Sequence record: KJ019086.1
Length of the DNA: 64,000 nucleotides
Strand: one strand, 5' to 3'
Shown here: one piece after another, positions 1 through 64,000 of the stretch
Layout: each line of letters begins with the position of its first letter
Numbering within the stretch: the first letter of the stretch is position 1
Notes under the pieces: model-generated
Seen by the model: only the letters and a program-made list of their open reading frames with translations
Databases searched by the model: none
What the model was told of the DNA's origin: nothing
Made by a program: the position numbers and the translations under genes

Positions 1-286
1 AGCGTTACTATTCAATCATCACATTAAGAAGGGTGGGTTGGAGAACAAGTATTCTCTCATCAATAGTGGTGAGAAGATCAAGTTCTGCTACCTCAAGATT
101 CCTAATCTAATTGGTGAGAATGTTATCTCATTCATCTCCGACTTTCCTAGGGAACTTAAGTTGGAGAAGTATGTTGATTATGATACCCAATTCAATAAAG
201 CATTCCTAGATCCACTCAAGATCATCTTGGATGCTATTGGTTGGAACTGTGAGAAGCAGATGTCCTTGGAGTCATTTTTCACCTGA
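1..286 (+). CDS. gp43: DNA polymerase gp43 (family B), C-terminal end; 5' truncated by window
   Basis: Frame is open from position 2 (ALLFNHHIKK...). Contains GEKIKFCYLKIPN, YVDYDTQFNKAFLDPL and SLESFF, typical of the T4-like polymerase C-terminus; lies upstream of uvsX. Confidence 0.92.
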   Translation, partial: ALLFNHHIKKGGLENKYSLINSGEKIKFCYLKIPNLIGENVISFISDFPRELKLEKYVDYDTQFNKAFLDPLKIILDAIGWNCEKQMSLESFFT

Positions 287-314
287 TATATAAACCCCCC
301 AGAGGAGATCACCA

Positions 315-473
315 ATGGAAAAACAAAATCTAGCGATGGATCTATTCATCGAGTCTGTAATCAAACCAGACAGTGACCTTAGGGGTCAAGCATCAGAACA
401 GGGTTGTCTAGAAGAACTATTGCAAATCCGTGATGATGTGATAAAATATCTTTATAACGAGAGGAAAAACTAG
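315..473 (+). CDS. small hypothetical protein (52 aa, MEKQNLAMDLFIESV...)
   Basis: Translated by hand; GAGGAG RBS upstream; fills the gap between gp43 and the next ORF. Confidence 0.7.
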   Translation: MEKQNLAMDLFIESVIKPDSDLRGQASEQGCLEELLQIRDDVIKYLYNERKN

Positions 474-476
474 TTT

Positions 477-710
477 ATGGCGTTATCCCAATCAGTGGAG
501 AATTCCCTCAGGGAGGCAAGTTCGTCCCTGAGGAATGCTCTAGCTTTTGCTGCCAGACAGGAGAGATCACATACCTGTCAGCATATTGCTAAAGTATTAA
601 ACGATATTGATCTTATTCAGAGAACGGATGAGATGTTTGATACCCTTGATAGTATCAAGGATGGTAAGGGTGGTAGCAACCCATTTGGTAAATTTGGTTT
701 TGATGAATAA
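477..710 (+). CDS. conserved cyanophage hypothetical protein
   Basis: 77-aa ORF; stop overlaps the uvsX start. Confidence 0.8.
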   Translation: MALSQSVENSLREASSSLRNALAFAARQERSHTCQHIAKVLNDIDLIQRTDEMFDTLDSIKDGKGGSNPFGKFGFDE

Positions 711-1717
711 TGGATTTCTTAAAGGATATTGTAAATGAAATTGGTGGCGACTTCACTCAGATTGCCTCAGAGATTGAAGAAAACGAAACATACGTGGACA
801 CTGGTTCGTTCATCTTTAATGCTCTTGTATCTGGGTCTATCTATGGTGGTGTATCTGGTAACAAGATTACTGCAATTGCTGGGGAAAGTTCTACTGGAAA
901 GACTTTCTTCTCACTCGCCGTGGTCAAGAACTTCTTGGATACTAATCCCGATGCATATTGCCTTTATTTTGATACTGAAGCTGCAATCAATAGAAACCTT
1001 CTTGAGTCACGAGGTATTGACCTTAAGCGGTTGGTTGTCGTCAATGTCGTTACAGTAGAAGAGTTTAGGATGAAGGCACTTAAGTGTGTCGATATCTACC
1101 AGAAGAAACCAGAAGACGAACGCAAACCTTGTATGTTTGTCCTAGATTCTCTGGGTATGTTGTCTACAGAGAAAGAGATCAATGATGCTCTGAATGACAA
1201 GAACGTTCGTGATATGACTAAATCACAACTCATCAAAGGGGCGTTCAGGATGTTGACCTTGAAACTAGGTCAGGCTAAGATACCAATGATTGTTACTAAC
1301 CATACCTATGATGTGATTGGTGCCTATGTTCCTACTAAGGAAATGGGTGGTGGTTCAGGTCTTAAGTATGCCGCCTCTACTATTATTCACCTCACTAAGA
1401 AGAAAGAGAAAGACGGTAAGGATGTTATTGGTAACATTATCAAGTGTAAGACTGCTAAGTCCAGACTCTCCAAAGAGAATACAGACGTAGGTGTTAGACT
1501 ATTCTATGATGAACGGGGTTTGGATAAGTACTATGGTCTCCTAGAACTTGGTGAGCTTGGTGGTATGTGGAAGAATGTAGCTGGTCGTTATGACTTGGGT
1601 GATGGTAAGAAGATCTACGCTAAAGAGATACTAAAGGATCCAGAGAAGTACTTCACCGAAGAAGTTATGGAGAAACTGGATGTTGTTGCTAGGGGAACAT
1701 TCTCATATGGGTCATAA
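710..1717 (+). CDS. uvsX: UvsX RecA-like recombinase
   Basis: Walker A GESSTGKT, YFDTE, LDSLG and MGGGSGLKYAAS RecA signatures. Confidence 0.97.
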   Translation: MDFLKDIVNEIGGDFTQIASEIEENETYVDTGSFIFNALVSGSIYGGVSGNKITAIAGESSTGKTFFSLAVVKNFLDTNPDAYCLYFDTEAAINRNLLESRGIDLKRLVVVNVVTVEEFRMKALKCVDIYQKKPEDERKPCMFVLDSLGMLSTEKEINDALNDKNVRDMTKSQLIKGAFRMLTLKLGQAKIPMIVTNHTYDVIGAYVPTKEMGGGSGLKYAASTIIHLTKKKEKDGKDVIGNIIKCKTAKSRLSKENTDVGVRLFYDERGLDKYYGLLELGELGGMWKNVAGRYDLGDGKKIYAKEILKDPEKYFTEEVMEKLDVVARGTFSYGS

Positions 1718-1722
1718 ACAAT

Positions 1723-2253
1723 ATGAGTGAGTATATCAAACACTATAGGGGAGTTCTAACAGATACATCTTGTGATGTTCTGATAGATGCTCTTCTGAGT
1801 GTAGATAGAAAGCATATAAAGGAACACCGAACAGATCGTAAAACATTTGATCAGGTGTTTCTTAATGCTGCAAATATGGACCTGATTCCAGGTATTACTA
1901 AAATAGTTGGTAATGTAATCAAACAATACAAGATGGATGTTCCATACTTCACACAGTTCTTTCCCAAGGGACTGGAGATTGAAACACCAAAGGTCAAAGG
2001 TTACAGTCCTGGGGGACAATTCAAACCACATTGTGATGTAGATGCTACTTCCTGTCCAAGGTATCTTGCCTTTCTATTTTATCTTAATGATAATTTTACA
2101 GGTGGACAAACAGAGTTCTTACCTGGTATAATGGTGGAACCTGTGAAAGGTTCAGTGGTGGTATTTCCACCCAACTGGCAACACCCTCATTGTGGATTAC
2201 CAGTGGAGACTGGTAACAAATATATTATGTCAACTTATCTAAGATACGTTTAA
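1723..2253 (+). CDS. 2OG-Fe(II) oxygenase (prolyl-4-hydroxylase-like)
   Basis: HCD...FLFYLND...GG.TEF...H...KY iron/2OG motif. Confidence 0.9.
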   Translation: MSEYIKHYRGVLTDTSCDVLIDALLSVDRKHIKEHRTDRKTFDQVFLNAANMDLIPGITKIVGNVIKQYKMDVPYFTQFFPKGLEIETPKVKGYSPGGQFKPHCDVDATSCPRYLAFLFYLNDNFTGGQTEFLPGIMVEPVKGSVVVFPPNWQHPHCGLPVETGNKYIMSTYLRYV

Positions 2254-3620
2254 TGGATCGAATTGAGAATTTAATACTAAGATCACTCTCACACAGTGAA
2301 GGGTTTTCTAGGAAGGTTATCCCCTTCATCAAACCAGATTATTTCCATGATAATGCTGAGAAAGTTCTCTTCGAAGAAATTGCACAATACATTGTCAAGT
2401 ACAACTCCAATGTTACTGTACAGGCTCTAAGTATTGAAGTAGAACAGAGAACCGATTTATCTGATAGTGATGTCAAAACTATCAGAACCATCCTAGATGA
2501 CTTTGATGCAGTCACAGGAACTGATGAGTGGATGATTGATTCCACTGAGAAGTGGTGTAAGAAACAAGCAATCTACAACGCTCTTATGGAGTCTGTGAGT
2601 ATTGCCAATGGAGATAGTCAGACTAAGGCTGAAGACGCTATCCCCAGTATCCTCTCAGAGGCTCTGGGTGTATCCTTTGATAGTAATGTAGGTCACGACT
2701 ACATTGAGAACGCAGAGGATAGGTGGGAGTACTATCACCAGAAGGAAGATAAGATTCCCTTCGATATTGATCTACTCAATGCTATTACTAAAGGTGGATT
2801 ACCTAACAAGACACTGAATATCGCACTCGCTGGTACTGGTGTTGGTAAGTCACTCTTTATGTGTCACGTAGCAGCCTCTAGTTTAATGCAGGGTAAGAAT
2901 GTTCTATACATCACTGCTGAGATGGCAGAAGAGAAGATCGCGGAACGTATTGACTCCAACCTACTCAACGTTAATATCAAGGATCTATCTGAACTACCCA
3001 AACAGATGTTTGAGAAGAAGATAGATGCGGTATCTAAGAAGACACAAGGTTCCTTGGTTATCAAGGAGTATCCTACAGCTTCTGCACACTCAGGTCACTT
3101 CAAGTCTCTACTTAACGAACTAAAACTCAAGAAGAACTTCACACCAGATATTATCTTTATTGATTATCTCAATATCTGTGCTTCCTCTCGTATCAGAGCT
3201 GGTGCTAACGCTAACTCCTACACACTAGTGAAGAGTATCGCAGAAGAGATTCGTGGTCTAGCGGTAGAGTTCAACGTTCCTATCGTGAGTGCTACTCAGA
3301 CGACCCGTAGTGGGTATGGAAACAGTGACGTGGGTATCACAGATACCTCTGAGTCTTTCGGTCTTCCTGCAACCGCTGACCTTATGATCGCTCTTATCTC
3401 CACAGAGGAGCTAGAAGGTCTAGGTCAAATTATGGTTAAACAACTCAAGAACAGATACAATGATCCCACCATCCACAAGCGTTTTGTTGTCGGTATTGAC
3501 AGAGCTAAGATGCGGTTGTATGACTGTGAGCAGGCGGCTCAGGATGATATTCTGGATAGTGGTGACGACTCTGAGGAAAAGACTTCCCTCAAGGATAAGT
3601 TGGCAAAACTGAGTTTCTAG
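2253..3620 (+). CDS. gp41: replicative DNA helicase gp41
   Basis: Walker A AGTGVGKS, IFIDYLNI, SATQTTRSG and KQLKNRY DnaB-family motifs. Confidence 0.97.
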   Translation: MDRIENLILRSLSHSEGFSRKVIPFIKPDYFHDNAEKVLFEEIAQYIVKYNSNVTVQALSIEVEQRTDLSDSDVKTIRTILDDFDAVTGTDEWMIDSTEKWCKKQAIYNALMESVSIANGDSQTKAEDAIPSILSEALGVSFDSNVGHDYIENAEDRWEYYHQKEDKIPFDIDLLNAITKGGLPNKTLNIALAGTGVGKSLFMCHVAASSLMQGKNVLYITAEMAEEKIAERIDSNLLNVNIKDLSELPKQMFEKKIDAVSKKTQGSLVIKEYPTASAHSGHFKSLLNELKLKKNFTPDIIFIDYLNICASSRIRAGANANSYTLVKSIAEEIRGLAVEFNVPIVSATQTTRSGYGNSDVGITDTSESFGLPATADLMIALISTEELEGLGQIMVKQLKNRYNDPTIHKRFVVGIDRAKMRLYDCEQAAQDDILDSGDDSEEKTSLKDKLAKLSF

Positions 3621-3628
3621 TGTATAAT
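3600..3628 (+). promoter_or_regulatory. sigma70-type early promoter TTGGCA-N17-TATAAT
   Basis: -35 at 3600-3605, -10 at 3623-3628, 17-nt spacer. Confidence 0.65.
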
Positions 3629-3678
3629 GGTTATGTTGGGAAGAAACCCCAACCTCCTTTGTGATGTGGTGTTTGTTG

Positions 3679-3706
3679 GGGAAGGGGTGGTTCCCTTCCC
3701 TTTTTT
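3679..3706 (+). terminator. intrinsic terminator upstream of mazG
   Basis: GGGAAGGG/CCCTTCCC stem followed by T6. Confidence 0.75.
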
Positions 3707-3730
3707 ATTGTTTATTGGTATTCAATTATT

Positions 3731-4135
3731 ATGAGCGTAGATTTTTCTAAGTACGGTGAGTTTGTAGACACAGTAACTAGTGCCCCCTCCAAGGGAACTG
3801 GTGAGATGATCGCAGTACTCAAGGACCTTAAGGTTCGTGGAGCACAACCTGAGAGACTACTCACTGGTGCAGTTGGTATCTGTGCTGAGGGTGGTGAGTT
3901 TATGGAAGTCGTCAAGAAGATGGTATTCCAAGGCAAACCTTATGACCACGATAACATCTGGCATATGAAGCGTGAGTTGGGTGATATTATGTTCTATGTA
4001 CAAACAGCGTGTATCGCTCTAGGTACCTCTGTTGATGAGATTGTAGAGATGAATGTGGAGAAACTAGAAGCACGATATCCAGGTGGTCAATTTAGTGTAG
4101 AGAATAGTGAGAACCGAGTAGAGGGTGACTTATGA
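3731..4135 (+). CDS. mazG: MazG-family nucleoside triphosphate pyrophosphohydrolase
   Basis: EGGEFMEVVKK...ELGDIMFY...NVEKLEARYP motifs. Confidence 0.93.
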   Translation: MSVDFSKYGEFVDTVTSAPSKGTGEMIAVLKDLKVRGAQPERLLTGAVGICAEGGEFMEVVKKMVFQGKPYDHDNIWHMKRELGDIMFYVQTACIALGTSVDEIVEMNVEKLEARYPGGQFSVENSENRVEGDL

Positions 4136-4254
4136 TTGCATCTGATACACATAATGAACCCACTGAGTTAATCAGACAAATCAATGAGTCAGTGGAACGT
4201 GCTAGAATGAAGGAACAAGACGATCAACTAAACTACGACACAGGAGGTAAATGA
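4132..4254 (+). CDS. small hypothetical protein (40 aa)
   Basis: ATGA overlaps at both ends. Confidence 0.55.
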   Translation: MIASDTHNEPTELIRQINESVERARMKEQDDQLNYDTGGK

Positions 4255-4559
4255 TGGACAAACCAATTACAGTTGAGGAATACCAAGAGGCTGGTAAAGA
4301 GTTCTGGCCAAAGTATTGGTATGTTGCTAAAGAACTTGGTGAAAACGCTAAGACTGAAGATGTCCTACATGTTATGGAGTCTCTTGCTGGTGTTGTTATG
4401 GTCAACAGAAGCAATGAAAAGAAAGAATACTCTGGTATGATTGGGTTCAATAAGTCCCTAGAAGACAACCCATTGGCTTCTGCTACATACCACGGACAAC
4501 CAGTTACAGAGTGTCCCCCAGGGACTATCTACTGTAACGGTGAATGTTGTGACCTATGA
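4251..4559 (+). CDS. conserved cyanophage hypothetical protein
   Basis: 102-aa ORF with GGAGG RBS; EFWPKYWYVAKELGE. Confidence 0.8.
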   Translation: MMDKPITVEEYQEAGKEFWPKYWYVAKELGENAKTEDVLHVMESLAGVVMVNRSNEKKEYSGMIGFNKSLEDNPLASATYHGQPVTECPPGTIYCNGECCDL

Positions 4560-4567
4560 GGTAAATT

Positions 4568-4702
4568 ATGGCTAAAAGAACCTATACTACAAAGTCTGGA
4601 GATGTGTTTGAGTGGGAAGAGACCCCTGAAACTACTGCAGCACTCAAAGCTCTCCACAGACAAGTGGCAGAGACAAAACAGAAGCTTGACAGCACCAAGT
4701 GA
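4568..4702 (+). CDS. small hypothetical protein (44 aa, MAKRTYTTKSG...)
   Basis: Translated by hand; GAGGT RBS. Confidence 0.6.
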   Translation: MAKRTYTTKSGDVFEWEETPETTAALKALHRQVAETKQKLDSTK

Positions 4703-4714
4703 GTCTGTTATAAT
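4686..4714 (+). promoter_or_regulatory. sigma70 promoter TTGACA-N17-TATAAT driving the tRNA/ncRNA cluster
   Basis: Perfect consensus at 4686-4691 and 4709-4714. Confidence 0.85.
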
Positions 4715-4794
4715 ATGAGAGTTGGGAAGGAAACCCCCCAACTGCGGTGACCCCCTTGGTAGTTCAGGGTTAGCGGCGATAGGAACTACCACAA

Positions 4795-4868
4795 GGGTTA
4801 ATAGCTCAGCTGGACAGAGCAACGCTCTTCTAAAGCGTCGGTCGTTGGTTCGAATCCAACTTAACCCG
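4795..4868 (+). tRNA. trnR: tRNA-Arg (TCT)
   Basis: Acceptor GGGTTAA/TTAACCC, anticodon arm ACGCT-CT TCT AA-AGCGT, T-loop GTTCGAATC; no encoded CCA. Confidence 0.95.
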
Positions 4869-4890
4869 TTGGGGTCTAATTAACCCCATA

Positions 4891-5075
4891 GGATGTGACA
4901 GAATGAACCGTTTGGTTAATACCGGTCATTGTATAGTAGGGAAGGCTGTGGTGGCCGCCAGAAAGACTAGGAGACTAGAGTTCTGAGAACCCATACCAGG
5001 GTCCCGAAAGTTCAGAGGTATTACTATTCTTAGTATGACCCCTCTGTTGGAGGTAAAAAGATAATCCTCCCATCC
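4891..5075 (+). ncRNA. multi-stem structured RNA between the tRNAs; candidate manA RNA motif
   Basis: Closing GGATG/CATCC; internal stems AATGA/TCATT, CAGAA/TTCTG, CTAG-GAGA-CTAG, CAGAGG/CCTCTG and GGAGG/CCTCC; no ORF. tRNA adjacency fits the described manA motif of cyanophages. Confidence 0.55.
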
Positions 5076-5081
5076 ACCCAA

Positions 5082-5153
5082 TCCACAATAGCTCAGCGGT
5101 AGAGTCGGCGACTGTTAATCGCCTTGTCCCTGGTTCGAATCCAGGTTGTGGAG
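5082..5153 (+). tRNA. trnN: tRNA-Asn (GTT)
   Basis: Acceptor TCCACAA/TTGTGGA, anticodon arm GGCGA-CT GTT AA-TCGCC, T-loop GTTCGAATC. Confidence 0.95.
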
Positions 5154-5171
5154 TTCTTTATTATCTTTGAT

Positions 5172-5888
5172 ATGGATGTATCCAATCCTGATAACTGGTA
5201 TATTGGTAGATTTTGTGAATCTAACTTCCTAGATCAAACAGCACTCTCCTCAGTGAGGTCATGGATTGATACTCAATCATGGGTAGATGGAGTTTTAACT
5301 TTGGACTACTCTAAAGATAAGGATCCATATCAACTGAAAAGAAATCAGGCAACGAGAAATATAATCCCACCCAGACTATTTTGGCCACATGTTGATAAGA
5401 ACGAAAAGTTCGCTCGGTTCACCTGTCCCCGATCAAGCACCGATCCAAACTGCACAAAAACATCTAAGGGTGAATACTACAAACCACACTTTGATGATGT
5501 AGTTAATGGGCACTTCTCAACTACGATCTTTATCAGTGATCCTGATGAATATGATGGTGGTGAGTTAGTTCTGTATATTGACGGGAAGGAAGTATTCTTC
5601 AAACCAAAAGCAGGTGAAGGTGTAACTTATGAGACTGGTATTGGTCATAGAGTCAATACAGTCACAAGGGGTGAGAGATTGGCATTTGTATTCTGGACAG
5701 ATTGTCGATGGGATGATATTGATGATTATCGTGATTGGCGTTATTATAACTATATGAAAGACTACCTAATGACAACTCCTTATGTTGATACCTTATATGA
5801 GTTTTGTAACGAACCCCATACTATATTCAAAGGGAAATCATATGATATTATGAGAAAGGTTATGAGGAAAGTTATTCCTAATGGTTGA
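5172..5888 (+). CDS. 2OG-Fe(II) oxygenase (PKHD/YbiX-like)
   Basis: YYKPHFD, DEYDGGELV, GHRV and RLAFV motifs. Start moved to ATG 5172 because 5124 lies inside tRNA-Asn. Confidence 0.85.
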   Translation: MDVSNPDNWYIGRFCESNFLDQTALSSVRSWIDTQSWVDGVLTLDYSKDKDPYQLKRNQATRNIIPPRLFWPHVDKNEKFARFTCPRSSTDPNCTKTSKGEYYKPHFDDVVNGHFSTTIFISDPDEYDGGELVLYIDGKEVFFKPKAGEGVTYETGIGHRVNTVTRGERLAFVFWTDCRWDDIDDYRDWRYYNYMKDYLMTTPYVDTLYEFCNEPHTIFKGKSYDIMRKVMRKVIPNG

Positions 5889-6414
5889 ATCATTTTACGG
5901 AGAAATACTCAACTCGGATGCTACTGGGCATCTGTATTCGTATGCCCAAAGTATTCAAGACTGGCAAACCATAAACCAAGACTACATGGGTAAGAAATAC
6001 CAGTCTGTTATGGCTCATAAAGTCCCTAGGGGAAATGAGATTGAGAAGTATGTTGTCAGAACTTTTCTCACATTCAATAAGTTATATTTCAACTACGATT
6101 TAGTAGGAACATTTGAAACACAGATTCTGAAATACAATGTGCATGATGGGTATGATTGGCACTGTGACTATGGTGTGAGTGAGAATCCCAATGCAGTTAG
6201 GAAACTGAGTATGATTATTCAACTCAGTGATATGTGGGACTACAACGGTGCAAATGTATTCCTAAGGGACTGGCACAACCGAGAACACATCCTAAGTAAG
6301 GAGTCTGGGTATGTTACCGTATTTGACTCTAGGTCCCCTCACAGGGTCTCTCCTCTAGCTATCGGAGAACGATACTCACTGGTAGCCTGGGCTCACGGTC
6401 CAGAGTGGAGATAA
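5881..6414 (+). CDS. 2OG-Fe(II) oxygenase
   Basis: YDWHCD, RKLSMIIQLS, HRV and RYSLVAW motifs. Confidence 0.9.
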   Translation: MVESFYGEILNSDATGHLYSYAQSIQDWQTINQDYMGKKYQSVMAHKVPRGNEIEKYVVRTFLTFNKLYFNYDLVGTFETQILKYNVHDGYDWHCDYGVSENPNAVRKLSMIIQLSDMWDYNGANVFLRDWHNREHILSKESGYVTVFDSRSPHRVSPLAIGERYSLVAWAHGPEWR

Positions 6415-6439
6415 ATAAAATACAAAGAAATGGAAACAT

Positions 6440-6754
6440 ATGCTTTCTACACAATATCGTCTTCGCCTTGAGGCTATCTGCCGAAAGATTGCGAATAGTG
6501 AATCTGTGGATTTGAGTGACATGATCTGGGCAGACAAATTGGCAAAGAGCCATACTACTGCTAGAGACTGGTTACAGCAGGCAAGAAGACAATCAGCCCA
6601 TCAAATTGAAGAAGGTACCATAGATGATTTTATGAATAGGATGGGTTTAGGTGATCCCGATCCGTCCAATCATAAGAAGGGATTTGATAGTGCCGATGAT
6701 ATTAAGGACTGGTTTCAACAGGATAAGCCCAAAGACTGGAGACAAAGAGACTAA
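6440..6754 (+). CDS. conserved cyanophage hypothetical protein
   Basis: MLSTQYRLRLEAIC...QQDKPKDWRQRD, a recurrent cyanophage ORF type. Confidence 0.8.
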   Translation: MLSTQYRLRLEAICRKIANSESVDLSDMIWADKLAKSHTTARDWLQQARRQSAHQIEEGTIDDFMNRMGLGDPDPSNHKKGFDSADDIKDWFQQDKPKDWRQRD

Positions 6755-6756
6755 CT

Positions 6757-6936
6757 ATGGCTAATAAAAACGACAAAGGCAATCACCCAAGAGAAGAGGG
6801 TTGGTTCACCGAAAAGTTGAAGAGAAGACTCAGGAATGATCTCATACATCCTGAACATCTAGTTCCCATTCTTATTGAAGAGAATGAGGCACTTAGAGCA
6901 GAGATTGCAACACTAAAAGCAATGCATAAATGGTAA
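6757..6936 (+). CDS. small hypothetical protein (59 aa)
   Basis: Translated by hand; tightly packed between neighbours. Confidence 0.65.
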   Translation: MANKNDKGNHPREEGWFTEKLKRRLRNDLIHPEHLVPILIEENEALRAEIATLKAMHKW

Positions 6937-6937
6937 A

Positions 6938-8239
6938 ATGGCAGCATTAAGTTCCACTTCCCCAGGACAACTAGGTAAGTATGTCATCCCCACAGTCCAG
7001 AAACTAAATGATGCGATGAAACGCAGAACTAGTCTTGGTAGGGGGAGTGGTAAGTCTTATACCATTAAGAATACCCCTGCGAATGTGGCAGCTATCAAGG
7101 AGTTCTCTCGTATTGGTAGCTCTCCCAAGTCACAGAAAGAAGCACTTGCTATTAGTCTGCAGACCACTGATACTAAAGTTCCTACTATTACTATCGGTAG
7201 TATTGATAAACCTAATATCAAATACAACCTTGGGGATATGTCTGAGGCTGTAGTTGGTGCTGCTATTGCCGCCAGGTTTATCTACAAGAATAGAAGTATT
7301 ACGGCTTCAAATGTTTATGGTGTCCTATATGGAATGCCACCATCATCTAACTACCCAGGGAAGAAGGGAAAATATACAGAGAAGACATTCCAGTCAATCA
7401 ATGAAAATAAGAAGGTCACAGATCAGGTTAAGGTGTATATCTCCCTAGCTGAGGTTAATATGGCTGCTGTGATGGATAGATCCAATAAGGATCTTATTCT
7501 TCCTTATGTTCGTTCTGCAGTTAGATATGCTAATAGTACCACTGTCAAGAAGTGGTCCAAACTACTTTATGAGAACAATAGATCAGATAAGATTGATGTA
7601 ATGTCCGATGGTCTTGGAGGACAAACCACAACTAAAGTGGATGTATATGTAAAAGTTAATGATGAGAAAGTAAATATTAATGTGTCACTGAAGGCTGGTG
7701 ATGTCAAACAGTTTGGTCAGGTCTCTGGTATTGAGTTTGAGAAACAAACTAAACTATGGGAAACCTCCTTTGGTTTTGGTAGTGAGATTAAGAGTCTAGA
7801 GTCAAAGTATAACCAGTTGATCTCAGATAAATCAACAGTCCCACAGGCTGTAACTATGGTATATCAGGAGGTGGCTAACCTTTTCAATCAAGGTATTAGG
7901 AGGGGTGACGCTGGTATGATAAGGAAATTTGCCAACTCCATTAAGTATTTCGCTACACTAAATGAAGATAATGTAACCCTACTACAGGTGGGTAATGACG
8001 CAGCAAAGCTCTATTCGTTTGATGATATATACCAAGGAATAGAAAACATGCAACTGAACGCTACCATTACTATGGGTAAGAGTGGTCTCCCAACCTTACT
8101 AATAAACGAGACTGCTAGTGGGCAACCTCTTATTCAGTATCGAGTGAAGCAGGAGTTCAAACCCGATGGGTCTCCATACATCAGAAACTATGTGGAGAAG
8201 CAGACTGTTCTAGGAAAACTTATTGGTGAAAACCTCTAG
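6938..8239 (+). CDS. hypothetical protein with a possible PD-(D/E)xK nuclease core
   Basis: GDMSEA...KVDVYV...NVSLKAG pattern (E...D...SxK); immediately upstream of dam. Confidence 0.5.
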   Translation: MAALSSTSPGQLGKYVIPTVQKLNDAMKRRTSLGRGSGKSYTIKNTPANVAAIKEFSRIGSSPKSQKEALAISLQTTDTKVPTITIGSIDKPNIKYNLGDMSEAVVGAAIAARFIYKNRSITASNVYGVLYGMPPSSNYPGKKGKYTEKTFQSINENKKVTDQVKVYISLAEVNMAAVMDRSNKDLILPYVRSAVRYANSTTVKKWSKLLYENNRSDKIDVMSDGLGGQTTTKVDVYVKVNDEKVNINVSLKAGDVKQFGQVSGIEFEKQTKLWETSFGFGSEIKSLESKYNQLISDKSTVPQAVTMVYQEVANLFNQGIRRGDAGMIRKFANSIKYFATLNEDNVTLLQVGNDAAKLYSFDDIYQGIENMQLNATITMGKSGLPTLLINETASGQPLIQYRVKQEFKPDGSPYIRNYVEKQTVLGKLIGENL

Positions 8240-8274
8240 GTGTGTTATAATACCATTGTAGAGATTTCTATTTT

Positions 8275-9174
8275 ATGAAGGAACGCAGAAAGTATCCAAC
8301 CGTATTGAGGTATCCAGGCGGTAAGTCTAGGATTATCTACTATTTGTTTAGGGAAAATATGATCCCTAAGAATGTCAAGGAATACCGTGAGGGTTTCCTA
8401 GGTGGGGGTTCTTGTGCTCTTGCGTTCTCTGTGATGTACCCAAACACCCCAGTTTGGGTCAATGATCTTTACTACAATCTGTATATCTTCTGGACACAAC
8501 TCCAGAAGAATCCAGATCCACTTATCAATCGTCTCCTAGAACTAAAGGACGAAGCCTGTGATGCATCAGGTACAGAAGAACTAGAGAAAAAGCATAGAAA
8601 ACTCTACACAGATATGCGTGATCTCATTAACACCTCTAGTGATCACCTTGATATTGCAACCTCCTTCTACATTCTAAACCGATCTAGTTTCGGTGGATTC
8701 ACTGAACAAAACAAGAATGCCTTCATCCGAGACTCATACAAGAATACTATTTTCTCTCAGAGTAAAATCCGTAAGTTGGCTAATATCTCTGAGATTATCC
8801 AACCCTGGAGAATTACCAATACACACTACAAGGAACTAATGAGAGCTCCTGGTGATGATGTATTTGTGTTCCTAGACCCTCCATATCTAATCAAGGATAT
8901 GTTGTATGGTAAGGACAAGGAGATGCACACTGGGTTCTCTCATGAAGAGTTTGTGAGTGAGTGTAAAGGTTCTACACATGACTGGATGATTACCTACAAT
9001 GAACATGAATGGTTGAGATCCCAGTTCGCTGACTATCATATGGAGTCTTTCGAGTTCCGTTATAGTCTCGCCCACAGGGAAGAGAATGGCAACAAGAAAG
9101 AAGAACTCCTCATAATGAACTATGAGATTCCTCGTGATATCCCAAACCCACTAGAGGTAGTTTTGTATGGATGA
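8275..9174 (+). CDS. dam: Dam-family (D12 class) DNA adenine methyltransferase
   Basis: LRYPGGKS, EGFLGGGS (motif I) and FLDPPY (motif IV). Confidence 0.92.
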   Translation: MKERRKYPTVLRYPGGKSRIIYYLFRENMIPKNVKEYREGFLGGGSCALAFSVMYPNTPVWVNDLYYNLYIFWTQLQKNPDPLINRLLELKDEACDASGTEELEKKHRKLYTDMRDLINTSSDHLDIATSFYILNRSSFGGFTEQNKNAFIRDSYKNTIFSQSKIRKLANISEIIQPWRITNTHYKELMRAPGDDVFVFLDPPYLIKDMLYGKDKEMHTGFSHEEFVSECKGSTHDWMITYNEHEWLRSQFADYHMESFEFRYSLAHREENGNKKEELLIMNYEIPRDIPNPLEVVLYG

Positions 9175-9622
9175 TCTAGAGCTAGAGTATCATCTTTATC
9201 TGGATGGAAACCCTATTCAGACACTGAAGGATGACGCTAGTACAATGACTTTAGCCAAGAAGAGGGTTATTGGTCCTTACATTCGTAGAGCTGAATCTTT
9301 TATTAAAATATCAGAACCATTTAGGGAACTACTTCGTCTTGATGATGGTAAGGATAAACTTCTAGATGCAATAGGTGTTGTCTGGGCACACTACTTTGAA
9401 CATAAGATTAACAAGAAGTATATGGTTATCCCTAAGGATGCATCTCTTGATTTTATGGAATACTTTGGTACTATGGTACAGAAGGATAAGTTTCCAGATG
9501 ATAAATATATTAAGAAAGCTCAGCGTATCATTCTCTCTCACGAAAAGAGTATTGATGCTTTCATTAAGGCTTTTCATAGTATCCGTTTAGCCAACGACAA
9601 ATATCTCTCCCTGAAGAAATGA
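9167..9622 (+). CDS. hypothetical protein
   Basis: 151-aa ORF overlapping both neighbours. Confidence 0.75.
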   Translation: MDDLELEYHLYLDGNPIQTLKDDASTMTLAKKRVIGPYIRRAESFIKISEPFRELLRLDDGKDKLLDAIGVVWAHYFEHKINKKYMVIPKDASLDFMEYFGTMVQKDKFPDDKYIKKAQRIILSHEKSIDAFIKAFHSIRLANDKYLSLKK

Positions 9623-12480
9623 TCACACCGAAGTCCCTACTATCATTCCTATCTGAAGCCGCTGATTCTGAGGCTGCACAACAGGCTAAGGAGATGGGTT
9701 TAACCTCTGCCGGTTATGGTAACTGGCGAGATAAACAGGGCAATGTTGTTGCCAAAACTGTAGATGGTCAGTTGGTGATGATTGACGCCAAGGCAGATCC
9801 TACGGCTAGACCAGCGGCACCTGAGGAGGAAATGCCACCTGAAGAGGAGGAGGAGCCCCAGTTTGTAGAACCAGATCCAGATATGGTTGAGACAGTAGCT
9901 AAGGGTCTTTCTGGTGGTAGATATAATATTGCATCAGCACAAAGGAAGAAAGCGTTACTGGCTTCTGCTAGACAGATATTAATCAATAAACAGATCCAAG
10001 ACGCTCAGATGCAAGCCGATGCTGAAGCTCAGGCAGCGGCACAAAACCCACCAGAACCTACTCCAGAGGAGTTGGCACAACAACAGGCGGATATGGAACT
10101 ACAGCAACAGAATGCTGTAATGGATACCGAACTGAAGGCACAGAGTGTTGAGAACGGGAAACTGGACCTTCAGATGAAGAAGGACCAGATGAAGCAACAG
10201 AAAGAGGCAGAGAAAGAAGCCAAGGCTATGGATAAGTTAGCCAAGAAGGCTCAGAGTCAGAAAGATCCTGGATCTATGGCTCAGAGGATGGCTAATGATG
10301 CTGAGTATGAGGCACAAGTTTCGAAGGATGGGGAAGAAGCTCTACTTGATGTTCAGACTGAACCTGATGTGGCTCCAGCGCCTAAACCAAAATCAAAGGC
10401 GTTAGATAAGGCTAACAAGAAAGCCAAAAAGATAGATACCACAGATTCTTCTGATAAAGAACTAAGATCTGCTGCTGATGATGTTATTCGTAGTCTACTC
10501 AGTGGAAACACTAAGAGGGCAGATAAAACATATAAAGAAATTAAGAGAAAGTCATTCAGTCAACTAAGAAATCAGACAGATAAACCACAGAAGAGGGAAG
10601 ATCCTAAAGTAACAGAGGAGAGATTTGCCTCTCTAGTTGATAATATCGATCCTAACAATCTAGGACCTGGTATGAGATATGATCCCATCAGAGGAAAGGC
10701 TTCCGCTAAGACGGCGGTTCTAAGTGGATTTGATTCACCAGAAGATTTCCCAGAGTTTCAATCCAAAGAACTAAAAGGTCTCACCTCACTTATCAGAGAC
10801 TATATTGAGAAAGAGAACACTATGTGGTTCAACTCCGAGGTAGATAGGAAGAGTGGTGAAGGTGATTTCTCCCTAGATGGTTCTGAATACTTTAGTGATG
10901 AGGAAGCCAAGTCAGTGAATACAGATCTCAAGAACTCTGCTGATATTTCACAGTTCTTAGATTGGGGTCTAACCTCAACCAAGGCTGGGAAGTTTGGTGC
11001 GCAGAAACTAGCCTATCCACAGGAAAGAATGGCTCTTATTGATAACTATGATAGTGAGGAATCTACATCACCAGAAGAACTTGTGGCTAAATCAACCATC
11101 AATAAGGTTTCAGATAATGAGGTGGATAAATCTTGGAGTACTCTTTCTGGTTCTAAAAAGAAGTGGTTTGAGACTGCTGGTCACGGTAGGGGGGGATCAC
11201 ACCCATACTGGAAGGAGAACCCAGAAGAGTGGGGCAAAGCTATGTTGAAGAGGTATCTAGAACAGGGTGGTAGGGATGGATACCTCCACTTTGAGGGAGC
11301 CCCACCACTACAGTTCAAGGATATGGCAGCTGATCACGTAATCTCCTACGCAGATAACACTGATTATTGGAAGAAGAAAGCACTAGAAGAAGATCCAAAC
11401 CTACAGGGATCTGAACTAGCAGAGAGGGCAAAACGGATCTCTGATGACCCATCTAACATTATCTTCACCCGATGGGGATTCAATCAACAGCAGAAAGATA
11501 AGAATCCTCTATGGGATGTTAGACAGAGATATGAGAAAGAATCTAAACAGGGTGCCTCGAAGCAAGATAATAAGGCACAGGAAAGTCAGAATAAAAAGAG
11601 GAGAGGTGAACTTCGTAATGAGTTGTATTGGAAACCACTTCAGGAAGCAGTTGGTGAGATAACAAAGAGGGACAAGAGTGGAAACATGAAGTTAACTCGA
11701 GAGGGTTATGATGAACTTCGTAATTATGCGAAAACTGGGTATCAGATGTTAGACAAATCTGGATATGGTAGAGACCTATCCAAATCTGCTGGCTTCTACC
11801 AGAGAAACGCTATGACAGACGCGTATCGTGCTCTAATTGGATCTATCAAACCTGGTATTCAGATCTTTGGTAGAGACAGACTCCGTGGTGGTGACGGACA
11901 ACAGGCGAGTGACTGGCAGGGTATTGACGGAAAACACTCCAATACTGCGGCAGATGGAAACATAGATCAGGGATCAATGGTTGATCCAGGCACTGATTAT
12001 GTGAAGCACGCTATGGCACAACTACACCTATTCGGTGGTGATAAAGGTAGACTTCTCGCCAAAGAATCTATGGATAGAATCAAGAGAGCGGGTGATGCTC
12101 TAGTTGTTGGTGATATTGGAACTGGAATGTTCACGAAATATATCGCTGATAACCTATCTGCTATGAAGCAACTAGCAGACGAGGGTGGTTTGGAATTGGA
12201 TTATGATGATGAATCTGGAGATCACCAGAGAATCCTTAACGCAAACATCATAAAGAATGTTCTAAAGGAGAAGAACCCTTCTGGTTATCGTTTGGAAGAA
12301 GATATCTTCAATGAAGATAGACCAGCGATGAGAGGAAACATAGCGAAGAAGAGGAATGATGAAGAGTTCACTAGACTGAATGAGGATCTACGTGCACTTA
12401 TGAATCCTGGTGAATGGGATGAGATCTATAAGGATACTGTTCTTGAACAGTTTGAATATGATGGGGAACTTATGTTATAA
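9619..12480 (+). CDS. 953-aa probable internal-head protein with a central HNH-like nuclease motif
   Basis: N-terminus SFLSEA plus a module shared with the cytidyltransferase; long Q/E/K/P-rich linker; YLEQGG...ADHVISY...DDPSN...FNQQQKD. Confidence 0.55.
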   Translation: MITPKSLLSFLSEAADSEAAQQAKEMGLTSAGYGNWRDKQGNVVAKTVDGQLVMIDAKADPTARPAAPEEEMPPEEEEEPQFVEPDPDMVETVAKGLSGGRYNIASAQRKKALLASARQILINKQIQDAQMQADAEAQAAAQNPPEPTPEELAQQQADMELQQQNAVMDTELKAQSVENGKLDLQMKKDQMKQQKEAEKEAKAMDKLAKKAQSQKDPGSMAQRMANDAEYEAQVSKDGEEALLDVQTEPDVAPAPKPKSKALDKANKKAKKIDTTDSSDKELRSAADDVIRSLLSGNTKRADKTYKEIKRKSFSQLRNQTDKPQKREDPKVTEERFASLVDNIDPNNLGPGMRYDPIRGKASAKTAVLSGFDSPEDFPEFQSKELKGLTSLIRDYIEKENTMWFNSEVDRKSGEGDFSLDGSEYFSDEEAKSVNTDLKNSADISQFLDWGLTSTKAGKFGAQKLAYPQERMALIDNYDSEESTSPEELVAKSTINKVSDNEVDKSWSTLSGSKKKWFETAGHGRGGSHPYWKENPEEWGKAMLKRYLEQGGRDGYLHFEGAPPLQFKDMAADHVISYADNTDYWKKKALEEDPNLQGSELAERAKRISDDPSNIIFTRWGFNQQQKDKNPLWDVRQRYEKESKQGASKQDNKAQESQNKKRRGELRNELYWKPLQEAVGEITKRDKSGNMKLTREGYDELRNYAKTGYQMLDKSGYGRDLSKSAGFYQRNAMTDAYRALIGSIKPGIQIFGRDRLRGGDGQQASDWQGIDGKHSNTAADGNIDQGSMVDPGTDYVKHAMAQLHLFGGDKGRLLAKESMDRIKRAGDALVVGDIGTGMFTKYIADNLSAMKQLADEGGLELDYDDESGDHQRILNANIIKNVLKEKNPSGYRLEEDIFNEDRPAMRGNIAKKRNDEEFTRLNEDLRALMNPGEWDEIYKDTVLEQFEYDGELML

Positions 12481-12506
12481 TATAGAGAGTCTCTCTGTAT
12501 TATAGT

Positions 12507-13280
12507 ATGATTGATCTGATCCACGAAGAGTGTATCGCTGGTATGAATAAACTCCCAGAGGGTAGTGTGGATGTGATTGTTACTTCCCCTCCCTACAATC
12601 TGGGTATCGATTATTCCACATACTCTGATAAGAAGGGTAGGGTAGAGTATTTGTCATGGATGCGGGATGTATTTCTTGCCGCCAGGAGAGTTCTAAAGGA
12701 TCAGGGACATCTTTTTCTAAATGTTGGTTATTCTAATATTGATCCTTGGGTTAACATGGATGTTGCACAGACACTCCGTGAAGATTGGGTGTTGCAGAAT
12801 AATATTTGTTGGGTTAAATCTATTCACGTTGGGGATAAAACAACAGGACACTTCAAACCAATCAACTCCAAGAGGTTTATTAACCCAACATGGGAGTCAC
12901 TATTTCACTTCACTAAAGACGGGAATGTGGAGATTGATAAACTAGGTGTAGGTGTTCCCTTTGAGGTGAAGTCTAATATCAAGAGGTGTGGTCACGCACA
13001 GGACCTACGGGACAGGGGAAACAGTTGGTTTGTTCCCTATCCACACATCGCTAGGAAGCACCAGAAAGCAAACCATCCCGCTATCTTTCCTCCTGATCTG
13101 GTGAAGTTTTGTCTAAAGACTTCTGGTATTGATAAAGGTGTTCTGATGGATCCTTTTGTTGGAACTGGAACTTCAGCGTGGGTAGCACAAGAGATGGAAT
13201 GGGACTTTATAGGTTATGATATTGATGAAGAGTATTTGGATTTTGCTAGATCGAGGTTAATGAATGTCACAGCGTTTTGA
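12507..13280 (+). CDS. beta-class DNA amino-methyltransferase (probably N4-cytosine)
   Basis: VTSPPY near the N-terminus, HPAIFP, and DPFVGTGTS near the C-terminus. Confidence 0.9.
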   Translation: MIDLIHEECIAGMNKLPEGSVDVIVTSPPYNLGIDYSTYSDKKGRVEYLSWMRDVFLAARRVLKDQGHLFLNVGYSNIDPWVNMDVAQTLREDWVLQNNICWVKSIHVGDKTTGHFKPINSKRFINPTWESLFHFTKDGNVEIDKLGVGVPFEVKSNIKRCGHAQDLRDRGNSWFVPYPHIARKHQKANHPAIFPPDLVKFCLKTSGIDKGVLMDPFVGTGTSAWVAQEMEWDFIGYDIDEEYLDFARSRLMNVTAF

Positions 13281-14010
13281 TGTTGTTATTGGCAACCCCC
13301 CATACCAGGATGGTAGTGGGGATAAAGAGAAGGGGTTATCTGGATCAAAGAAGAACCTATACTCTGCCTTTATCACCAAGAGTATTGAACTACTAAAACC
13401 CAACGGATATCTATCATATATCTGTCCACCTGGATACATCAAAACAACTTCTATTGAGAAACCCTCACCACTATTCAAACTAATCCAACAGTATAATCTT
13501 ATCTCTGTTGACTTCAATTGTAAGAAATACTTTCCAACAGTCTCCCTACCAGTCATCACCCGTTTCCTTCTACAGAACACAAAGGAATATAAGGGAACTG
13601 ATTTTGGTAGTGAGGTCATTGATATTTCTCTTATGGATTATATACCTATCCATTGTTCCAAAGATACACTGAAACGGTTAGAAGAGGTAGTATCCAAGAA
13701 GAAAACCCTAAACTTTAAGAGAGATGATAGTTTTGGGGTAGTGAATAGGTGTATCAAAGACAAAACTAACTTTGTCGTTATAGCACAAGTATCACCATCC
13801 AAACTAGAAGTTTGTGTGAATGATGTATTGATAAATAAAAAGGGAAACAGGAAACCAGTTCATGTTATGGTATGTGATAATACTAGGCATGCGGAACGTA
13901 TTGGTGATATAATGAGAAGCGAGAATGCCACATTTTTAAATACCACCCTACGATATGGTGATGGAAACGTCTATCCTGGAATCATTAACTACCTAAACTA
14001 TGAAATTTGA
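13264..14010 (+). CDS. gamma-class/Eco57I-like N6-adenine MTase, catalytic plus TRD half (no motif I)
   Basis: Starts FDVVIGNPPY; Y.AFI.K...LLK..GYLSYI.P; in-frame stop directly upstream. Confidence 0.75.
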   Translation: MSQRFDVVIGNPPYQDGSGDKEKGLSGSKKNLYSAFITKSIELLKPNGYLSYICPPGYIKTTSIEKPSPLFKLIQQYNLISVDFNCKKYFPTVSLPVITRFLLQNTKEYKGTDFGSEVIDISLMDYIPIHCSKDTLKRLEEVVSKKKTLNFKRDDSFGVVNRCIKDKTNFVVIAQVSPSKLEVCVNDVLINKKGNRKPVHVMVCDNTRHAERIGDIMRSENATFLNTTLRYGDGNVYPGIINYLNYEI

Positions 14011-14028
14011 TGTTGTTATTGGCAACCC
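13276..14028 (+). repeat. 23-nt identical direct repeat TTTGATGTTGTTATTGGCAACCC at 13276-13298 and 14006-14028
   Basis: Read directly; similarity continues through CCATA(C/T)CAG. Confidence 0.9.
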
Positions 14029-14905
14029 TCCATATCAGAATCCTGATGGTGTAAAGAACAAGAAGATCTGGTTATCTTTCTTTGATCTTGGTGTCTCTCT
14101 CCTAAAGGAGGGTGGTACTATGTGTTATATCACGCCCACCACTCACTTCTGGAGTTTGGGTAGAAAGTGGCAAACTGGTGTGTCTGCTGATATTCTACTG
14201 AAACAGAACAACCTTCGTAGTGTAGATTTCACAACATCCAAACACTTCCCACAGGTTGGTGACTACATCTGCAACTATGTTCTACGCAAAGAACCTCCCA
14301 GTGGTATGGTAGATGTTATTGAGAAAGATGGGACAGAGGTTCTACGCCCACATGATGATGTCTATGATTGTGATGAGGAGAGACAAAAGGCAAAGTTCTT
14401 CTCTGCTATGAGAGAACTACGAGAGAAGTATGGGAAGTATCATATTCCCCACGACACAAGAGATAAGAGTCATTATAGTCAGACACAGGAGGGTGTGTAT
14501 CAGCATCCTACTTATATTTCGGCAGCAAAACAGATATGGTATGCTGACAGTCCTACACTAGGAACTGATACATTAAAGATTATTATGAATATGTCTTCCT
14601 ACTTCTGGAATATCAATGATACTCAGAAGTATATGAGGATTGATTCAGGTCCTGGTGTTGGTTTATTGGGAAGAATGTTGGCAATTGATAGTGTGGAAGA
14701 TGGTGAGAAGATAGTTGAGTATCTAACTTCACCACTAGTGAAGTTCTACATTGACTGTATGAAGAGAACGAGTCCATGGAATCATGGGGTCTACCAGTTG
14801 CCAAAGTGTCACCATATGACAGAGGATGAGATTCTGGAAGAAATAGGTTATAATAAGGATGAGTTTTATAGCATGTATCCAGATAGATTAAATGTCAAAG
14901 TCTAA
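14000..14905 (+). CDS. second gamma-class MTase catalytic plus TRD half (no motif I)
   Basis: Starts MKFDVVIGNPPY; LLKEGG.MCYITP; C-terminal SPLVKF typical of Eco57I-like TRD ends. Confidence 0.75.
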   Translation: MKFDVVIGNPPYQNPDGVKNKKIWLSFFDLGVSLLKEGGTMCYITPTTHFWSLGRKWQTGVSADILLKQNNLRSVDFTTSKHFPQVGDYICNYVLRKEPPSGMVDVIEKDGTEVLRPHDDVYDCDEERQKAKFFSAMRELREKYGKYHIPHDTRDKSHYSQTQEGVYQHPTYISAAKQIWYADSPTLGTDTLKIIMNMSSYFWNINDTQKYMRIDSGPGVGLLGRMLAIDSVEDGEKIVEYLTSPLVKFYIDCMKRTSPWNHGVYQLPKCHHMTEDEILEEIGYNKDEFYSMYPDRLNVKV

Positions 14906-15395
14906 ACAGAGTTGGTATAAAACATGGACTAGTATGAAGTGGAGGTGTGATAATAACATTGACAAATATAAAGACATTACATATTGTGACGAATGGAAAG
15001 ACTCCGATCAGTTCCACGCTGATATGGGGGACAGACCAGAGGGGAAGACACTGGATAGGATAGATGGGGCGATGATATACTCACCAGAAACATGTAGATG
15101 GGCGACCCCACAGGAACAATCAGAGAACAGACCTACATTCAACTATAACTATAACGGAATGTCTCTGATGGAAAATTGTCGACAGAGGTCACTTCATTAC
15201 CCCACAATTCTGGGTAGAATACAAAGAGGATCAACAATTAGTGAAGCGCTGGAAACCCCAGTGGTAGATTATAGAATAATGTATGAAGGGAAAACATTAG
15301 CGGAAGTGTGTAGGGAACGGGGGTTGACATATAGGAAAATATATACTAGGATCAGACGAGGTATGGAAATCAAGACAGCAATTGAGAAGGGTTGA
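14892..15395 (+). CDS. HNH homing endonuclease
   Basis: W.SMKWRC...F.ADMGDRPEGKTLDRID...Y...CRWAT..EQ..NR, plus two C-terminal HTH-like repeats. Confidence 0.85.
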   Translation: MSKSKQSWYKTWTSMKWRCDNNIDKYKDITYCDEWKDSDQFHADMGDRPEGKTLDRIDGAMIYSPETCRWATPQEQSENRPTFNYNYNGMSLMENCRQRSLHYPTILGRIQRGSTISEALETPVVDYRIMYEGKTLAEVCRERGLTYRKIYTRIRRGMEIKTAIEKG

Positions 15396-15420
15396 CAAGG
15401 GGTCCCAGGTGTGTTATACT
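15392..15420 (+). promoter_or_regulatory. sigma70 promoter TTGACA-N17-TATACT for the dam2-sigma pair
   Basis: 15392-15397 and 15415-15420, with an extended TGTG. Confidence 0.8.
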
Positions 15421-15445
15421 ATCTGGGTAGGTTAGGTTATTCTGT

Positions 15446-16327
15446 ATGGTGAAACCCCTGTTTAAGTGGACTGGTGGAAAGGGGCGACTATTCCAGAAGT
15501 ATCAAGATCTAAACTTCTTCCCAGAGGCAGACAGGTTCGACACATTTGTTGACCTGTTTTTTGGTGCTGGGTCAGTCACCCTTTGGGTTGCGGAGAAGTA
15601 TCCAGATAAGAAACTCATTATTAATGATAAGAACACGGAACTTATGGGGTTATATACCCAAATACGTGATAACTGGGGTGAGTTTAGTGAGCACTATAAG
15701 AGAGTGTATAACGTATTCCTAGACACCCCAATAGAGAAAAGAAAGGCACTCTATAACTGTTATAAGAAGAGATATGCATGGAACTATAAGTGGTTGTCAG
15801 AAGCAGAGATTGCGGCAAACCTCTTGGTTATGATGAAGATTAACTTCAATGGTATTTGGTTAGCGTATAAGATGTATGGTCGTAGGTATTCTACGGCACC
15901 AGGGAAGATTGATTATAAAGAAAGTATCTTTGGTATGGAGAATGTGGAACAGTTCCGTCAAGTCCTACTACGGGCAACACTCTACAATAGATCCTTTGAG
16001 GATGTTCCTATTCCTGATAACTCCTGGGTATTTGCTGATCCACCATACAGAGACACCAGAGATATGTATTCCGATACATTCACCGATGAACTTCAGTCTA
16101 AACTGGCAAAGTTCATAGTTTCTACAGACGGACTATACTGTGAGTCTAATAAAGAAACTGGTGATGGTTTCTGGGGAGAACACTTCCCTATGGAGAACAT
16201 CCACTTCACAGATCACAAATACACTTGTGGTTATGGGGGATCCATTAACCCAGTCACTGAAGTTCTTATAAAGAACTATGGGAATAATATCCCACAACCA
16301 ACTACCCTTGATTCCTTTTTTAACTGA
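15446..16327 (+). CDS. second Dam-family DNA adenine methyltransferase
   Basis: KPLFKWTGGK, DLFFGAGSV and FADPPY. Confidence 0.88.
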   Translation: MVKPLFKWTGGKGRLFQKYQDLNFFPEADRFDTFVDLFFGAGSVTLWVAEKYPDKKLIINDKNTELMGLYTQIRDNWGEFSEHYKRVYNVFLDTPIEKRKALYNCYKKRYAWNYKWLSEAEIAANLLVMMKINFNGIWLAYKMYGRRYSTAPGKIDYKESIFGMENVEQFRQVLLRATLYNRSFEDVPIPDNSWVFADPPYRDTRDMYSDTFTDELQSKLAKFIVSTDGLYCESNKETGDGFWGEHFPMENIHFTDHKYTCGYGGSINPVTEVLIKNYGNNIPQPTTLDSFFN

Positions 16328-16329
16328 TT

Positions 16330-17022
16330 ATGCAAAAGAAAAACCGTATCTCCCACGAAGAAGAAATTAAACTATGTCGTCAGGCACAACTACAAGATCA
16401 TACATCCAAGTATGCTATGACTAAAATGGTTAGTGCTAATATTGGGTTGGTTGAGAAACTCGCTAACAAACTCTACATCAAGAATGATCAATACTCTTTC
16501 GATGATCTATACCAGGAGGGTGTATTTGGTCTTATCAGAGGTGTGAATAAGTTTGATCCTAGTGTTGGATGTAGGTTCTCCACCTATTCCTACTACTGGA
16601 TTTATAGTTATATTATGAGGTATTGTGAGAATAACCTAGGCAAGATCCGTATTCCCACTCACCTCCGTGAGAAAATGAGGAAACAGAAAGATAATAAGGT
16701 AGAGTTGGATAAACTAAAATCAAAGGTTCCTTCAGTAGTATCATTGAATACAATAGTGGGTGAATCACTATCCTTGGATAATGTAGTTACATACACCGAG
16801 AATATCTCATTTGATGATGAGATGGAACATGTTTTGGTTGTTATGGGTGAGGTTTTAGATGAAAGAGAACACCAGGTTCTCTGTAGTAGGTTTGGTATTG
16901 GTGGTGAGAAACCACTATCCCAGAGAGAGTGTGCTAAACTACACAATGTTACCCATGGTGCTATCTATTTGATTGAGAAGAAATCAATCAAGAAAATCAA
17001 ACACTATATGGGGTATAAATAA
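16330..17022 (+). CDS. sigma70-family RNA polymerase sigma factor (RpoD/RpoS-like, divergent)
   Basis: Region 2 N.GLV...DDLYQEG..GLIRGVNKFDP..G.RFSTY..YWI; region 4 LDERE..VL..RFG. Confidence 0.88.
   Translation: MQKKNRISHEEEIKLCRQAQLQDHTSKYAMTKMVSANIGLVEKLANKLYIKNDQYSFDDLYQEGVFGLIRGVNKFDPSVGCRFSTYSYYWIYSYIMRYCENNLGKIRIPTHLREKMRKQKDNKVELDKLKSKVPSVVSLNTIVGESLSLDNVVTYTENISFDDEMEHVLVVMGEVLDEREHQVLCSRFGIGGEKPLSQRECAKLHNVTHGAIYLIEKKSIKKIKHYMGYK
17014..17021 (+). promoter_or_regulatory. T4 late promoter TATAAATA
   Basis: Exact motif 17 nt before the ATG at 17039. Confidence 0.75.
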
Positions 17023-17038
17023 TACTATAGTAGATTCT

Positions 17039-18253
17039 ATGGCGATGAGATCGTTTCTAACATTCCTAACCGAAGCCCGTTCTCGTGCATCTAAAAGAGC
17101 CAAAGAGTTGGGACTCACTGGCAACGGTCACGGTGGATGGGAAGATAACGAAGGTAACCTAGTCGCTATGACTGTGAAGGGTGATCTGGAGTTTGTGAAG
17201 GGAAGAGAACCCAAAGAGGAAGAAGAACCCGATGAAAAGAATTCTGTTCCTGGAGAGGAGCCAACATCCAACAAAGCGCCTGGGGTAGATCCAGAGAACA
17301 CAGATACTCCAAGACAGAAAGAACCAGCGCCTGTTCCCAAAGATAAGGGTATTCTAACTGTTGCTTTCGGTAGGTTTAACCCTCCTACGATTGGACATGA
17401 GAAACTAATCAATACTGTAGCATCATATTCAGAGAACGGTGATTACATAATCATTCCCTCTAGGAGTGAGGATAAGAAGAAGAACCCTTTAGATATCGAC
17501 ACTAAAGTTAGTATCATGAGGCAGATGTATCCAACACACGCCGAGAAGATTGTTAACGATCCACATAACAGAACCATCTTTGATGTTATGCGTAAGGCGC
17601 ATAATGATGGTTACGCTGGTATTAGGATTGTTGGTGGTGGAGATAGAGTTAAGGAATATGAGAAGTTAGCCAACGCATATAACGGATCTACCTATCAGTT
17701 TGATGAAATTGATGTAGTAAACGCTGGTGACAGGGATCCAGATGCAGAAGGTGCAGAGGGTATGTCTGCTTCCAAGATGAGAAAAGCAGCAGCTGATAAC
17801 GACTTTGCTTCTTTCAGAAAGGGAATGCCAAAGACTCTCAGTAACGATCAGATGGTTTCTATCTACACTCAGGTCCAGAAGTCTATGGGTGTAACACCTA
17901 AGGAAGCTGTAATTGAAAACTGGAAAGTTGCTCCTAGACTGTATCCACAGGAACTGAGAGAGGCTTATATCCAAAACGAAATCTATAATATTGGTGATAC
18001 TGTCAGTCATGACACCACTGGTATGGTAGGTAAGATCGTAAGAAAGGGAACTAACCACTTGATCTGCGTAACAGAAAGTGAAGAGATGTTCAAGACCTGG
18101 ACACAGGATGTTAGTCCTGCGGATCTAAAACCACAACCAGCAATCTCTACTCCAAAGGAGAGGGAAGTTGGAACAGATTCCCTTAGATCTTTCCTTCAAA
18201 GGATCACTCCAGGAGAGAAAGAGCAATCCTTTATAAATAAACATAAGAAATAA
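17039..18253 (+). CDS. cytidyltransferase-like (nucleotidyltransferase) protein
   Basis: VAFGRFNPPTIGHEKL (HxGH-type), GGGDRV and MSASKMR; N-terminal FLTFLTEA. Start set downstream of the late promoter. Confidence 0.85.
   Translation: MAMRSFLTFLTEARSRASKRAKELGLTGNGHGGWEDNEGNLVAMTVKGDLEFVKGREPKEEEEPDEKNSVPGEEPTSNKAPGVDPENTDTPRQKEPAPVPKDKGILTVAFGRFNPPTIGHEKLINTVASYSENGDYIIIPSRSEDKKKNPLDIDTKVSIMRQMYPTHAEKIVNDPHNRTIFDVMRKAHNDGYAGIRIVGGGDRVKEYEKLANAYNGSTYQFDEIDVVNAGDRDPDAEGAEGMSASKMRKAAADNDFASFRKGMPKTLSNDQMVSIYTQVQKSMGVTPKEAVIENWKVAPRLYPQELREAYIQNEIYNIGDTVSHDTTGMVGKIVRKGTNHLICVTESEEMFKTWTQDVSPADLKPQPAISTPKEREVGTDSLRSFLQRITPGEKEQSFINKHKK
18232..18239 (+). promoter_or_regulatory. T4 late promoter TATAAATA
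   Basis: Exact motif upstream of ORF 18273. Confidence 0.7.
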
Positions 18254-18272
18254 GACAGTTCCTTTTTAGAAG

Positions 18273-19769
18273 ATGGATTTCAACGTAACCGAAGCTGTCG
18301 AGCTAATCGTATTGTTAGCCGAGACAGAACAGCTAACACTACAAGATGCTCTACAGGAGTTCCTATCAGAGACCGAGTTGGACTCTGAAACGGCATCCCA
18401 TCTAAAGGGTGCCCTCTTTGAGAAATATTCACTCAGAGAGATGGCTACTGATGCCGTAACAAACGCTATGATGAAGGTGTTTGTTAGTCGTCCAGTAGTA
18501 GAAGAGGAAGTGGAGACTCCTGATGGTAATCTCTACTTTGTAGAGGTTGAATTAGAGGAGGAAGTTCTAGAAGGTTATCTAACCCTAGAAGAAATCCAGA
18601 ATATGAGAGTGGATGCTGATGTTCTATCCGTTAAGTTAGTTGATGAAGGTGTTCGTGACACTGACGCCGAGAAAGGAACAGAGGAAAGAAAGAAACGCCT
18701 TGAGAAGAAGCGTGGAATGAAGTTGGATGACCATCCTCAGTATCTGGAAACAGATATGAAGAAGCGTCAGGAGAATAACGAGAAGGCTCGTAAGGATATG
18801 GATAAAGTGAAGGGTCAGAAGAATCCTCACTTCGAAGAGTATGATATTTCTGAAGGTCGCAAAGAAGGTGAGTCTTCTAAAGATTACGCCGATAGAATGA
18901 CTAAGAAGTATTCTGGTGGTAAGTCTAAGTCCTATGATCCCATGAAGGATAAGAACTTCGACCATGACAAGGCAGAAAGAACCCGTGGTTCTATGGAAGA
19001 AGGTCTAGATGCCGTAGGTGGCGAAGACGCTGACATTAATAACGATAATAAGGTTGATAAGACTGATAAGTATCTACACAATCGTCGTAAGGCTATCGGC
19101 AAGGCGATGAAGAAAGAGTCAGCTTGGGCTGAGTATCTAAATCGTAGAGGAATCTCTGAGGAAGTATTCTCTGAAGGTGACCTAATCGACGCAGGTCGTA
19201 AGAATGAGGGAGAAAGAAGGGGAAAAAAGATTACCGGGGAGGGTGTTGATAACTCCTCCTCTGTGAAGTTGATGCCCCGTATCGCTGAAGCCGCTATCAT
19301 CACTGAGAAGTCAGAGAGTAAGTCACAACAGCGTCTCTTTGGTATGGTAAGAGCAGCTCAGAAGGGTGAGAAACCCGCCTCTGGTAAGGTTGCTGAACTA
19401 GCTTCTAAGGTTGGTAAGAAAGACGTTCTAGACTTCGCTAAGACAAAACACAAGGGTTTGAAAGAGAACTGTTGTGATAAGTGTGGCACTCCTGATTGTA
19501 CTTGTGATGAGAAGCCCAAGTCTAAGAAAAAGAAAGCTAAACTAGATGAAGCAGGGATGCCTATTCTAGAGTATTCTAGAAACAACGCTGAAGGTCCTAC
19601 ACCTGAAATGATTGATCCCCCAAAGGATGAAGAAGGTAAGAAGGGTGTAAAGAACCCTAAAGGTAAGGCTAAGAGACCTGGTGCAGGTGACAGAAGACCT
19701 AACGACGGTGGTTCCGAACTACCATTCGATATGGGAACCGTACCCGGTGGCGGCGGTTGTGGTTGCTAA
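18273..19769 (+). CDS. highly charged late protein, probable virion/internal head protein
   Basis: Late promoter; E/K-rich with many xxE sites; EDADINNDNKVDKTDKYL and KSESKSQQRLFGMV segments typical of cyanophage internal proteins. Confidence 0.65.
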   Translation: MDFNVTEAVELIVLLAETEQLTLQDALQEFLSETELDSETASHLKGALFEKYSLREMATDAVTNAMMKVFVSRPVVEEEVETPDGNLYFVEVELEEEVLEGYLTLEEIQNMRVDADVLSVKLVDEGVRDTDAEKGTEERKKRLEKKRGMKLDDHPQYLETDMKKRQENNEKARKDMDKVKGQKNPHFEEYDISEGRKEGESSKDYADRMTKKYSGGKSKSYDPMKDKNFDHDKAERTRGSMEEGLDAVGGEDADINNDNKVDKTDKYLHNRRKAIGKAMKKESAWAEYLNRRGISEEVFSEGDLIDAGRKNEGERRGKKITGEGVDNSSSVKLMPRIAEAAIITEKSESKSQQRLFGMVRAAQKGEKPASGKVAELASKVGKKDVLDFAKTKHKGLKENCCDKCGTPDCTCDEKPKSKKKKAKLDEAGMPILEYSRNNAEGPTPEMIDPPKDEEGKKGVKNPKGKAKRPGAGDRRPNDGGSELPFDMGTVPGGGGCGC

Positions 19770-19795
19770 ATAGTGATGTAGTTTTTAGGTATAAC

Positions 19796-19972
19796 ATGTC
19801 AAAAGTAGTGAGTCTACTCAAGCCAGCACTTCTCTGGTTGCGTGATTCTACCGAAGTGAAGAAGTTAGTAATTGAACTCCTCCAGCGTTACGCTGAGAGT
19901 ACGAAGACTGATGTTGATGATTTACTCGTCGCCACAGTCAGTAAAGCACTCCTCCCCGAAGGAGCTGAGTGA
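19796..19972 (+). CDS. small conserved hypothetical protein (58 aa)
   Basis: ATG 19796 after AGGT; EVKKLVIELL...TKTDVDD. Confidence 0.7.
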   Translation: MSKVVSLLKPALLWLRDSTEVKKLVIELLQRYAESTKTDVDDLLVATVSKALLPEGAE

Positions 19973-20145
19973 TGGAGTGTTTGTTGGTGTCCCATACTAC
20001 GTTTTGGGTACTAACAGGCGCGTTACTTCTTTCTGAAGCTATCGGTGAAACCAAATGGATTAAATCCAATGGAATTTTGTCATTCATCTTTGAACTTTTA
20101 GAGCATCTAGCTCGTATAGTCCGAAAGGTACTATATCAACGTTAA
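19972..20145 (+). CDS. small membrane protein (57 aa)
   Basis: Translated by hand; FWVLTGALLLSEAIG...IKSNGI; TGATG overlap. Confidence 0.6.
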   Translation: MECLLVSHTTFWVLTGALLLSEAIGETKWIKSNGILSFIFELLEHLARIVRKVLYQR

Positions 20146-20178
20146 CCTAGGGGGTATTTAAAACCTTCTAGGTTTTTT
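20146..20178 (+). terminator. intrinsic terminator
   Basis: CCTAGGGGGT/ACCTTCTAGG hairpin plus T tract. Confidence 0.6.
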
Positions 20179-20181
20179 CTG

Positions 20182-20189
20182 TATAAATA
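20182..20189 (+). promoter_or_regulatory. T4 late promoter TATAAATA
   Basis: Exact motif. Confidence 0.75.
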
Positions 20190-20224
20190 AAACTACCGGA
20201 TATTCACACTAAAGGAATCAACAA

Positions 20225-21031
20225 ATGGCACTCTGGGGAAACAAAGACAATTTACAAGGTCCAACTCCAGTTACTATTGTCGGCACAGCAACCTCCGAGT
20301 TTTGGACTGCTGCCGCAACTGGAATTGGCACTATCGCAACAGGAACAACCATCGTATTAGGTGATGGTGGTTCAGCGGGTTTTGCAGTCATCGAAGCAAG
20401 TTTAGGGGCAGACCTAGTAAAGGTTAACCATCTATCAGCACTTGCTGGAGCTAACGCGGCTGTATATTCACTACAACCTATCTCACTCAAGAACGATCCT
20501 GGTTATGCTCCTACTTCAGCCGATGGCTCACTAGGACGTACTCAAAGACCAGTTGGTTTGAGTTCCGCAAACATGACAGCATCAGCTGGTACAGTATGGG
20601 AAGCTGATCACAGTGGTTGGGTTGGAGTTACAACCTACATGGATAACTCAGCAACACCTCCAGTGATGCGTGTTAAGAAGGAAGTTCTAGTCGCTATGTC
20701 TGGTATTCAGACCGGTGGACGTGAGTATCCTGGTATGTTCAGTAACGCAGCTGCCGCAGTTGTTATTGGTGCAGCATCCGTAAGTGGTTCTGCCACACCT
20801 GTAGCACTCACACCATCAGCATATACAGTATCTACTGCTTCAGCAACTGCTGGTGACCTAACCTATGTTTGGTCTACTAACGATGGTTCTGCTACAATTA
20901 CTGGTGGCACTACAACTACCGCTAACATTGGATTCAGTACAGCTGGTAGCTACAACGTTACTTGTACAGTTTCTTCTGCAACTGCCTCTGATTCACCATC
21001 AGCAGACACACTTGCAGTAGTCGCTAGCTGA
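20225..21031 (+). CDS. virion structural protein with C-terminal Ig/PKD-like domain
   Basis: MALWG start, HSGWVG...RVKKEVLVAM; A/T/S/G-rich; TYVWS...YNVTCTV Ig-like pattern; late promoter. Confidence 0.7.
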   Translation: MALWGNKDNLQGPTPVTIVGTATSEFWTAAATGIGTIATGTTIVLGDGGSAGFAVIEASLGADLVKVNHLSALAGANAAVYSLQPISLKNDPGYAPTSADGSLGRTQRPVGLSSANMTASAGTVWEADHSGWVGVTTYMDNSATPPVMRVKKEVLVAMSGIQTGGREYPGMFSNAAAAVVIGAASVSGSATPVALTPSAYTVSTASATAGDLTYVWSTNDGSATITGGTTTTANIGFSTAGSYNVTCTVSSATASDSPSADTLAVVAS

Positions 21032-21047
21032 TAACCAAGAGTAAGAG

Positions 21048-21431
21048 ATGAGATTTGACGAACTAAATGATGATAATTATCTCTTGTTTGCTATCAAGTT
21101 TTACGAGAATCCTCACGCGGTAACCCGTGATGATTTTGAGGATGATCTTAAGAAGATTAAGTATGTTAAACGTTTATTGAGACGTTATAGGAATATGGGT
21201 GTGTTAAAAACACACCTCATACTTAATCACTTGATAGTATTATTTAATGTATTTGGGGATGCTGCCGTCCCTCTCCTGTTCTATAACATAGAAAAGGATC
21301 TATGGCCAGCACTAAAGGGGTTTCTTGTGTTTATGCACAAACTTCCTGAGTTTCCTAGGACACTTATGGATGAAGTTCCCCTAGACGAATATTGCCTAGA
21401 ACAACTGGAGAACATAGATGAGTCATCCTAA
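21048..21431 (+). CDS. conserved T4-like hypothetical protein
   Basis: MRFDELNDDN...F.DDLKKIKYVKRL...LILNHLI. Confidence 0.8.
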   Translation: MRFDELNDDNYLLFAIKFYENPHAVTRDDFEDDLKKIKYVKRLLRRYRNMGVLKTHLILNHLIVLFNVFGDAAVPLLFYNIEKDLWPALKGFLVFMHKLPEFPRTLMDEVPLDEYCLEQLENIDESS

Positions 21432-21603
21432 ACTAGATATTCTAATAGAAGCCTTCAGGAAACTGAGGGAAGATGCAGGAATGACTGTCGGTGGTGGTAA
21501 CATCGCTGGTATGCCTCCAGAAGATACTGATCCCCCTGTGGATCTAAAGAAGAAAAAGAAGAAGGTATTATCTACCTTCCGTAGAAGTTTACCCAACCAG
21601 TAG
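21418..21603 (+). CDS. small hypothetical protein
   Basis: 61-aa ORF; LRED...GGGNIAG. Confidence 0.65.
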   Translation: MSHPKLDILIEAFRKLREDAGMTVGGGNIAGMPPEDTDPPVDLKKKKKKVLSTFRRSLPNQ

Positions 21604-21610
21604 GAAATTT

Positions 21611-21997
21611 ATGTTCCAGAGGAATGACAATGTGAAATTGGCAGTCCTTGAGGAGAAACTAAGTACAACATCTGAAGTTATCTCCAAGCTTGATGAAAAT
21701 ATCGAGCAACTTAGTCATCTGAGTGTCAATGTCAGCAAAATGTTAGCTGTCCACGAAGAAAAGATAGAGGTTTCCAGAGAAGCCCACCTAGAAACTGAAA
21801 AGGAAATAGGAGAACTATCAGACAGATTAGAAGAAAAGTATAAATGTTTAGCTAAAAGACTCACTGCTTTGGAGTTTAGAGTCTGGATGGCTGCGGGCGC
21901 CTTTGCTATTATAGGTATCTGTCTCCAAATTGGTATTATAGAGGGTGTTTCATTATCCCAAAAGTCTGTTATAATGGAGGTGTCCCAGACTGAGTGA
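21611..21997 (+). CDS. coiled-coil protein with C-terminal TM segment
   Basis: Heptad-rich N-part; WMAAGAFAIIGICLQIGII hydrophobic stretch. Confidence 0.7.
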   Translation: MFQRNDNVKLAVLEEKLSTTSEVISKLDENIEQLSHLSVNVSKMLAVHEEKIEVSREAHLETEKEIGELSDRLEEKYKCLAKRLTALEFRVWMAAGAFAIIGICLQIGIIEGVSLSQKSVIMEVSQTE

Positions 21998-22004
21998 ATA
22001 CTGA

Positions 22005-22985
22005 ATGGATTTTGTTGATTCCAAGTTCATAAGTCTAGTATCCTCTCGCTTAGAGAAGTTCAAACAGAAGAAGTCTGACCTGTATAACTGCAGGTGTCCC
22101 ATTTGTGGAGACTCTTCTAGGAACCGAACTAAAGCGAGGGGATATATTTATGCAGTGAAACAAAATACAAACTACAAATGCCACAACTGTGGTGTGAGTA
22201 TGTCATTCTCCAACTTTATAAAGGAGATAGATCCAGTATTACATAAGCAGTATGTTTTTGAGAAGTTCAAGGGGAAGAACTCTACGCCCATCAAGAACAC
22301 TAAGTCAGTTCTGGATAAGTTCTCCTATGAACCTAAGTTCAAGAAGAAGACAAAGATTGATTTACCCTCCGCCTTTGATGTAAAACTATCTAAGGAGTAT
22401 CTGGATAATAGAAAGATCACCTCTGGGGAGTTTTATTACACAGATAACTTCAAAGAGTTTGTGAATGTAATCAAACCAGGAACGTTTGATGACGAACGTG
22501 GAGGACCTAGAATTGTAATTCCTCTGTATGACATGGATGGTGTCCTATTTGGTCTACAGGGAAGATCTCTCCTCCCCAGTAAGGTTAAATACATCACAAT
22601 CATCCTTGATGAAGACCAACCAAAAGTGTATGGTTTGGAGAAAATAGACCCCACACAGAGGGTTTATCTAGTGGAAGGTCCTTTCGATTCCACATTCATA
22701 AATAACTCACTCGCTATGTGTGGTGCTGATGTAGTATTAGATACACTGGGACTACAGGAACTAGTATATGTGTACGATAACGAGCCTCGTAATAGAGAAA
22801 TCTGCAATAGGATTAATAAAGTTATCGATCAGGGTAAGAAAGTTGTTATTTTCCCCACAAATATAGAACAAAAGGACATCAATGATATGATCCTAGCAGG
22901 GCATGATATAATGACTGTATTGGGATCCAATGTCTACCAAGGACTAACTGCCAAAATTAAGTATAACGAATGGAAAAGATTATGA
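22005..22985 (+). CDS. gp61: DNA primase gp61
   Basis: Zn finger CRCPICGD...CHNC; TOPRIM VEGPFDS, DNEPRN and KDINDM. Confidence 0.96.
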   Translation: MDFVDSKFISLVSSRLEKFKQKKSDLYNCRCPICGDSSRNRTKARGYIYAVKQNTNYKCHNCGVSMSFSNFIKEIDPVLHKQYVFEKFKGKNSTPIKNTKSVLDKFSYEPKFKKKTKIDLPSAFDVKLSKEYLDNRKITSGEFYYTDNFKEFVNVIKPGTFDDERGGPRIVIPLYDMDGVLFGLQGRSLLPSKVKYITIILDEDQPKVYGLEKIDPTQRVYLVEGPFDSTFINNSLAMCGADVVLDTLGLQELVYVYDNEPRNREICNRINKVIDQGKKVVIFPTNIEQKDINDMILAGHDIMTVLGSNVYQGLTAKIKYNEWKRL

Positions 22986-25282
22986 ATTCTGTGATCAGTG
23001 TTGTTAAGAGGTCTGGGGACAAAGAAGTACTCGACATTAACAAACTTCACGTAATGGTCGAAGCTGCTTGTGAAGATCTATCTGGGGTTTCTGCTTCACA
23101 GGTAGAGATGAACTCAAATATTCAGTTCTATGATGGAATTACAACTGATGCTATTCAGGAAATTCTTATCAAGAGTGCTTCTGATTTGATTGATCTCGAT
23201 CACCCAAACTATCAGTATGTTGCTGCTAGGTTGTTGTTGTTTGCTGTACGCAAACAGGTTTATGATCGTATGCATGAACTACCTGATGTTAAGTCACACG
23301 TTAGAAAGTGTGTAGATGTAGGTGTTTATGATGCTGAAATCTTTGATCTCTACAGTGACGAAGAGTTTGCTGAGTTTGATAAGATTATTAATCACGACAG
23401 GGACTACATCTTCACCTTTGCTGGTCTCCGTCAGGTGGTAGATAAGTACTTGGTTCAGGATAGAACCAACAATAAGGTATATGAAACCCCCCAGTTCATG
23501 TATCTCCTTATCGCCGCTACTATCTTCTCTCAGTATCCTAGAGATACAAGAATGTCCTACGTAAAACGTTACTATGACGCAATCTCAAAACACCGTATCA
23601 ATATTCCAACGCCTATTATGGCAGGCGTTAGAACGCCCCTTAGGCAGTTCGCTAGCTGCGTTCTTATTGATTCCGACGACAGTCTCGATTCTATCTTTAG
23701 TTCTGATATGGCTATTGGCAGATATGTTGCGCAAAGAGCTGGAATCGGGATCAACGCTGGTAGAATCCGTGGACTCAACAGTAAGATCCGTGGTGGAGAG
23801 GTCAGTCATACAGGGGTAATTCCTTTCCTTAAGAAGTTTGAAACTACCGTTAGGTGTTGTACCCAGAACGGTATCAGGGGAGGTTCGGCAACAGTTCACT
23901 TCCCTATCTGGCACCAAGAGATCGAAGATATCATGGTGTTGAAGAATAACAAGGGTACAGAAGACAACCGAGTGAGGAAACTTGACTACTCCATCCAACT
24001 ATCAAAGATTTTCTACGAGCGTTTCATCCAGAATGGAGAGATTAGCTTGTTCTCACCGCATGACGTACCAGGTTTGTATGATGCTTTTGGTACTGATGAC
24101 TTTGACACTCTATATCGGATGCATGAACTCAATGATGCTGTTCCAAGAACGACACACAAAGCACAAGAGTTAATCATGGATCTCTTGAAGGAGAGATCTG
24201 AGACTGGTCGTATCTACTTAATGAATATCGATCACTGTAACTCTCACTCTTCCTTCCTGGATAAGGTGGAGATGTCCAACCTCTGTCAGGAGATTACACT
24301 ACCTACAAGACCCCTAAATCATATCGATGATACCGAAGGTGAGATTGCTCTCTGTATCCTCTCTGCGTTGAACGTAGGTAAGTTACGCAACCTAGAAGAG
24401 ATGGAGGAGCTATGTGACTTGGCAATTCGTGGTTTAGATGAACTCATTGACTTCCAAAACTACCCCATCAAGGCAGCTGAAATTGCCACTAAGAATCGTA
24501 GGTCTCTAGGTGTTGGTTACATTGGGTTGGCACACTACCTAGCGAAACATAGAGTTGGGTATAATGATCAGGAAGCATTCCAATTGGTTCATGATCTAAC
24601 TGAACACTTCCAGTACTATCTAATCAAGGCAACAACTAATCTCGCCAAAGAGAAAGGAGCTTGTGGTTGGTCTGATCGTACTAAGTATAGTCAGGGTATT
24701 CTACCCATTGATACATACAAGAGTGATGTGGATGAGATCGTTCCTAACGTTCTCACACTAGACTGGGAAGCTCTACGAGCCGATTGTCTGAAGTATGGAG
24801 TCCGTAACTCCACTCTATCCGCACAGATGCCCTCTGAGTCCTCCTCAGTCGTCTGTAACGCCACTAACGGTATCGAACCACCCAGAGGGTTCCTATCGGT
24901 GAAGAAGTCCAAGAAGGGAACCCTGAAACAGATTGTTCCTTCCTATCCATACCTCAAGCAGTTCTACACTCTCCTATGGGAAATGGGTAGTAACGAGGGA
25001 TACATCAAGATTGTGGCTGTGATGCAGAAGTTCTTTGACCAGGCTATCTCTGGGAACTGGTCTTACAACCCTAAGGACTACCCAAATAATGAGGTTCCAA
25101 TGAGTGAGATGGTCAAAGATTGGCTCACTACATATAAGTACGGTTGGAAGACTTCTTACTACCAAAACACATATGATATGTCCACCGATACTGGGGAATC
25201 TGACACCAAAGAAGAACTAGAATCATTACTATCACAGATCGAACTTCTCGAAGATGACGACTGTGACAGCTGTAAAATCTAA
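22982..25282 (+). CDS. nrdA: ribonucleotide reductase class Ia alpha subunit
   Basis: ATP cone, QFASCVL, SNLCQEI, LSAQMPSESSS and C-terminal CDSC; ATG 22982 overlaps the primase stop. Confidence 0.98.
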   Translation: MNSVISVVKRSGDKEVLDINKLHVMVEAACEDLSGVSASQVEMNSNIQFYDGITTDAIQEILIKSASDLIDLDHPNYQYVAARLLLFAVRKQVYDRMHELPDVKSHVRKCVDVGVYDAEIFDLYSDEEFAEFDKIINHDRDYIFTFAGLRQVVDKYLVQDRTNNKVYETPQFMYLLIAATIFSQYPRDTRMSYVKRYYDAISKHRINIPTPIMAGVRTPLRQFASCVLIDSDDSLDSIFSSDMAIGRYVAQRAGIGINAGRIRGLNSKIRGGEVSHTGVIPFLKKFETTVRCCTQNGIRGGSATVHFPIWHQEIEDIMVLKNNKGTEDNRVRKLDYSIQLSKIFYERFIQNGEISLFSPHDVPGLYDAFGTDDFDTLYRMHELNDAVPRTTHKAQELIMDLLKERSETGRIYLMNIDHCNSHSSFLDKVEMSNLCQEITLPTRPLNHIDDTEGEIALCILSALNVGKLRNLEEMEELCDLAIRGLDELIDFQNYPIKAAEIATKNRRSLGVGYIGLAHYLAKHRVGYNDQEAFQLVHDLTEHFQYYLIKATTNLAKEKGACGWSDRTKYSQGILPIDTYKSDVDEIVPNVLTLDWEALRADCLKYGVRNSTLSAQMPSESSSVVCNATNGIEPPRGFLSVKKSKKGTLKQIVPSYPYLKQFYTLLWEMGSNEGYIKIVAVMQKFFDQAISGNWSYNPKDYPNNEVPMSEMVKDWLTTYKYGWKTSYYQNTYDMSTDTGESDTKEELESLLSQIELLEDDDCDSCKI

Positions 25283-25339
25283 TCCATAAAGTGATATAAT
25301 AGGATCACTACACAAACCATAAACTAACTCTCACCAACT

Positions 25340-26506
25340 ATGAAGTTTCTAACAAATACAGGAAATATTGAAGGAATGACCGTGTTTAATCAGAATGAAG
25401 TTGATGCTAAGACCCAACCAATGTTTTTTGGTAAGCCTCTGGGGATACAACGTTATGATACCTTTAAGTATCCTATCTTTGAGAAGCTAACTCAACAACA
25501 ACTAGGATACTTCTGGAAGCCAGAGGAGATCTCTCTTCAGAAAGATAGGTCTGACTATCAGAAGTTGCGTCCAGAACAGAAACACATCTTTACTTCTAAC
25601 CTAAAGTATCAGATTCTTTTGGATTCTGTACAAGGTCGTGGTCCTGGTATGGCTTTTGCTCCCTATTGTTCTCTCCCAGAACTAGAAGGATGTCTTAAGG
25701 CTTGGGAGTTTATGGAGATGATTCATAGCAGATCTTATACTCATATTATCAAGAACCTATACCCAGATCCTTCTGAAGTATTTGATACTATTCTGACAGA
25801 TGAAAAGATCCTTGAGCGAGCAAAGACGGTTACAGCGGCTTATAACGAATTCATTAATGCCGCTCACGAATACGACAACGGTAACACATGGCAACACGCA
25901 AATGAAGACGTACCTACGGCTCTTGTCAACCGTTATGACCTTAAGCGTAAGCTTTACCGTGCTATGGCTAACGTTAATATCCTAGAGGGTATTCGTTTCT
26001 ATGTTTCCTTTGCCTGTTCTTTCGCCTTTGGTGAGTTGAAGCAGATGGAGGCATCAGCCAAGATCATTTCACTCATTGCCCGTGACGAATCACAACACCT
26101 AGTTATCAGTCAGAACATTCTGAAGAACTGGAGGAATGGTGATGATCCTGATATGATCAAGATTGCTGAGGAACAGAAGCCTTGGTTGATTGAAACCTTT
26201 AAGTTGGCAGTGGATCAGGAGAAAGCCTGGGCGGAATACCTCTTTAAAGATGGTTCTATGATTGGTTTGAACGAGAAACTACTAGGAAACTATGTTGAGT
26301 GGATTGCTAACCGTCGTATGAAGGCTGTTGGTCTAGAACCCATCTACGATATTGCAGCTAAGAACAACCCCCTCCCCTGGACAGAACACTGGTTGAACTC
26401 TAAGAGTGTTCAGGTTGCCCCTCAGGAGACTGAGATTACCTCCTATATCGTTGGTAATGTGAACCAGGATGTGAAATCAGATCAGTTTGCTAACTTCTCC
26501 CTATAA
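25340..26506 (+). CDS. nrdB: ribonucleotide reductase class Ia beta subunit
   Basis: LLDSVQ, EMIHSRSY, LEGIRFY, RDESQH and APQETEI.SY. Confidence 0.98.
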   Translation: MKFLTNTGNIEGMTVFNQNEVDAKTQPMFFGKPLGIQRYDTFKYPIFEKLTQQQLGYFWKPEEISLQKDRSDYQKLRPEQKHIFTSNLKYQILLDSVQGRGPGMAFAPYCSLPELEGCLKAWEFMEMIHSRSYTHIIKNLYPDPSEVFDTILTDEKILERAKTVTAAYNEFINAAHEYDNGNTWQHANEDVPTALVNRYDLKRKLYRAMANVNILEGIRFYVSFACSFAFGELKQMEASAKIISLIARDESQHLVISQNILKNWRNGDDPDMIKIAEEQKPWLIETFKLAVDQEKAWAEYLFKDGSMIGLNEKLLGNYVEWIANRRMKAVGLEPIYDIAAKNNPLPWTEHWLNSKSVQVAPQETEITSYIVGNVNQDVKSDQFANFSL

Positions 26507-26511
26507 TTTGA

Positions 26512-27153
26512 ATGGAACTATATTATGAAAAGTTAGATAAGAATCTCTATGTATTAGATGATTTCTTTACTATGGATGAATTCATGCCGTTACATGATGA
26601 ACTACACGGCATGTACCATACTTTTTTGAGAAAGAGGGAGAACTATGTGGGTGGTGAAAACCCATATTGGTTTGCACTCAGTAAGAATAATACTCCAAAT
26701 TCATCACCAAATAACGGACTCGGGGAAAATATGGTTTTCCTCGATAGAGCCACAAAGATAAGATGGGCAATAAACAAAATACTGAGACCTGATTTCTCCT
26801 TTTACCTGAAGAGAATCAATACTAACCTGCAATGGAAGTTTCAGGATTCATCTTTCCATTTAGATTCGTATAGTAATGAACTAGACGAGAAATACTGGGG
26901 TTGGACTTTCCTCGCCTGCACCCAAACGGATTGGGATTATGAGTGGGGAGGTGAGTTTGTGTGTCAGGTTGCAGACAGAACCTACAAAAACATCTCATAT
27001 TCACCAAATAGGTGTATACTATTCAATGGGGATTGTTCCCATAGGGGAGCTGCCCCCAATATCTTTGCACGGGATTTTAGAACTACCGTAGCTTGGACAT
27101 TTGTATCTGTGGACGCACATATAACCCCCGATGCAACTAGCCATATTTCCTAG
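26512..27153 (+). CDS. 2OG-Fe(II) oxygenase
   Basis: FHLD, WDYEWGGEF, PNRCILF.G..SHRG and R.TVAW. Confidence 0.85.
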   Translation: MELYYEKLDKNLYVLDDFFTMDEFMPLHDELHGMYHTFLRKRENYVGGENPYWFALSKNNTPNSSPNNGLGENMVFLDRATKIRWAINKILRPDFSFYLKRINTNLQWKFQDSSFHLDSYSNELDEKYWGWTFLACTQTDWDYEWGGEFVCQVADRTYKNISYSPNRCILFNGDCSHRGAAPNIFARDFRTTVAWTFVSVDAHITPDATSHIS

Positions 27154-27200
27154 ATAGTCACGTCACATGATAGAATGACGTATATCACTAGGAGGATGTC

Positions 27201-27416
27201 ATGTCGAGTGAACCATTTCTTGAATGGATGGTGAAGCCGCCCATTTCAGATGAAGAGTTGATGTTGATTTGCCTAAAGAATGCCCCGTGTGGTACGAATA
27301 GGAAGCAAGCAATGAAATTGATCAGAGTGTTGGAAGTAAAGTTGGCGGAACCTACGGGATTTGCTAATATATTTCCACAACCCAAACCAGGTGGGGAGTC
27401 TGATTATGCTGGGTAA
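27201..27416 (+). CDS. hypothetical protein
   Basis: AGGAGG RBS; 71 aa. Confidence 0.7.
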   Translation: MSSEPFLEWMVKPPISDEELMLICLKNAPCGTNRKQAMKLIRVLEVKLAEPTGFANIFPQPKPGGESDYAG

Positions 27417-27534
27417 TGTTTTACTTTGGATATCAATTCCCTTTGTAGTTGCTACCATATTCTTTGGTATCTACAGAGGTGAAAATTATTATTATGAGAG
27501 TAGTGACTATGATGGAAATGGAACATCGCATTAA
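27406..27534 (+). CDS. small single-pass membrane protein (42 aa, MLGNVLLWISIPFVVATIFFG...YDGNGTSH)
   Basis: Translated by hand; GGGGAG RBS; one TM helix. Confidence 0.65.
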   Translation: MLGNVLLWISIPFVVATIFFGIYRGENYYYESSDYDGNGTSH

Positions 27535-27727
27535 GATGCGTTACGAATTCGCTATGAGTTCGTTCGCTAGAATGTACGGAGTGAGAGCTGTTTCTGGCTC
27601 AGGGCACCATGTCAAATTCTGCAAAAGGTGGGCAGATACTAGTGTTGAGGAAGCTCCTAATGGAACTCTAACTGAAGTTGATTTCTACTTCAGGGATTTG
27701 TGGGACATTTGGGGGGAGTATATATAA
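27512..27727 (+). CDS. conserved cyanophage hypothetical protein (start uncertain)
   Basis: KMRYEFAMSSFARMYGV...FCKRWA...VDFYFRDLW. Confidence 0.7.
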   Translation: MEMEHRIKMRYEFAMSSFARMYGVRAVSGSGHHVKFCKRWADTSVEEAPNGTLTEVDFYFRDLWDIWGEYI

Positions 27728-27810
27728 TGAGAACATATATTCCAGCGTTTTTCATACTAACCTTTGTGATAGTATTTGTTACTTGGGGATTGAATAACGC
27801 CTACCCATAA
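27727..27810 (+). CDS. 27-aa membrane peptide
   Basis: MRTYIPAFFILTFVIVFVTWGLNNAYP; TAATG coupling. Confidence 0.55.
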   Translation: MRTYIPAFFILTFVIVFVTWGLNNAYP

Positions 27811-27818
27811 AATTACAT

Positions 27819-27962
27819 ATGATTGCTTCGTATAAGAAACTCGAAACGGAAAACTTCATGTTGCGTTTGGAAGTCGAGAGACTACGAATGGCACTACAAG
27901 AGACCCAAAACGAGTGGTCACACCCAGAGTCTTGTGTTAGAAAACAAAGTCTCTGGAAATAG
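27819..27962 (+). CDS. small hypothetical protein (47 aa)
   Basis: Translated by hand; ends just before a terminator. Confidence 0.55.
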   Translation: MIASYKKLETENFMLRLEVERLRMALQETQNEWSHPESCVRKQSLWK

Positions 27963-27966
27963 GTTA

Positions 27967-28004
27967 GGGGGGTGGTTGCCACCTCCCTTTTTTTGTGCTA
28001 TAAT
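27967..28004 (+). terminator. terminator hairpin overlapping a TTGCCA-N17-TATAAT promoter
   Basis: GGGGGGTGG/CCACCTCCC plus T tract; -35 at 27976-27981, -10 at 27999-28004. Confidence 0.7.
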
Positions 28005-28071
28005 ACCTTTGTGAAGGGAAACAGGGGCTGCTTAGCATCTAAATACTTAATGAGAGGAGTTATCATTTAAT

Positions 28072-28206
28072 ATGGCATACAGAGTTTGGCATTCACCAAT
28101 AAAGAGTATTATCCTACAAACCTATGAGGAGGTAGTTGTATACTATGCAATGCAAAGAGCAGCACATAACACTACTCCAGAAGGTTGGGAAGAAGTTGCT
28201 GCATAG
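28072..28206 (+). CDS. small hypothetical protein (44 aa)
   Basis: Translated by hand; GAGGAG upstream. Confidence 0.45.
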   Translation: MAYRVWHSPIKSIILQTYEEVVVYYAMQRAAHNTTPEGWEEVAA

Positions 28207-28229
28207 ATATGGTAGAATGATTATGTTAT

Positions 28230-28670
28230 GTGAAAGAAGTAAATTATGAGAACCCATGGATATATCTGGAGAGACCTTTCACTGATGATGATATTCTGGA
28301 CTACTTTGGTTTTGTTTATCGTATTACCAATAAGACAACAGGGAGGAAGTACCTGGGAAGAAAGGTATTTTGGTTCCACAGAAAGCCTCCTGGTAAGAAA
28401 CGAAGGGTAAAGAAACCATCAGACTGGAAGAAGTACTATGGATCCAGTGATGAACTTAAAGCAGATATTCAACTCTTAGGGAAAGATATCTTCACCAGGG
28501 AGATTATATCATTGCATAAGACCCTAGGAAAGACAAACTTTGCAGAGACAGAAGCACTCTTCCAATACAAAGTATTGACAGAGAAACTTGACGATGGGTC
28601 TCCAATGTATTATAATGCGAATATACTTTCGAGATACTACAGGAAAGACTACTTTGATTATGAGGACTAA
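28230..28670 (+). CDS. denA: GIY-YIG endonuclease, T4 EndoII (DenA)-like
   Basis: FGFVYRITN...KYLGRK...SDWKKYYGSS...YYN.NI. Confidence 0.75.
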   Translation: MKEVNYENPWIYLERPFTDDDILDYFGFVYRITNKTTGRKYLGRKVFWFHRKPPGKKRRVKKPSDWKKYYGSSDELKADIQLLGKDIFTREIISLHKTLGKTNFAETEALFQYKVLTEKLDDGSPMYYNANILSRYYRKDYFDYED

Positions 28671-29758
28671 TGAGTTATTTTACTGATCGTTTTGGTGATA
28701 CCTATAAGGTTATCCGTAACTATATCTCTAGTGAAGAAGCAAATACTTTAGGAGAGAACTATAAAGAGTTTGTATCTACTGATGGGGTGCCTACAGAGGC
28801 AACCATGATTACTTCGAATGCATATGATTTCTACAACAGACCTGAACAGGTAGCACTTCTATCAGAGAAAGTATCACATATCAATGAACTATTAGATAAG
28901 AAAGTTCTTCCTGCCTATTCCTTTGTTAGACAATACGGAGTTGGATCCTTTCTAGGCAAACACACAGACAGAAAGTCCTGTGAGGTATCTCTGAGTATCC
29001 ACCTGTGTGGTGATAAGGAATGGCCGTTCTGTATAGAGGATAAGGAAGGAAACCCCGTAGAACTCATCCTACACCCCGGAGATGCAGTTCTATATGATGC
29101 ACCTAATGCAACTCACTGGAGAGAAGAATATGATGGTGAGTTCTATATTCAAACCTTTCATCACTATGTAACTTTAGGTGGTGAGTATGAGAATCTATTC
29201 TTTGATAATAATGATAAAGAATTCTCACTAACCAATTATATTAAACAATATAAGGAATCAGTACCTCCTGATATCTGTGATATGATTGTTAAATACGCAG
29301 AACAATTCCCCAATAGGTGGGAAAATGCTACTACTATACAATCTATAAAAGATAATACTATTGATACTAGGATATGTGAGAGTTGGAATGTTTTACCAAC
29401 TGATAGTATTGATGATGTTGTTTATAAGTATATAACTGAAGCATCTTCTAAGTTCTGTAATACCTTCCCACACTTTAATCTTACTCAGGACACTGGATAT
29501 CAGATTTTAAGATACAAACCAGGTGGTAAGTATGACTACCATACAGATCAACATGCCACTTATAACAGGGAAGTTACTATTATTCTAAACCTTAATGATG
29601 ACTACGAAGGTGGTAACCTATGTCACATTAAAGACAACCATATGATAAAGATGGGTAAGGGTGATATCATTATTTTCCCTGCTAACTTTATGTACCCACA
29701 TCGTATTACTCCCATAACATCTGGTGTTAGGTATTCTATTGTGACTTGGGCAGTCTAA
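28670..29758 (+). CDS. tandem two-domain 2OG-Fe(II) oxygenase
   Basis: Domain 1 KHTDR..CE...HWR; domain 2 YHTD...GGNL...HRI...RYSIVTW. Confidence 0.85.
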   Translation: MSYFTDRFGDTYKVIRNYISSEEANTLGENYKEFVSTDGVPTEATMITSNAYDFYNRPEQVALLSEKVSHINELLDKKVLPAYSFVRQYGVGSFLGKHTDRKSCEVSLSIHLCGDKEWPFCIEDKEGNPVELILHPGDAVLYDAPNATHWREEYDGEFYIQTFHHYVTLGGEYENLFFDNNDKEFSLTNYIKQYKESVPPDICDMIVKYAEQFPNRWENATTIQSIKDNTIDTRICESWNVLPTDSIDDVVYKYITEASSKFCNTFPHFNLTQDTGYQILRYKPGGKYDYHTDQHATYNREVTIILNLNDDYEGGNLCHIKDNHMIKMGKGDIIIFPANFMYPHRITPITSGVRYSIVTWAV

Positions 29759-29780
29759 ATACTCTGTTATTTCGGTTACA

Positions 29781-31001
29781 GTGATGAGAATTGATTTCAG
29801 TAACTTTTTCCAATACTATGATGGTGATCTAAAGAACCATGTAGAATCAATTGCTCTACTAGAGCGTGAGATTGAAAAAGTTGCTCCCCATCTCCTCCAG
29901 GACGAAGCAGAATGGGTTAAGGTATATCGCAATACTGCTGAGGTTGAGAAACCAGATAAGGTTATTGCCCTACCCGTACCCTACTTCCCCCAGACAGATA
30001 ACTACACACAACCAGAGAGGACTTGTAACTCCTCCTCCTGTGCTATGTGTCTAGAATACTTTAGACCTGGAACTCTAGTTGGTTCTAAAGGTGATGACGC
30101 GTATATCAGAAAGGTATTTGCTGTAGGTGATACTACAGATCACTCAGTTCAAACTAAAGTTCTAGCAGACTATGGTGTAGATTCTGAGTTCAACTATTCA
30201 CTCAGTTTTGATAACCTAGATCACGAACTTGAGAACAAGAGACCTGTTGTGATTGGTATCCTCCACAGAGGAACCCTAGCACACCCCACAGGGGGTCATA
30301 TGGTGGTTGTGATAGGTAAGACGGCAGAAGGTGATTACATCTGTCACGACCCCTACGGAGACCTTAACGACGGATATACAACCAATGTATACAACGGTCA
30401 GTCTGTTGTGTATAAGAGAAATGTTCTAGAGGCTAGATGGACTCCTGACGGTCCTACCAGTGGTTGGGGGCGTACTTTCCAGGCGAAAGTAACCGCAAAA
30501 AAGTCTGAGGAGGGTAAGTTGCCCTCCGCTGGTGTTGAACTTATCAAAGAGTTTGAAGGACTTCATGTTCTAAAATCTGACGGAATGATTCATGCTTATC
30601 CTGACCCTCTATCTGGTGGTGAACCCTGGACTATTGGTTGGGGTTCTACTAGGGATCTTGATGGATCAGCATTCCATCCTGGGGATAAAATCACCAGAGA
30701 GAAAGCAGACATCCTCCTAGAGGAACAACTTAGAAGAGATTATCTTTCTAAGTTAGAGCAAACCATTCCCTATTGGGATGAGATGAATGACAACCAGCAT
30801 GGTGCTCTACTCAGTTTTGGGTATAACCTAGGAGCCAGTTTCTACGGAAGTCCTGATTTTAACACAATAACCCGTGTTTTGCGAGACAAAGAGTGGAATA
30901 AAGTCCCCGACGCGTTATACTTGTATCGTAACCCCGGAACTCCTGTAGAGGAGGGTCTTTCTAGACGACGGATTGCAGAAGGAGAACTTTGGGAGAGCTG
31001 A
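29781..31001 (+). CDS. modular endolysin: C39-like cysteine peptidase plus GH24 lysozyme
   Basis: VPYFPQ.D...TCNSSSCAM...GHMVVVIG...HDPYG; LIKEFEG...AYPDP...WTIGWG...ALLSF.YNLG...RRIAEGELW. Confidence 0.85.
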   Translation: MMRIDFSNFFQYYDGDLKNHVESIALLEREIEKVAPHLLQDEAEWVKVYRNTAEVEKPDKVIALPVPYFPQTDNYTQPERTCNSSSCAMCLEYFRPGTLVGSKGDDAYIRKVFAVGDTTDHSVQTKVLADYGVDSEFNYSLSFDNLDHELENKRPVVIGILHRGTLAHPTGGHMVVVIGKTAEGDYICHDPYGDLNDGYTTNVYNGQSVVYKRNVLEARWTPDGPTSGWGRTFQAKVTAKKSEEGKLPSAGVELIKEFEGLHVLKSDGMIHAYPDPLSGGEPWTIGWGSTRDLDGSAFHPGDKITREKADILLEEQLRRDYLSKLEQTIPYWDEMNDNQHGALLSFGYNLGASFYGSPDFNTITRVLRDKEWNKVPDALYLYRNPGTPVEEGLSRRRIAEGELWES

Positions 31002-31421
31002 ATGATTGCACTTGATATATTCTGTGACTGGTTCACTGGGAGATGGAACAACCGTGCTCAGGCACATTCCAACCCCAGAGGTCAGGCATATGTGATGGCT
31101 AGACACGATAGGATATCAGACACAGAGTTTCGATGTGTTTATCACTACCATAGGGATAAGACCCCTTATAGGGACTTTACCCTGAATATCAACGGACATG
31201 ATAGTGATATTATTCTGTCTGATAAGGAAACCAGGTTAGTTTATTCTTTATATAACGGAGCGTATACCTGTCACTTTGATAAGATAATCAAAGGAAAAAG
31301 ATATGTATTTGATTCTGTATTAGCGAATACTTTCTATAAACTTAATGATCAGTGTTTTGATGGAACCCGATTAGTTCGGGGTCTAGAAACCGGTGAGTTT
31401 TATGACTTTAGAAAGGAATAA
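31002..31421 (+). CDS. cpeT: CpeT/CpcT-type phycobilin lyase
   Basis: F..WFTGRWNNRAQA..NP...A...PYR...C.F...L..G...FYDF.K pattern. Confidence 0.75.
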   Translation: MIALDIFCDWFTGRWNNRAQAHSNPRGQAYVMARHDRISDTEFRCVYHYHRDKTPYRDFTLNINGHDSDIILSDKETRLVYSLYNGAYTCHFDKIIKGKRYVFDSVLANTFYKLNDQCFDGTRLVRGLETGEFYDFRKE

Positions 31422-31423
31422 TA

Positions 31424-31558
31424 TTATCTAATCCCCACCCACCATTCGCGAGCACAGTTTGCGATTTGTTCTGCGGTGGGGTTTTCTACGCGGATAATCT
31501 CAGAGCACTCATCTATCATTTCCTCTAGATGTTTATTGCAGGTAGCGAGATCGTTCAT
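31424..31558 (-). CDS. small hypothetical protein on the minus strand (start uncertain, up to 31609)
   Basis: Non-overlapping minus-strand ORF convergent with cpeT. Confidence 0.4.
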   Translation of the reverse strand: MNDLATCNKHLEEMIDECSEIIRVENPTAEQIANCAREWWVGIR

Positions 31559-31749
31559 TTGCTTGTGCCTTGATATTTTCGCAGTCATGAGAATACTAAC
31601 AATGATCACATATAGAGTTATTTAGTTCTCAGAGAACTCTCAGTTGTGGGAAATGTGTAATGTGATATAATGTAAATATCTTCATATTTTCTTCATATAC
31701 ATAATGAAGAAACTATTAAGTTTCACATTGTCGTTTGTAAATTAAAGTT

Positions 31750-32397
31750 TTGGATTCCAATAAGAGATCGATTATTAGAAAACTAGCAGCTATTGCTGCG
31801 ATTGGCTTCGTGGGTATTCCCGCTGGAGCTGGTCTAATCCCTACTCTAGAACAGTTTCAAGAAGAAAATGGATATGGTACTGAGGAAGTAGTAGAGGATA
31901 CAACTGAAGAGGTAGTAGAAGAAGAAGTAGCAATGACAAGGCGTTGGGTTCTCCCCAATGGAACACATAATGAGAAGATAGTACTCAGTGCCCTACAGGA
32001 TAGGGGTATTACTGATAAAGTTGCTCTAGCGGTTGTTTTAGGTAATATCAAACAAGAGTCACGATTCCATTCCAACATCTGTGAGGGTGGTGCAAGGGTC
32101 AACTATCATGGTTGTAGATATGGTGGGTATGGTCTTATCCAATGGACTACTTCAGATAGATATAGAGGACTTGGACACTACGCTTCTAGGATTGGTGGTG
32201 ATCCTTCCAGTGTAGAAACTCAGGTTGGATATATCTTCAGAGAGAGGCAGTGGTTGGACATTGAATCATCCCTCAAAAGAAATGGTCATAGTGTTGGTTA
32301 CTACATGAATAGGGCATATTACTGGTTGGGATGGGGTCACCATGGAGCCAGAACCCACTACTCACATGACTATGCTGCTCGTCTCATCTTTAAATAA
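31750..32397 (+). CDS. exported phage-tail-lysozyme-family cell wall hydrolase
   Basis: N-terminal hydrophobic signal; ALAVVLGNIKQES...GYGLIQWT..R; TTG start. Confidence 0.75.
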   Translation: MDSNKRSIIRKLAAIAAIGFVGIPAGAGLIPTLEQFQEENGYGTEEVVEDTTEEVVEEEVAMTRRWVLPNGTHNEKIVLSALQDRGITDKVALAVVLGNIKQESRFHSNICEGGARVNYHGCRYGGYGLIQWTTSDRYRGLGHYASRIGGDPSSVETQVGYIFRERQWLDIESSLKRNGHSVGYYMNRAYYWLGWGHHGARTHYSHDYAARLIFK

Positions 32398-32411
32398 ATA
32401 GATGAAACCCA

Positions 32412-32807
32412 ATGAAAGTCCCAGAGTTTAAAGTCAGTTTTCAGTTTGGTAAGAAGAAGAAAAACCCCCTACGTCTATACATTATAGGGGCAGTTTTGAG
32501 CTTTGTTATCGATATGATACATACTTTTATGAGGGTTCCCACAAAGGACCTCTGGGCTTTGGTTGACGAATTGGGAAAAGAGCTTAGAATAGAAGATATC
32601 AATGAGCTCGTTTTGAATAGTCCCGAACTACTACAGGCTAGAATCGAACGAGAAGTTGATGGAGCTATTGAGGACCATCTTAAAGAAACAGGTCACAAAG
32701 ACCCAGAGATTGAATCAGTATTTACTGAAACACTAAAGGGAGAAACCCCCTTAGGTGGTGAACTAAGAATCCGTGGTAAGTGGGTTCCTGAAAATAAGGA
32801 GGACTAA
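32412..32807 (+). CDS. hypothetical protein
   Basis: 131-aa ORF. Confidence 0.75.
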   Translation: MKVPEFKVSFQFGKKKKNPLRLYIIGAVLSFVIDMIHTFMRVPTKDLWALVDELGKELRIEDINELVLNSPELLQARIEREVDGAIEDHLKETGHKDPEIESVFTETLKGETPLGGELRIRGKWVPENKED

Positions 32808-32968
32808 TGAAACGACACAACAAAGTGATGCACCTTATCCGTGAGTCTCTTCGTAACCCAGAAGCATATTCTGAGGAAGAGATTACATATATGAGAGAGC
32901 AACTCAAACTACTGGAGGGTGAGAAGGAAACTATTAAACGGGAGAAGAATCGTGGATTTGGATCTTAA
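32807..32968 (+). CDS. small conserved hypothetical protein (53 aa)
   Basis: GGAGG RBS; YSEEEITYMREQL...KNRGFG. Confidence 0.7.
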   Translation: MKRHNKVMHLIRESLRNPEAYSEEEITYMREQLKLLEGEKETIKREKNRGFGS

Positions 32969-33398
32969 ATTCATTGGAGATGAGTGTCTTAGGAAACCAT
33001 CAGTAAATGTTGAAGATATCACAGAGGATGTGGTAACTTTATCCAAGGCAATGAAACAGAAGATGGTTGAGTGTAATGGTATTGGTCTAGCAGCCCCACA
33101 GGTTGGTAGGAATATCAGACTTATAGTTGTGCGACTAATGTGTGGTATGACTGTGGAGATGATTAATCCACGCATCAGTTGGACTTCTGATGACAGATGC
33201 ATACTTGATGAAGGTTGTCTTAGTATCCCTGGAAAAACACACCCTGTTGAGAGGTATAAATCCATCAGAGTTAAATTTCAGGACATTACAGGACAACATA
33301 AATATTGGAAATTATCTAAGATGGACGCACGAGTGGTTCTACATGAGTATGATCATTTGGAAGGTTTATTGATGGTTGATTACCAGAAGACTGGTTAA
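32952..33398 (+). CDS. def: peptide deformylase
   Basis: GIGLAAPQVG, EGCLS and HEYDHLEG; GTG start 32952 preferred. Confidence 0.95.
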   Translation: MDLDLKFIGDECLRKPSVNVEDITEDVVTLSKAMKQKMVECNGIGLAAPQVGRNIRLIVVRLMCGMTVEMINPRISWTSDDRCILDEGCLSIPGKTHPVERYKSIRVKFQDITGQHKYWKLSKMDARVVLHEYDHLEGLLMVDYQKTG

Positions 33399-33414
33399 CT
33401 TTATAGTATTAACA

Positions 33415-33606
33415 ATGATTATGAAAACGAAGAGAGAGCGTCTTGAAGATGTCATTATGGAATATCTAGATGAAGAATACTCGTCTCGACGTATCTACGA
33501 AGAATTCTTATCAGTAATGATGAATGAATGTCAAGGTAGGGAGGAGGCATCTAAGAAAGCCTTAGAACTTAGAGACTTGATGTTAGGTGATAGACCTGTA
33601 TTTTAA
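33415..33606 (+). CDS. hypothetical protein
   Basis: RERLEDVIMEYLDEE...; start adjusted. Confidence 0.65.
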   Translation: MIMKTKRERLEDVIMEYLDEEYSSRRIYEEFLSVMMNECQGREEASKKALELRDLMLGDRPVF

Positions 33607-33624
33607 CAAAGGAGATTATCAATT

Positions 33625-33936
33625 ATGACTAAAGAAGTTAGCGATTTGAAACTCACACGACTTGAGTGTGTGAAGTGTGGCGCCACTTGGATCAATGGTA
33701 ATCATGTATGGAAGACTGGTAATACTGGAAGTGAAACCGATCTAGCTGGGTTAGTTTGCAATAAACTAGGTGATGACGATTGCATCAACCCCCTAAGGGG
33801 TGCTGAGACAGGTGACACTTGGGAACAACGCCTTGGTGACCTGGATACTGGATTCAATGCAAGGAGAGAGCGTCTAGAAGACCAGAGAGCAAGGTTCAAA
33901 GAACAATATGGGGAAGACCCTCACTTTGACGATTGA
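33625..33936 (+). CDS. conserved hypothetical protein (Cys-rich)
   Basis: CVKCGATWING.H.W.TG...DLAGLVCN...CINP. Confidence 0.8.
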   Translation: MTKEVSDLKLTRLECVKCGATWINGNHVWKTGNTGSETDLAGLVCNKLGDDDCINPLRGAETGDTWEQRLGDLDTGFNARRERLEDQRARFKEQYGEDPHFDD

Positions 33937-34004
33937 GGAAGTGGCACACCCCCTAGGCAAACCTATGGGGATGCGTTATAATATGAAGGTAATCAACCAG
34001 AGAG

Positions 34005-34220
34005 ATGACACAGCTTAAAACAAAGTTCCGCAGGTATATCGGTGTTCTCACTGAAGCCGTATCTCGTTCCATCGAGTTAGACTACTCACAACCCAAACTC
34101 TATAAGAAGGTCCGAAGGTTCTATGAGGAACAGGGAGTCTCCTTCACTGGAGACGAGGTAGATGACTACCAAATTGTTATGGATTGTTTAACTGAAGATC
34201 TAGTAAAGGAGCCAGTATGA
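34005..34220 (+). CDS. conserved hypothetical protein
   Basis: Follows a TATAAT box; LYKKVRRFYEEQGV.FTGD. Confidence 0.75.
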   Translation: MTQLKTKFRRYIGVLTEAVSRSIELDYSQPKLYKKVRRFYEEQGVSFTGDEVDDYQIVMDCLTEDLVKEPV

Positions 34221-34453
34221 AGACTATTCTTGAGAGAGAAGGTTTCCGTTTCATTGAGAAAGGTATTATTGAACTCAATGGAATGCCAGACTACCGACTA
34301 CAGAAACAAGATCACTATTCCCAACGATGGAATGATGTTTATCTCTTCGATAACAAGATGCAGTGTCTAACTGCTATGGAAGATATCGAATATTGTAAGT
34401 GGTTGTGTGGAGAACCCTGTTATGTTCGTGATGTTGTTGGTTCCTATTCATAG
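34217..34453 (+). CDS. conserved hypothetical protein
   Basis: GIIELNGMPDYRLQ..D.YS.RW.D.YLFDN.MQC. Confidence 0.8.
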   Translation: MKTILEREGFRFIEKGIIELNGMPDYRLQKQDHYSQRWNDVYLFDNKMQCLTAMEDIEYCKWLCGEPCYVRDVVGSYS

Positions 34454-34684
34454 ATGAGAACTACATCCTTCCTAAGGTATCTTGGAAATACCTTACTAGT
34501 GTTGGGTCATTTCACACTCCTTTGGGGGGATACACAGACCGCCTTGACTATCAAAATCATAGGTGGTCTTTCTTTGTTACCCTTTGCCATCTCCTGGAAG
34601 TTGTGGGATGTTGTGGCACTTGAGTTAATATTTGGAGGTATGGATGTAACCAAGTTCATCCAGTTACTATTCAGCAACTCCTAG
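34454..34684 (+). CDS. small membrane protein
   Basis: Three hydrophobic segments. Confidence 0.7.
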   Translation: MRTTSFLRYLGNTLLVLGHFTLLWGDTQTALTIKIIGGLSLLPFAISWKLWDVVALELIFGGMDVTKFIQLLFSNS

Positions 34685-34733
34685 CACCATAGGGTTTCTT
34701 TATTCCCTTACAAAGATGAAGTGGCGCACCTGA
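34685..34733 (+). ncRNA. candidate wcaG RNA motif (3' part)
   Basis: AGGG/CCCT hairpin whose loop CTTTAT can pair with ATGAAG; GGTTTC...AAAGA...GTGGCG..CCTGA layout as I recall for wcaG; upstream of gmd/wcaG genes. Confidence 0.4.
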
Positions 34734-34762
34734 TTGGCAAACCCAAAAATATGTGTTATACT
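34734..34762 (+). promoter_or_regulatory. promoter TTGGCA-N17-TATACT
   Basis: 34734-34739 and 34757-34762. Confidence 0.7.
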
Positions 34763-34767
34763 GGGTA

Positions 34768-34853
34768 GGTATTGGTAGCGTTTTCAGGGGTGAATAAACT
34801 ACCAATACCAATCTAAACTCATAGAAAACCACTCCTCATGGGGTGGTTTTTTT
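34768..34853 (+). ncRNA. orphan small RNA: 11-bp hairpin plus terminator
   Basis: GGTATTGGTAG/CTACCAATACC stem; AAAACCACTCC/GGGGTGGTTTT terminator; no ORF. Confidence 0.55.
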
Positions 34854-34887
34854 GTGCGCGTATAACTAGTGTAACTTGGGTTACATT

Positions 34888-35184
34888 ATGAAAGCCGACG
34901 CACAACTAGAACACCACGCCAATTGTTGGAATTCTATTCGAAATAATGATAAGGAATACTTTAAGATAGGAGTTGGTGTTTATAAAACTATCAACGCTGA
35001 TAGGGAATACTATATCAATAGTCGTATTGAAACTGATAAGAATAGTGATATATCAGAGATGGATCAAGTGAAAGAAGCCCACTCCAAACACTTAAGTTAT
35101 TTTATTGGATACAAATCAGAAGTAACAGTTGAAGCTATCAGTAGTGATTGGAAATCTACCCTATACCGGGTTACTACCTGCTAG
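34888..35184 (+). CDS. hypothetical protein
   Basis: ORF between the terminator and the gmd promoter. Confidence 0.55.
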
Positions 35185-35216
35185 GGTGTGTTATAATAGA
35201 TGAAATGCATGTTGTG

Positions 35217-36215
35217 ATGAAAGCTTTAATCTCTGGTATAACTGGGCAGGATGGATCCTATCTTGCTGAACTTCTACTGAAGAAGGGGTATGAAGTCCAT
35301 GGTATTATTCGTAGAACCTCCTCGTTTAATACAGGAAGAATCGATCATATCTTCGATCAGTTACACCTCCACTACGGGGATTTGACTGACTCCCTGAACA
35401 TAGTCTCTATCATTAAGGAAGTGGAACCTGATGAGATATACAACCTAGGGGCACAGAGTCATGTGAAAGTATCCTTTGAGGAACCTGAATATACAGCACA
35501 GACTGATGCTCTGGGAACCCTAAGAGTATTGGAGGCAGTTCGTCTCCTAGGTATGACAGATAAGGTTCGTATCTACCAGGCATCCACTAGTGAGTTGTAT
35601 GGGTTGGTACAAGAGACACCCCAGAAAGAAACAACACCTTTCTACCCACGATCTCCATATGGTGTAGCTAAACTCTATGGATATTGGATTGTAAAGAACT
35701 ATCGTGAGAGTTATGGGATGCACGCCAGTAGTGGTATTCTATTCAACCATGAGTCACCACGACGGGGTGAGACTTTCGTAACCCGTAAGATTACTAGGGG
35801 ACTATCCCGTATTAGTACAGGACTACAGGATTGTCTATACCTAGGTAATCTAAACTCAAGACGAGATTGGGGTCATGCTGAAGACTATGTGGAGGCTATG
35901 TGGTTGATGTTACAACAGGAAACTCCTGATGACTATGTGATTGCCACAGGTAAAGAGTATTCAGTGAAGGACTTTGTAGAGGCATCTGCTGAATACTTTG
36001 GTATGAAGATTGAGTGGCAGGGTGAAGGATTGGATGAAGTGGGTATAGATAGATTTACAAAGAAGGTTGTCGTTCGTGTGAGTGACAAATACTTCAGACC
36101 AGCAGAGGTTGAAACTCTCTGGGGTGATCCCACTAAGGCTAAAGAGGTATTGGGTTGGAAACCTAATCATACCTTTGCTTCCCTAGTAGAAGATATGTGT
36201 ATCTACGGTCAGTAA
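35217..36215 (+). CDS. gmd: GDP-mannose 4,6-dehydratase
   Basis: [43 protein letters not shown] and RDWGHA. Confidence 0.97.
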
Positions 36216-36217
36216 TT

Positions 36218-37144
36218 ATGGAAAAAGGTGCAACGGTAGCAGTATTTGGTTCGGGTGGATTGGCTGGAAGTGCCATCACCAGGGCACTCAGGTGTTCTTT
36301 TGGGGGGTATAAGATTCTTACTCCTAGGAGTAAAGAACTAGACCTAAGAGAACAAGCAGATGTTCGTAGTTGGTTTAAGCATAACAAAGTTGATTATGTA
36401 TTCTTAGCTGCTGCCTTAGTTGGTGGTATCATGGCTAACAAGACTAGAAAGGCAGAGTTCTTACATGACAATCTAATGATGCAGTGTAATGTAATTGACT
36501 CTGCATACTATAGTGGAGTGAAGAAACTTCTATTCCTAGGTACTTCTTGTATCTATCCAGCAGGAAGGCACCATCCACTAGTGGAACATGAACTACTCAC
36601 AGGACTATTAGAACCAACCAATGACGCATACGCAATCGCAAAGATCGCAGGGATCAAACAATGTGACTTCTACCGAGAACAATATGGATTTGATGCTATC
36701 TCTATCATGCCTCCTAATCTATATGGTCCTGGAGATAATTTCAATGAGGGATCAGGACATGTCCTCGCCTCACTAATGAATAGGTTTCACCTAGCGAAGG
36801 AAGCAGGTGCATCTAGAGTTGAATGTTGGGGTGATGGATCACCTATGAGAGAGTTTCTATATGTGGATGACTTAGCAGATGCTTCCTTATACTTTATGAA
36901 TAGTTATAGTGAGTCTGGGCACATTAATACTGGGACTGGTAGGGATGTAACTATCAAACAACTAGCGGAGACTATTGCTGATGTAGTTGGATACAAAGGT
37001 GAGATAGGTTGGGATACAACTAAACCCAACGGAAACCCAAGGAAACTACTTGACAGCAGTAGGGCAAACCTGTTAGGATGGGAACCCAAGGTTAAATTTG
37101 AAGACGGAATCAAACTCACATACAACTGGTATCTAGCACAATGA
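36218..37144 (+). CDS. fcl: GDP-4-keto-sugar epimerase/reductase (Fcl/WcaG; possibly ColC)
   Basis: GSGGLAG, LAAALVGGI, GTSCIYP, YAIAKIAG, NLYGPGDNF and REFLYVDD. Confidence 0.92.
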   Translation: MEKGATVAVFGSGGLAGSAITRALRCSFGGYKILTPRSKELDLREQADVRSWFKHNKVDYVFLAAALVGGIMANKTRKAEFLHDNLMMQCNVIDSAYYSGVKKLLFLGTSCIYPAGRHHPLVEHELLTGLLEPTNDAYAIAKIAGIKQCDFYREQYGFDAISIMPPNLYGPGDNFNEGSGHVLASLMNRFHLAKEAGASRVECWGDGSPMREFLYVDDLADASLYFMNSYSESGHINTGTGRDVTIKQLAETIADVVGYKGEIGWDTTKPNGNPRKLLDSSRANLLGWEPKVKFEDGIKLTYNWYLAQ

Positions 37145-38334
37145 CAAAGATTACAAATGGATATACGTGGCCTCTTATGAAGGACACTGTGACCAAGAGA
37201 GATAGGTTGAGGATGGCAAAGTTTATCCTCACCAGTGATAGACTAACACAAGGTAAAGAAGTTCGTAAGTTTGAGGAGCAGTGGAGTGAGTGGCTTGGAG
37301 TTAAACATTCTCTTTTTGTTAGCAGTGGCAGTACCGCTAACCTACTTCTTGTGTCTGCTTGGAAGGAATTATACGAGATCCCAGACCAGTCGAAAGTAAT
37401 TGTACCTGCTTGTACTTGGGTAACTAATGTTGCTCCTATCATCCAGTGTGGTTTGACTCCAATCTTTTGTGACATCAACTTAGAAGACTACTCCTTTGAT
37501 CTGGATAAACTACAGGATATTCGTGATGAATATCACGATGACATCAGAGGTATCTTTGTTACTCACCTCCTAGGATTTCCTGCTAATGTGGAAAAGTTTC
37601 GTGATGTTTTCCCCGACGCTCATATTCTAGAAGATGTATGTGAGAGTCACGGAGCAGTCCTCCCTAGTGGTGATAAGGCGGGAACCTTTGATGTTGGTGG
37701 CACATTTAGTTTCTACTTTGGGCACCACATGACTACCATTGAAGGTGGTATGGTGAGTACTAATGATCCAGAACTCTATGATCTAATGAGAATGAAGCGT
37801 TCTCACGGGTTAGCGAGAGAATCACTATACTTTGAAACATACAAAGAGAAGTATCCTGATGTAAATCCACAGTTTCTCTTCGTTACTGAGGGATATAACT
37901 TCCGTAATACTGATCTAGCTGCTGTATTAGGACAGTCTCAACTGAAGAGACTAGACAGTATGATTGGGATTCGTAACAGGAACTATGAGTTATACCAACA
38001 ATTACTAAAGAAACACGAACATGACCTTACACATGAGTATGGTGGTTCTTTCTATATCCCCTCCACACAGGGGGATGTAAGTAGTTTCTGTTTTCCATTT
38101 GTAGTTGATAATATGCACTGCTATCTTAAGTTAAAAGAACTTCTAGAAGAATACTATGTTGAGTATCGACCTATTGTGAGTGGTAACCTCCTACGACAAC
38201 CATTCTTGAGAGAATATTCTGCTGAGTGTCCCAAGGCAGATATAGCCCATGAAAAGGGACTATATATTGGGAATAATCACTTTGTAGATGAGTCTAACTT
38301 TCACATGCTAGATGAGATTTTGAGCCAACTTTGA
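37141..38334 (+). CDS. colD: PLP-dependent GDP-4-keto-6-deoxy-D-mannose 3-dehydratase (ColD-type, DegT family)
   Basis: VSSGSTAN, EDVCESHG, TFSFYFGHHMTTIEGG with His at the Lys position; RSHG and no Fe-S Cys cluster. Confidence 0.75.
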   Translation: MTKITNGYTWPLMKDTVTKRDRLRMAKFILTSDRLTQGKEVRKFEEQWSEWLGVKHSLFVSSGSTANLLLVSAWKELYEIPDQSKVIVPACTWVTNVAPIIQCGLTPIFCDINLEDYSFDLDKLQDIRDEYHDDIRGIFVTHLLGFPANVEKFRDVFPDAHILEDVCESHGAVLPSGDKAGTFDVGGTFSFYFGHHMTTIEGGMVSTNDPELYDLMRMKRSHGLARESLYFETYKEKYPDVNPQFLFVTEGYNFRNTDLAAVLGQSQLKRLDSMIGIRNRNYELYQQLLKKHEHDLTHEYGGSFYIPSTQGDVSSFCFPFVVDNMHCYLKLKELLEEYYVEYRPIVSGNLLRQPFLREYSAECPKADIAHEKGLYIGNNHFVDESNFHMLDEILSQL

Positions 38335-38335
38335 T

Positions 38336-39130
38336 ATGACATTTTCATTTAATCATATGGGCAACTTGGGGCATCTGGGAAACCAGATGTTTCAGTATGC
38401 CGCACTCATTGGTATGGGGGCTAAGCATGGGAGGAGTATTTGTATCCCCCATAAACAAAGTTTTGGGCAATCATACTACCAGGATCTTCGTAGTAATATC
38501 TACGATGCTTTCAACCTCTCACCCAATGGTGTAGGTATCAGTAGGTTCCCCACAGTTCAGGAAGGTAGTTTCCACTTTGATGAAAACTTATTTGAGAACC
38601 CACCAGAGGAGAACTGTAACCTCTATGGATTCTTCCAGAGTGAAAAGTGGTTCTCACATATCAAAGAAGGTATTAAGAAAGAGTTCACTCTAAAGGATGA
38701 ATACCGGGAAGTGGCACAACTGATGAGAGAACAACTCTCTGGTCAGGTTGTTGCTATTCATGTTCGTAGAACTGACTACCTATCCAATCCAAACCACGGA
38801 GCATTGGGTTTAGATTACTATGAGAAGGCACTGGAGTTGGTTCCTAATAACCTTACAGTAGTTGTATTCACTGATGATCCAGAGTGGGCTAAAGAACAAC
38901 CACTCTTTCCAGATGATAGGTTCTTTGTATCAGAGACAGACTGTCCCTATACAGACCTTGCTCTTATGAGTATGTGTGATTATCATATTATTGCCAACAG
39001 TTCATACTCTTGGTGGGGTGCATACTTATCTGATAGTAAGAAAGTAATTGCTCCTAAACAGTGGTTTGGGGAACCACTTAAAACAAATAACCTGAAAGAT
39101 CTTTATTGTGATGGGTGGGTGAAACTATGA
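38336..39130 (+). CDS. GT11 alpha-1,2-fucosyl/colitosyltransferase
   Basis: G.LGNQMFQYA, GFFQSEKWF, HVRRTDY, YYEKA, FTDDPEW and ANSSYSWWGA. Confidence 0.93.
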   Translation: MTFSFNHMGNLGHLGNQMFQYAALIGMGAKHGRSICIPHKQSFGQSYYQDLRSNIYDAFNLSPNGVGISRFPTVQEGSFHFDENLFENPPEENCNLYGFFQSEKWFSHIKEGIKKEFTLKDEYREVAQLMREQLSGQVVAIHVRRTDYLSNPNHGALGLDYYEKALELVPNNLTVVVFTDDPEWAKEQPLFPDDRFFVSETDCPYTDLALMSMCDYHIIANSSYSWWGAYLSDSKKVIAPKQWFGEPLKTNNLKDLYCDGWVKL

Positions 39131-39750
39131 GTAACTTTGCAAGTGCTAAACAGTTTATCAAGAATGGTATTGATACACAACAGGAGTCTATCTCTGGTGG
39201 TGGCAGCACTATGGCTTCCACAGTTGCCTTCAGATACTTCCTACCAAAGTATATCAAACAGTATGGTATTGAGAGTATCTTAGACATTGGGTGTGGTGAC
39301 TGGCATTGGATGTCTACTATCAGAGAAGAGTTTCCTGATGTAGACTATGAGGGATGGGATGCCTCTGAGGATATGATTAATCCCATGACTGAGAAGTATG
39401 GAACAGAGAATACCAGGTTTGAGGTAAAGGATATCATTGATAACAAGTATCCCAAAGTGGATTTGGTTATCGCTCGTGATGTTCTATTCCACCTCAAAGA
39501 AGATTACCTAAAGAAGGTTCTCAAGAATATCAGTAAGGCAGGTGTGAAGTATCTACTAGCAACTACCTTCCCAGGTTTACCTAAGAACGAAGAACTCACT
39601 CCTAAGAAATATGACGGTTGGGGATTCAGACCAATCAATCTGGATATCGAGCCTTATAATATGAAAGATTATTGTATCAATGATTTCAAGGAAACCACAG
39701 CCCCCAACAGGGGGTATCATCGTCATGTGTATTTGTATGAGGTAAAATGA
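39127..39750 (+). CDS. class I SAM-dependent methyltransferase
   Basis: SGGGS..., ILDIGCGD, DLVIARDVLFHL and RPINL..EP.N. Confidence 0.85.
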   Translation: MSNFASAKQFIKNGIDTQQESISGGGSTMASTVAFRYFLPKYIKQYGIESILDIGCGDWHWMSTIREEFPDVDYEGWDASEDMINPMTEKYGTENTRFEVKDIIDNKYPKVDLVIARDVLFHLKEDYLKKVLKNISKAGVKYLLATTFPGLPKNEELTPKKYDGWGFRPINLDIEPYNMKDYCINDFKETTAPNRGYHRHVYLYEVK

Positions 39751-39899
39751 AGATCGAAATTGAACTCTCTAAAGATGTAGAATACAAAGGAGAGAAACTA
39801 GGTGAGTATATCTGGAACCTAGAAGAGGGAATTAATCATGTTACTGGTTTTGGTGATTCACTTGAGGAATGTTTTAAGGAAATTGTGAGGTTTAGATGA
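39747..39899 (+). CDS. small hypothetical protein (50 aa)
   Basis: ATGA overlaps at both ends; YIWNLEEG...DSLEECF. Confidence 0.6.
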   Translation: MKIEIELSKDVEYKGEKLGEYIWNLEEGINHVTGFGDSLEECFKEIVRFR

Positions 39900-40627
39900 A
39901 GAAAGTAGCTATTATCTTTATTGGAACAGGTAGATACCTAGAGTTTCTACCAAAGTATTATGAACAGGCAGAAGCAAACCTCTTCCCTGACAGACCCAAA
40001 CACTACTATGTGTTTACTGATGGTGACTTAGGTAATGAACTACCTGACAATGTAACTGTATACGAACAGGAACATCTCCAATGGCCATATATCACCCTCT
40101 ATCGTTTTGGTATTATCCAGAAACACTTAGAGGAGATTGAGAAAGAGTGTGGTTTCCTACTCTTTATGGACGCTGACACACAGGTAGTATCCCCTGTATC
40201 GTTCGATGAAGTATTCAAGAAGGGAAAACCCTATACAGGTGTTCACCACCCCTGTCACGCCCTGAATATGCCACCACACAATGAGTTTCCTGGTAGTCTA
40301 GAAACTAATACAGCATCTAAGGCAGCATGTAAACCTGGTGATGACTTCTCTGTCTATTGGCAAGGTTGTGTCTGGGGTGGAAACATCAAGGGTGCTCGTA
40401 AGATTATCGATACTCTCCACCATAGAACTAAACAGGACGAGGAGAATGGTATTGTTGCTCTATGGCATGATGAAAGTCATATCAATAGATACTTCCTTGA
40501 TAATAAAGATAAGGTGAATACCCTATCACCTAGTTTCGCATACCCAGAGTCCTTCACTGAGTATATGGAAGACTATGAACCTAAGATTGTACACCTAGCA
40601 AAAGAGAATTCTAAGTATCAGGTATGA
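39896..40627 (+). CDS. GT6 glycosyltransferase (ABO/alpha-1,3-Gal(NAc)T family)
   Basis: FIGTGRY, YYVFTD, WP..TL.RF, FMDAD, YWQGCVWGG and WHDESHINRY. Confidence 0.92.
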   Translation: MKKVAIIFIGTGRYLEFLPKYYEQAEANLFPDRPKHYYVFTDGDLGNELPDNVTVYEQEHLQWPYITLYRFGIIQKHLEEIEKECGFLLFMDADTQVVSPVSFDEVFKKGKPYTGVHHPCHALNMPPHNEFPGSLETNTASKAACKPGDDFSVYWQGCVWGGNIKGARKIIDTLHHRTKQDEENGIVALWHDESHINRYFLDNKDKVNTLSPSFAYPESFTEYMEDYEPKIVHLAKENSKYQV

Positions 40628-41247
40628 GTTACTTCACAGATTATGACAACGAATTCACAGTATTCGAGGCACCAAAGAACGGGGGAACTACTCTCCGTCT
40701 TTGGATATACTACGCAGGAACAGGGGAGTTAGTAAAGTCAGCGGAGTCTGAATACTACGCTGGCACTGGAGAAACATACAAACAACTCCAAGAGTGGGGT
40801 TATGTGAATGGGGAATACGAGAACCCCAAGACCCAGATGGTATGTATCAAGAGAGACCCTGTAGATAGGTTTGTAAGTGCCTTCTATGATAAGGTAATCA
40901 AAGAGGGGAGAATCAAAGTAACCATCGATGAGTTTCTCTCAAACTATGAAGAGATACTTGATAAGTCTACCCTCAAGATGAATGATGGTAAGACTAACTT
41001 CATGAAGTTTCACTTTGAGTCACAGACATATCACTTCGGTAAAGATAAAGATCTATATCATAAGGTCTTTGATATCTCAGAGGTTGGTACTGGTCTGAAG
41101 AAGTATCTGGAGGGTAAGTGGAATATAGAACTACCTGATGTCCATGCTAGAAATAGTGGTGGTGGTCGGAAGTTTGATCTCTCCAGGGGACAACTGAATA
41201 AGGTGAAGGAAATCTACACACAGGACTATTATAATGGCTGGTACTGA
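40624..41247 (+). CDS. sulfotransferase (Sulfotransfer_2-like)
   Basis: PKNGGTT (5'-PSB), RDPVDRFVSAF (3'-PB) and HF..Q. Confidence 0.8.
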   Translation: MSYFTDYDNEFTVFEAPKNGGTTLRLWIYYAGTGELVKSAESEYYAGTGETYKQLQEWGYVNGEYENPKTQMVCIKRDPVDRFVSAFYDKVIKEGRIKVTIDEFLSNYEEILDKSTLKMNDGKTNFMKFHFESQTYHFGKDKDLYHKVFDISEVGTGLKKYLEGKWNIELPDVHARNSGGGRKFDLSRGQLNKVKEIYTQDYYNGWY

Positions 41248-42019
41248 AGGATATATCCTGATAGGTATTGGTGATAGGTATCTACAGATGACAGAGAACC
41301 TCACTAAAACTCTAAAGAAACATGGAGACAATAGAGGATCCCTAACTATCACAAGATCAGATAATAGGGAACTCTATAGTGAGTGTAACACTGAGTTTGA
41401 GAGGAATGGAACTCTACCTAAGATTACCTTAGACAGATACTTACCTTTTGATCACAATATATTCCTAGATGCTGATATGTTATGTGTAGGTGATACCCAA
41501 CATGTATGGGATCTATTCAGGAGTAGTGATCAGTTTGTTCAACAGGTAGGATGTACTCAGAGAGATCCTGCTTTCCACGCTCACCAGTATGAGAGTGAGT
41601 TGGGTTTTGAGATTCCTAGAGTCCATGGTGGTTGTATCTACATCAATAGAGAGAAACTAGACCCAGGGTTCTTTCCCTATATGAGAGAGTGTTTCCTAAA
41701 CTATAAACAAATATTTCATAATAGTGGTCTAACCTATAAGAATAGTAGACCAGATCAACCACTATACGCTCTAGCAAATGGTATGTGGGGATTCAAACCT
41801 GTGGATCTATACACTAACCCTATCATGACTATTGTGAATGATAGTACCCCACCCCCACTAGATAGTGTGTTCTTCAATAAGAAGAGGGGTCCTAAGTTAG
41901 ATACTCCTGTTCCCTTTGTTCATGTATTCCGTGGAGAAGAGGGTATGTCTAAGGGTTATACTAGAGGTGACCAGAAGATGTTGTTGTCCCATTATGATTA
42001 CTACCTGAACTATGAATAA
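41234..42019 (+). CDS. GT-A glycosyltransferase (GT8-like)
   Basis: K...D.YLPFD..IFLDAD, HGG..Y and DQP..A. Confidence 0.65.
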   Translation: MAGTEGYILIGIGDRYLQMTENLTKTLKKHGDNRGSLTITRSDNRELYSECNTEFERNGTLPKITLDRYLPFDHNIFLDADMLCVGDTQHVWDLFRSSDQFVQQVGCTQRDPAFHAHQYESELGFEIPRVHGGCIYINREKLDPGFFPYMRECFLNYKQIFHNSGLTYKNSRPDQPLYALANGMWGFKPVDLYTNPIMTIVNDSTPPPLDSVFFNKKRGPKLDTPVPFVHVFRGEEGMSKGYTRGDQKMLLSHYDYYLNYE

Positions 42020-42800
42020 AACTATATGGATGTGTTGGTTCCAGGGTTGGGATAAGGCACCAGAGATTACAGAGAAGTGTTTAGAGTCCTGGAAACACTA
42101 CAATAGTGATTGGGATATTGTTCTACTAGATGAATCCAACTACAAGGATTACATCTCCATTGATAAAGAACTACCAGGACTGAAGACAAACTATATCTCA
42201 CTGGGTGATATCCTTCGTCTCTTTCTACTAAAAGAGCATGGTGGAGTATGGGCAGATGCAACTATCTTCTGCAACAAACCAGTGGATTGGGTTTTGGATT
42301 ATGAGGATTCTTTCATCTTCACCAGGAAGGATAAGATGATTGCCTCTTGGTTTGTTGCTGCTCAGAAAGATTCCCATGTTGTAGATGTATGGTATAATAA
42401 GATGTTAGAGTTCTGGAAGTATCGTATGGAAAATACAGATACTTTCGAGCAACAATATGGTTGGATACACGCTTTGTTCCGTCAGTCCTACGCTCAGGAT
42501 AAGGGGTTCAGGGATATTGTAGATAGTATGGATAAGATTGATTGCATGAGTGATGGTCAATCTAGAGGTAAGGGTCCGCACTTCTTTGCACCCTACAGTA
42601 AATACTTCTACAACCCTATCAGTGACACGATAAAGAATCGTATAGACTCTAAAGTTGATCCACTATATAAGTTGTCTTACAAGGCAAACACAGACTGGAG
42701 AAGTCCAGAGAACAGGGGTATCCACCCAGCAGACCAAAAGATTATGTTGGAATATCCAACTAATAGTGAACTACATTATCTACTCAACACATTAAAATGA
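42012..42800 (+). CDS. capsular polysaccharide synthesis-type glycosyltransferase (GT32-like)
   Basis: KTIWMCWFQG, D.LRL.LLKEHGGVWADAT. Confidence 0.85.
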   Translation: MNKTIWMCWFQGWDKAPEITEKCLESWKHYNSDWDIVLLDESNYKDYISIDKELPGLKTNYISLGDILRLFLLKEHGGVWADATIFCNKPVDWVLDYEDSFIFTRKDKMIASWFVAAQKDSHVVDVWYNKMLEFWKYRMENTDTFEQQYGWIHALFRQSYAQDKGFRDIVDSMDKIDCMSDGQSRGKGPHFFAPYSKYFYNPISDTIKNRIDSKVDPLYKLSYKANTDWRSPENRGIHPADQKIMLEYPTNSELHYLLNTLK

Positions 42801-43702
42801 CAAATAAATCATTGGTTACCGGTGGCGCGGGTTTCATCGGGTCACATATTGTGGACCGACTTATTACACTAGGACATCAAGTCGTAGTGATTGACAATGA
42901 ATCCTCTGATGGTCATGATGAATACCATTGGAACAGAAGCGGACAAGTACAAAACCATAAGGCAGACATTCGTGACTACGATGCAATCAAACACTTGTTT
43001 GGTGGAGTCAATAATGTTTTTCACCTTGCCGCTAAAGCATCAGTACAGGCGTCAGTAGATAACCCCCTACCAACTATTGCCACACAGGTAATGGGAACCG
43101 CCAATGTATTGGAGGCAGCACGACAATCTGGTGTGAGTAAGTTTGTATATTCCTCTACTAGTGCTTGTTATGGTAACAACAACCCCATTCCTAATGTAGA
43201 AACGATGAGAGAAGATCCTCTCAACGCCTATGCTATTGGTAAGTTATCTGGGGAACAACTAGTTCGTGCCTATCACTACCTCTATGGTATGAAGACGGTG
43301 GCATTCCGTTATACCAATGTATATGGGGAGAGGGCAAGACATGTTGGACATTACGCTCCTGCTGTTAGTAAGTTTCTAAAGATGAGAGCACAGGGAGAAC
43401 CTCTAACTATCTTTGGTGATGGTGCCCAACGCCGAGACTTTATTCATGTATCTGATGTAGTCAACGCTAACTGCTGTATTACCTATGAGGAACTAGAGCA
43501 GTGGGGTGAGACCTACAACATTGGTTATGGTAAGAACTGGAGTATCCAAGAGATTGCAGACTCTATCAGTCAGGAACAGATTCACCTATCTGCTCGTACT
43601 GGTGAGATGCGTGAGACGCTTGCTGATATTGGGAAGGCAAAGGCAGAGTTGATGTGGAAACCAAAGACTGACATCATGGATTGGATTAGGGTACAACTCT
43701 GA
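42797..43702 (+). CDS. NAD-dependent epimerase/dehydratase (extended SDR, GalE-like)
   Basis: VTGGAGFIGSH, HLAA..SV..S, YAIGK, RYTNVYG and RDFIHVSD. Confidence 0.92.
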   Translation: MTNKSLVTGGAGFIGSHIVDRLITLGHQVVVIDNESSDGHDEYHWNRSGQVQNHKADIRDYDAIKHLFGGVNNVFHLAAKASVQASVDNPLPTIATQVMGTANVLEAARQSGVSKFVYSSTSACYGNNNPIPNVETMREDPLNAYAIGKLSGEQLVRAYHYLYGMKTVAFRYTNVYGERARHVGHYAPAVSKFLKMRAQGEPLTIFGDGAQRRDFIHVSDVVNANCCITYEELEQWGETYNIGYGKNWSIQEIADSISQEQIHLSARTGEMRETLADIGKAKAELMWKPKTDIMDWIRVQL

Positions 43703-44319
43703 TGCCAGTATTTCAGAAGGACAACAAGAAAGTTCTATTCATCCATGTTCCCAAGACTGCAGGAAGTTCTGTGAATAAACTCTTTGCGAATAATGGATAT
43801 GAAATGTCCTACTATTCTGAGAGTTCTAAAGATCTATACAATGGATTATGTGGACCACAACATCTGGACTCACTTCTATTGGAAGATGAGTTCCAAGATT
43901 TCTCTCAGTTTGATTATATCTTCTCTATCTTCAGAGACCCAGTAGACAGACATCTATCTGAGTTCACCTGGGCACCCTGGGGACTAATGGGTAGAAACAT
44001 CTACACACCAGAAAGATTTGATGAGTGGTGTCCTAAGATATTCAGAGCGTATCAGGACTCACCATATAGGATGGATAATCACATTAGACCTCAACATGAG
44101 TTCTATGTCAATGGATGTGATGTGTATGACTATGAAAATATCAATACACTCACAGAGAAACTATGTGATAAAATAGGTCTAGATAATAAAGAGATGCCAT
44201 ATGAAAGGTCTTCACGATATGATAGTGAGGATTATGTCATCTATGAAGATACTTACAATTGTATTACTGAATTTTACAAAGGAGACTATCAATGGCAAAA
44301 GGATTCAGTCCTGTTGTGA
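43702..44319 (+). CDS. sulfotransferase (Sulfotransfer_2-like)
   Basis: FIHVPKTAGSS, RDPVDR.LSEF and NH.RPQ.EF. Confidence 0.85.
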   Translation: MPVFQKDNKKVLFIHVPKTAGSSVNKLFANNGYEMSYYSESSKDLYNGLCGPQHLDSLLLEDEFQDFSQFDYIFSIFRDPVDRHLSEFTWAPWGLMGRNIYTPERFDEWCPKIFRAYQDSPYRMDNHIRPQHEFYVNGCDVYDYENINTLTEKLCDKIGLDNKEMPYERSSRYDSEDYVIYEDTYNCITEFYKGDYQWQKDSVLL

Positions 44320-45170
44320 CTAAGGATAAGAACAAGTCCCAGTTCAAACTACAGGGTGTTCCTAGGATTTACTACATCAGTTTAGATGATCATGCTCATC
44401 GTCAAGACTATATGGAGTCCCAGTTTGAAGACTGGGGCATCACTAACTTCGAAAGAATCTCTGCTCATGATGGTAGAGGTGATAATGATCTGAGTGATAT
44501 TCTCAAAGGATCTTATCCAAAGATGATGAGTTCTGGTGAGGTTGGTTGTGTAACCTCTCACCTAAAGGCACTAAAACACTGGTTAGATACTACAGAGGGT
44601 GAAGAGTTTCTCCTTATGATGGAGGATGATTGTGATATCTCCACTGCTGCCCACTGGGGTTTCTCCTGGAGGGAGTTTATTGGGAATATTCCATCCCATG
44701 TAGATTGTGTTCAGTTAGCAGTTATCAACCCATCAGAACTACATATCAAACTCCATATCAGGTTTGTGAATGATTTCTCCACTGCCTCATACCTAATCCG
44801 TAGATCACACGCAGAGAAGTTAGTTAGACTCTATTGTAGGGGTGATAAGTATAAACTTGATAGTGATATCAAACCCAGAGCAGTTGCTGATGATCTTATC
44901 TACAACTCTGGTGTGACTCTTGCTATGCCTCTATTTGCCTTCAAGATTGCACTAGGTTCCAGTATCCATGATGTCCATATCAATACCTTCCACAAGAGTA
45001 GTCATGATGGTATCTGGGAGTTTTGGAAGAAAACAGCACCAACTATTGAGAACTGGAAACCATTCTTCAACTATGATGCCTATCTGGGAACCCTACCACC
45101 CAATGTTGTGGTTCAACAATGGCAGCAAAAACAGGAATCCAAAGCAAAAGATTCAGGGGCTTCGCAATAG
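44292..45170 (+). CDS. GT25-family glycosyltransferase
   Basis: IYYISLD....R...M, ERISAHDGR, GEVGC..SH..A and MMEDD. Confidence 0.85.
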   Translation: MAKGFSPVVTKDKNKSQFKLQGVPRIYYISLDDHAHRQDYMESQFEDWGITNFERISAHDGRGDNDLSDILKGSYPKMMSSGEVGCVTSHLKALKHWLDTTEGEEFLLMMEDDCDISTAAHWGFSWREFIGNIPSHVDCVQLAVINPSELHIKLHIRFVNDFSTASYLIRRSHAEKLVRLYCRGDKYKLDSDIKPRAVADDLIYNSGVTLAMPLFAFKIALGSSIHDVHINTFHKSSHDGIWEFWKKTAPTIENWKPFFNYDAYLGTLPPNVVVQQWQQKQESKAKDSGASQ

Positions 45171-45214
45171 AACATATATATGTTATAATATTTACATTCA
45201 CCCATGAGGTTATT

Positions 45215-45334
45215 ATGAAATTTGGTTTTACCCCCGAAGCAGAAATCCTAAACGCTCGTTTGGCAATGTTGGGATTCGTTATCGCCGTAGGCACTTACTT
45301 GACCACAGGTCAGATTATTCCAGGAGTTCTTTGA
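45215..45334 (+). CDS. hli: high-light-inducible protein
   Basis: [19 protein letters not shown]...TGQIIPG. Confidence 0.93.
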
Positions 45335-45627
45335 TGGCGTTTTCTGTAACACTTAGATCACCTACTGGTGAAGATAAAGTTGTAACAGTGGAGGGAGATC
45401 AATACATCCTAGATGCCGCAGAGGAAGCGGGTGTAGATCTCCCATATTCATGTAGAGCTGGTGCTTGTTCATCCTGTGCAGGTAAGATTGTATCTGGAAA
45501 GGTGAATCAAGAAGACCAGTCATTCTTAGATGATGATCAGATCGAAGCAGGTTTCGCACTCTTATGTGTAGCTTATGCCGAATCTGATTGTGTGATTGAG
45601 ACGGAAAAAGAGGAAACCCTTTACTGA
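45331..45627 (+). CDS. petF: plant-type [2Fe-2S] ferredoxin
   Basis: [15 protein letters not shown]...LLCVAY. Confidence 0.97.
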
Positions 45628-45632
45628 GACTG

Positions 45633-45782
45633 ATGTCTAATCCAAACGCTCTATATGAAGATATGGAGAAACTGAATGCCCTCTACGAAGAACTTTGTTG
45701 GGGGCATAACGATGAACTACAATTTTCCCATGACGGGGAGAGCATTATTATTACCAATAAAACCCAGGAGAAACAAAAATGA
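45633..45782 (+). CDS. conserved small hypothetical protein (49 aa)
   Basis: MSNPNALYEDMEKLNALYEELCW; ATGA overlap with the next hli. Confidence 0.7.
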   Translation: MSNPNALYEDMEKLNALYEELCWGHNDELQFSHDGESIIITNKTQEKQK

Positions 45783-45988
45783 CAGTAACAACTGAAGACG
45801 GCGGCCGCACAAACATGTACGCCACTGAACCCACTATGTTTATTGATCCTTCTTACACTGAGAAGTATGGTTTAGAAACACACGCGGAACGAGCTGAAAC
45901 AGCAAACGGGCGTTGGGCAATGATTGGATTTGTTTCTGGTATTGTATCCTATGTTATTACTGGTAACTTCTTCTTTGGTGTTATCTAA
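45779..45988 (+). CDS. hli: high-light-inducible protein (long N-terminus type)
   Basis: MTVTTEDGGRTNMYATEP...AETANGRWAMIGF. Confidence 0.93.
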   Translation: MTVTTEDGGRTNMYATEPTMFIDPSYTEKYGLETHAERAETANGRWAMIGFVSGIVSYVITGNFFFGVI

Positions 45989-45995
45989 TATTAGA

Positions 45996-46022
45996 AGGAG
46001 GGTTTGATACCCTCCTTTTTTT
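45996..46022 (+). terminator. intrinsic terminator
   Basis: GGAGGGT/ACCCTCC plus T7. Confidence 0.8.
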
Positions 46023-46029
46023 GTGCTCC

Positions 46030-46037
46030 TATAAATA
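46030..46037 (+). promoter_or_regulatory. T4 late promoter TATAAATA
   Basis: Exact motif upstream of the tail fibre gene. Confidence 0.75.
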
Positions 46038-46069
46038 CCTTTTAGGCACCCACACACCTTCGTATCAAA

Positions 46070-48385
46070 ATGGCATTTAAGATTAATGGCGTAGTACGCA
46101 TTGATAATAGTGGCAACGGTTTTCTGGGAATTGTAACCGCTACCGACGCTAATATCACAGGAGTTCTCACTGCCACTGAGGTGGATGCGAAAGTATCATC
46201 TAAGGCAATAACTGAACAAACAGATGGAACCGTAGATGATGTAACTGGTGCAGATGAACTATTACTATTAGATGCCGAGACTGGTGGATTACTAAGAGTA
46301 TCAATAGATGAGTTCGTGCAGGGTTCAGGCATTGGAACTCTAGTAACGGACTTTGATAACTTAACTGTTACTGGTATCACAACCGTTGCCACCCTCAAAG
46401 GTATTGGATCTAATAACATCAGTGTAGGGAGCACACTTTCCTTTGCTGATGGTACAGAGATCATCATGGGTGACTCTGGTGACTTCAGTATTCATCATGA
46501 TGGTGACCATACTTACCTAGATGAGACGGGGCAGGGTAATCTAAAACTCCGTACAAATAACTTTAGAGTAACAAATATAGCAGAAACAAAACCAGCTATT
46601 ACAGCACAGGTTACTTCTGGTGTTGAGTTGTATTTTGATGGTAATAAGAAGATAGAAACTACAAATACTGGTGTTCTTGTGAGTGGTATGCTCACTGCTG
46701 ATAGATTAAGATCAGGTGATATTGCTGCTAGAAATGTAATCACACTGGGTATTACCACTATCCAAGATCATTTGGAAGTGAATGATAGTACTGGTTCTGG
46801 TACGGAATATAATCTTAATGTTAAGACTAATGGTAGTTCTACCTTTGGTGTCTTAGGTAATGGAAATATTCTACTTGGAAACAGTTCCGGTGCTCCATTC
46901 ATGGCGACGAATGATCACCACGCAACTTCCAAGAAATATGTAGATGACGCCATCGCTGATGCTCCTAGCGGTGCTGCGGCTTGGGGTACTGTTGCCGCAA
47001 ACAACAGTGGTGGTGCTAGTAGTATTACTTTACTGGGTGGGATGAATGTAGCAAGTGTCACAGCTGGCACATCAAATGCAAAAGGAAATTTCGTGGTTAC
47101 ATTTGCCACTCCAATGCCTGATGCAAACTATTCAGTAACCGCTAGTTATAATAACGCTAATGTTAACACATATGGGGATATTAGTGTAGGTTCTAAAACA
47201 GCAAGTAGTTTTGAGGTTCAAACTTTTGAATCATCAAATCTGCCTGACTGGCAGGGGTTTGGATTTGTCGTCTTCGCAACCAATGCCTTCCCACCAACAG
47301 GCGGCACCGGCACAGATAGCTGGGCAGCTGTAGATCAAACTATTGTTAATGGTGCTTGTAATGTACCGGCAAGTTTTAACGTTGCTTCAGTAACTAGAAC
47401 TGGACTGGGCCTATATGACGTGGTGTTTACAACGCCGATGCCTACTGATAAATACAGCGTTGTGGGTAGCATTACCCGAGACACATTTTCTAATTTCTGT
47501 ACTTCTAATAGGTCGGCTACTGGCTTTACAGTAAAGAACACCTATCAGAATCGCGATAACGGTGCTACTCAGTATGCAGACAACCCTTTCTCCTTCACCG
47601 TCAACGCCACCAACGCAACGCTACCTGAAACTATTACAACGGATCAGTTTACCTCTGCGTTTAATGCTCCTACCTTCAAAAACATTCTCATCAATGGAAA
47701 TCTGACAATTAATCAACGTAATGTTAATATTACATCTGTTTCTGCCGGTGAATATGGTGAAGATCGTTGGAAAAAGACATTAGGTGGGATGACGCAGATT
47801 GTTGAAGATGGTAATTATCTACCAAGTTCTTCTTACACTTTATCTGGAACAGGTATTACTACAACTACAGCAAACTCACCTGCTTCTGGTGACTGGGACA
47901 TCTCAACAACCTTTGGTGATATTCCTATTACTGCTCGTTCTATCCAACTTGAATATGGCAACGTAGCCTCAGCGTTTGACTTGAGACCGGTTGGGGTGGA
48001 GCTGAGTTTGTGTCATCGTTATTTTTATAGAATAATAAGGTCCGTCAACAGCACTCCTTTTACTATTAAATCTAACAGTAACTCAAACGACATTCCCGCT
48101 GTAGGCTCGATCGAGTGTTCTTACAGTGTAGTTTTTCCAGCCATAATGAGAACCCAACCTACTGGCTCAAATTACAGTAACAACGGAGCAAATAACTATT
48201 TGGCAATTCCAGGATATAGGGCTATTACTAACTCTTTTCTGGCAAGCGATGTAAGTTTTTCATACGCATCCTCTGAAGCCGCAGTAATTTTAGTGGATAC
48301 GACCTTAGGGAGCATCGGAGTAGTTCAAGGAGCTGCGTTCCCGCTAGAGGCGGCTTTTAGTTATGACATCGACGCCGAACTTTAA
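46070..48385 (+). CDS. tail fibre-like protein
   Basis: GIVT/GITT repeats; two AWG...NVASVT...V.F.TPMP...YSV domains; KNILING...INQR C-terminal domain; late promoter. Confidence 0.8.
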   Translation: MAFKINGVVRIDNSGNGFLGIVTATDANITGVLTATEVDAKVSSKAITEQTDGTVDDVTGADELLLLDAETGGLLRVSIDEFVQGSGIGTLVTDFDNLTVTGITTVATLKGIGSNNISVGSTLSFADGTEIIMGDSGDFSIHHDGDHTYLDETGQGNLKLRTNNFRVTNIAETKPAITAQVTSGVELYFDGNKKIETTNTGVLVSGMLTADRLRSGDIAARNVITLGITTIQDHLEVNDSTGSGTEYNLNVKTNGSSTFGVLGNGNILLGNSSGAPFMATNDHHATSKKYVDDAIADAPSGAAAWGTVAANNSGGASSITLLGGMNVASVTAGTSNAKGNFVVTFATPMPDANYSVTASYNNANVNTYGDISVGSKTASSFEVQTFESSNLPDWQGFGFVVFATNAFPPTGGTGTDSWAAVDQTIVNGACNVPASFNVASVTRTGLGLYDVVFTTPMPTDKYSVVGSITRDTFSNFCTSNRSATGFTVKNTYQNRDNGATQYADNPFSFTVNATNATLPETITTDQFTSAFNAPTFKNILINGNLTINQRNVNITSVSAGEYGEDRWKKTLGGMTQIVEDGNYLPSSSYTLSGTGITTTTANSPASGDWDISTTFGDIPITARSIQLEYGNVASAFDLRPVGVELSLCHRYFYRIIRSVNSTPFTIKSNSNSNDIPAVGSIECSYSVVFPAIMRTQPTGSNYSNNGANNYLAIPGYRAITNSFLASDVSFSYASSEAAVILVDTTLGSIGVVQGAAFPLEAAFSYDIDAEL

Positions 48386-48427
48386 ACTCCTTAATTCCTT
48401 ACAATAGAACTATCACACTTTAAAACT

Positions 48428-48670
48428 ATGGCTTATACTTACGCATTTACTGATGCTGATAACAACAGCATCAAACGCACTGATGAAGACGGTAACGTTG
48501 CATTCGTTCCAGTCGCAGAAGGCAATCGTGACTACGCAGAATATCTATCCTCTGGTATCACTGCCGATGCATACGTAGCACCACCGGAACCAGAACCCCT
48601 TACTCCAGAAGAGAAACTAGCCAACTCTGGACTGACAGTTGATGAGCTAAAGAGTTTGTTAGATCTATAG
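48428..48670 (+). CDS. tail-fibre-associated small protein
   Basis: FVP...GNRDYAEYL...EPLTPEEKL...GLTVDELK, typical of genes following fibre genes. Confidence 0.7.
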   Translation: MAYTYAFTDADNNSIKRTDEDGNVAFVPVAEGNRDYAEYLSSGITADAYVAPPEPEPLTPEEKLANSGLTVDELKSLLDL

Positions 48671-48700
48671 GTGTGACAGCCAGCAAACTGGCACAGGGGG

Positions 48701-48729
48701 TTGGCACCCTGGGGAATGTGTGTTATAAT
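48701..48729 (+). promoter_or_regulatory. psbA promoter TTGGCA-N17-TATAAT
   Basis: 48701-48706 and 48724-48729. Confidence 0.75.
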
Positions 48730-48767
48730 AAACACATAAATAAGATATGTAAAGTTCTTATTACAAC

Positions 48768-48840
48768 ACTTCCATCTAACCGAGACCTACGGGGAAGTAA
48801 AATACGTCTCTAATACCTACACCGGAGGGTGGTGTAGGAA
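48768..48840 (+). ncRNA. PhotoRC-II-like RNA motif in the psbA 5' UTR
   Basis: ACTTCC/GGAAGT stem with loop GAGAC pairing to GTCTC (pseudoknot), then a CCTACACC/GGTGTAGG hairpin with GGAGGGT loop. Confidence 0.7.
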
Positions 48841-48887
48841 TAATACTATCGTCAGCTCCCCCTGGCACTACTTACCCTTTTTACACA

Positions 48888-49967
48888 ATGGCTTCAACAC
48901 TTACACGCCGTCAAGGCGCATCTATCTGGGATCAGTTTTGTTCCTGGGTCACATCAACCAACAATCGTCTTTACGTCGGTTGGTTCGGTGTTCTAATGAT
49001 TCCTACATTGTTAGCCGCAACTGTATGTTTCATTATCGCTTTCGTGGGTGCTCCCCCAGTGGACATCGACGGAATCCGTGAACCAGTAGCTGGTTCACTC
49101 ATGTATGGAAACAACATCATCTCTGGTGCAGTTGTTCCTAGTTCAAACGCAATCGGTCTACACTTCTACCCAATCTGGGAAGCAGCCACACTCGACGAAT
49201 GGCTCTACAACGGTGGTCCTTTCCAACTAGTTGTCTTCCACTTCCTTATTGGTATCTACGCCTATATGGGACGTGAGTGGGAACTCTCTTATCGTTTAGG
49301 TATGAGACCTTGGATCTGTGTAGCATACTCTGCACCAGTTGCAGCAGCTTCAGCAGTATTCCTAGTCTATCCTTTCGGTCAAGGTTCATTCTCAGACGCG
49401 ATGCCCTTGGGTATCTCTGGAACATTCAACTACATGTTGGTCTTCCAAGCAGAACATAACATCTTGATGCACCCCTTCCACATGTTGGGAGTCGCAGGTG
49501 TCTTCGGTGGTTCATTGTTCTCAGCGATGCATGGTTCACTTGTTACATCTTCACTCGTAAGAGAGACAACTGAAACAGAATCCCAGAACTATGGTTACAA
49601 GTTTGGACAAGAAGAGGAGACCTACAACATCGTTGCAGCCCATGGCTACTTCGGTCGTTTGATCTTCCAATACGCCTCATTCAACAACTCACGCTCACTC
49701 CACTTCTTCTTAGCCGCATGGCCAGTTGTGGGTATCTGGTTCACCGCACTTGGTGTTTCCACAATGGCATTCAACCTCAATGGTTTCAACTTCAACCAGT
49801 CCGTCATTGATGGACAAGGTAGAGTTCTTAACACCTGGGCGGATGTATTGAACAGAGCTGGTCTAGGTATGGAGGTGATGCATGAGAGAAATGCACACAA
49901 CTTCCCACTAGATTTGGCAGCAGCTGAGTCCACACCTGTGGCTCTAATTGCACCATCTGTTGGTTGA
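48888..49967 (+). CDS. psbA: photosystem II D1 protein
   Basis: Full-length D1 (NRLYVGWFG...[13 protein letters not shown]); no intron. Confidence 0.99.
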
Positions 49968-49988
49968 TCACTCAACCTGTGATATGAT

Positions 49989-50017
49989 AAAAGGGGACTT
50001 CGGTCCCCTTTCTTTTT
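49989..50017 (+). terminator. intrinsic terminator with UUCG loop
   Basis: AAAAGGGGAC-TTCG-GTCCCCTTT. Confidence 0.85.
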
Positions 50018-50037
50018 CTTTTGTAATGTAAAGTTTT

Positions 50038-50268
50038 ATGTCTCACGATCTAATCGAATTGCTCACTTACTATGTGATCGGTGGTGCCCTTATCATAGGA
50101 CCACCCGCTATCTTTCTCATCATTGCTATGATGGCAGCACTCCAAAATACGAAAGGTCGCATGGTTGGATACAAAGATCACAAAACTTATGGTGATTCAT
50201 CTATCTACGATCCGGCACCAAAATTGCCAGTAGATCAAACAAAATTCTTCCTGGAACTTAACAACTGA
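50038..50268 (+). CDS. small membrane protein
   Basis: N-terminal TM helix; QNTKGRMVGYKDHK.YG. Confidence 0.7.
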   Translation: MSHDLIELLTYYVIGGALIIGPPAIFLIIAMMAALQNTKGRMVGYKDHKTYGDSSIYDPAPKLPVDQTKFFLELNN

Positions 50269-50279
50269 GGTAAACAAAA

Positions 50280-51335
50280 ATGACGACAAGTACACTTACA
50301 ACACCACAAAGGGGGTGGTATGATATTTTGGAGGATTGGCTTCAGAGAGATAGGTTTATCTTTATTGGCTGGTCTGGATTACTACTTCTTCCCACTGCTT
50401 ATCTTGCCATTGGCGGCTGGCTTACTGGCACAACTTTTGTCACGAGTTGGTACACCCATGGTCTTGCTTCTTCCTATCTTGAGGGTGCTAACTTTCTCAC
50501 GGCGGCTGTCTCGACTCCTGCTGATGCTATGGGTCATTCTCTTCTTCTACTTTGGGGTCCTGAATCTCAGGGCGACTTCCAGCGGTGGCTCCAACTTGGA
50601 GGGCTTTGGTCCTTTGTTGCTCTCCACGGTGCCTTCGCTTTAATTGGATTCATGCTTCGTCAGTTTGAACTGTCACGACTCATTGGTATCCGTCCCTACA
50701 ACGCTATTGCATTCAGTGGTCCTATCGCTGTATTTGTCAGTGTGTTTCTTCTATACCCACTAGGTCAATCTTCCTGGTTCTTTGCCCCCTCCTTTGGTGT
50801 GGCAGCAATCTTTAGATTCCTATTGTTTCTTCAGGGTTTCCACAACTGGACACTGAACCCCTTCCATATGATGGGAGTTGCTGGTATACTAGGTGGAGCA
50901 CTACTATCTGCAATCCATGGCGTTACTGTTGAAAATACCCTATATGAAGATGGAGAACAGAATAACACCTTCACTGCGTTCGATTCCACCCAGGAGGAAG
51001 AGACCTATTCGATGGTTACTGCGAACCGCTTCTGGTCGCAAATCTTCGGGGTTGCGTTTAGTAATAAGCGTTGGCTTCACTTCTTTATGTTGTTTGTTCC
51101 TGTCATGGGTCTTTGGGTCTCAAGTATTGGGATCATTGGGCTTGCTCTTAATCTTCGTGCTTATGATTTTGTGAGCCAAGAGATTAGAGCAGCAGAAGAT
51201 CCTGAGTTTGAAACTTTCTACACAAAGAACATCCTTCTTAACGAAGGACTAAGAGCATGGATGGCACCTGTGGATCAACCACATGAGTCATTTGTATTCC
51301 CAGAAGAAGTTCTACCTAGAGGTAACGCATTGTGA
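50280..51335 (+). CDS. psbD: photosystem II D2 protein
   Basis: [15 protein letters not shown]...[10 protein letters not shown]. Confidence 0.99.
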
Positions 51336-51577
51336 TTAACGCACTCTTCACTTTTATATTTGCTGCGGTGATGTGGGTGCAAGTCCCACAGTGGCAGGAT
51401 GATTGGTCTAAGTGCGCAGTAGATGTACCTGATGTTCAATGTCATTGGTATATCACAGCACCCGATAGCACCATGGGTGAAGGATTTAGTTGGGCGAATG
51501 CCCCTTGGTTCAGTGCTGAAGGTCTCCTTGATATTGGAGAACTTCACAACACAGTTCAATCACTTCAGGAGGCATGA
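51332..51577 (+). CDS. conserved cyanophage hypothetical protein
   Basis: [25 protein letters not shown]. Confidence 0.8.
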
Positions 51578-51789
51578 TGAATATATTATTTTTAGTATTA
51601 TACTTCGTCTGTTTCTGTCTCATTGCAGGTGGTGCCGCAGCTATGATGTATGCAAACATACAATCTATCTGGAACACACCACCCGCTCCACCTAAACCAA
51701 TTCATCCTGAGGCACCTGTAGCAGGTGAAGAGGTTATGTATGTCGATCTAACAAGAGAAAAACTGGAAGATTTGTACCATGAACATTGA
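51574..51789 (+). CDS. small membrane protein
   Basis: TM helix followed by HPEAP..GEE.MYV. Confidence 0.7.
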   Translation: MMNILFLVLYFVCFCLIAGGAAAMMYANIQSIWNTPPAPPKPIHPEAPVAGEEVMYVDLTREKLEDLYHEH

Positions 51790-51901
51790 ATACCTTTTAG
51801 GTTGGGTTGCTATTCTTGTTTTGTTTATAGCAACACAGAATACTGATGATGACGATGATCCAGAAGGTGGCATGATGGTCCCTTCTACCCAATACTCATA
51901 A
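51779..51901 (+). CDS. 40-aa membrane peptide with DDDDD.EGGMM.P tail
   Basis: Translated by hand; ends before a terminator. Confidence 0.6.
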   Translation: MNIEYLLGWVAILVLFIATQNTDDDDDPEGGMMVPSTQYS

Positions 51902-51910
51902 CAAAACTAC

Positions 51911-51940
51911 AAGGGGATTGTTAACAATCCTCTTTTTTTG
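51911..51940 (+). terminator. intrinsic terminator
   Basis: AAGGGGATTG/CAATCCTCTT plus T tract. Confidence 0.7.
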
Positions 51941-52023
51941 TATCGTTATTTTGTTTGATTGTTATATATTGTGTGTATTCTCACACAAACCATATACATA
52001 GAGTGTAGAACAAGAGGAGTATT

Positions 52024-52224
52024 ATGTTATCACATAATCTTATTTCGCATAACCAATTAGAAGGTTGGCGAGAATCTTTTCAGAAGATAGACAAATCTAC
52101 CAATAGAACAACAGACGAACTAAACCTAATTAATGATTACTATGATTGTTTAATAGAGTGTGATGATAACCAATCAGCGTGTAAGCGTATCTGTAAACAT
52201 GTATTGACATCTCCACCAATTTAA
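52024..52224 (+). CDS. conserved hypothetical protein with twin Cx3C motif
   Basis: NDYYDCLIECDDNQSACKRIC; GAGGAG RBS. Confidence 0.75.
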   Translation: MLSHNLISHNQLEGWRESFQKIDKSTNRTTDELNLINDYYDCLIECDDNQSACKRICKHVLTSPPI

Positions 52225-52236
52225 ATATGTTAGAAT

Positions 52237-52262
52237 GGAGGGTATAACAACCCTCCTTTTTT
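52237..52262 (+). terminator. intrinsic terminator
   Basis: GGAGGGT/ACCCTCC plus T7. Confidence 0.75.
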
Positions 52263-52263
52263 A

Positions 52264-52437
52264 ATGCGATTCGATCTTTCAATAGAGGATTATACTATCA
52301 TCCTCAATGCCCTACATTACTACAAAAAGAAGACAGTAGAGAAGCGGGGCAACTTCAAACAGTATAGCGAGGAGCGAGTCAACGATCTTAGGGACCGAAT
52401 GGCTCACCAAATGGTCTGGGAACAGGGTGAAGAGTAG
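52264..52437 (+). CDS. small hypothetical protein (57 aa)
   Basis: MRFDLSIEDYTIILNALHYYKK..., translated by hand. Confidence 0.6.
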   Translation: MRFDLSIEDYTIILNALHYYKKKTVEKRGNFKQYSEERVNDLRDRMAHQMVWEQGEE

Positions 52438-52552
52438 CAAATACCACCATTTTCAGGAACCTCTCACCAAACCTTCGGGAAACACTATGGGAAAACGGGT
52501 TGTTGATCGCCTATAATAAGGGGGTAGAACACAACTGGAGAGAAAATCCACT

Positions 52553-52936
52553 ATGAAAATCCAACAATCAATGCTTCGTCGTCTCGCCGCTAAGAAGGGG
52601 AAGAAGCAGAACGGATTCACACTAATTGAACTGATGGTGGTTGTTGCTATCGTTGGTGTATTGTCGGCTGTTGGTCTCCCTCAGCTATTGAAAGCACAAG
52701 ACCGAGCAAAGATCTCAGTAGCACAACAGGAAGCAGTCAACTACGCTAAAGAGTGTTCTATCTCCATCCTTACAGGTGGTGATGGTCCTGTCGTTGCTAA
52801 CTTTTCAACAGTTCCTGCCGACCAAACCTGTGCCGCTGGTACTGATGTAACCGCTTTATCTGATACTGAGACAGTAGTAACCTGGACAGTAGAAATGGAA
52901 GGCGGCATCCCTGGCGTTCCTTCTTCCGATGAGTGA
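52553..52936 (+). CDS. pilA: type IV prepilin (PilA-like)
   Basis: Basic 21-aa leader, G|FTLIELMVVVAIVGVLSAVGLP class III signal with E+5, and a Cys pair. Confidence 0.9.
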   Translation: MKIQQSMLRRLAAKKGKKQNGFTLIELMVVVAIVGVLSAVGLPQLLKAQDRAKISVAQQEAVNYAKECSISILTGGDGPVVANFSTVPADQTCAAGTDVTALSDTETVVTWTVEMEGGIPGVPSSDE

Positions 52937-52942
52937 TCTATT

Positions 52943-53506
52943 ATGAACCTAATGTCCACCATGGTGGGACTTAGCATCATGGGGGCTTCTGCCCCCGCTA
53001 TGATGAAAATGTCCATGGCACCATATGAAGCACAACTAAGAGCACAAAACCTAGGTGTAGCCGAAACTGCTGCTGTAGTATTCGCCGCTACTTACGAAGG
53101 TAAGCTCGAACTCCCAGAAGATACAGACACCTGTGTATCAAAACTACGTGAAGGTACTGCAAACGCTTTTAGCGTTACCTGTACTGAAGGTGATGGTAGG
53201 TATGTTCAGTCTGTAACTCGTGCATTCCGTCTAGCTGTTCCCGATGAAGGACTAGACGGTGGTAATGCAACTGATACAAGTAGAGAGTTTGCATTTGAAA
53301 CTCCTACTCGTTTCTCAGGACACCAATGTCCTGGTTATGATTCCTGGGGAGTCAACGGTTACAATGACAAAAACTACTCTGCCTTAGGTGGAGCTTGTAT
53401 TCCTAACGATGGATGGAATCAAACTAATTATCAGTTCTCTGATCCAGACGCTTGGCTTTATGACATCAACAACCGTAATGGTTGGGGAGCACATCCTGAC
53501 TACTAA
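52943..53506 (+). CDS. pilin-like protein lacking leader and E+5 (minor pilin-like)
   Basis: MNLMSTMVGLSIMG resembles the pilin N-terminal helix; four Cys in the globular part. Confidence 0.5.
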   Translation: MNLMSTMVGLSIMGASAPAMMKMSMAPYEAQLRAQNLGVAETAAVVFAATYEGKLELPEDTDTCVSKLREGTANAFSVTCTEGDGRYVQSVTRAFRLAVPDEGLDGGNATDTSREFAFETPTRFSGHQCPGYDSWGVNGYNDKNYSALGGACIPNDGWNQTNYQFSDPDAWLYDINNRNGWGAHPDY

Positions 53507-53688
53507 TGATTGAGTTACTCGCATCTAGCATTATCATTTACGGTAATGCCAACGGGGTGTGGTCTCCCTCACATCCCGATATTTATCCTTATTCGGAACC
53601 ACCTACACGAGTAGAAAAACCTGAAACTCCAAAAACATCTACGACTAGCGGAAATGGAGATATCATTTTCCCTCAACTATTAGAATAA
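53506..53688 (+). CDS. small exported hypothetical protein
   Basis: Hydrophobic N-terminus; TAATG coupling. Confidence 0.55.
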   Translation: MIELLASSIIIYGNANGVWSPSHPDIYPYSEPPTRVEKPETPKTSTTSGNGDIIFPQLLE

Positions 53689-53710
53689 CTAAAACTAGGA
53701 AACACACACA

Positions 53711-53742
53711 GGAGGGCAACCCTCCTTTTTTTGTGCTATAAT
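53711..53742 (+). terminator. terminator with GCAA loop followed by TGTGCTATAAT
   Basis: GGAGG-GCAA-CCCTCC plus T7; -10 at 53737-53742. Confidence 0.75.
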
Positions 53743-53765
53743 TACTAGTGAGTTGTGAGACTACT

Positions 53766-54047
53766 ATGGATGAAAGAATAAGAACTTTATATGTCTTTCA
53801 GTCGGATGATCGTCTTATAACTCATGACGGGCATGTCCAACTAGGTTGTCATAACATGACCATGGAAAAGTTTATGTCTTTCGATAGGGAGAATATCCGA
53901 TACATCGAAACCTACTGGTTGCCTGATGTATTTGGAAATAGGTATAAGCGTTCTAACTTCCAAGCACACCAGAGGGTATCTGGGGAGAAGGGTGTATTAG
54001 AACTATCTAATAACCAACCAGGAAACAGACTTGATAGGTCTGTATAA
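53766..54047 (+). CDS. conserved hypothetical protein
   Basis: THDGHVQLG...I.YIETYWLPDVF.NRYKR. Confidence 0.7.
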   Translation: MDERIRTLYVFQSDDRLITHDGHVQLGCHNMTMEKFMSFDRENIRYIETYWLPDVFGNRYKRSNFQAHQRVSGEKGVLELSNNQPGNRLDRSV

Positions 54048-54075
54048 GGCACCTATATACACAAAAAGGATTCCT

Positions 54076-54285
54076 ATGGGACCTATAATTGTATTTGCTT
54101 GTTTTCTACCTATAGTTGCTATATTCATTGTAATAAAACTAGCTGTTTGGGTAGAAGCTGTTAACTCCGAAACAAACTATGTCAGAGAAGAACCTTCAAG
54201 ACAACGAGGACCTTGGGTGGAAAACCCATATGAGGATATTGATGTTGAGGAAGAGGAGTATGGAGATCGCACAGACTATCGATGA
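54076..54285 (+). CDS. small membrane protein
   Basis: IVFACFLPIVAIFIVIKLAVW TM helix. Confidence 0.7.
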   Translation: MGPIIVFACFLPIVAIFIVIKLAVWVEAVNSETNYVREEPSRQRGPWVENPYEDIDVEEEEYGDRTDYR

Positions 54286-54412
54286 AGCGATTAACGACTA
54301 TTATTCGCTTCATGGACTCCCTGTTCCCGATTGGAAACTGAAAAAGAATCCAGACTGGTGGATTGAATACTTACTTTCTCTTGGATTAACTGATAACAAT
54401 GAACCCCTTTAA
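54260..54412 (+). CDS. conserved small hypothetical protein
   Basis: MEIAQTIDEAINDYYS.HGLPVP.WK.KKNPDWW.EYL; GAGGAG RBS. Confidence 0.7.
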   Translation: MEIAQTIDEAINDYYSLHGLPVPDWKLKKNPDWWIEYLLSLGLTDNNEPL

Positions 54413-54569
54413 GATACTCGGACCTTTCCTGAACCTATTGGTGGTGTATAGTCTATGGTATTCTGACTTATACAGTAGGAATCGATACTACGCATATGGT
54501 ATTGTACTACTACACATTCTCGTACTGGCATCAATTCCAACCATACCCGCAATTCTATATTGGTATTAA
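54399..54569 (+). CDS. small membrane protein (56 aa)
   Basis: Translated by hand; two hydrophobic segments. Confidence 0.5.
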   Translation: MNPFKILGPFLNLLVVYSLWYSDLYSRNRYYAYGIVLLHILVLASIPTIPAILYWY

Positions 54570-54571
54570 TT

Positions 54572-55222
54572 ATGAAGATCTTTTTAGACACCGCTGACCT
54601 GAATGAAATCAAAGAGGCATCATCCACTGGTTTGATTGATGGGGTGACTACCAACCCAACACTCATCCTAAGAAGTGGAAACACTCTGTACTCCACTGCA
54701 AAACTATTACAACTAGAATACCCCACATTTGAGAGTATCTCCACTGAGGTGGTTGCAGATACCGCAGAGGAGATGGTAGAACAGGCACGTCAGTACCTTG
54801 ATATTGGACCTACAATCACTGTTAAGGTTCCTTGTACTGTAGAGGGTCTTAAGGCGTGCAGAACACTCTCAGAGGAGGGTGTGAAGACCAATGTGACCCT
54901 TGTGTTCTCTGTATCCCAGGCTATCCTGGCAGCTAAGTCAGGAGCCACCTATGTGTCTCCCTTTGTTGGTAGGGTGAATGATAACTCCTTCAGTGGGGTT
55001 GCACTTATCCAAGCTATCTCAGAGACCTTCTCCCTACACAGGGTGAAGACAGAGGTATTGGCAGCTTCAGTTCGTGAAGCAAACCAAGTAGGACGTTGTT
55101 TTGCAGCTGGTGCTGACATTTGTACCATCCCAACCAAAGTATTCTGGAAGATGTACGAGCACATTCTCACAGAGAAAGGTTTAGAACTCTTCCAAAAGGA
55201 CTGGGAGAACTCAACGAAGTGA
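54572..55222 (+). CDS. talC: transaldolase (TalC/MipB family)
   Basis: MKIFLDTAD, DGVTTNPTL, ITVKVP, NVTLVFS, YVSPFVGR and LAASVR. Confidence 0.97.
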   Translation: MKIFLDTADLNEIKEASSTGLIDGVTTNPTLILRSGNTLYSTAKLLQLEYPTFESISTEVVADTAEEMVEQARQYLDIGPTITVKVPCTVEGLKACRTLSEEGVKTNVTLVFSVSQAILAAKSGATYVSPFVGRVNDNSFSGVALIQAISETFSLHRVKTEVLAASVREANQVGRCFAAGADICTIPTKVFWKMYEHILTEKGLELFQKDWENSTK

Positions 55223-55250
55223 TGTGTGAATACTAACACTTTGAGTATTA

Positions 55251-55258
55251 TATAAATA
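55251..55258 (+). promoter_or_regulatory. T4 late promoter TATAAATA
   Basis: Exact motif. Confidence 0.65.
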
Positions 55259-55285
55259 TTAAAGAATACATATTTCTTTGCATAA

Positions 55286-55492
55286 ATGAAACGTCCAGCC
55301 TTTTATTTGGTTGCGAGTGTTGTTATTGTTCAGATGTTAATGGCGGCGGGGGTATTATTTGGTTGTTTTGCACGACCGGATCCCCGTTGTACCGGAGATA
55401 AGGCATCTGATTTACTGAATAATATTATTGTACAAACTTTCGCACTCTATGCGGCTGAGAAAGTTTCCCATAAAGATGATAAACAAGTATAG
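55286..55492 (+). CDS. small membrane protein
   Basis: TM helix plus GC......RCTGDK. Confidence 0.65.
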   Translation: MKRPAFYLVASVVIVQMLMAAGVLFGCFARPDPRCTGDKASDLLNNIIVQTFALYAAEKVSHKDDKQV

Positions 55493-55531
55493 TGTGGTAG
55501 AATAGGGGAGAACACCTCCACCTATTTTTTT

Positions 55532-56020
55532 ATGCCTATCAATAAAGAGTATTATGATAAATGGTATGGGATATGGAGTTCCCAATCAGAAGATGTATTG
55601 GAAGTTACTGCCTTAGTTAGAGCTATTGAATGTACTAATGGGTGTATTCAGTGGGCGTTTAGGGACGATGATGACAGGTCACTACCCATTGAGAAGACCA
55701 GAGAGGCTATGAAACTCTCCATGGGTGTGATGAAGAATAAGGTTTTACCATTCCCTGATGGTGGGAAGTTTGTTATCCCAGAGGATGTAGTTCCCCTCAT
55801 GGATAAGTCCAGAGATATTTACATTAGAGGATTCAAACAAGGTGATGAGGATGCCTACCAAGAGTTTATGGCACTATCCAAGTCACACTTTGTTGTAATG
55901 GGTAGAGAGAGGATGGATAGAAACTTCCAGAAGGTGAAGGATCATTTCATAGATGTGTTTAGTGACTACTGGATTGAGATGGGTAGGGGATATGTTTATG
56001 CCCTTGGGGAGTATGTATAA
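55532..56020 (+). CDS. hypothetical protein
   Basis: 162-aa ORF. Confidence 0.75.
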   Translation: MPINKEYYDKWYGIWSSQSEDVLEVTALVRAIECTNGCIQWAFRDDDDRSLPIEKTREAMKLSMGVMKNKVLPFPDGGKFVIPEDVVPLMDKSRDIYIRGFKQGDEDAYQEFMALSKSHFVVMGRERMDRNFQKVKDHFIDVFSDYWIEMGRGYVYALGEYV

Positions 56021-56023
56021 ATA
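56016..56023 (+). promoter_or_regulatory. T4 late promoter TATAAATA
   Basis: Exact motif. Confidence 0.6.
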
Positions 56024-56044
56024 TCTGGTATCGCTTCTCCTCCA

Positions 56045-56236
56045 ATGGACGAAAATAGTGCATCACGTATTTTAGATTCAGCAGGAAAAGGTGGGCATGT
56101 TAATCCTACCGCCCTGGCTGTTACCATACGTGCCGCAGTGAAGGAATGTCTAGACCATAATGGTATGGTTAGTATGTCATCCCTCTACGAACTCAGTTGT
56201 CAGTTGGAAAAGAAGGGAAAAGAGTGGTATGATTAG
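56045..56236 (+). CDS. hypothetical protein
   Basis: 63-aa ORF. Confidence 0.6.
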   Translation: MDENSASRILDSAGKGGHVNPTALAVTIRAAVKECLDHNGMVSMSSLYELSCQLEKKGKEWYD

Positions 56237-56256
56237 TAAACTTATTTGGTGATGTC

Positions 56257-56457
56257 ATGAGTGAAAAACTTTGGGTGAAGATGGCGGAAGTATTCTACAA
56301 TAAGGATGCCGAGACCGCAGAGCGAATGGGAGTTGAGAACTTCTTCAATAAAGCAGCATCTAGAATGATTGCAGTTGTTGCTGAGAGTATTGATGGGGAG
56401 GAGAGACTATACCTAGAAGAGCAATCCAAAATAGCAGAGGCTGAGCAACGAGTATGA
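56257..56457 (+). CDS. hypothetical protein
   Basis: 66-aa ORF; ATGA overlap. Confidence 0.65.
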   Translation: MSEKLWVKMAEVFYNKDAETAERMGVENFFNKAASRMIAVVAESIDGEERLYLEEQSKIAEAEQRV

Positions 56458-56681
56458 ACACTTACTATGTGATAGTATACACACTAGTATTCTTTGTTGG
56501 TGTGTGTATTATTGAACCCAACCTACTCAAGTGGATAGAACTCCAGTTTAAGTGGGCAGGTATAAACGTTAGAAGAGCTATACTTATCGTTCAATTTCAT
56601 CCACGTAACTTTGTTACCAACTGGATAATTCGTAGGAAGTTTCAGAAGATTATCAGAGAACATAGTCAACCTAAAGAGTAG
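56454..56681 (+). CDS. membrane hypothetical protein
   Basis: N-terminal TM helix; HPRN.V.NW.I.RK. Confidence 0.7.
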   Translation: MNTYYVIVYTLVFFVGVCIIEPNLLKWIELQFKWAGINVRRAILIVQFHPRNFVTNWIIRRKFQKIIREHSQPKE

Positions 56682-56690
56682 GAGTTAGTT

Positions 56691-56867
56691 GTGATTGAGA
56701 CTTTGGCATTTGTTTTCCTTTCATGCCAAGATGCACGTCAGGTTGCAGATCGTGCAATGAATACTGAGAGTATTACCAAAGAAGTAGCCATAGAAGTTAT
56801 TATTGAACTTGATATAGCTTCTGGCGGCAAATGTAACTTACCTGGAATAACTGATGGGCATGTTTGA
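56691..56867 (+). CDS. small hypothetical protein (58 aa, GTG start)
   Basis: AGGAG RBS; LSCQDA...R...C pattern. Confidence 0.55.
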   Translation: MIETLAFVFLSCQDARQVADRAMNTESITKEVAIEVIIELDIASGGKCNLPGITDGHV

Positions 56868-57243
56868 TACTATAAGATGCTCCTATGATATTGGAGAACT
56901 AACTGATGTAGAATGTCAGTCTAAGAATATAGATGATTGGGGAGGCACTATGTCTTTCTATTGGGTAGATCCTAATGGGAGGTTGTGGTCTCCCAGTTAT
57001 GCTGGAACCTATGACTTTGTTCCTGAAGAGGGACCCTTCCCTGAGCTCGGAAAGGGGAAGCTTAGTCATGTACAATATTTGGGTACTACACCTAATGGAA
57101 CTCATGGGAAGTATCAGTTCGTATCTATGACAAGATGTATAGAGATATATGATACAAAAACACATGCAGATGGGTATGTAGAGTTTGTGACATGTTATTT
57201 GTCATTCTACCAAGGACTACTGAGAGATTACTTTTATAAATAA
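56854..57243 (+). CDS. conserved phage hypothetical protein
   Basis: MGMFDTIRCSYD...CQSKNI...YWVDPNG.L. Confidence 0.8.
   Translation: MGMFDTIRCSYDIGELTDVECQSKNIDDWGGTMSFYWVDPNGRLWSPSYAGTYDFVPEEGPFPELGKGKLSHVQYLGTTPNGTHGKYQFVSMTRCIEIYDTKTHADGYVEFVTCYLSFYQGLLRDYFYK
57235..57242 (+). promoter_or_regulatory. T4 late promoter TATAAATA
   Basis: Exact motif. Confidence 0.7.
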
Positions 57244-57268
57244 GTCCATATAGAGTTGTTTTTAACCA

Positions 57269-58759
57269 ATGGATCTCCAATCATATATCCAACTTAAAGA
57301 GGCGTATACCAACGTCCACTCCCCAAAGGTAGAAGTCACTACAGAGGAAGTTGATGCTTTCATTGATGCCTTATTGGAAGAAGGATACGATCTAAGTGAG
57401 TTTACTTGGGAAGAAGTCCGTGATGCTTACCTAGAAGAGGGTATTGCTAATAATCCTCGTTATGGAGTTATTGGTCAAGGTGCAAGACTTCTTCAGAAAG
57501 GTTTTGGTAACAAACAACAGGGAGATGCTGCTAGGGATTATGAGACATCTGTAAATAATATTAATAGTCGTAGAAATCAAAATTCTAGTACATCAACTGC
57601 AACTGCTAACGAGATTGCAGCAGAAACCAAAGGTAGGAAAGCTCAGACAGGTGGTGGATCTAGTTCTAGTGGATCAGGTGGATCAGGTGGATCAGGTGGA
57701 TCAAGTCTCTCTGATTCTGTTGCTAGAAAACAGAAAGAGGCTGATGCCAAACGCGCAAGACAAAGGGAGACTGGTGGAACTGGAGCCACCGACAATAAGC
57801 CCGCTGGTGGTTCTGGCGGTTCTGGCGGTTCTGGTGGCTCCGGTGGCTCCGGTGGCTCTGGTGGATCCGGTGGCGGCAGTAATAGACCAGTAGCAAAGGC
57901 TAAGCCAGTACAGACAGCACAACAGAAGGCAGACTCTTCTACTAACGCACAGTATGACAAGTTGAGGAAGTCTGATCCAGCTGCCGCTAAGAAGTTTGGT
58001 ATGGCTGCATCACAGAAGAAGTTTGGTAATCAACTAAAGCCAAAGACTCCAAATCCATTGATGAGGGGTATGAATACTGCTTCTACTAAGCCAGCAACTA
58101 CTCCCAAACCAGCAACTACTCCTAAGCCAACAACTCCAGTAGCAGACTCATCTCCTGTTAGGGCAATGAGTAAGACTACCCCCACACCAGCTGCCTCCAA
58201 GCCAAAGGCAACACCTATCAAGTCAAGTCGCCTAAACAAGGCACTATCCAGTGTTGGTGAAGCAGTGGAATTTGATTCCTTTGATATCATCCTAGAATAC
58301 CTAGTTGATTCTGGTTTCCCACAACAGGAAGCTCTCGTCATCATGGCGGAAATGCCTGAAGAGAAACGCGAAGAGATTCTCGAAGCTATGAAGCATCGTG
58401 ACGCCAAGACTGGTGAAGTCACAGACAAGCCTGAAATTGGCAAGACATACTACCCCCATGGTGAGCGTCAGAAGTCTTCTGTAGCTCTTCGCAAAGAGAA
58501 GGAGAGGGCAGATGCTAAAAAGAAATCAGTGAAGGAGGATAGAGCTTCCCTCGCAGATGCCTATCGGGCAGTTTATTCTGAGGAAGCTTCCGATACTAAA
58601 AAGGATAAGCACCTAGAGCGTGGTGGTCACTCTGCTAAGACTGACTATAGTAAGCCACCTTCTACTGGTAACACCTTCGGTAAGAAGCCATCTATGAGTG
58701 AGGAAGATCGTAGTGAGGCTATGGCTAAGATTGTGGCTAGAATGAAAGGTAAGAAATAA
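57269..58759 (+). CDS. low-complexity late protein, probable internal head protein
   Basis: LKEAY..VH, LLEEGYDLSEFTWEE, FDIILEYL and L.DAYRAVY.EE motifs; GGS and KPATTP repeats. Confidence 0.7.
   Translation: MDLQSYIQLKEAYTNVHSPKVEVTTEEVDAFIDALLEEGYDLSEFTWEEVRDAYLEEGIANNPRYGVIGQGARLLQKGFGNKQQGDAARDYETSVNNINSRRNQNSSTSTATANEIAAETKGRKAQTGGGSSSSGSGGSGGSGGSSLSDSVARKQKEADAKRARQRETGGTGATDNKPAGGSGGSGGSGGSGGSGGSGGSGGGSNRPVAKAKPVQTAQQKADSSTNAQYDKLRKSDPAAAKKFGMAASQKKFGNQLKPKTPNPLMRGMNTASTKPATTPKPATTPKPTTPVADSSPVRAMSKTTPTPAASKPKATPIKSSRLNKALSSVGEAVEFDSFDIILEYLVDSGFPQQEALVIMAEMPEEKREEILEAMKHRDAKTGEVTDKPEIGKTYYPHGERQKSSVALRKEKERADAKKKSVKEDRASLADAYRAVYSEEASDTKKDKHLERGGHSAKTDYSKPPSTGNTFGKKPSMSEEDRSEAMAKIVARMKGKK
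57651..57878 (+). repeat. in-frame 9-nt GGS tandem repeats (GGTGGATCA x3; GGT/CGGTTCT and GGTGGCTCC runs)
   Basis: Read directly within ORF 57269. Confidence 0.85.
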
Positions 58760-58773
58760 TAGTGTTATAATAA

Positions 58774-58802
58774 CCCCATAGGTCCATTCCCATGGGGTTT
58801 TT
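58774..58802 (+). terminator. intrinsic terminator
   Basis: CCCCAT.GG/CCCATGGGG plus T tract. Confidence 0.65.
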
Positions 58803-58837
58803 TGTTATGAATACATAAAACTAGATGGACTTACTCC

Positions 58838-59212
58838 ATGAATACATATGGTTCTCCCGAAGGTTATCTCTTTAACCTTCATACCTGCTCAGCATCAGAA
58901 GCGAAGCGAATGTGGAAAGAATCTATAAAGAATGATTGGAAACATAAATGTGCTTATTGTGGATCGGAACATGAAATTACTTTAGATCATATAGTACCCA
59001 AAGCGAAAGGGGGTACTAGTCATACAACCAATGTCGTAGCTTGTTGTCGTTCTTGTAACGGGAGTAAGGCATATGAGGATTGGATTATCTGGTATATTCA
59101 ACAGCCATTCTTCACTGAAGAGAGGAGGGAGGCTATTGAAAAGTGGATGGAGAAGGGCCTCCTCAACAATAACTTAGTTGCATATCCACCCAGAAGAAAT
59201 GTCGTTTATTGA
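58838..59212 (+). CDS. HNH endonuclease
   Basis: CAYCG...TLDHIVPKAKGG...NVVACCRSCNGSK. Confidence 0.92.
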   Translation: MNTYGSPEGYLFNLHTCSASEAKRMWKESIKNDWKHKCAYCGSEHEITLDHIVPKAKGGTSHTTNVVACCRSCNGSKAYEDWIIWYIQQPFFTEERREAIEKWMEKGLLNNNLVAYPPRRNVVY

Positions 59213-59218
59213 GTCTTT

Positions 59219-59347
59219 ATGGATTCCTATCACCCGTCTAGGGCAGATCAAGAACTAGAACTAGAACAGCAAGAACTAAAAACAATCATAGGAGGATCTA
59301 TACTATCCTTCTTCACTGTACTTATACCTTTTATTATACTTCTCTAA
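59219..59347 (+). CDS. small membrane peptide (42 aa)
   Basis: Translated by hand; C-terminal TM helix. Confidence 0.45.
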   Translation: MDSYHPSRADQELELEQQELKTIIGGSILSFFTVLIPFIILL

Positions 59348-59366
59348 AACCTTTCAGTTCAGGCGA

Positions 59367-59374
59367 TATAAATA
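59367..59374 (+). promoter_or_regulatory. T4 late promoter TATAAATA
   Basis: Exact motif upstream of the giant ORF. Confidence 0.75.
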
Positions 59375-59428
59375 AACCTAAGAAGAGTATATGCGTTCTT
59401 CGTCGGATAGCCTGAATCGACAAAAGAG

Positions 59429-62400
59429 ATGATCTCAACAGCGACTAAGATTAAATTTAAAAGGTCTGGTGTAGCCGGACGTAGACCCTCCTTAGCTGAT
59501 CTTCAGTTAGGTGAATTGGGGATCAATTATAACGATGGTAAACTATTTTTCCGACAGGAAAATGAAGTAGTTGGCTCTCGTATCATTGAACCTGGACAGG
59601 GTGATGTAATCGGTAAGACTATTTTCGTATCCACAAAGGGTAACGATAACAATAGTGGTCTTAACGAAAGAGATGCCAAGAGAACTGTTAAAGCGGCCGC
59701 CGCAGTAGCAGAACCTGGTGACTCCATCAAACTGTATCCAGGTCAGTACATCGAAGATAACCCTATCGTATTTAAGGATAGGGTATCTGTAGAGGGTATG
59801 GAGCTTCGTAACGTTCTCGTTACTCCAGCCAACCCCAGTAAAGACTTGTATCAAGTTGGTGAGGCGTTCCACGCTACCAACCATTCCTTTGTGTCCAATA
59901 GGGATTCAACAGATGGTGCCTCTATTATCACCTATCGTCCTCTAGAGGGAACTGCGTCTGACAGGTATTTTGACGCGGCTAGACTCATCAGGGACAATCT
60001 TAGCTTCATTGCTAACGAGACAGTAGGTTTCCTAACCAGTGGATATTCAGGCTTTGCCGCTGGTCAGAGATCACAGGACGCTGCTCGTGCTCTAGAACTA
60101 AACAAGAACTTCATAGTAGAAGAAGCATTTCAATATATCAACTCTCCTGATTATACAGGAGCCACATACTTCAACCCAGACCCAGCACAGTGTAAGAGAG
60201 ACCTAGGAAATATCATTGATGGTTGGAGATATGATCTCATCTCTGATGGTAACACCAGATCTACTGGTCTTGGTCTAACCTACTACGCACCTATTCCCTT
60301 TGTGAATAGTGCTAATGTTGCTGACCTTGTATACAACAGAAATAACGGTGATGTTCTAATTGAAACCGACGTAGATACACAGGTTTCAGTTGGTGAGAAG
60401 ATCAAACTACAGGATATCAGACTAGAGTGTGGTTCCTACAATAACGACTTCTTTATCACTGGTTTCAAGTATGATAACACCAGTGGTATTGGAACAGTTA
60501 ATCTACCCTTTATCCATAACGTCAAGGTTGGAGACCTTGTTAAGTTTGATGGTTTAGAGTTTGATTGTCCTGCCTATGGTGCCATTGAGTATGGTATCCA
60601 GGACTTCAAGTATAATGAAACTACTGGTGGAAGTGTTGTCACACTCACCAGAGATCACGATCTAAAGATTGGTGACACCATTGAACTAAGAGATCTTCAG
60701 TTCGATTGTCCCGCCTATGGTGGTGACTTCACTAATATCATCAACCTAGAATACAATAAGACCAGTGGTCAGGGTGTTATCACCTATGACAAACCCGCTG
60801 ATCTCAAGTCTGGTGACGTTGTTATCCTCTATGACCTCACACTAACTTGTGATGCTTATGGTAACGCTATCTCAGTTACTGATTTCTCTTATGATAACTT
60901 CACTGGTATCACTGAAGTAGAAGTAAATAGACCCCACAACCTCCGTCCCGGAGACCTAATCAAACTAGAGAACCTTAAGTTCTCTTGTGATTCCTACCTT
61001 AATGAAACATACAAGGTCTCTAACTTTGTATATAATGAGAGCACTGGTGATAGTGTCCTCACCCTAACTGAACCACATAGTTTAGTTGCTGGTAAGAACG
61101 TCAGACTTGCTGACCTAGTTTTCTCCTGTAACTCCTATGTTCCAACCGCTAAAGCAATCTCTGATTTCCAGTATGATGAAGTAGTTGGTATCTCTACTAT
61201 TACTCTAGCATCTCCACACAACTTATCAGTTGGTGAGCAGTTCAGACTAGAGGATTTAGTATTCTCCTGTAACTCATATTCCTTCACTGATATTCCTATC
61301 ATTGATGCACCATATGATAATGTAACTGGTTATGTAACCCTATCGTTCTCTGGTGACCACGGACAACAGGTTGGTGAGAGAGTAAGACTCAGAGATATTG
61401 AGTACTCCTGCCCTGGTGGTTCAGGTATCACTACAACCTTGTTCCCCGATGGAACCTTTGGTTATGAGTTTGAAATCCTAAGTGTTCCAAACACTAAGAA
61501 GATGATTCTTAATGTTGGCACCTCCACTATTGAACACTCCTATGTGAGTGGTGGTACTGCTACCGTTGGTATTACAACTACTATCTTCCCTGATGGAACA
61601 CAAGGTTTCGACTTCAATGTATCCAGTGTTAATAGTTCCACTGTTATCGAAGCAAGTGTTGGTATTTCTACCATCGCTCACAACTATGTTTCTGGTGGAT
61701 CATTATTCGTTGGTTTCACTACCACAGTATTCCCCGATGGAACACAAGGTGATACCTTCAGAGTTAATTCTATTCCTTCTAGCACTCAAATCAGTGTTAA
61801 TGTTGGTGTATCTTCTATCGCCCATACTTTCGTATCCGGTGGTACAGCAACTGACCTAGACTCTTTCATCCCTGTATCTGGTTTCACCTACAATGAAGGT
61901 GACGGAACTGGACTAGTATCCCTAGACAAGGCACACAACCTAGTGGTTGGTGACTCTTTTGTTCTAGAGGATCTTAAGTTCAACTGTAACTCCTACAGAA
62001 CAGGTGGTACTTCTACTATTGATATCACTAACTTTGAGTATGATAAGGTAACCGGACTATCTACAGTCACACTATCTTCTTCACACAACCTACATGTTAA
62101 TGATACCGTAGCACTATATGATATCAAGTTCTCTTGTCCTGGTGGTTCAGGTATTACAACTAATATCTTCCCCGATGGAACCAGAGACAACTTCTATGAT
62201 GTAGTTGCTGACCTAAACCCCAACCAGATTATTGTTCGTGTTGGTAAGTCTGACATTACTCACACATACGCTAGTGGTGGTAGTCTATCCGTTGGTATCA
62301 CTACTAACATCTTCCCTGATGGAACTAGACCTTCTGGTGACTTCTTCCAGGTCATCTCTGTCCCTTCTACCAAGTCTGTTCTAACTCAGGTTGGTCTATC

Positions 62401-64000
62401 CTCTATCGCCCACTCATACGCAAGTGGTGGTAAGTTCTACACTGGTATCACTACTAATGTATTCCCACAGGTATTCACTGACCCCAACATCAAGGTAACC
62501 AACGCTGTATATGATGAAGTATCTGGTGTTATCACCATTACTACTAACAAGGCACACGGACTCACTGCTACGGCACCTGTTCTACTACAAGACCTAAACT
62601 TCTCTTGCCTCTCTGGTGGTGTAGGAAACACCCCAGGCAACCTTGTGTTCCCCAGGAACCAGGAAGTTTATGATGTTGTGTCCGTTCTATCTACTACACA
62701 ATATACGATCAATGTAGGTCCTTCTGACTTCGCTCACGCATATGTTGATGGTGGTACTTCTACCACACAGAACATCACTAAGGCATCCTACAACAAAGGA
62801 ACTGGTGATCTAACAGTAACCCTAGACAAGCAACACGGTTATTCAGTTGGTGATCGTGCTAGTGTGGTTGATCTCCTCTTCTCCTGTCAGTCTGGTGGTC
62901 CTAACAACCAACCTGGAACACTTCTATTCCCTCGTCCTACTGATGAGTATGAAGTTCTATCCGCAAGTGGTAAGACACTCACAGTTAATGTTGGAGCGTT
63001 CCCATCACTAGTTCATACCTATAAGAATGGTGGATCACTAACCTATAGTTCTACTGTACTTCCTGTAAGTAACGCAGTTTATGATCAATCAACTGGAGTT
63101 CTAACACTTACCACATCAATTGCACTAGGGGCACCTGTTGGTTCTACCATTAAGATGCAGGGTCTAAACTTCTCCTGTGCCTCTGGTGGTCCTGGTAATG
63201 ACGCTGGTGCTATTGTATTCCCAAGACTAGACACCCCTACCTTCAAGGTGAAGGAAGTCAAGAGTGGTGTATCCTATGTTATCAATGTAGGAACCTCCAC
63301 ACTCTCACACACCTATACTTCTGGTGGTTTCTCATCACTCAAGAAGTTGAAGAACGACCCCAATATTTTCAAAGTTATCGACACCCCAACACCTAGTAAG
63401 GTTATTACTAATGTCGGTGTATCCTCTATCGCCCATGACTATGTGAGTGGTGGTAATATGTTCGTGGGTATCACCACTAATGTATTCCCTGATGGAACTC
63501 GCCCTGATGGAAGTAGGTTCGAAGTTATCTCCGCCCTATCACCCAACCAGGCACTCATCAACATCGGTGTTTCTACTATCACCCACAACTACGATAGTGG
63601 TGGTAGGATGCAGTATGGCACTACCAATGAGAGACCTGTTCTAGACTTCCTATATGATGGTCAGACTGGTATTTCCACTGTAACCATCAGAGGAACCCAT
63701 GGTTTGTCACAGGGTGACCTAGTGAAACTCAAAGGTCTTGAGTTCTCTTGCACCAACTCACCTGGTATTACAACTACTATCTTCCCAGATGGAACTGCCG
63801 CTGGTCTCAATATCTACAAGGTTACTGAGATTATTAGTAACAGTACCTTCAAGACAAATGTAGGTAGAGTTGGATTCGATCATACTTACATCCAAGGTGG
63901 TTCCGCTTTCGTTGGTATCACTACTAACATCTTCCCAGATGGAACACAAGGTTACAACTATACAGTTGCCGCCATTCCTAATAAGAATCAGGTAACAGTT
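59429..64000 (+). CDS. giant virion structural/fibre protein, 3' truncated (more than 1520 aa; missing from the ORF track)
   Basis: MISTATKIKFKRSGVAGRRP...LGELGINYNDGKLF N-terminus; FVSTKGND..SG...AKRTVKAA pectin-lyase-like entry; frame is open at the segments I translated, including the last base. Confidence 0.85.
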   Translation, partial: MISTATKIKFKRSGVAGRRPSLADLQLGELGINYNDGKLFFRQENEVVGSRIIEPGQGDVIGKTIFVSTKGNDNNSGLNERDAKRTVKAAAAVAEPGDSIKLYPGQYIEDNPIVFKDRVSVEGMELRNVLVTPANPSKDLYQVGEAFHATNHSFVSNRDSTDGASIITYRPLEGTASDRYFDAARLIRDNLSFIANETVGFLTSGYSGFAAGQRSQDAARALELNKNFIVEEAFQYINSPDYTGATYFNPDPAQCKRDLGNIIDGWRYDLISDGNTRSTGLGLTYYAPIPFVNSANVADLVYNRNNGDVLIETDVDTQVSVGEKIKLQDIRLECGSYNNDFFITGFKYDNTSGIGTVNLPFIHNVKVGDLVKFDGLEFDCPAYGAIEYGIQDFKYNETTGGSVVTLTRDHDLKIGDTIELRDLQFDCPAYGGDFTNIINLEYNKTSGQGVITYDKPADLKSGDVVILYDLTLTCDAYGNAISVTDFSYDNFTGITEVEVNRPHNLRPGDLIKLENLKFSCDSYLNETYKVSNFVYNESTGDSVLTLTEPHSLVAGKNVRLADLVFSCNSYVPTAKAISDFQYDEVVGISTITLASPHNLSVGEQFRLEDLVFSCNSYSFTDIPIIDAPYDNVTGYVTLSFSGDHGQQVGERVRLRDIEYSCPGGSGITTTLFPDGTFGYEFEILSVPNTKKMILNVGTSTIEHSYVSGGTATVGITTTIFPDGTQGFDFNVSSVNSSTVIEASVGISTIAHNYVSGGSLFVGFTTTVFPDGTQGDTFRVNSIPSSTQISVNVGVSSIAHTFVSGGTATDLDSFIPVSGFTYNEGDGTGLVSLDKAHNLVVGDSFVLEDLKFNCNSYRTGGTSTIDITNFEYDKVTGLSTVTLSSSHNLHVNDTVALYDIKFSCPGGSGITTNIFPDGTRDNFYDVVADLNPNQIIVRVGKSDITHTYASGGSLSVGITTNIFPDGTRPSGDFFQVISVPSTKSVLTQVGLSSIAHSYASGGKFYTGITTNVFPQVFTDPNIKVTNAVYDEVSGVITITTNKAHGLTATAPVLLQDLNFSCLSGGVGNTPGNLVFPRNQEVYDVVSVLSTTQYTINVGPSDFAHAYVDGGTSTTQNITKASYNKGTGDLTVTLDKQHGYSVGDRASVVDLLFSCQSGGPNNQPGTLLFPRPTDEYEVLSASGKTLTVNVGAFPSLVHTYKNGGSLTYSSTVLPVSNAVYDQSTGVLTLTTSIALGAPVGSTIKMQGLNFSCASGGPGNDAGAIVFPRLDTPTFKVKEVKSGVSYVINVGTSTLSHTYTSGGFSSLKKLKNDPNIFKVIDTPTPSKVITNVGVSSIAHDYVSGGNMFVGITTNVFPDGTRPDGSRFEVISALSPNQALINIGVSTITHNYDSGGRMQYGTTNERPVLDFLYDGQTGISTVTIRGTHGLSQGDLVKLKGLEFSCTNSPGITTTIFPDGTAAGLNIYKVTEIISNSTFKTNVGRVGFDHTYIQGGSAFVGITTNIFPDGTQGYNYTVAAIPNKNQVTV
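60330..64000 (+). repeat. degenerate internal protein repeats (F.Y...TG...H.L..GD...L.DL.FSC and GITTNIFPDGT units)
   Basis: GITT..FP starts at 61424, 61568, 61712, 62150, 62294 and 62444, with further copies near 63467, 63765 and 63914; the 144-nt spacing recurs. Confidence 0.85.

Follow-up and report, generated by a model that had tools for sequence, protein, structure and literature searches.

Phage P1 packages large proteins, DarB and its Dar partners, into its head and delivers them with the DNA, and they are active in the first moments of infection. DarB, with its methyltransferase and helicase domains, acts in cis to protect DNA; both the Dar system and the 'polyvalent proteins' are tied to conflicts over DNA modification and restriction. 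In T4, the internal proteins IPI, IPII and IPIII, as well as Alt, start with a short propeptide that is hydrophobic at -6 and -3, has Leu or Ile at -2 and ends in Glu where it is cut; they are encoded outside the head module. Alt provides a precedent for a large enzyme packaged by such a propeptide; to our knowledge, no natural T4 internal protein carries an HNH nuclease domain as its payload. Related phages place diverse payloads behind the conserved targeting sequence (PMC3012670, PMC9026906). Within this T4 sequence, targeting is assigned to positions 4 and 7, and cleavage is directed by positions 8 and 10 (PMC9026906).

The propeptide layout, the gene position outside the head module and the diversity of payloads behind a conserved leader recur in a 953-amino-acid protein of Synechococcus phage ACG-2014f, a marine T4-like cyanomyovirus. 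Its ORF (9619-12480, plus strand, as are the features between 8275 and 18253 given below) lies in the 64,000-nucleotide stretch of KJ019086 analysed here, the window, and the protein begins MITPKSLLSFLSEA. Given that it combines a T4-style packaging signal with a Cas9-type HNH domain, the protein is most likely held inside the head and injected with the DNA, and we consider it a variant of the T4 internal-protein strategy with a predicted nuclease as payload. It differs from the T4 internal proteins in this HNH payload, its size, its acidic character (pI 5.1, whereas T4 internal proteins are basic), an additional conserved 45-residue module past the cut site and the cyanobacterial host, and its cleavage and injection are predictions from sequence. 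In contrast to DarB and the polyvalent proteins, it displays a single recognisable domain and T4-type propeptide targeting.

The predicted capsid-targeting propeptide (residues 1-13; 9619..9657) ends at the prohead-protease site L11-S12-E13 / A14. The leader spacing, L7..F10-L11-x-E13 / A14, equals that of T4 IPII and IPIII (Y4..F7-I8-x-E10 / A11) and of T4 Alt. The propeptide of the ACG-2014f major capsid protein has the identical FLSE / A site, which there corresponds to T4 gp23 SFLTE65 / A66. ACG-2014f also encodes gp21. Across 84,111 residues encoded by plus-strand ORFs of the whole phage, the pattern F[LI][ST]E[AGS] occurs just five times, and three of these sites belong to the capsid-protein propeptide, the 953-aa ORF and a 404-aa cytidylyltransferase-like protein (17039-18253). 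The latter carries the leader F6..F9-L10-T-E12 / A13 followed by the same module as the 953-aa protein (BLASTP E 3e-13 for leader and module). This module (residues 14-58; 9658..9792; AKEMGL..GYGNW.D..GNVVAKTV.G.LV) is common to other packaged enzymes and is also present in a 687-aa protein and the cytidylyltransferase of S-B05, in S-SM1_190, and in gp12 and gp14 of S-CREM2.

Packaging of the ACG-2014f protein is suggested by this leader together with the virion proteins of related phages. Cytidylyltransferase homologues have been detected in virions by mass spectrometry in S-SM1 (25 counts), S-SZBM1 and S-CREM2. The S-CREM2 protein gp12 has the architecture of the 953-aa protein, with leader and module, a long linker, a Cas9-type HNH core and a helical C-terminus, and was found in CsCl-purified virions with 28 peptides and 27.4% coverage (PMC10665884). 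Alignment of the two proteins is limited to the leader, with a BLASTP E of 9e-7, and the HNH core (hhalign 95.5%, E 1.4e-8), and gp12 differs in genomic position and neighbours, which include an EcoRI-like ORF, a kinase and a SAM hydrolase. A compact leader, F/L4..F7-L8-x-E10, is carried by four other virion-detected S-CREM2 proteins (gp6, gp13, gp14 and gp154), gp12 has the same motif placed further in (F19..F22-M23-A-E25 / A), and the neighbouring gp4, gp8, gp10 and gp11, which were undetected in virions, are without the compact leader. The original prediction of a T4-type capsid-targeting and gp21-cleavage leader is thus supported by the IPII/IPIII spacing, the gp23-like site and the virion-detected proteins that share the leader.

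The same prediction had described an HNH-like domain without zinc cysteines, and both the ORF and the quoted motifs are present as described: YLEQGG corresponds to residues 546-551 (nt ~11254), FNQQQKD to residues 621-627 (nt ~11499), and Cys pairs are absent. We assign residues 529-640 (11203..11538) to a Cas9-type HNH (His-Me finger) domain by profile comparison, invariant residues and an AlphaFold (AF2) model. Compared with the PDB, a 12-sequence profile of this region (A6) matched the SpCas9 HNH domain (6o56_A) with an E-value of 3.5e-5, and 40 of the 44 matches were Cas9. The catalytic residues of SpCas9 HNH align to D572-H573 (11332-11337), N613 (11455-11457) and N622 (11482-11484), so that the Asp-His, Asn, Asn set is intact. 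Of these candidates, H573, N613 and N622 are invariant along with D553 (11275-11277), a further catalytic candidate, in 13 homologues that are 19-61% identical to the 953-aa protein; in the A6 set, the former three remain invariant and D553 is missing in one member. The structure prediction, which had been proposed as a check, places a strand at 569-573, two inserted helices, a strand at 614-618 and a helix at 631-643 with a pLDDT of 82, while the loop with N622 is modelled at low confidence. A Pfam search with the 953-aa protein itself gave no match; its homologue P0018 matches GmrSD_C (E 6.5e-4). Foldseek searches of the PDB with two models retrieved no HNH structure, and in BFVD the HNH model matched annotated virion structural proteins of S-CBWM1 and S-TIM5.

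The domain signature is collinear with Cas9 HNH (Pfam HNH_4) and with the C-terminal His-Me finger of GmrSD (..YL.QGGRD.Y.., no Zn cysteines), with D-H ending the first strand, N in the second strand and a further N before the helix; alleles A and B differ from Cas9 HNH by a helical insert of 30-45 residues between the two strands. Since RuvC, REC and PAM-interacting parts are lacking and there is no CRISPR array, the 953-aa protein is not a Cas9. S-CREM2 gp12 was published as 'CRISPR-Cas9 nuclease (virion protein)' and read as a host-derived Cas9; the authors' HHpred search gave Cas9 a probability of 92.4%, and their paper mentions neither a targeting leader nor a cleavage site nor variation between alleles (PMC10665884).

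Five alleles (A-E) of the gene occur in about 45 near-identical genomes, and all five retain the first ~210 residues (9619..10250) and the HNH core, whereas the remainder has diverged. Nucleotides 1-632 of the ORF are 96-97% identical in 40 other genomes and the match stops beyond; at the protein level, residues 1-207/212 are 85-98% identical between alleles. Past the leader, alleles A, B and D share only ~26% identity or are largely unalignable: A and D align over ~170 residues, and B and D not at all. The charged, low-complexity linker (residues ~211-528; 10251..11202) is unalignable or 25-40% identical between alleles and gave no match in the family search. The allele-specific C-terminal region (residues 641-953; 11539..12480) is modelled as mostly helical (pLDDT ~35-85) and returned neither a fold nor a family match; it contains a second L-x-E / A site, L674-Q-E676 / A677. 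Judged from these alignments, the gene is a cassette in which the payload behind a constant leader has been exchanged among otherwise near-identical phages, a pattern expected for an arms-race effector.

We favour as the probable explanation a head-internal, injected protein following the logic of T4 internal proteins and Alt, with Cas9-type HNH nuclease action as a predicted activity. Residues 1-13 would bind the prohead scaffolding core, and a gp21-type prohead protease would cut past Glu13, leaving an acidic protein of ~105 kDa within the head that may exit together with the DNA at infection. In the host, the HNH domain could then cut or nick DNA encountered at entry in a Mg2+-dependent manner, with the host chromosome, defence elements and competing phages as candidate targets. 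Packaged T4 DNA can have a nuclease next to it and stay unharmed until the cofactor of that enzyme is supplied (PMC3012670).

A quite improbable alternative, the least likely of those we considered, is that the protein stays in the cytoplasm as an early or middle nuclease, for example in host DNA breakdown or recombination, and that the shared N-terminal module has a different function, for instance in binding to a partner that these proteins have in common. The gene does have replication and early genes around it (uvsX, gp41, mazG, Dam and a sigma factor) and is apparently part of an operon, lacking a late promoter of its own, and the shared module runs 45 residues past a targeting sequence of T4 size. 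T4-type late promoters (TATAAATA; 17014-17021 before the cytidylyltransferase) are present at each of the cytidylyltransferase, gp186 and the next ORF; directly upstream of the 953-aa ORF there is none, the nearest ATAAATA being located 112 nt upstream within the preceding ORF, and Dam, two ORFs of unknown function and this gene appear to share a transcript. However, T4 IP and alt genes likewise sit outside the head module, gp12 and three cytidylyltransferase homologues were recovered from purified virions, the leader tells virion-detected from undetected S-CREM2 proteins, and the cleavage site is identical to the maturation site of the capsid protein. The same packaging evidence would equally serve a protein whose HNH-like module just binds DNA or metal; such a protein would work in piloting, at the DNA end or in ejection, or else would decoy or inhibit a host defence in the manner of T4 IPI*, which inhibits GmrSD. 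Strain-level hypervariability behind a conserved leader has been described for the anti-restriction internal proteins of T-even phages (PMC3012670), the S-CBWM1 homologue is encoded in the head module directly upstream of the major head protein, allele C contains a faint ocr-like stretch (E 0.031), and a helical insert of 40 residues in the HNH core is absent from Cas9. We nevertheless regard this non-catalytic role as rather unlikely: the His is usually lost from inactive HNH domains, yet H573, N613 and N622 are invariant among 12 sequences that average about 26% identity, the metal-ligand Asp stays Asp or Glu, and the persistence of the complete catalytic set in all five alleles, which have otherwise diverged, speaks for catalysis.

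The neighbouring genes raise a further scenario, in which the packaged nuclease would discriminate by methylation and, on entry, cut host or competitor DNA that is unmethylated, while adjacent methyltransferases (MTases; the N6_N4, split gamma-class and D12 enzymes) modify the target sites in the phage genome, the whole making up an injected weapon of restriction-modification type. As in type II restriction-modification, a nuclease gene adjoins MTase genes in a strain-variable locus; here, the nuclease is a predicted virion component. The original prediction of four MTases directly downstream and a Dam just upstream holds in outline, but two of the four are only C-terminal halves. The upstream D12-class (Dam-like) N6-adenine MTase (8275-9174; PF02086, E 1e-24) is constant in all haplotypes (L002, L004, L005, L025) and is separated from the 953-aa ORF by a 151-aa ORF (9167-9622; phrog_3417, function unknown; no Pfam match), which is conserved in all haplotypes and whose stop overlaps the start of the 953-aa ORF, so that the two are probably co-translated. 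Downstream, a complete beta-class N6_N4 MTase with an SPPY motif (12507-13280; PF01555, E 5.7e-44) occurs only with allele A (5 genomes only) and, in the same position, in the metagenomic relative L017. It is followed by two C-terminal halves of split gamma-class N6A MTases: a 248-aa ORF (13264-14010) with motif IV NPPY and the target-recognition part, which covers only positions 73-171 of the Eco57I profile and aligns to M.BseCI from residue 127, and a 301-aa ORF (14000-14905), whose N-terminal partner is encoded at KJ019086 36115-36519. Both Eco57I-like ORFs open at motif IV (FDVVIGNPPYQ), with the frame closed upstream and without the AdoMet-binding half. A second D12-class MTase (15446-16327; PF02086, E 2.2e-20) is constant in all haplotypes.

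Linkage between the nuclease allele and the set of MTases downstream of it is complete in about 45 genomes, and divergent metagenomic relatives (23-39% identity) keep an adjoining Eco57I-like half-MTase, N6_N4 or D12 gene. A DNA methylase gene adjoins the S-TIM5 homologue, S-CREM2 gp12 has the EcoRI-like ORF next to it and a Dam gene three genes away, and self-protection of some kind would be necessary for a packaged nuclease. Even so, neighbours within a single recombination cassette show linkage with no need for functional coupling, and the MTases do not follow the nuclease allele one-to-one: haplotype C has a 169-aa unknown ORF and haplotype E nothing ahead of the constant D12 gene, leaving both without an allele-specific MTase, and the divergent alleles A, B and D have one and the same 301-aa half-MTase as neighbour (94-98% nt identity), as do metagenomic relatives, which makes a cognate MTase-nuclease specificity unlikely. 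Moreover, the S-B05 and S-CRM01 homologues are without an adjacent MTase, no DNA-recognition domain was found, and orphan MTases of phages are usually read as a guard against host restriction. Methylation-dependent discrimination is unlikely in our view, although it is the leading alternative to an injected nuclease of the T4 internal-protein type. The MTases are part of the same variable island as the nuclease gene, and shielding of phage DNA from host restriction is their default role; that they also protect it from this predicted nuclease, as originally proposed, is a possibility that the evidence, which consists of linkage and is mixed, does not support and in part contradicts.

The downstream array is interrupted by a free-standing HNH homing endonuclease (14892-15395; phrog_3377, E 1.5e-49), which occurs in one of the five allele-A genomes and is an insertion private to this isolate. 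Its first codons (MSKSKQ) are those that start the MTase N-half ORF of the relatives. In front of the distal D12 MTase lies a sigma-70-type promoter, TTGACA-17-TATACT (15392..15420; 11/12 matches, TG extension), which is conserved in L004 and L005.

At 100% identity, the region matches isolate Syn7803US17 of Synechococcus phage ACG-2014f (KJ019086), a T4-like cyanomyovirus (Kyanoviridae, genus Atlauavirus), in which the 953-aa ORF (window 9619-12480, + strand; hereafter the big ORF) occupies positions 133619-136480. The ORF, its first residues and the HNH-like strings all lie where the original prediction had placed them. The gene is flanked by uvsX, gp41, mazG and 2OG-oxygenase genes on one side, and by a sigma-70 gene, a gene named "cytitidyltransferase", and gp186 on the other. 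A D12 methyltransferase (MTase; 8275-9174) and a 151-aa ORF of unassigned function (9167-9622) precede it, while an N6_N4 MTase (12507-13280), two Eco57I-like ORFs (13264-14010 and 14000-14905), a free-standing HNH endonuclease ORF (14892-15395), a second D12 MTase (15446-16327), and the sigma factor gene follow. A near-consensus sigma-70 promoter (TTGACA-17-TATACT with TG) at 15392-15420, ahead of the distal D12 MTase, the sigma factor and the downstream genes, is kept in other haplotypes of the locus. Elsewhere in the genome, the annotation splits the gp43 DNA polymerase into two ORFs, and two further small ORFs lie in between (KJ019086 121270-124286, or 21771-24787 of extracted part L010; the end extends into window 1-286). 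GenBank names the 953-aa ORF "cytitidyltransferase" as well, a label that appears to trace to its N-terminus only: residues 4-56 match the N-terminus of the cytidylyltransferase encoded at 17039-18253 (404 aa; E 3e-13) and no other ORF within the window.

This shared N-terminus resembles the capsid-targeting leaders of T4, in which residues 4 and 7 serve targeting and residues 8 and 10 serve processing (reviewed in PMC9026906). According to the T4 record, IPII and IPIII begin with a 10-residue propeptide containing Y4, F7, I8, and E10, which is followed by A11. We looked for an N-terminal propeptide of 10-19 residues with targeting and processing (L/I-x-E) residues at IPIII-equivalent positions, and the window protein carries L7, F10, L11, and E13/A14 in place of Y4, F7, I8, and E10/A11 of IPIII, which preserves the IPII/IPIII spacing at an offset of three residues. 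Cleavage of T4 gp23 occurs at SFLTE65/A66, and the ACG-2014f capsid protein has RAFLSE/AP at the matching position. The FLSE/A of the big ORF is identical to this site in the capsid-protein propeptide, so that the big ORF reproduces the site at which the phage's own capsid protein is matured. Given this identity and the gp21 protease gene encoded by ACG-2014f, the leader is predicted to be cleaved by the gp21-type prohead protease. A count of F[LI][ST]E[AGS] over all + strand ORFs of the phage (84,111 residues) gave five occurrences: in the capsid-protein propeptide, in the big ORF, in the 404-aa cytidylyltransferase, at the N-terminus of a 113-aa basic protein, and within a giant baseplate protein. 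Two features weaken this reading: the window protein is acidic, and no late promoter was found immediately ahead of the big ORF, although the cytidylyltransferase, gp186, and the next ORF each have one. The 953-aa protein has just one further [LI]-x-E-[AGS] site, L674-Q-E676/A677 (window 11638-11649), located right behind the HNH domain, where a second protease cut would part the HNH region from the C-terminal region.

Homologues of the cytidylyltransferase have been found in purified virions of S-SM1 (25 spectral counts; Sullivan et al. 2010, Table S8), S-SZBM1 (PMC9146016), and S-CREM2 (PMC10665884). The N-termini of S-SM1_190 (F4, F7, L8, E10/A11), S-SZBM1_140 (F3, F6, I7, E9/A10), and S-CREM2 gp154 (F4, F7, L8, E10/A11) all display the leader pattern. 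Four non-structural proteins of S-CREM2 that were detected in virions, gp6 (SAM hydrolase), gp13, gp14 (kinase), and gp154, start with a compact F/L4..F7-L8-x-E10 leader, which is absent from the neighbours without virion detection (gp4, gp8, gp10, and gp11). The big-ORF homologue of this phage, gp12, has the motif shifted inward by 15 residues (F19..F22-M23-A-E25/A) and is present in virions with 28 peptides and 27.4% coverage (PMC10665884). It matches the window protein over leader plus module (BLASTP E 9e-7) and over the HNH core (hhalign probability 95.5%, E 1.4e-8). Enzymes that occur behind this leader are the cytidylyltransferase, the kinase, the SAM hydrolase, and the predicted HNH nuclease. 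The gp12 gene sits in a run of genes for leader-bearing virion proteins (gp6, gp13, and gp14; S-CREM2 3837-13331, extracted as L023:838-10332), adjoins an EcoRI-like ORF (authors' HHpred E 2e-61), and has a Dam gene nearby. Fold matches of the HNH model in a viral library were other ACG-2014f alleles, S-CRM01 g51, and proteins of S-CBWM1 and S-TIM5 annotated as virion structural, the label of the S-TIM5 homologue being a GenBank annotation; the S-CBWM1 gene is located just upstream of the major head protein gene. The T4-type packaging leader suggested by the original prediction is therefore supported by its IPII/IPIII spacing, the capsid-protein site match, and its presence on virion-detected homologues. 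By analogy with these homologues and from its leader, the ACG-2014f protein is probably packaged in virions; it would then enter the host cell together with the DNA and work like a T4 internal protein or Alt, with a putative nuclease as payload.

The HNH assignment of this payload comes from successive profiles of the core, whose matches became progressively clearer. The window protein alone had no family match in Pfam; searches of Pfam, PHROGs, NCBIfam, and PADLOC gave nothing useful, a PDB sequence search with the full-length protein returned noise only, and a related-locus search in IMG/VR found no relatives when run with the protein and no conserved stretch when run with the alignment. The family is rare: an exhaustive HMMER search with residues 490-953 against 1.84 billion representatives recovered only 11 relatives, none of them annotated. 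D553, H573, N613, and N622 are invariant in 13 homologues (19-61% identity to the window protein). A profile from seven sliced sequences matched the isolated SpCas9 HNH domain at E 0.0049, and A6, a 12-sequence profile of the HNH core (residues 529-640) that adds five more distant cyanophage members, matched it at E 3.5e-5 in one contiguous alignment when compared with 177,635 PDB sequences; 40 of the 44 hits were Cas9, and the others included one GmrSD-like DUF262 protein. In the profile alignments, D572-H573, N613, and N622 align with the catalytic Asp-His and two Asn residues of Cas9 (D839-H840, N854, and N863 in SpCas9), and H573, N613, and N622 are invariant in all 12 sequences of A6. Both profile similarity and catalytic residues thus place the domain with the HNH / His-Me finger nucleases (Cas9-type, Pfam HNH_4). 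Weaker but concordant matches link the homologue P0018 to GmrSD_C (E 6.5e-4) and the S-TIM5 protein to HNH_4 (E 0.15), and the S-CREM2 authors' HHpred reported Cas9 at 92.4% for gp12 (PMC10665884). The AlphaFold (AF2) model of residues 490-654 (pLDDT 82) consists of a strand (569-573), a two-helix insert, a second strand (614-618), and a helix (631-643), with the N622 loop modelled at low confidence. Foldseek comparisons of the 464-residue and 165-residue models with the PDB produced no match at E below 3 and no HNH structure. The HNH domain foreseen in the original prediction is thus recovered by profile as Cas9-type and modelled as strand-helices-strand-helix, while the fold itself agrees only in part, as Foldseek retrieved no HNH structure from the PDB. 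Together, the data support a predicted HNH nuclease, which may cleave DNA in a metal-dependent manner.

The protein is not a Cas9, since nothing outside the ~80 residues that align with SpCas9 812-883 can be matched. A Cas9 system is defined by RuvC, REC, and PAM-interacting domains together with an associated CRISPR array and tracrRNA; family searches detected no other Cas9 domains in the window protein, and about 500 of its 953 aa are low-complexity. The virion association of the homologue, S-CREM2 gp12, is already published, misread as Cas9, and its "CRISPR-Cas9 nuclease" label is hereby corrected.

The big ORF belongs to a cassette that exists in five versions among ACG-2014f genomes. Allele A, carried by the window, is present in only 5 of 45 records; in the remaining 40, nucleotides 1-632 of the big ORF are common at about 96% identity and the sequence is divergent beyond. 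Ahead of a constant D12 MTase, allele A (953 aa) is followed by N6_N4, 248-aa, and 301-aa ORFs, allele B (892 aa) by the 301-aa ORF only, allele C (961 aa) by an unassigned 169-aa ORF, allele D (796 aa) by 247-aa and 301-aa ORFs, and allele E (980 aa) by no gene. Residues 1 to ~210 are kept at 85-98% identity in all alleles, as is the HNH signature, whereas elsewhere the alleles are 25-42% identical or unalignable. This arrangement is the one described for the T-even internal proteins, in which diverse payloads follow a conserved targeting sequence (PMC3012670). In haplotype C, the 169-aa ORF replacing the variable MTases (L002:11861-12370) is without family match and contains a D...ELK string that hints at a PD-(D/E)xK nuclease; its interpretation as a homologue of the HNH homing endonuclease was rejected. 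Residues 454-528 of the allele-C big ORF (L002:9001-11886) faintly resemble the DNA mimic Ocr (E 0.031).

The original prediction had further proposed that four MTase genes behind the big ORF guard the phage against its own nuclease. Their number was right, but two encode half enzymes only, and the HNH homing-endonuclease gene among them had been overlooked. A cognate, restriction-modification-like pair would agree with the complete linkage between alleles and MTase sets, and with the MTase genes that also adjoin the big-ORF gene in divergent metagenomic relatives: nuclease-MTase adjacency is present in haplotypes A, B, and D, in the metagenomic loci L014, L015, and L017, and in S-TIM5. However, genes lying side by side in one recombination cassette are linked anyway, and adjacency is absent from haplotypes C and E, which lack an allele-specific MTase and have the constant D12 gene only, as well as from S-B05 and S-CRM01, whose homologues have no MTase neighbour. 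Moreover, one and the same 301-aa ORF (94-98% nucleotide identity) accompanies three diverged nuclease alleles. Indirectly, this sharing argues against a common target of nuclease and MTase with methylation blocking cleavage, and the guard model finds no support in the form proposed.

The 248-aa and 301-aa ORFs begin at motif IV and are therefore unable to bind AdoMet alone. In relatives, a 121-147-aa ORF with motifs X and I lies beside these C-halves, and in ACG-2014f the N-half is found ~100 kb away, at KJ019086 36115-36519 (L008:36115-36519; Syn7803US17_51), annotated as a hypothetical protein. We therefore regard the MTase array as a variable anti-restriction island whose coupling to the nuclease is only a possibility. 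The enzyme is a naturally split gamma-class N6-adenine MTase: its C-halves (motif IV NPPY plus recognition part) reside in window 13264-14905, and the AdoMet-binding N-half ('TGEVFTP...FLDNSAGNGNFL') neighbours them in L014:2493-3753, L017:3928-5182, and L015:71-514. The ACG-2014f N-half is 59% identical to those of the relatives (E 1e-42 to 3e-45) and covers positions 20-90 of Pfam N6_Mtase; two C-halves of differing specificity may share a single N-half. The 151-aa upstream ORF was rejected as the missing N-half, being without motif I. The free-standing homing endonuclease, present in one of the five allele-A genomes, fills the slot of the relatives' N-half ORF and keeps its first codons (MSKSKQ vs MSKSKE/MTKSKQ).

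Injected "first-strike" proteins are much studied in T4 and barely in the abundant marine cyanophages, and our literature search found no paper tying capsid-targeting sequences to cyanophages. A simple sequence rule, Phi-x-x-F-[L/I/M]-x-E close to the N-terminus, holds for the enzymes detected in virions but not for their undetected neighbours, as judged from the S-CREM2 genes examined, and explains the recurrence of the cytidylyltransferase in cyanophage virion proteomes. The same rule points to a probable natural packaged nuclease whose payload varies among near-identical phages isolated on one host. The big ORF thereby offers an arms-race locus open to direct testing, in a virus-host pair of ecological importance. 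In a further, improbable reading, T4-like cyanophages load a changeable enzyme arsenal via this leader, and the HNH payload of ACG-2014f, acting with its linked and partly split MTases, would form an injected, methylation-discriminating system, which would destroy unmodified host or rival-phage DNA at entry and, through allele swaps, create incompatibility groups among co-occurring phages.

Further proteins of this phage display related features. The cytidylyltransferase-like protein (window 17014-18253; Pfam CTP_transf_like, E 2.2e-6) combines its capsid-targeting-type leader with a T4-type late promoter, TATAAATA, located 18 nt ahead of the ATG. The adjacent gp186 (498 aa; window 18232-19769), with a late promoter at 18232 and an EFLSE/T site at residues 29-33, has a 38-residue motif (..D.VG.ED.D..ND..D..DKYL.NRRKAI.KAM) in common with S-SM1_191 (E 4e-5), which was detected in S-SM1 virions, and may be another processed head protein; homology to S-SZBM1_139 was rejected. 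Outside the window, the 113-aa basic protein Syn7803US17_99 (pI 8.8; KJ019086 52049-52390, L009:2049-2390) starts with MTTTQTKTEFLTE followed by A, and could be a small internal protein like the IPs of T4.

Follow-up and report, generated by a model that had tools for sequence, protein, structure and literature searches.

Two neighboring open reading frames in the genome of Synechococcus phage ACG-2014f isolate Syn7803US17 (record KJ019086.1; 226,849 bp) begin at the catalytic motif of a DNA methyltransferase, which raises the question of whether they are broken genes or the interchangeable parts of an enzyme that is completed elsewhere. The window analyzed here is a 64,000-nt stretch of this record, in which the two frames, ORF1 and ORF2, lie within a hypervariable island (Table 1). 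Both start 2 to 4 residues ahead of FDVV, and in-frame stops stand just upstream (TGA at 13261 to 13263 for ORF1; TAA at 13994 to 13996 for ORF2). The GNPPY residues (10 to 14 in ORF1; 8 to 12 in ORF2) are invariant in both family alignments. Motifs X and I to III are absent from both chains, and no SAM-binding motif I was detected in either protein. ORF1, assigned to phrog_14586, matches only positions 73 to 171 of the 171-position Pfam Eco57I profile (PF07669); the ORF2 match to the same profile also begins at 73 and ends at 169 to 171, and ORF2 covers positions 66 to 347 of the 348 in phrog_3689. Alignment of the two proteins is limited to the N-terminal ∼93 residues, which are 37% identical. 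These results agree with the initial annotation, which had described both frames as starting at FDVVIGNPPY (motif IV) behind in-frame stops, as lacking motif I, as unrelated beyond the shared start, and as joined by an exact 23-nt repeat that carries the TGA stop of each preceding gene.

Table 1. Features of the methyltransferase locus (positions in the window)
Feature	Position	Strand	Description
Promoter-like site (TTGAAT, 18 nt, TATAAT)	12452..12481	+	Consensus match only
Beta-class N4/N6 DNA methyltransferase, complete	12507..13280	+	Pfam N6_N4_Mtase, E 5.7e-44, residues 21-247
ORF1, C-half cassette 1	13264..14010	+	248 aa, begins MSQRFDVVIGNPPYQ; motifs IV-VIII and TaqI-like target-recognition domain
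Repeat copy 1	13276..13298	+	Encodes F-D-V-V-I-G-N-P of ORF1; holds the TGA of the beta-class methyltransferase (13278-13280)
ORF2, C-half cassette 2	14000..14905	+	301 aa, begins MKFDVVIGNPPYQ; motifs IV-VIII and CamA/PglX/TaqI-like target-recognition domain
Repeat copy 2	14006..14028	+	Encodes F-D-V-V-I-G-N-P of ORF2; holds the TGA of ORF1 (14008-14010)

Homologues of ORF2 are 301 to 302 aa long at 51 to 97% identity; all of them begin at motif IV, and NPPY is invariant among them. Full-length relatives (356 to 520 aa) carry motif I in an N-terminal extension of ∼100 to 130 residues, which ends at the peptide with which ORF2 begins. A segment of ORF2, DSGPGVGLLG, was considered as a cryptic motif I and rejected, as in full-length relatives the aligned segment falls within the recognition domain, and these proteins have a separate motif I upstream of it. 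The AF2 model of ORF2 reached a pLDDT of 91 and that of ORF1 a pLDDT of 80, with an unconfident stretch of 30 residues at the N terminus of ORF1. Most of the length of both models can be superposed on M.TaqI, CamA, and PglX (best PDB match of ORF1, M.TaqI; TMq, 0.56), and the best matches of the two C-halves by sequence and fold together are CamA, M.TaqI, PglX, and BsaXI.

The initial annotation had proposed that a SAM-binding partner is encoded elsewhere in the genome, where it might be found as a stand-alone motif I gene. Such a gene exists: an HMM of the N-terminal parts of full-length relatives, searched against every ORF in the six frames of the 226,849-bp genome, returned a single strong match (E 3.7e-20; next best, E 0.09). 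The gene, Syn7803US17_51 (134 aa; 36115 to 36519 in KJ019086.1), is located outside the window, about 100 kb upstream. It contains motifs X and I to III only (GEVFTP, FLDNSAGCGNF, YCVELMED, and VRANALEYD) and matches Pfam N6_Mtase at profile positions 20 to 90. The full motif set is obtained only when this N-half (X and I to III) is combined with a C-half (IV to VIII and the recognition domain), and neither has it alone. The N-half and ORF2 co-occur in the same 26 ACG-2014f records (ORF2, 26 of 26), and ORF1 is carried by 7 of these 26 near-identical records, being found in isolate types A to C but not in type D. The FGNP at the end of the N-half, together with a shared GGCAACCCC, was also considered as a remnant of IGNP; this place is occupied by FGEP or FGKP in other N-halves, and the resemblance is probably a coincidence.

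The two halves are ∼100 kb apart in this genome and probably belong to different transcription units, in contrast to other phages, in which they form adjacent pairs. The ORF2 homologue of a related marine phage (P0040; 70% identity) overlaps, at an ATGA, with a 127-aa N-half that comes directly after it. The same order, C-half and then N-half, is found in P-SSM2 (PSSM2_036/037), S-SKS1, and the viral contigs L021/L046 and L025, and the reverse order is found at five other loci (L020, L024, L027, L037, and L052). Single fused proteins also occur, with motif IV at the start and the N-half module at the end (P0061, P0096, and P0185). Among 35 viral loci encoding FDVVIGNPPYQ, 11 are ORFs that start no more than 8 residues ahead of it. 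The stand-alone N-half profile matched 2,682 cluster representatives (E ≤ 1e-10); among the 150 best matches, 107 are no longer than 200 aa. No description of such a split methyltransferase was found in literature searches. Stand-alone N-halves also lie near apparently complete methyltransferases, in S-CAM7 as gp056/057 and in Bellamy as genes 86 and 88, which are separated by gene 87, and so the N-half may have different or further partners.

ORF1, ORF2, and the N-half are all under purifying selection. The dN/dS ratio of ORF2 is 0.18 to 0.27 within the species and 0.13 against the marine relative, and that of the N-half is 0.09. It might be supposed that the two ORFs are truncated, decaying remnants of full-length genes with no remaining function, given the ∼100 to 130 missing N-terminal residues and the position of the ORFs in a hypervariable island. 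We consider this very improbable, as the ORF2 family keeps its length and its NPPY from 97% down to 51% identity, the dN/dS values are low for ORF2 (0.13 to 0.27) and for the conserved matching N-half, the predicted folds are confident, and the same split recurs across many phages.

Assembly of the halves was assessed by co-folding, as the initial annotation had suggested. ORF2 with SAM and an N-half orthologue that is 55% identical to the genome's own Syn7803US17_51 scored ipSAE values of 0.88, 0.87, and 0.88, far above the best of three controls (0.01), a mark that 58 of 80 solved complexes and 2 of 110 mismatched pairs also attained. Part of this high score may come from single-chain methyltransferase folds that the model has memorized. 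The predicted binding is supported by the adjacent and fused halves of relatives. The predicted interface comprises residues 1 to 13 and 23 to 44 of ORF2 and motifs X, I, and III of the N-half. In the interface core defined on ORF2, ORF1 is identical at 11 of 13 residues, and this similarity suggests that it could pair with the N-half as well.

We propose a naturally split N6-adenine DNA methyltransferase of the gamma class (Eco57I/TaqI-like) in which ORF1 and ORF2 serve as alternative large subunits, a reading that is well supported by computation and that we regard as probable. Each large subunit would contribute strand beta-4 with the NPPY catalytic loop, motifs IV to VIII, and its own target-recognition domain, and motifs X and I to III would be provided in trans by Syn7803US17_51. 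This small protein is predicted to pack against residues 1 to 13 of the large subunit and the helices that come next, completing the Rossmann sheet and forming the SAM pocket. The halves would assemble in the infected cell. The assembled proteins would then methylate DNA, and one SAM-binding subunit serving two different catalytic and recognition subunits would give two methylation specificities, with each holoenzyme presumably reading a different sequence. Such methylation may shield the phage DNA from host restriction. A broader proposal seems to us about evenly balanced between true and false: that phage methylation is combinatorial, built from a constant SAM-binding mini-subunit and several interchangeable subunits for catalysis and recognition that are gained and lost as cassettes, and that the family preserves a living fission-and-fusion route to circular permutation.

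The C-halves might instead act without the phage N-half. They could be noncatalytic, binding DNA or flipping bases, or could rely on another partner, for example a host protein or the large variable HNH-motif protein. In type D isolates and in the marine relative, the gene immediately before the ORF2 homologue encodes a homologue of this large protein; modules of this kind often have helicase or large proteins as neighbors, and the N-half is far from the C-halves in this genome. However, no SAM-binding motif is conserved among orthologues of the large protein: the GDIGTGMF of the 953-aa protein upstream of the cassettes, tried as a motif I and rejected, reads GKIGSQEW in those orthologues that lie immediately before ORF2 homologues. 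In addition, types A and B have two other genes between the large protein and ORF2, and the observed fusions link C-halves to N-halves and to no other proteins. As to a noncatalytic role, the strict conservation of NPPY across the family argues for catalysis. We hold an arrangement of this kind to be distinctly unlikely.

A further possibility is that each ORF is a C-terminal extension of the gene before it, fused to it by +1 ribosomal frameshifting at UUU-UGA (13275 to 13280) and AUU-UGA (14005 to 14010). Both upstream genes do end in TGA after a U-rich codon, and each downstream ORF is in the +1 frame. The arrangement varies in other genomes, however: ORF1 begins 23 nt past a TAA without overlap in type C isolates, the ORF1 stop lies within a GTGA overlap in the divergent relative L062, and the ORF2 homologue of the marine relative begins 28 nt past the upstream gene. 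ORF1 also has its own ATG with GAGG 7 to 8 nt ahead of it, and neither upstream protein offers usable motifs I to III beside motif IV, which together leave frameshifting scarcely credible. The gene that overlaps the start of ORF1, the beta-class methyltransferase, has SPPY near its N terminus and DPFVGTGT near its C terminus. It is absent from type C isolates that retain ORF1 (seen in KJ019146) and is therefore taken as context and not as a partner. The promoter-like site precedes the overlapping run formed by this gene, ORF1, and ORF2.

The initial annotation had further proposed that recombination between the two repeat copies deletes, duplicates, or swaps modules and thus yields a variable methylome. 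Such homologous recombination is compatible with the split enzyme, and the cassettes are indeed variable: their content differs among near-identical ACG-2014f isolates, with homology breaking at cassette starts. The two 23-nt copies are exact (0 matches in 100 shuffles with 3 mismatches allowed), and the similarity around them extends to 57 nt at 77%. Seven codons are identical, which is above expectation given the shared amino acids and the codon usage of the genome (P ∼0.004), and the shared GGC codon accounts for only 4% of this genome's glycines. Homology between types A and C begins at 13270 to 13276, the 5′ edge of copy 1, and a single change in 732 nt separates ORF1 of the two types, against 1 to 5% divergence in the flanks. 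Metagenome contigs break at 13300 and 14034, just past each copy, and T4-like phages recombine efficiently.

Against repeat switching, the predicted 730-bp deletion, which would join the ORF1 start to the ORF2 body, was seen in none of the isolates or contigs, and no rearranged form (deletion, duplication, swap, or chimera) at the repeat was found in 26 isolates, 4 metagenome runs, or a scan of metagenome contigs, although the metagenome runs are assembled contigs, which drop rare variants and make this absence weak evidence. The ORF2 boundary in type D isolates and metagenomes is the ATG at 14000, 6 nt before the repeat, and the left boundary of ORF1 is the only cassette boundary that coincides with a repeat edge. 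In L062, which has the same order of beta-class methyltransferase, ORF1, and ORF2, the 5′ ends of the tandem cassettes are not identical and share a run of about 11 nt at most, so the repeat is not kept as DNA. One wild variant carries three synonymous changes inside copy 1. Protein constraint can account for a large part of the DNA identity of the repeat, because the peptide MKFDVVIGNPPYQ is nearly invariant across the family. The short contig breaks may come from paralogues or from other phages sharing the conserved stretch. The exact 23-mer had no match in IMG/VR, and a relaxed 33-mer search of metagenome contigs found five loci, only one of them ACG-2014f-like, with the arrangement of the window. 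Mapping of breakpoints by SNP density at copy 2 was confounded by a window-specific divergent tract beside the HNH gene. Repeat-driven cassette swapping is unproven, and we consider it unlikely. What holds of the original proposal is the split methyltransferase, through the partner gene, the adjacent and fused pairs, the complex score, purifying selection, and the differing cassette content of near-identical isolates.

The proposed enzyme has parallels in several known systems. Single-chain gamma-class N6-adenine methyltransferases (PF07669; M.TaqI, CamA, and BREX PglX/BrxX) have the same NPPY, motifs V to VIII, and C-terminal target-recognition domain, but there motifs X and I to III lie N-terminal to NPPY in the same chain, whereas here they are on the separate 134-aa protein. 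Two complementing polypeptides form the cyanobacterial, naturally bisected C5 methyltransferase M.AquI and artificially split C5 methyltransferases (Karreman & de Waard 1990 and Pinarbasi 2002, as cited in PMC5944983), and the same is predicted here. M.AquI is split between domains, between motif VIII and the recognition domain, and its genes are adjacent; the break in the present N6-adenine enzyme would fall within the Rossmann fold, separating motif III from motif IV, with its genes far apart and one small subunit facing two alternative large subunits. Type I (HsdM/HsdS) and Type IIB (BcgI and BsaXI) systems also place specificity in an exchangeable polypeptide, and the subunit combination can alter the methylated sequence. 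Their S subunits are recognition domains only, whereas the exchangeable subunit here also bears the catalytic NPPY loop, the constant subunit is the cofactor-binding half only, and the analysis identified no restriction partner. Phase-variable specificity shufflons (hsdS inversions; programmed inversions, PMC9881135) likewise have alternative specificity modules with a conserved junction sequence. However, they use inverted repeats and a site-specific recombinase, while this locus has direct repeats, no recombinase gene nearby, and no rearranged forms seen.

If the halves assemble, they would make up a natural DNA adenine methyltransferase whose Rossmann fold is divided between two chains, with a shared cofactor subunit and exchangeable specificity subunits, a two-piece design comparable to that of split enzymes engineered for targeted methylation. 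It would offer phages a cheap route to varying a protective methylation pattern against host restriction. It would also explain thousands of short "hypothetical" N-half genes and "truncated methylases" starting at motif IV in viral genomes, which are currently annotated as unknown or broken.

The textbook model for the circular permutation of DNA methyltransferases is duplication. In the permuted beta-class enzymes the order is motifs IV to VIII, the recognition domain, and then motifs X and I to III, which is matched by the C-half-then-N-half gene pairs and by the three fused proteins. By sequence, these fused and split proteins belong to the Eco57I-like gamma lineage and not to PF01555, and unlike beta-class enzymes such as the neighboring methyltransferase, the pieces in the window are separate genes. 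If the split enzyme is real, the fused, split, and permuted-fused states would make a permutation origin of the alpha, beta, and gamma classes directly testable. Within this one family, the fused gamma order, two genes in either order, and the fused beta order are found side by side.

ORF1 and ORF2, annotated in the KJ019086.1 record (a T4-like cyanomyovirus genome of 226,849 bp) as hypothetical proteins, correspond to the C-halves of an Eco57I-like gamma-class adenine methyltransferase. By megablast, positions 12400-15500 match this record, Synechococcus phage ACG-2014f isolate Syn7803US17, at 100% identity. The motif-IV starts, the upstream stops and the 23-nt repeat with its TGA, as claimed in the initial annotation, are all present. 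In-frame stops lie one and two codons before the start codons, and the Pfam Eco57I profile is covered only from position 73 to 171/169. Alignment between the two proteins is confined to the first ~93 residues (37% identity), and structure models assign TaqI/CamA-like recognition domains to both C-terminal parts. When ORF1 was modelled alone, its N-terminal 30 residues were unconfident, as expected of an unpaired edge strand.

Both ORFs are shortened relative to full-length enzymes; distant relatives of 356 to 520 aa align across most of ORF2 (86 to 94% for several) and carry an extra 100 to 130 N-terminal residues, motif I included. The junction sequence M-(K/Q)-FDV(V/I)IGNPPYQ is found in 22 of 25 relatives, so that the ORF1 and ORF2 starts coincide exactly with an internal methionine that is strongly conserved. 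This methionine, two residues ahead of FDVVIGNPPYQ, is kept even within long fused proteins (the same 22/25 database relatives, from P0004-P0021 and P0049-P0055, and ~20/35 viral loci, L019-L053) and may indicate either a junction prone to fission or an internal start site. The ORF2 family includes many proteins of 301 to 302 aa, with identities from 97% down to 51%, every one starting at motif IV. In 11 of 35 viral contigs encoding FDVVIGNPPYQ, the ORF starts ≤8 residues ahead, with a stop just upstream. That these are decaying genes is contradicted by this conserved length and by selection (dN/dS for ORF2 of 0.18 to 0.27 within the species and 0.13 versus a marine relative; 0.09 for the N-half). 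Fusion to the upstream genes by frameshifting is likewise contradicted, as the ORFs stand free of upstream genes in relatives.

Positions of the half-genes, their neighbors and related loci (window positions, equal to record positions minus 124,000, unless marked otherwise)
Feature	Position	Description
Dam-like gene	8275-9174	methyltransferase-type
953-aa protein	9619-12480	phrog_3561; no Pfam match
~50-residue N-terminal motif	9619-9790, 16973-18253; locus L004:1011-3359	in 953-aa protein, nucleotidyltransferase, kinase-like protein (two copies)
Beta-class N4/N6 gene	12507-13280	methyltransferase-type
ORF1	13264-14010	248 aa; N-terminus MSQRFDVVIGNPPYQ
23-nt repeat	13276-13298, 14006-14028	copies 1 and 2
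ORF2	14000-14905	301 aa; N-terminus MKFDVVIGNPPYQ
HNH endonuclease gene	14892-15395	free-standing; phrog_3377
Second Dam-like gene	15446-16327	methyltransferase-type
RpoD-like sigma factor gene	16330-17022	after second Dam-like gene
N-half, Syn7803US17_51	record 36115-36519	134 aa; annotated "hypothetical protein"; ~100 kb upstream of window
Hairpin/promoter-like copies	record KJ019086.1 36538-36574, 37160-37196 (locus L009)	outside window
L017	S-CAM7 NC_031927 40670-44221	ResIII helicase, 348-aa methyltransferase with short atypical N-part, then N-half
L018	MA01 161527-165769	1074-aa ResIII-methyltransferase fusion, then N-half
L054	Bellamy	stand-alone N-half with apparently complete or helicase-fused Eco57I-like enzyme

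The partner had been proposed to lie elsewhere, and a genome-wide search located it outside the window. A hidden Markov model of the pre-NPPY parts of 24 full-length relatives, searched against the six-frame ORFs of the complete genome, gave a single match (E value, 3.7e-20; runner-up, 0.09), Syn7803US17_51. This protein carries motifs X (GEVFTP), I (FLDNSAGCGNF), II (YCVELMED), and III (VRANALEYD), ends approximately where the C-halves begin, and is followed 3′ by a strong terminator hairpin. The search detected no second N-half among all six-frame ORFs of the KJ019086.1 genome, whose only further NPPY-type genes encode two Dam-like enzymes and a complete one of the beta class. On both sides of the next gene downstream of the N-half lie identical copies of a terminator hairpin, each overlapping a promoter-like site (AAGGGGGGTAGGCACCCCCCTTTTTTTGTGCCATAAT); the pair resembles promoter-early stem-loops, which are presumed to drive early-gene shuffling in T4-type phages.

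The 26 ACG-2014f records that contain the N-half are also those that contain ORF2. A related marine phage has an ORF2 homologue (P0040; 70% identity) directly followed, with an ATGA overlap, by a 127-aa N-half. This C-half-first order recurs in Prochlorococcus phage P-SSM2 (PSSM2_036, 193 aa, N-terminus MKFTLAIGNPPY, then PSSM2_037), S-SKS1, and contigs L021/L046 and L025, while the reverse order is found in L020, L024, L027, L037, and L052. Three fused proteins (P0061, P0096, and P0185) have motif IV at the start and the N-half module at the end. The predicted complex of ORF2, SAM, and an orthologous N-half (55% identical to Syn7803US17_51, with conserved contact segments) scored ipSAE values of 0.88, 0.87, and 0.88, compared with 0.01 for the top-scoring of 3 controls; this mark was reached in 58/80 solved complexes and 2/110 mismatched pairs. 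Part of the score may stem from single-chain methyltransferases memorized by the prediction model. The predicted interface joins ORF2 residues 1 to 13 (strand beta-4 and NPPY) and 23 to 44 to N-half motifs X, I, and III, and in the model has the geometry of one continuous Rossmann fold. By sequence comparison, 11 of the 13 residues in the ORF2 interface core are matched within the first 15 residues of ORF1. Collectively, partner gene, co-occurrence, adjacency, fusions, predicted complex, and selection agree with the split enzyme initially suggested. Computation gives good support to ORF1 and ORF2 being parts of a split methyltransferase whose partner is encoded elsewhere, with the assembly itself a prediction.

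The stand-alone N-half profile matched 6,614 cluster representatives at an E value of ≤0.001 and 2,682 at ≤1e-10. Among the best 150 matches, 107 are ≤200 aa and 26 are 201 to 300 aa; the long proteins include 11 with the module N-terminal (canonical gamma order), 5 with it C-terminal (permuted, beta order), and one of 444 aa with it in the middle. Taken with the gene neighborhoods, these counts indicate that family members occur as fused proteins, as separate genes in either order, and as permuted fusions, as would be expected if circular permutation proceeded by fission and fusion. In the review PMC3320104, by contrast, the duplication model of circular permutation is illustrated with methyltransferases. 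Literature searches found no published description of the split seen here; M.AquI is a known naturally bisected methyltransferase, but it is a C5 enzyme in which the break falls between motif VIII and the recognition domain (PMC5944983). Some stand-alone N-halves are located after Eco57I-like enzymes that are apparently complete or fused to a helicase (L017, L018, and L054).

Among the 26 records, the ORF1/ORF2 locus, a hypervariable island, takes four arrangements. Type A (the window) encodes the 953-aa protein, the beta-class methyltransferase, ORF1, ORF2, an HNH endonuclease, and Dam; type B (4 records) keeps this order but lacks the HNH gene; type C (2 records) has another large protein, of 796 aa, followed by a 23-nt spacer, ORF1, ORF2, and Dam; and in type D (19 records), which lacks ORF1, the gene for an 892-aa protein overlaps ORF2 by 11 nt and Dam comes next. 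At least one type D isolate (US34) encodes, close to the N-half, a full-length Eco57I-like enzyme of 393 aa that is absent from this position in the window's genome. The presence and absence of this enzyme and of ORF1 show that methyltransferase repertoires differ between almost identical phages. Five methyltransferase-type genes, the two C-halves included, lie within 8 kb (8275-16327). The HNH gene occurs only in the window's isolate among the 26 records, and the joint lacking it (14832 to 15391) is present in 3/4 metagenome runs. Beside it, the last ~280 nt of ORF2 (14600-14883) show ~30 differences from each of the other isolates compared, a pattern resembling a co-conversion tract of the homing type.

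In line with the proposal of a swappable cassette, gene content varies (ORF1 in 7/26 records); swapping mediated by the repeat is unproven, with observations pointing both ways. The exact repeat exceeds chance expectation, and each copy holds the TGA stop of the gene before it. Much of the repeat's DNA identity is attributable to the near-invariant peptide. Recombination at this site would agree with type A/type C homology that starts at the 5′ edge of copy 1 (13270-13276), with an ORF1 almost identical in both types between differing flanks, with breaks at 13300 and 14034 in some metagenome contigs, and with the seven identical codons (P ~0.004). However, the ORF2 cassette is bounded by its ATG (14000) in type D isolates and three different metagenomic contexts, isolates and contigs yielded no deletion or chimera product, and a wild variant has three synonymous changes inside copy 1. 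The divergent contig L062 has the same beta-class methyltransferase, ORF1, ORF2 order but non-identical 5′ ends, and its ORF1 stop sits in a GTGA overlap, not inside a repeat. The three-gene order is therefore old, and the exact repeat belongs specifically to the window's lineage. It is plausible that the repeat stretch underwent local gene conversion or, at some earlier time, a crossover.

The large upstream protein is unlikely to be the partner of the C-halves, since it lacks a conserved cofactor motif and does not adjoin ORF2 in types A and B. In type D isolates and one marine relative, a homologue of this protein lies immediately before the ORF2 homologue. Conservation covers the first ~210 residues, but the C-terminal two thirds differ by replacement between isolate types (953/892/796 aa); a region with an HNH-like D-H...N motif is present. 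The protein is mislabelled "cytitidyltransferase," probably because of a ~50-residue N-terminal motif (FL.EA...A.E.GLT..G.G.W.D..GN.VA.TV.G.L) common to otherwise unrelated proteins, which could be a common targeting or packaging tag.

Follow-up and report, generated by a model that had tools for sequence, protein, structure and literature searches.

A probable ColD-like sugar 3-dehydratase encoded by Synechococcus phage ACG-2014f and a predicted phage-borne route to GDP-L-colitose

The marine Synechococcus phage ACG-2014f isolate Syn7803US17 (KJ019086.1, 100% identity) carries four adjacent genes whose products most likely convert host GDP-mannose to the rare 3,6-dideoxy sugar colitose (and probably, in part, to fucose) and link the sugar to a glycan. 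The window is the whole stretch of 64,000 nucleotides that was analysed, and its position 35217 corresponds to position 159217 of the record. The cassette most likely represents the known colitose pathway, or a mild variant of it, borne by a phage. We put a probability of roughly 0.6 on its being a nucleotide-sugar and transfer module of a lytic cyanomyovirus, used in infected Synechococcus, with a ColD-type route to GDP-L-colitose and transfer by a GT11 glycosyltransferase.

The four ORFs all lie on the plus strand, coincide with the deposited CDSs of ACG-2014f Syn7803US17, and run in the order Gmd, Fcl-family reductase, DegT-fold enzyme, GT11 (Table 1). They are as tightly coupled as the original prediction had it, with gaps of at most 2 nt and overlaps of 4 nt. 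Gmd and Fcl are separated by 2 nt (36216-36217), Fcl and DegT overlap by 4 nt (37141-37144), a single nucleotide (38335) separates DegT from GT11, and GT11 overlaps the following methyltransferase gene by 4 nt (39127-39130). The DegT gene sits between fcl and the GT11 gene and is translationally coupled to them. Matches for the cassette proteins have E-values of 1e-28 to 1e-167, far beyond chance, and dN/dS values of 0.05-0.25 indicate purifying selection on all four genes (0.07 for gmd, compared with locus L047). Gmd passes its equivalog cut-off, and its predicted product is GDP-4-keto-6-deoxy-D-mannose.

Table 1. Coordinates, within the window, of the cassette and the downstream glycan genes, with the evidence for each assignment.
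Feature	Position	Strand	Evidence
Gmd	35217..36215	+	TIGR01472 equivalog 555.5 bits (cut-off 415); PF16363 507.7 bits
Fcl-type GDP-4-keto-6-deoxyhexose epimerase/4-reductase	36218..37144	+	NF047922 419.7 bits (cut-off 500)
Predicted ColD-like PMP/PLP-dependent GDP-4-keto-6-deoxy-D-mannose 3-dehydratase ('SFYFGHH' clade)	37141..38334	+	Best PDB match ColD 2gms
His195-His196 codons	37723..37728	+	CACCAC
GT11 glycosyltransferase, candidate alpha-1,2-colitosyl/fucosyltransferase	38336..39130	+	PF01531 98.3 bits (cut-off 23.9)
SAM-dependent methyltransferase	39127..39750	+	PF08242, PF13649 and related models, ~42 bits
GT6 glycosyltransferase (blood-group A/B transferase family)	39896..40627	+	PF03414 75 bits; NF041524 173 bits (cut-off 250, not reached)
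Sulfotransferase-family protein	40624..41247	+	PF03567 29.2 bits
Conserved protein, glycan cluster	41234..42019	+	Homologues at same position in L052, L190
Caps_synth / DXD-type glycosyltransferase	42012..42800	+	PF05704 141 bits; PF04488 35.6 bits
GalE-like NDP-sugar epimerase/dehydratase (SDR)	42797..43702	+	PF01370 211 bits; TIGR01179 galE 176 bits (under its cut-off)
Second sulfotransferase-family protein	43702..44319	+	PF03567 32.4 bits
GT25 glycosyltransferase, final glycan-cluster gene	44292..45170	+	PF01755 44.4 bits

Residues, phylogeny and gene context support the reading of the DegT-fold enzyme as a ColD-like, His-type sugar 3-dehydratase and not as an aminotransferase. It matches PF01041 (DegT/DnrJ/EryC1, fold-type I) with 202.4 bits over residues 20-375 and contains the peptide SFYFGHHMTTIEGG. 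As predicted, the two codons listed in Table 1 specify adjacent histidines. In alignments with wild-type ColD and the variants H188N and H188K, His195 falls opposite ColD's catalytic His188, where aminotransferases have the Schiff-base lysine. This column does not vary among 12 homologues, and 85 of the 94 tree rows have His in it. The G194-H195-H196 stretch aligns with S187-H188-H189 of ColD, so that Gly194 stands where ColD has Ser187, an observation that counts against the main reading. Two stretches, SSGSTAN and EDxCES, are likewise conserved, as are Arg226 and Arg343 (ColD Arg219 and Arg331); we take these to be cofactor and phosphate positions. Among PDB entries the enzyme scores highest against ColD 2gms (176.5 bits), followed by 9wvy (123.9), E1 3bcx (107.6) and perosamine synthase (93.8); its identity to E. 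coli ColD is 32%.

The Fe-S motif of E1/RfbH (CYC...C) is a gap in the alignment of the phage enzyme, the S-CAM7 enzyme and ColD, and is carried by an authentic RfbH (783 bits on NF011936) and by the S-H68 phage enzyme. The predicted RSHG in its stead is found at residues 220-223. Replacement of Lys by His, cited as the hallmark of ColD and E1/RfbH, defines ColD-type 3-dehydratases together with the missing Fe-S cluster (PMC8987622).

In the carefully built tree, each of four groups (Lys-type, E1-like, classic ColD and SFYFGHH) is monophyletic, and all His-type rows group together (100/98). The phage enzyme does not cluster with aminotransferases and is separate from both the Lys-type and the E1-like groups. 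It falls in the SFYFGHH clade (34 rows, support 100/92), outside the classic ColD clade (7 rows), and these two clades are sisters (100/97). The original naming of the enzyme as ColD thus stands for its kind, a His-type 3-dehydratase in a gmd context, and fails for membership of the classic clade. The SFYFGHH clade is large, mostly viral or metagenomic, and has no characterised member.

A relative of the dehydratase is encoded on 526 viral contigs (IMG/VR), and the cassette recurs in hundreds of contigs from uncultured viruses. Among the 72 IMG/VR loci with enough upstream DNA, gmd and fcl lie directly upstream of the dehydratase in 46 and gmd without fcl in 13 (gmd nearby in 59); 12 loci have neither gene, and the clade may therefore vary in substrate. 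No SFYFGHH-clade member was found in representative picocyanobacterial genomes, and there is therefore no host glycan known to need colitose. It had been expected that automated annotation would miss the enzyme. This was so for RefSeq ('aminotransferase') and GenBank ('hypothetical protein'), but not for UniRef, JGI and the S-CAM7 GenBank record, where it is a CDP-type 3-dehydrase, a name with the right chemistry and the wrong nucleotide.

The identification of the second gene product as ColC could not be upheld. This reductase is 49% identical to E. coli Fcl, 55% to P-SSM2 Fcl and 39% to O55 ColC. On the Fcl model NF047922 it misses the equivalog cut-off, as does P-SSM2 Fcl (462 bits); E. coli Fcl passes (551), and ColC scores 304. 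The motifs GTSCIYP, YAIAK and GHV, which presumably hold the Ser/Tyr/Lys triad of SDR enzymes and the epimerisation Cys/His of Fcl, are conserved in alignments of the phage reductase, E. coli Fcl and ColC. On the Fcl tree, the phage reductase belongs to a 6-row, exclusively ColD-linked clade (100/100), and ColC of the characterised colitose clusters forms a separate long branch of five rows (100/99). An AU test joining the ColC clade to the phage Fcl clade gave p = 0.468, and neither placement, with it or away from it, is rejected. Orthology to ColC cannot be demonstrated for the reductase, which is more similar to genuine Fcl than to ColC. Among phage Fcl genes, those next to a ColD gene are intermingled with those that lack such a neighbour (S-SKS1 Fcl, which has none, shares 79.5% identity with one ColD-linked Fcl), and on the Fcl tree ColD linkage changed at least five times; GDP-fucose is therefore probably still produced as well. 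Fcl stereochemistry consists of 5-epimerisation followed by reduction to the L-galacto configuration, which on a 3-deoxy substrate yields colitose. We predict that the reductase completes both GDP-L-colitose and GDP-L-fucose. C. jejuni GDP-sugar C4-reductases of non-3-deoxy pathways accept 3-deoxy-4-keto intermediates (PMC10680097).

The GT11 had been likened to the colitosyltransferase WbgN. The two are of the same family, and the phage protein is of a ColD-linked lineage, but specific kinship was not found. WbgN sits on a long branch of the GT11 tree, is 32% identical and shares an H-x-R-R-x-D-Y stretch (HVRRTDY in the phage GT11, HIRRGDY in WbgN). The phage GT11 lies in a clade of eight rows (SH-aLRT 96), all of them ColD-linked, and all 41 GT11s without ColD fall outside it. 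This co-inheritance with the dehydratase is the one piece of indirect evidence on donor preference. Donor specificity cannot be read from the GT11 sequence, and we know of no sequence signature for GDP-colitose preference in this family. Besides GDP-colitose, the colitosyltransferase WbgN accepts GDP-fucose (PMC12723683).

In the proposed pathway, Gmd would convert host GDP-mannose to GDP-4-keto-6-deoxy-D-mannose. The DegT enzyme, with PMP as cofactor and His195 as acid/base in place of lysine, would then remove the C3 hydroxyl to give GDP-4-keto-3,6-dideoxy-D-mannose, PMP being regenerated from L-glutamate and neither an Fe-S cluster nor a partner reductase being involved; we infer this ColD-type chemistry from motif, phylogeny and context. 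Predicted C5 epimerisation and NADPH-dependent C4 reduction by the Fcl-type SDR would yield GDP-L-colitose. The same SDR would also turn the undehydrated 4-keto intermediate into GDP-L-fucose, and donors of both colitose and fucose are therefore probably produced. Finally, GT11 would transfer the 6-deoxy-L-sugar in alpha-1,2 linkage to an acceptor that, going by the family, is probably of the galactose type. Against this reading stand the 32% identity of the dehydratase to ColD and its place outside the classic clade, the greater likeness of the reductase to Fcl than to ColC, the 12 loci with neither gmd nor fcl, the lack of special kinship between the phage GT11 and WbgN, and the failure to find the clade in representative picocyanobacterial genomes.

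The downstream proteins, namely the methyltransferase, GT6, two sulfotransferase-like proteins, Caps_synth glycosyltransferase, GalE-like SDR and GT25, may extend and decorate this glycan, the methyltransferase possibly by O-methylation. GT11-GT6 pairs occur in many related loci, where GT6 often follows GT11. The 41234..42019 protein had no match in Pfam and NCBIfam searches. All twelve cluster proteins are soluble, and genes for a flippase, polymerase or ligase are absent; the acceptor may therefore be made or exported by the host (a lipid-linked surface polysaccharide or LPS) or be cytoplasmic, such as a virion protein.

The dehydratase could be correctly identified and the end product still not be L-colitose. 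The Fcl-type enzyme, or the SDR at 42797-43702, might produce another 3,6-dideoxyhexose stereoisomer, or the sugar might be used only after methylation or sulfation. Room for this is left by the undemonstrated orthology of the reductase to ColC and by loci such as L101 and L118, where gmd and the dehydratase are accompanied by another kind of SDR with a score of only ~70 bits against Fcl. C. jejuni reductases, moreover, make different sugars from one 3-deoxy-4-keto intermediate (PMC10680097). A methyltransferase and two sulfotransferase-like genes lie within the cluster. We nevertheless consider this reading unlikely, though credible, given that the coupled neighbour is Fcl-type with the motifs of the presumed epimerisation Cys/His and SDR triad, that Fcl stereochemistry on a 3-deoxy substrate leads to colitose, and that L-fucose-type donors are what the GT11 family uses. 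Alternatively, the genes could essentially be a GDP-L-fucose and fucosyltransferase module like those of P-SSM2 and S-SKS1, with a DegT protein that is inactive or has an unrelated role. Closely similar cassettes, gmd-fcl-GT11(-GT6) without dehydratase (L132-L135, L138, L144, L145, L150, L228), and the Fcl-like reductase fit such a module. It is made quite improbable by the coupled position of the DegT gene between fcl and GT11, by purifying selection on the DegT protein and its 98.5-100% amino-acid identity across 45 ACG-2014f isolates, by retention of the catalytic His and cofactor-site stretches, and by a co-occurrence of dehydratase and gmd far too frequent for an unrelated role.

Two other readings concern the DegT enzyme itself. 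A CDP-4-keto-6-deoxy-D-glucose 3-dehydrase of the E1/RfbH type, in an abequose-, paratose- or tyvelose-type pathway, is what the UniRef, JGI and S-CAM7 names imply, and RfbH is its top NCBIfam model. The score of 182.9 bits is, however, far under the cut-off of 423, and E. coli ColD itself reaches 262.8 on this model, compared with 782.8 for a true RfbH. The Fe-S cysteines are missing, E1-like enzymes form a clade set apart with 100% bootstrap, the neighbouring gene is gmd, and the window encodes no E3-type reductase, glucose-1-phosphate cytidylyltransferase or CDP-glucose dehydratase, all of which renders this identity very improbable. Hardly more can be said for a sugar aminotransferase making GDP-perosamine or a similar amino sugar. 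The DegT/DnrJ/EryC1 fold and the RefSeq product name agree with it, but His195 replaces the Schiff-base Lys, and all nine Lys-type paralogues of the loci examined form a separate group (100/98) in the careful tree.

The predicted GDP-L-colitose route can be compared with several known systems. Like ColD of E. coli O55:H7 (WbdK; PDB 2GMS, 2GMU, 3GR9), the phage enzyme has the DegT/aspartate-aminotransferase fold, two successive histidines of which the first, the catalytic one, takes the place of Lys, and the conserved arginine pair and cofactor-site stretches; an Fe-S motif is absent from both. The phage enzyme differs in belonging to the sister clade and in reading 'SFYFGHH' where ColD has 'S-x-F-(Y/F)-S-H-H'. 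As in O55 colC/colD, the dehydratase gene comes straight after a gene of the Fcl family and overlaps it by 4 nt, and the cluster also holds gmd and a GT11 gene. The phage reductase shares the extended SDR family and the triad and Cys/His motifs with both ColC (WbdJ; ColB in newer nomenclature) and Fcl/WcaG, and like colC its gene lies immediately upstream of the dehydratase; the ColC clade is a separate long branch. O55 WbgN, an alpha-1,2-colitosyltransferase, is likewise a GT11 whose cluster includes gmd and genes of the ColD type and the Fcl family, though it is no specific relative of the phage GT11. E1/RfbH (DdhC) and SpnQ also carry out His-type, PMP-dependent C3 deoxygenation of NDP-4-keto-6-deoxyhexoses (PMC8987622). 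E1 and SpnQ possess a [2Fe-2S] cysteine motif, depend on a partner reductase and use CDP- or dTDP-sugars as substrates; the phage enzyme has no such motif and stands apart in the phylogeny. The cyanophage 'LPS'/fucose cassettes of P-SSM2, S-SKS1, S-SRM01 and S-SCSM1 (Sullivan et al. 2005, PMC1079782) lie in a similar kind of genomic neighbourhood, likewise comprise gmd, fcl, GT11 and often GT6, and encode only soluble enzymes, but have no 3-dehydratase, which in ACG-2014f and S-CAM7 lies between fcl and GT11. S-CAM7 genes C490910_225-228 make up the same module, with its four genes arranged identically, with the dehydratase 65% and the reductase 79% identical and the former annotated as 'putative CDP-4-keto-6-deoxy-D-glucose-3-dehydrase'. 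The S-CAM7 module is followed by an adenylylsulfate kinase, and that of ACG-2014f by the methyltransferase and GT6.

The stretch from 35148 to 39750 shares 100% identity with KJ019086.1, the record of Synechococcus phage ACG-2014f isolate Syn7803US17, and window position 35217 corresponds to record position 159217. ACG-2014f is a T4-like cyanomyovirus of ~227 kb (Kyanoviridae, Atlauavirus), and the region is present in 45 deposited isolates at 95–100% nucleotide identity. Judging by the isolate names, the host would be Synechococcus WH7803; the records carry no host field. As originally predicted, four plus-strand genes are clustered here, and the ORF list, the deposited CDSs and the family searches agree on their coordinates. 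From gmd through the Fcl-family gene and the DegT-fold gene to GT11, the first and third junctions are gaps of 2 nt and 1 nt and the second is an overlap of 4 nt; a methyltransferase gene follows, overlapping GT11 by 4 nt. Purifying selection acts on each of the four core genes (dN/dS 0.05–0.25 against one IMG/VR relative).

Features of the window referred to in the text, with family-search scores for the four core genes
Feature	Position	Strand	Remarks
Dam-type DNA adenine methylase gene	8275–9174		
Protein of 953 aa	9619–12480		annotated as ‘cytitidyltransferase’; zero Pfam matches
Dam-type DNA adenine methylase gene	12507–13280		
HNH endonuclease gene	14892–15395		
Dam-type DNA adenine methylase gene	15446–16327		
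gmd	35217–36215	+	ORF list matches deposited CDS; equivalog cut-off passed (555.5 vs 415 bits)
Fcl-family SDR gene	36218–37144	+	GDP-L-fucose synthase model, 419.7 bits (under cut-off of 500)
DegT-fold protein gene	37141–38334	+	DegT/DnrJ/EryC1, 202 bits
GT11 gene	38336–39130	+	GT11 family, 98.3 bits
GT6 gene	39896–40627		
Sulfotransferase-family gene	40624–41247		
Sulfotransferase-family gene	43702–44319		
Terminator-like hairpin	45993–46019	+	11-bp stem, then T run
Tail-fibre gene	46070–48385		

Among solved structures, the best match of the DegT-fold protein is E. coli O55 ColD (2gms; 176.5 bits, E = 8e-51), ahead of 9wvy, a putative NDP-4-keto-6-deoxyglucose 3-dehydratase (123.9 bits), E1 (3bcx; 107.6 bits) and perosamine synthase (93.8 bits). 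The protein contains the peptide SFYFGHHMTTIEGG, whose His195–His196 pair is encoded, as had been claimed, by CACCAC at 37723–37728. Ser187-His188-His189 of ColD align with Gly194-His195-His196 of the phage protein, and His188 is the catalytic one of the two ColD histidines, because the deposited variants are H188N and H188K. The change from Lys to His is the mark of 3-dehydratases; a [2Fe-2S] cluster is bound via four Cys by E1 and SpnQ but not by ColD, in which PMP is regenerated from glutamate (PMC8987622). References were taken from the O-antigen cluster of E. coli O55:H7 CB9615, together with a bona fide RfbH (RfbH equivalog score, 782.8 bits). When five sequences were aligned, a Cys-rich segment (‘RDCYCAPGCDNTCGKRF’; ‘RGCYCVG...GVCGRRF’) was seen in RfbH and in the E1-like protein of cyanophage S-H68; the query, its S-CAM7 homologue and ColD are gapped at this place and lack Cys there, so that the predicted absence of the E1/RfbH Fe–S Cys motif was borne out.

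Dehydratase trees were built from relatives (80 IMG/VR loci; 43 representative genomes), the DegT paralogues found there and the references, in a quick version (94 rows) and a careful one (55 rows). Both recover the same four groups, all at 100% bootstrap: Lys-type aminotransferases; E1-like enzymes (‘SFYPAHH’); the classic ColD clade, in which a Ser precedes the His pair and which includes E. coli O55 ColD; and a large clade named ‘SFYFGHH’ after the motif around the catalytic His, which contains the query. All His-type enzymes form a single group (support 100/98), and the SFYFGHH and classic ColD clades are sisters (100/97). The phage protein is therefore neither an aminotransferase nor E1, the former as predicted, since the tree with references sets it among the His-type enzymes and apart from the Lys-type ones. 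Its proposed identity as ColD stands as regards its nearest relative but not as regards membership of the characterised clade, given 32% identity with E. coli ColD and a position in the sister clade. It is probably a GDP-4-keto-6-deoxymannose 3-dehydratase. UniRef, JGI and the authors of the S-CAM7 record use the name ‘CDP-4-keto-6-deoxy-D-glucose 3-dehydrase’, against which the gene content of the window speaks: family searches and deposited CDSs revealed neither a glucose-1-phosphate cytidylyltransferase nor a CDP-glucose dehydratase nor an E3-type reductase there.

The original prediction also held that automated annotation would likely miss the pathway, which is true of RefSeq (‘aminotransferase’) but not of other resources, where the gene is already called a CDP-sugar dehydrase. 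In the E. coli O55:H7 CB9615 reference locus (NC_013941.1, 2553701–2562099), PGAP/RefSeq labels ColD a ‘DegT/DnrJ/EryC1/StrS family aminotransferase’, ColC a ‘GDP-L-fucose synthase family protein’ and WbgN an ‘alpha-1,2-fucosyltransferase’. Models for ColD and ColC appear to be lacking in NCBIfam. E. coli O55 ColD and ColC match only its RfbH and Fcl models, and NCBIfam thresholds cannot settle ColD or ColC membership because these archetypes themselves fall below the cut-offs.

The reductase had been predicted to be ColC, an Fcl homologue. It is indeed an Fcl homologue, but more similar to genuine Fcl than to ColC: it shares 49% identity with E. coli Fcl (WcaG) and 39% with O55 ColC in BLASTP. 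ColC and E. coli Fcl are 39% identical, and scores on the NCBIfam Fcl model are 551 bits for E. coli Fcl, 462 for P-SSM2, 422 for S-CAM7, 420 for the query phage and 304 for ColC. In an Fcl tree of 82 rows, ColC and the other partners of classic ColD form a long, separate branch, while the query falls within a 6-row clade (support 100/100) whose members all come from loci with a ColD-type 3-dehydratase (ColD-linked). An AU test did not reject the joining of this clade to the long-branched ColC clade (p = 0.468), so that the phage protein may yet be a ColC orthologue. Outside the 6-row clade, ColD linkage is scattered, and the tree needs 9 changes, at least 5 of them forced by well-supported branches; three rows (L018, L021, L026) were scored as ColD-linked with the dehydratase in one stop-to-stop ORF with gmd. 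The Fcl of S-SKS1, whose genome has no dehydratase, is 79.5% identical to that of the ColD-linked locus L096, and the Fcl of S-SRM01 is 73.5% identical to that of locus L081.

The simplest reading of these data is that an ordinary Fcl would be enough after an SFYFGHH dehydratase. The product of Gmd would undergo 3-dehydration by the DegT-fold enzyme and then epimerisation and reduction by the Fcl-type enzyme to yield an L-colitose donor; with no stereocentre at C3 to be inverted after deoxygenation, L-colitose would result when Fcl epimerises C5 and reduces C4. A precedent for reductases tolerating such an intermediate comes from C. jejuni, in which a 3-deoxy-4-keto GDP-heptose is accepted by C4-reductases of non-3-deoxy pathways (PMC10680097). 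If an ordinary Fcl suffices, some GDP-fucose is probably still produced by the phage.

The phage GT11 shares 32% identity and an H-x-R-R-x-D-Y stretch with WbgN, the O55 alpha-1,2-colitosyltransferase, for which GDP-colitose is the natural donor and GDP-fucose is well tolerated (PMC12723683). Beyond the family, which the original prediction had invoked, and the shared stretch, WbgN shows no specific kinship with the query and sits on a long branch. In a rebuilt GT11 tree (83 rows; 80 loci anchored on GT11 itself, against sampling bias), the query GT11 belongs to an 8-row clade (SH-aLRT 96) made up exclusively of ColD-linked genes. A second group of 14 rows, with weaker support, is likewise entirely ColD-linked, and 41/41 GT11s of dehydratase-less loci fall outside these groups. 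Such co-inheritance supports a functional link between GT11 and the dehydratase; donor specificity would not follow from it. The GT11 and GT6 genes recur as a pair whether or not a dehydratase is present (e.g., in loci L049, L144, L145, L150 and L228). In bacteria and vertebrates, a GT11–GT6 pair makes the H-antigen and then A/B-type blood-group structures. By eye, the phage GT6 has a DXD-like motif (‘FMDADTQ’). In bacterial GT6 enzymes, with one exception, Asn replaces Asp in the DXD motif (PMC3961637).

Relatives of the dehydratase are encoded in 526 IMG/VR contigs and also in many MAGs. For 72 viral loci, 2.5 kb or more of upstream DNA was available; both gmd and a gene of the Fcl family stand directly upstream of the dehydratase in 46 of them, gmd only in 13, fcl only in one and neither in 12. 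A GT11 gene comes next after the dehydratase in 25/75 loci. Close homologues among deposited phages are confined to the ACG-2014f lineage and S-CAM7, the latter with an identical four-gene order. The phage order of Fcl-family gene and dehydratase gene recurs in E. coli O55, where colD likewise overlaps its predecessor by 4 nt. Gene context in the clade is not uniform, since P0111, a relative with 59% identity, has the dehydratase in another glycan cluster with no adjacent gmd or fcl. A scan of representative genomes by two exact peptide patterns, which covers the SFYFGHH clade only, found 43 carrier loci, none of them (0/43) cyanobacterial. The cellular carriers (L003–L045) are nearly all MAGs, from sponge-associated Gammaproteobacteria, Bacteroidota, Thermodesulfobacteriota and many DPANN-type archaea (Woese-, Pace- and Nanoarchaeota); mis-binned viral DNA could lie behind some of these contigs.

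The query dehydratase has an 8-residue insertion (DLTHEYGG) absent from eleven aligned homologues. Its closest metagenomic relative (IMGVR_UViG_3300004461_001069; L047:5962 onward) shares 82% amino acid identity (dN/dS 0.25), far less than the flanking fcl and GT11 (97% each), which suggests recombination or allelic replacement inside the cassette. E1/SpnQ-like His-type 3-dehydratases with the Fe–S Cys motif occur in cyanophages S-H68 (L130:5842–7137), S-B05, S-B43, RB11-B and RN05-S. The S-H68 cluster starts ~4.5 kb upstream of the E1-like gene with an annotated dTDP-glucose 4,6-dehydratase and 3,5-epimerase. The E1-like enzymes would be a second, distinct dideoxy-sugar route in phages, and contig L098 (7418 onward) has both kinds of dehydratase.

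The cassette opens a run of ~10 kb that ends at 45170 and continues with genes for the methyltransferase, GT6, two sulfotransferase-family proteins, an unknown protein, a Caps_synth-type GT, a GalE-like SDR and GT25. None of the 12 cluster proteins (0/12) has a hydrophobic stretch that could span a membrane, and the cluster contains no flippase, polymerase or ligase; its enzymes must therefore work from within the cytoplasm. Candidate glycan targets are host lipid-linked intermediates, which the host would then export, or else molecules in the cytoplasm, virion proteins for instance. Comparable P-SSM2 clusters have been proposed to remodel the host surface (Sullivan et al.; PMC1079782). In the corresponding position of S-CAM7 lies a gene for an adenylylsulfate (APS) kinase (L131:11747–12316); together with the sulfotransferases, this suggests that the phage-made glycan is sulfated and that some phages also boost the PAPS supply.

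Sigma-70-like promoter sites were at chance level (32 found vs 32.4 expected), and the sole strong plus-strand terminator-like hairpin lies beyond the whole cluster, after hli-ferredoxin-hli and just ahead of the tail-fibre gene. These results hint weakly at one long transcription unit, in which the photosynthesis-related genes may share a transcript with the glycan cluster. An Rfam scan of window 30–48 kb gave no match to the wcaG RNA motif at E ≤ 0.1; such a motif is annotated ~1 kb upstream of gmd-fcl in S-SCSM1 (L134:3904–3990). Elsewhere in the window, a dense run (8275–16327) holds the three Dam-type methylase genes and the HNH endonuclease gene.

Taken jointly, that colitose is the product of the cassette and is transferred by its GT11 has, from the sequence data, a probability of roughly 0.6. 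A more far-reaching scenario is tentative, at somewhat worse than even odds: the dehydratase would be a plug-in gene, repeatedly inserted between, or lost from between, fcl and GT11 in marine and freshwater phages, that switches a fucosylation cassette to 3-deoxy-fucose (colitose) without a dedicated ColC, and abundant ocean cyanophages would thus make a 3,6-dideoxyhexose with which to alter the surface of infected cells or their own virions in an arms race of phage–host or phage–phage recognition. The 3,6-dideoxyhexoses are strongly antigenic O-antigen sugars in enteric and marine bacteria. Our literature search found no report of a virus-encoded 3,6-dideoxyhexose pathway, no work combining colitose and cyanophages, and no link between cyanophages and 3-dehydratases or dideoxy sugars; papers that join colitose and phages deal, by their titles and abstracts, with O-antigen receptors and similar themes.

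If true, colitose would join the rare sugars made by viruses themselves, a function would be known for the large and so far uncharacterised family that is sister to ColD, and an ordinary Fcl would be shown to be able to act as a colitose synthase. Phage ‘LPS clusters’ were described in P-SSM2 in 2005, with their role during infection in question since, and phages with and without the dehydratase would offer a natural comparison on that role. The predicted chemistry follows the colitose pathway already known, and the viral carrier is new. The phage version differs from the known pathway in having a dehydratase of the sister clade and a reductase apparently of the Fcl rather than the ColC type, and from an ordinary phage fucose cassette in the dehydratase that has apparently been plugged in.
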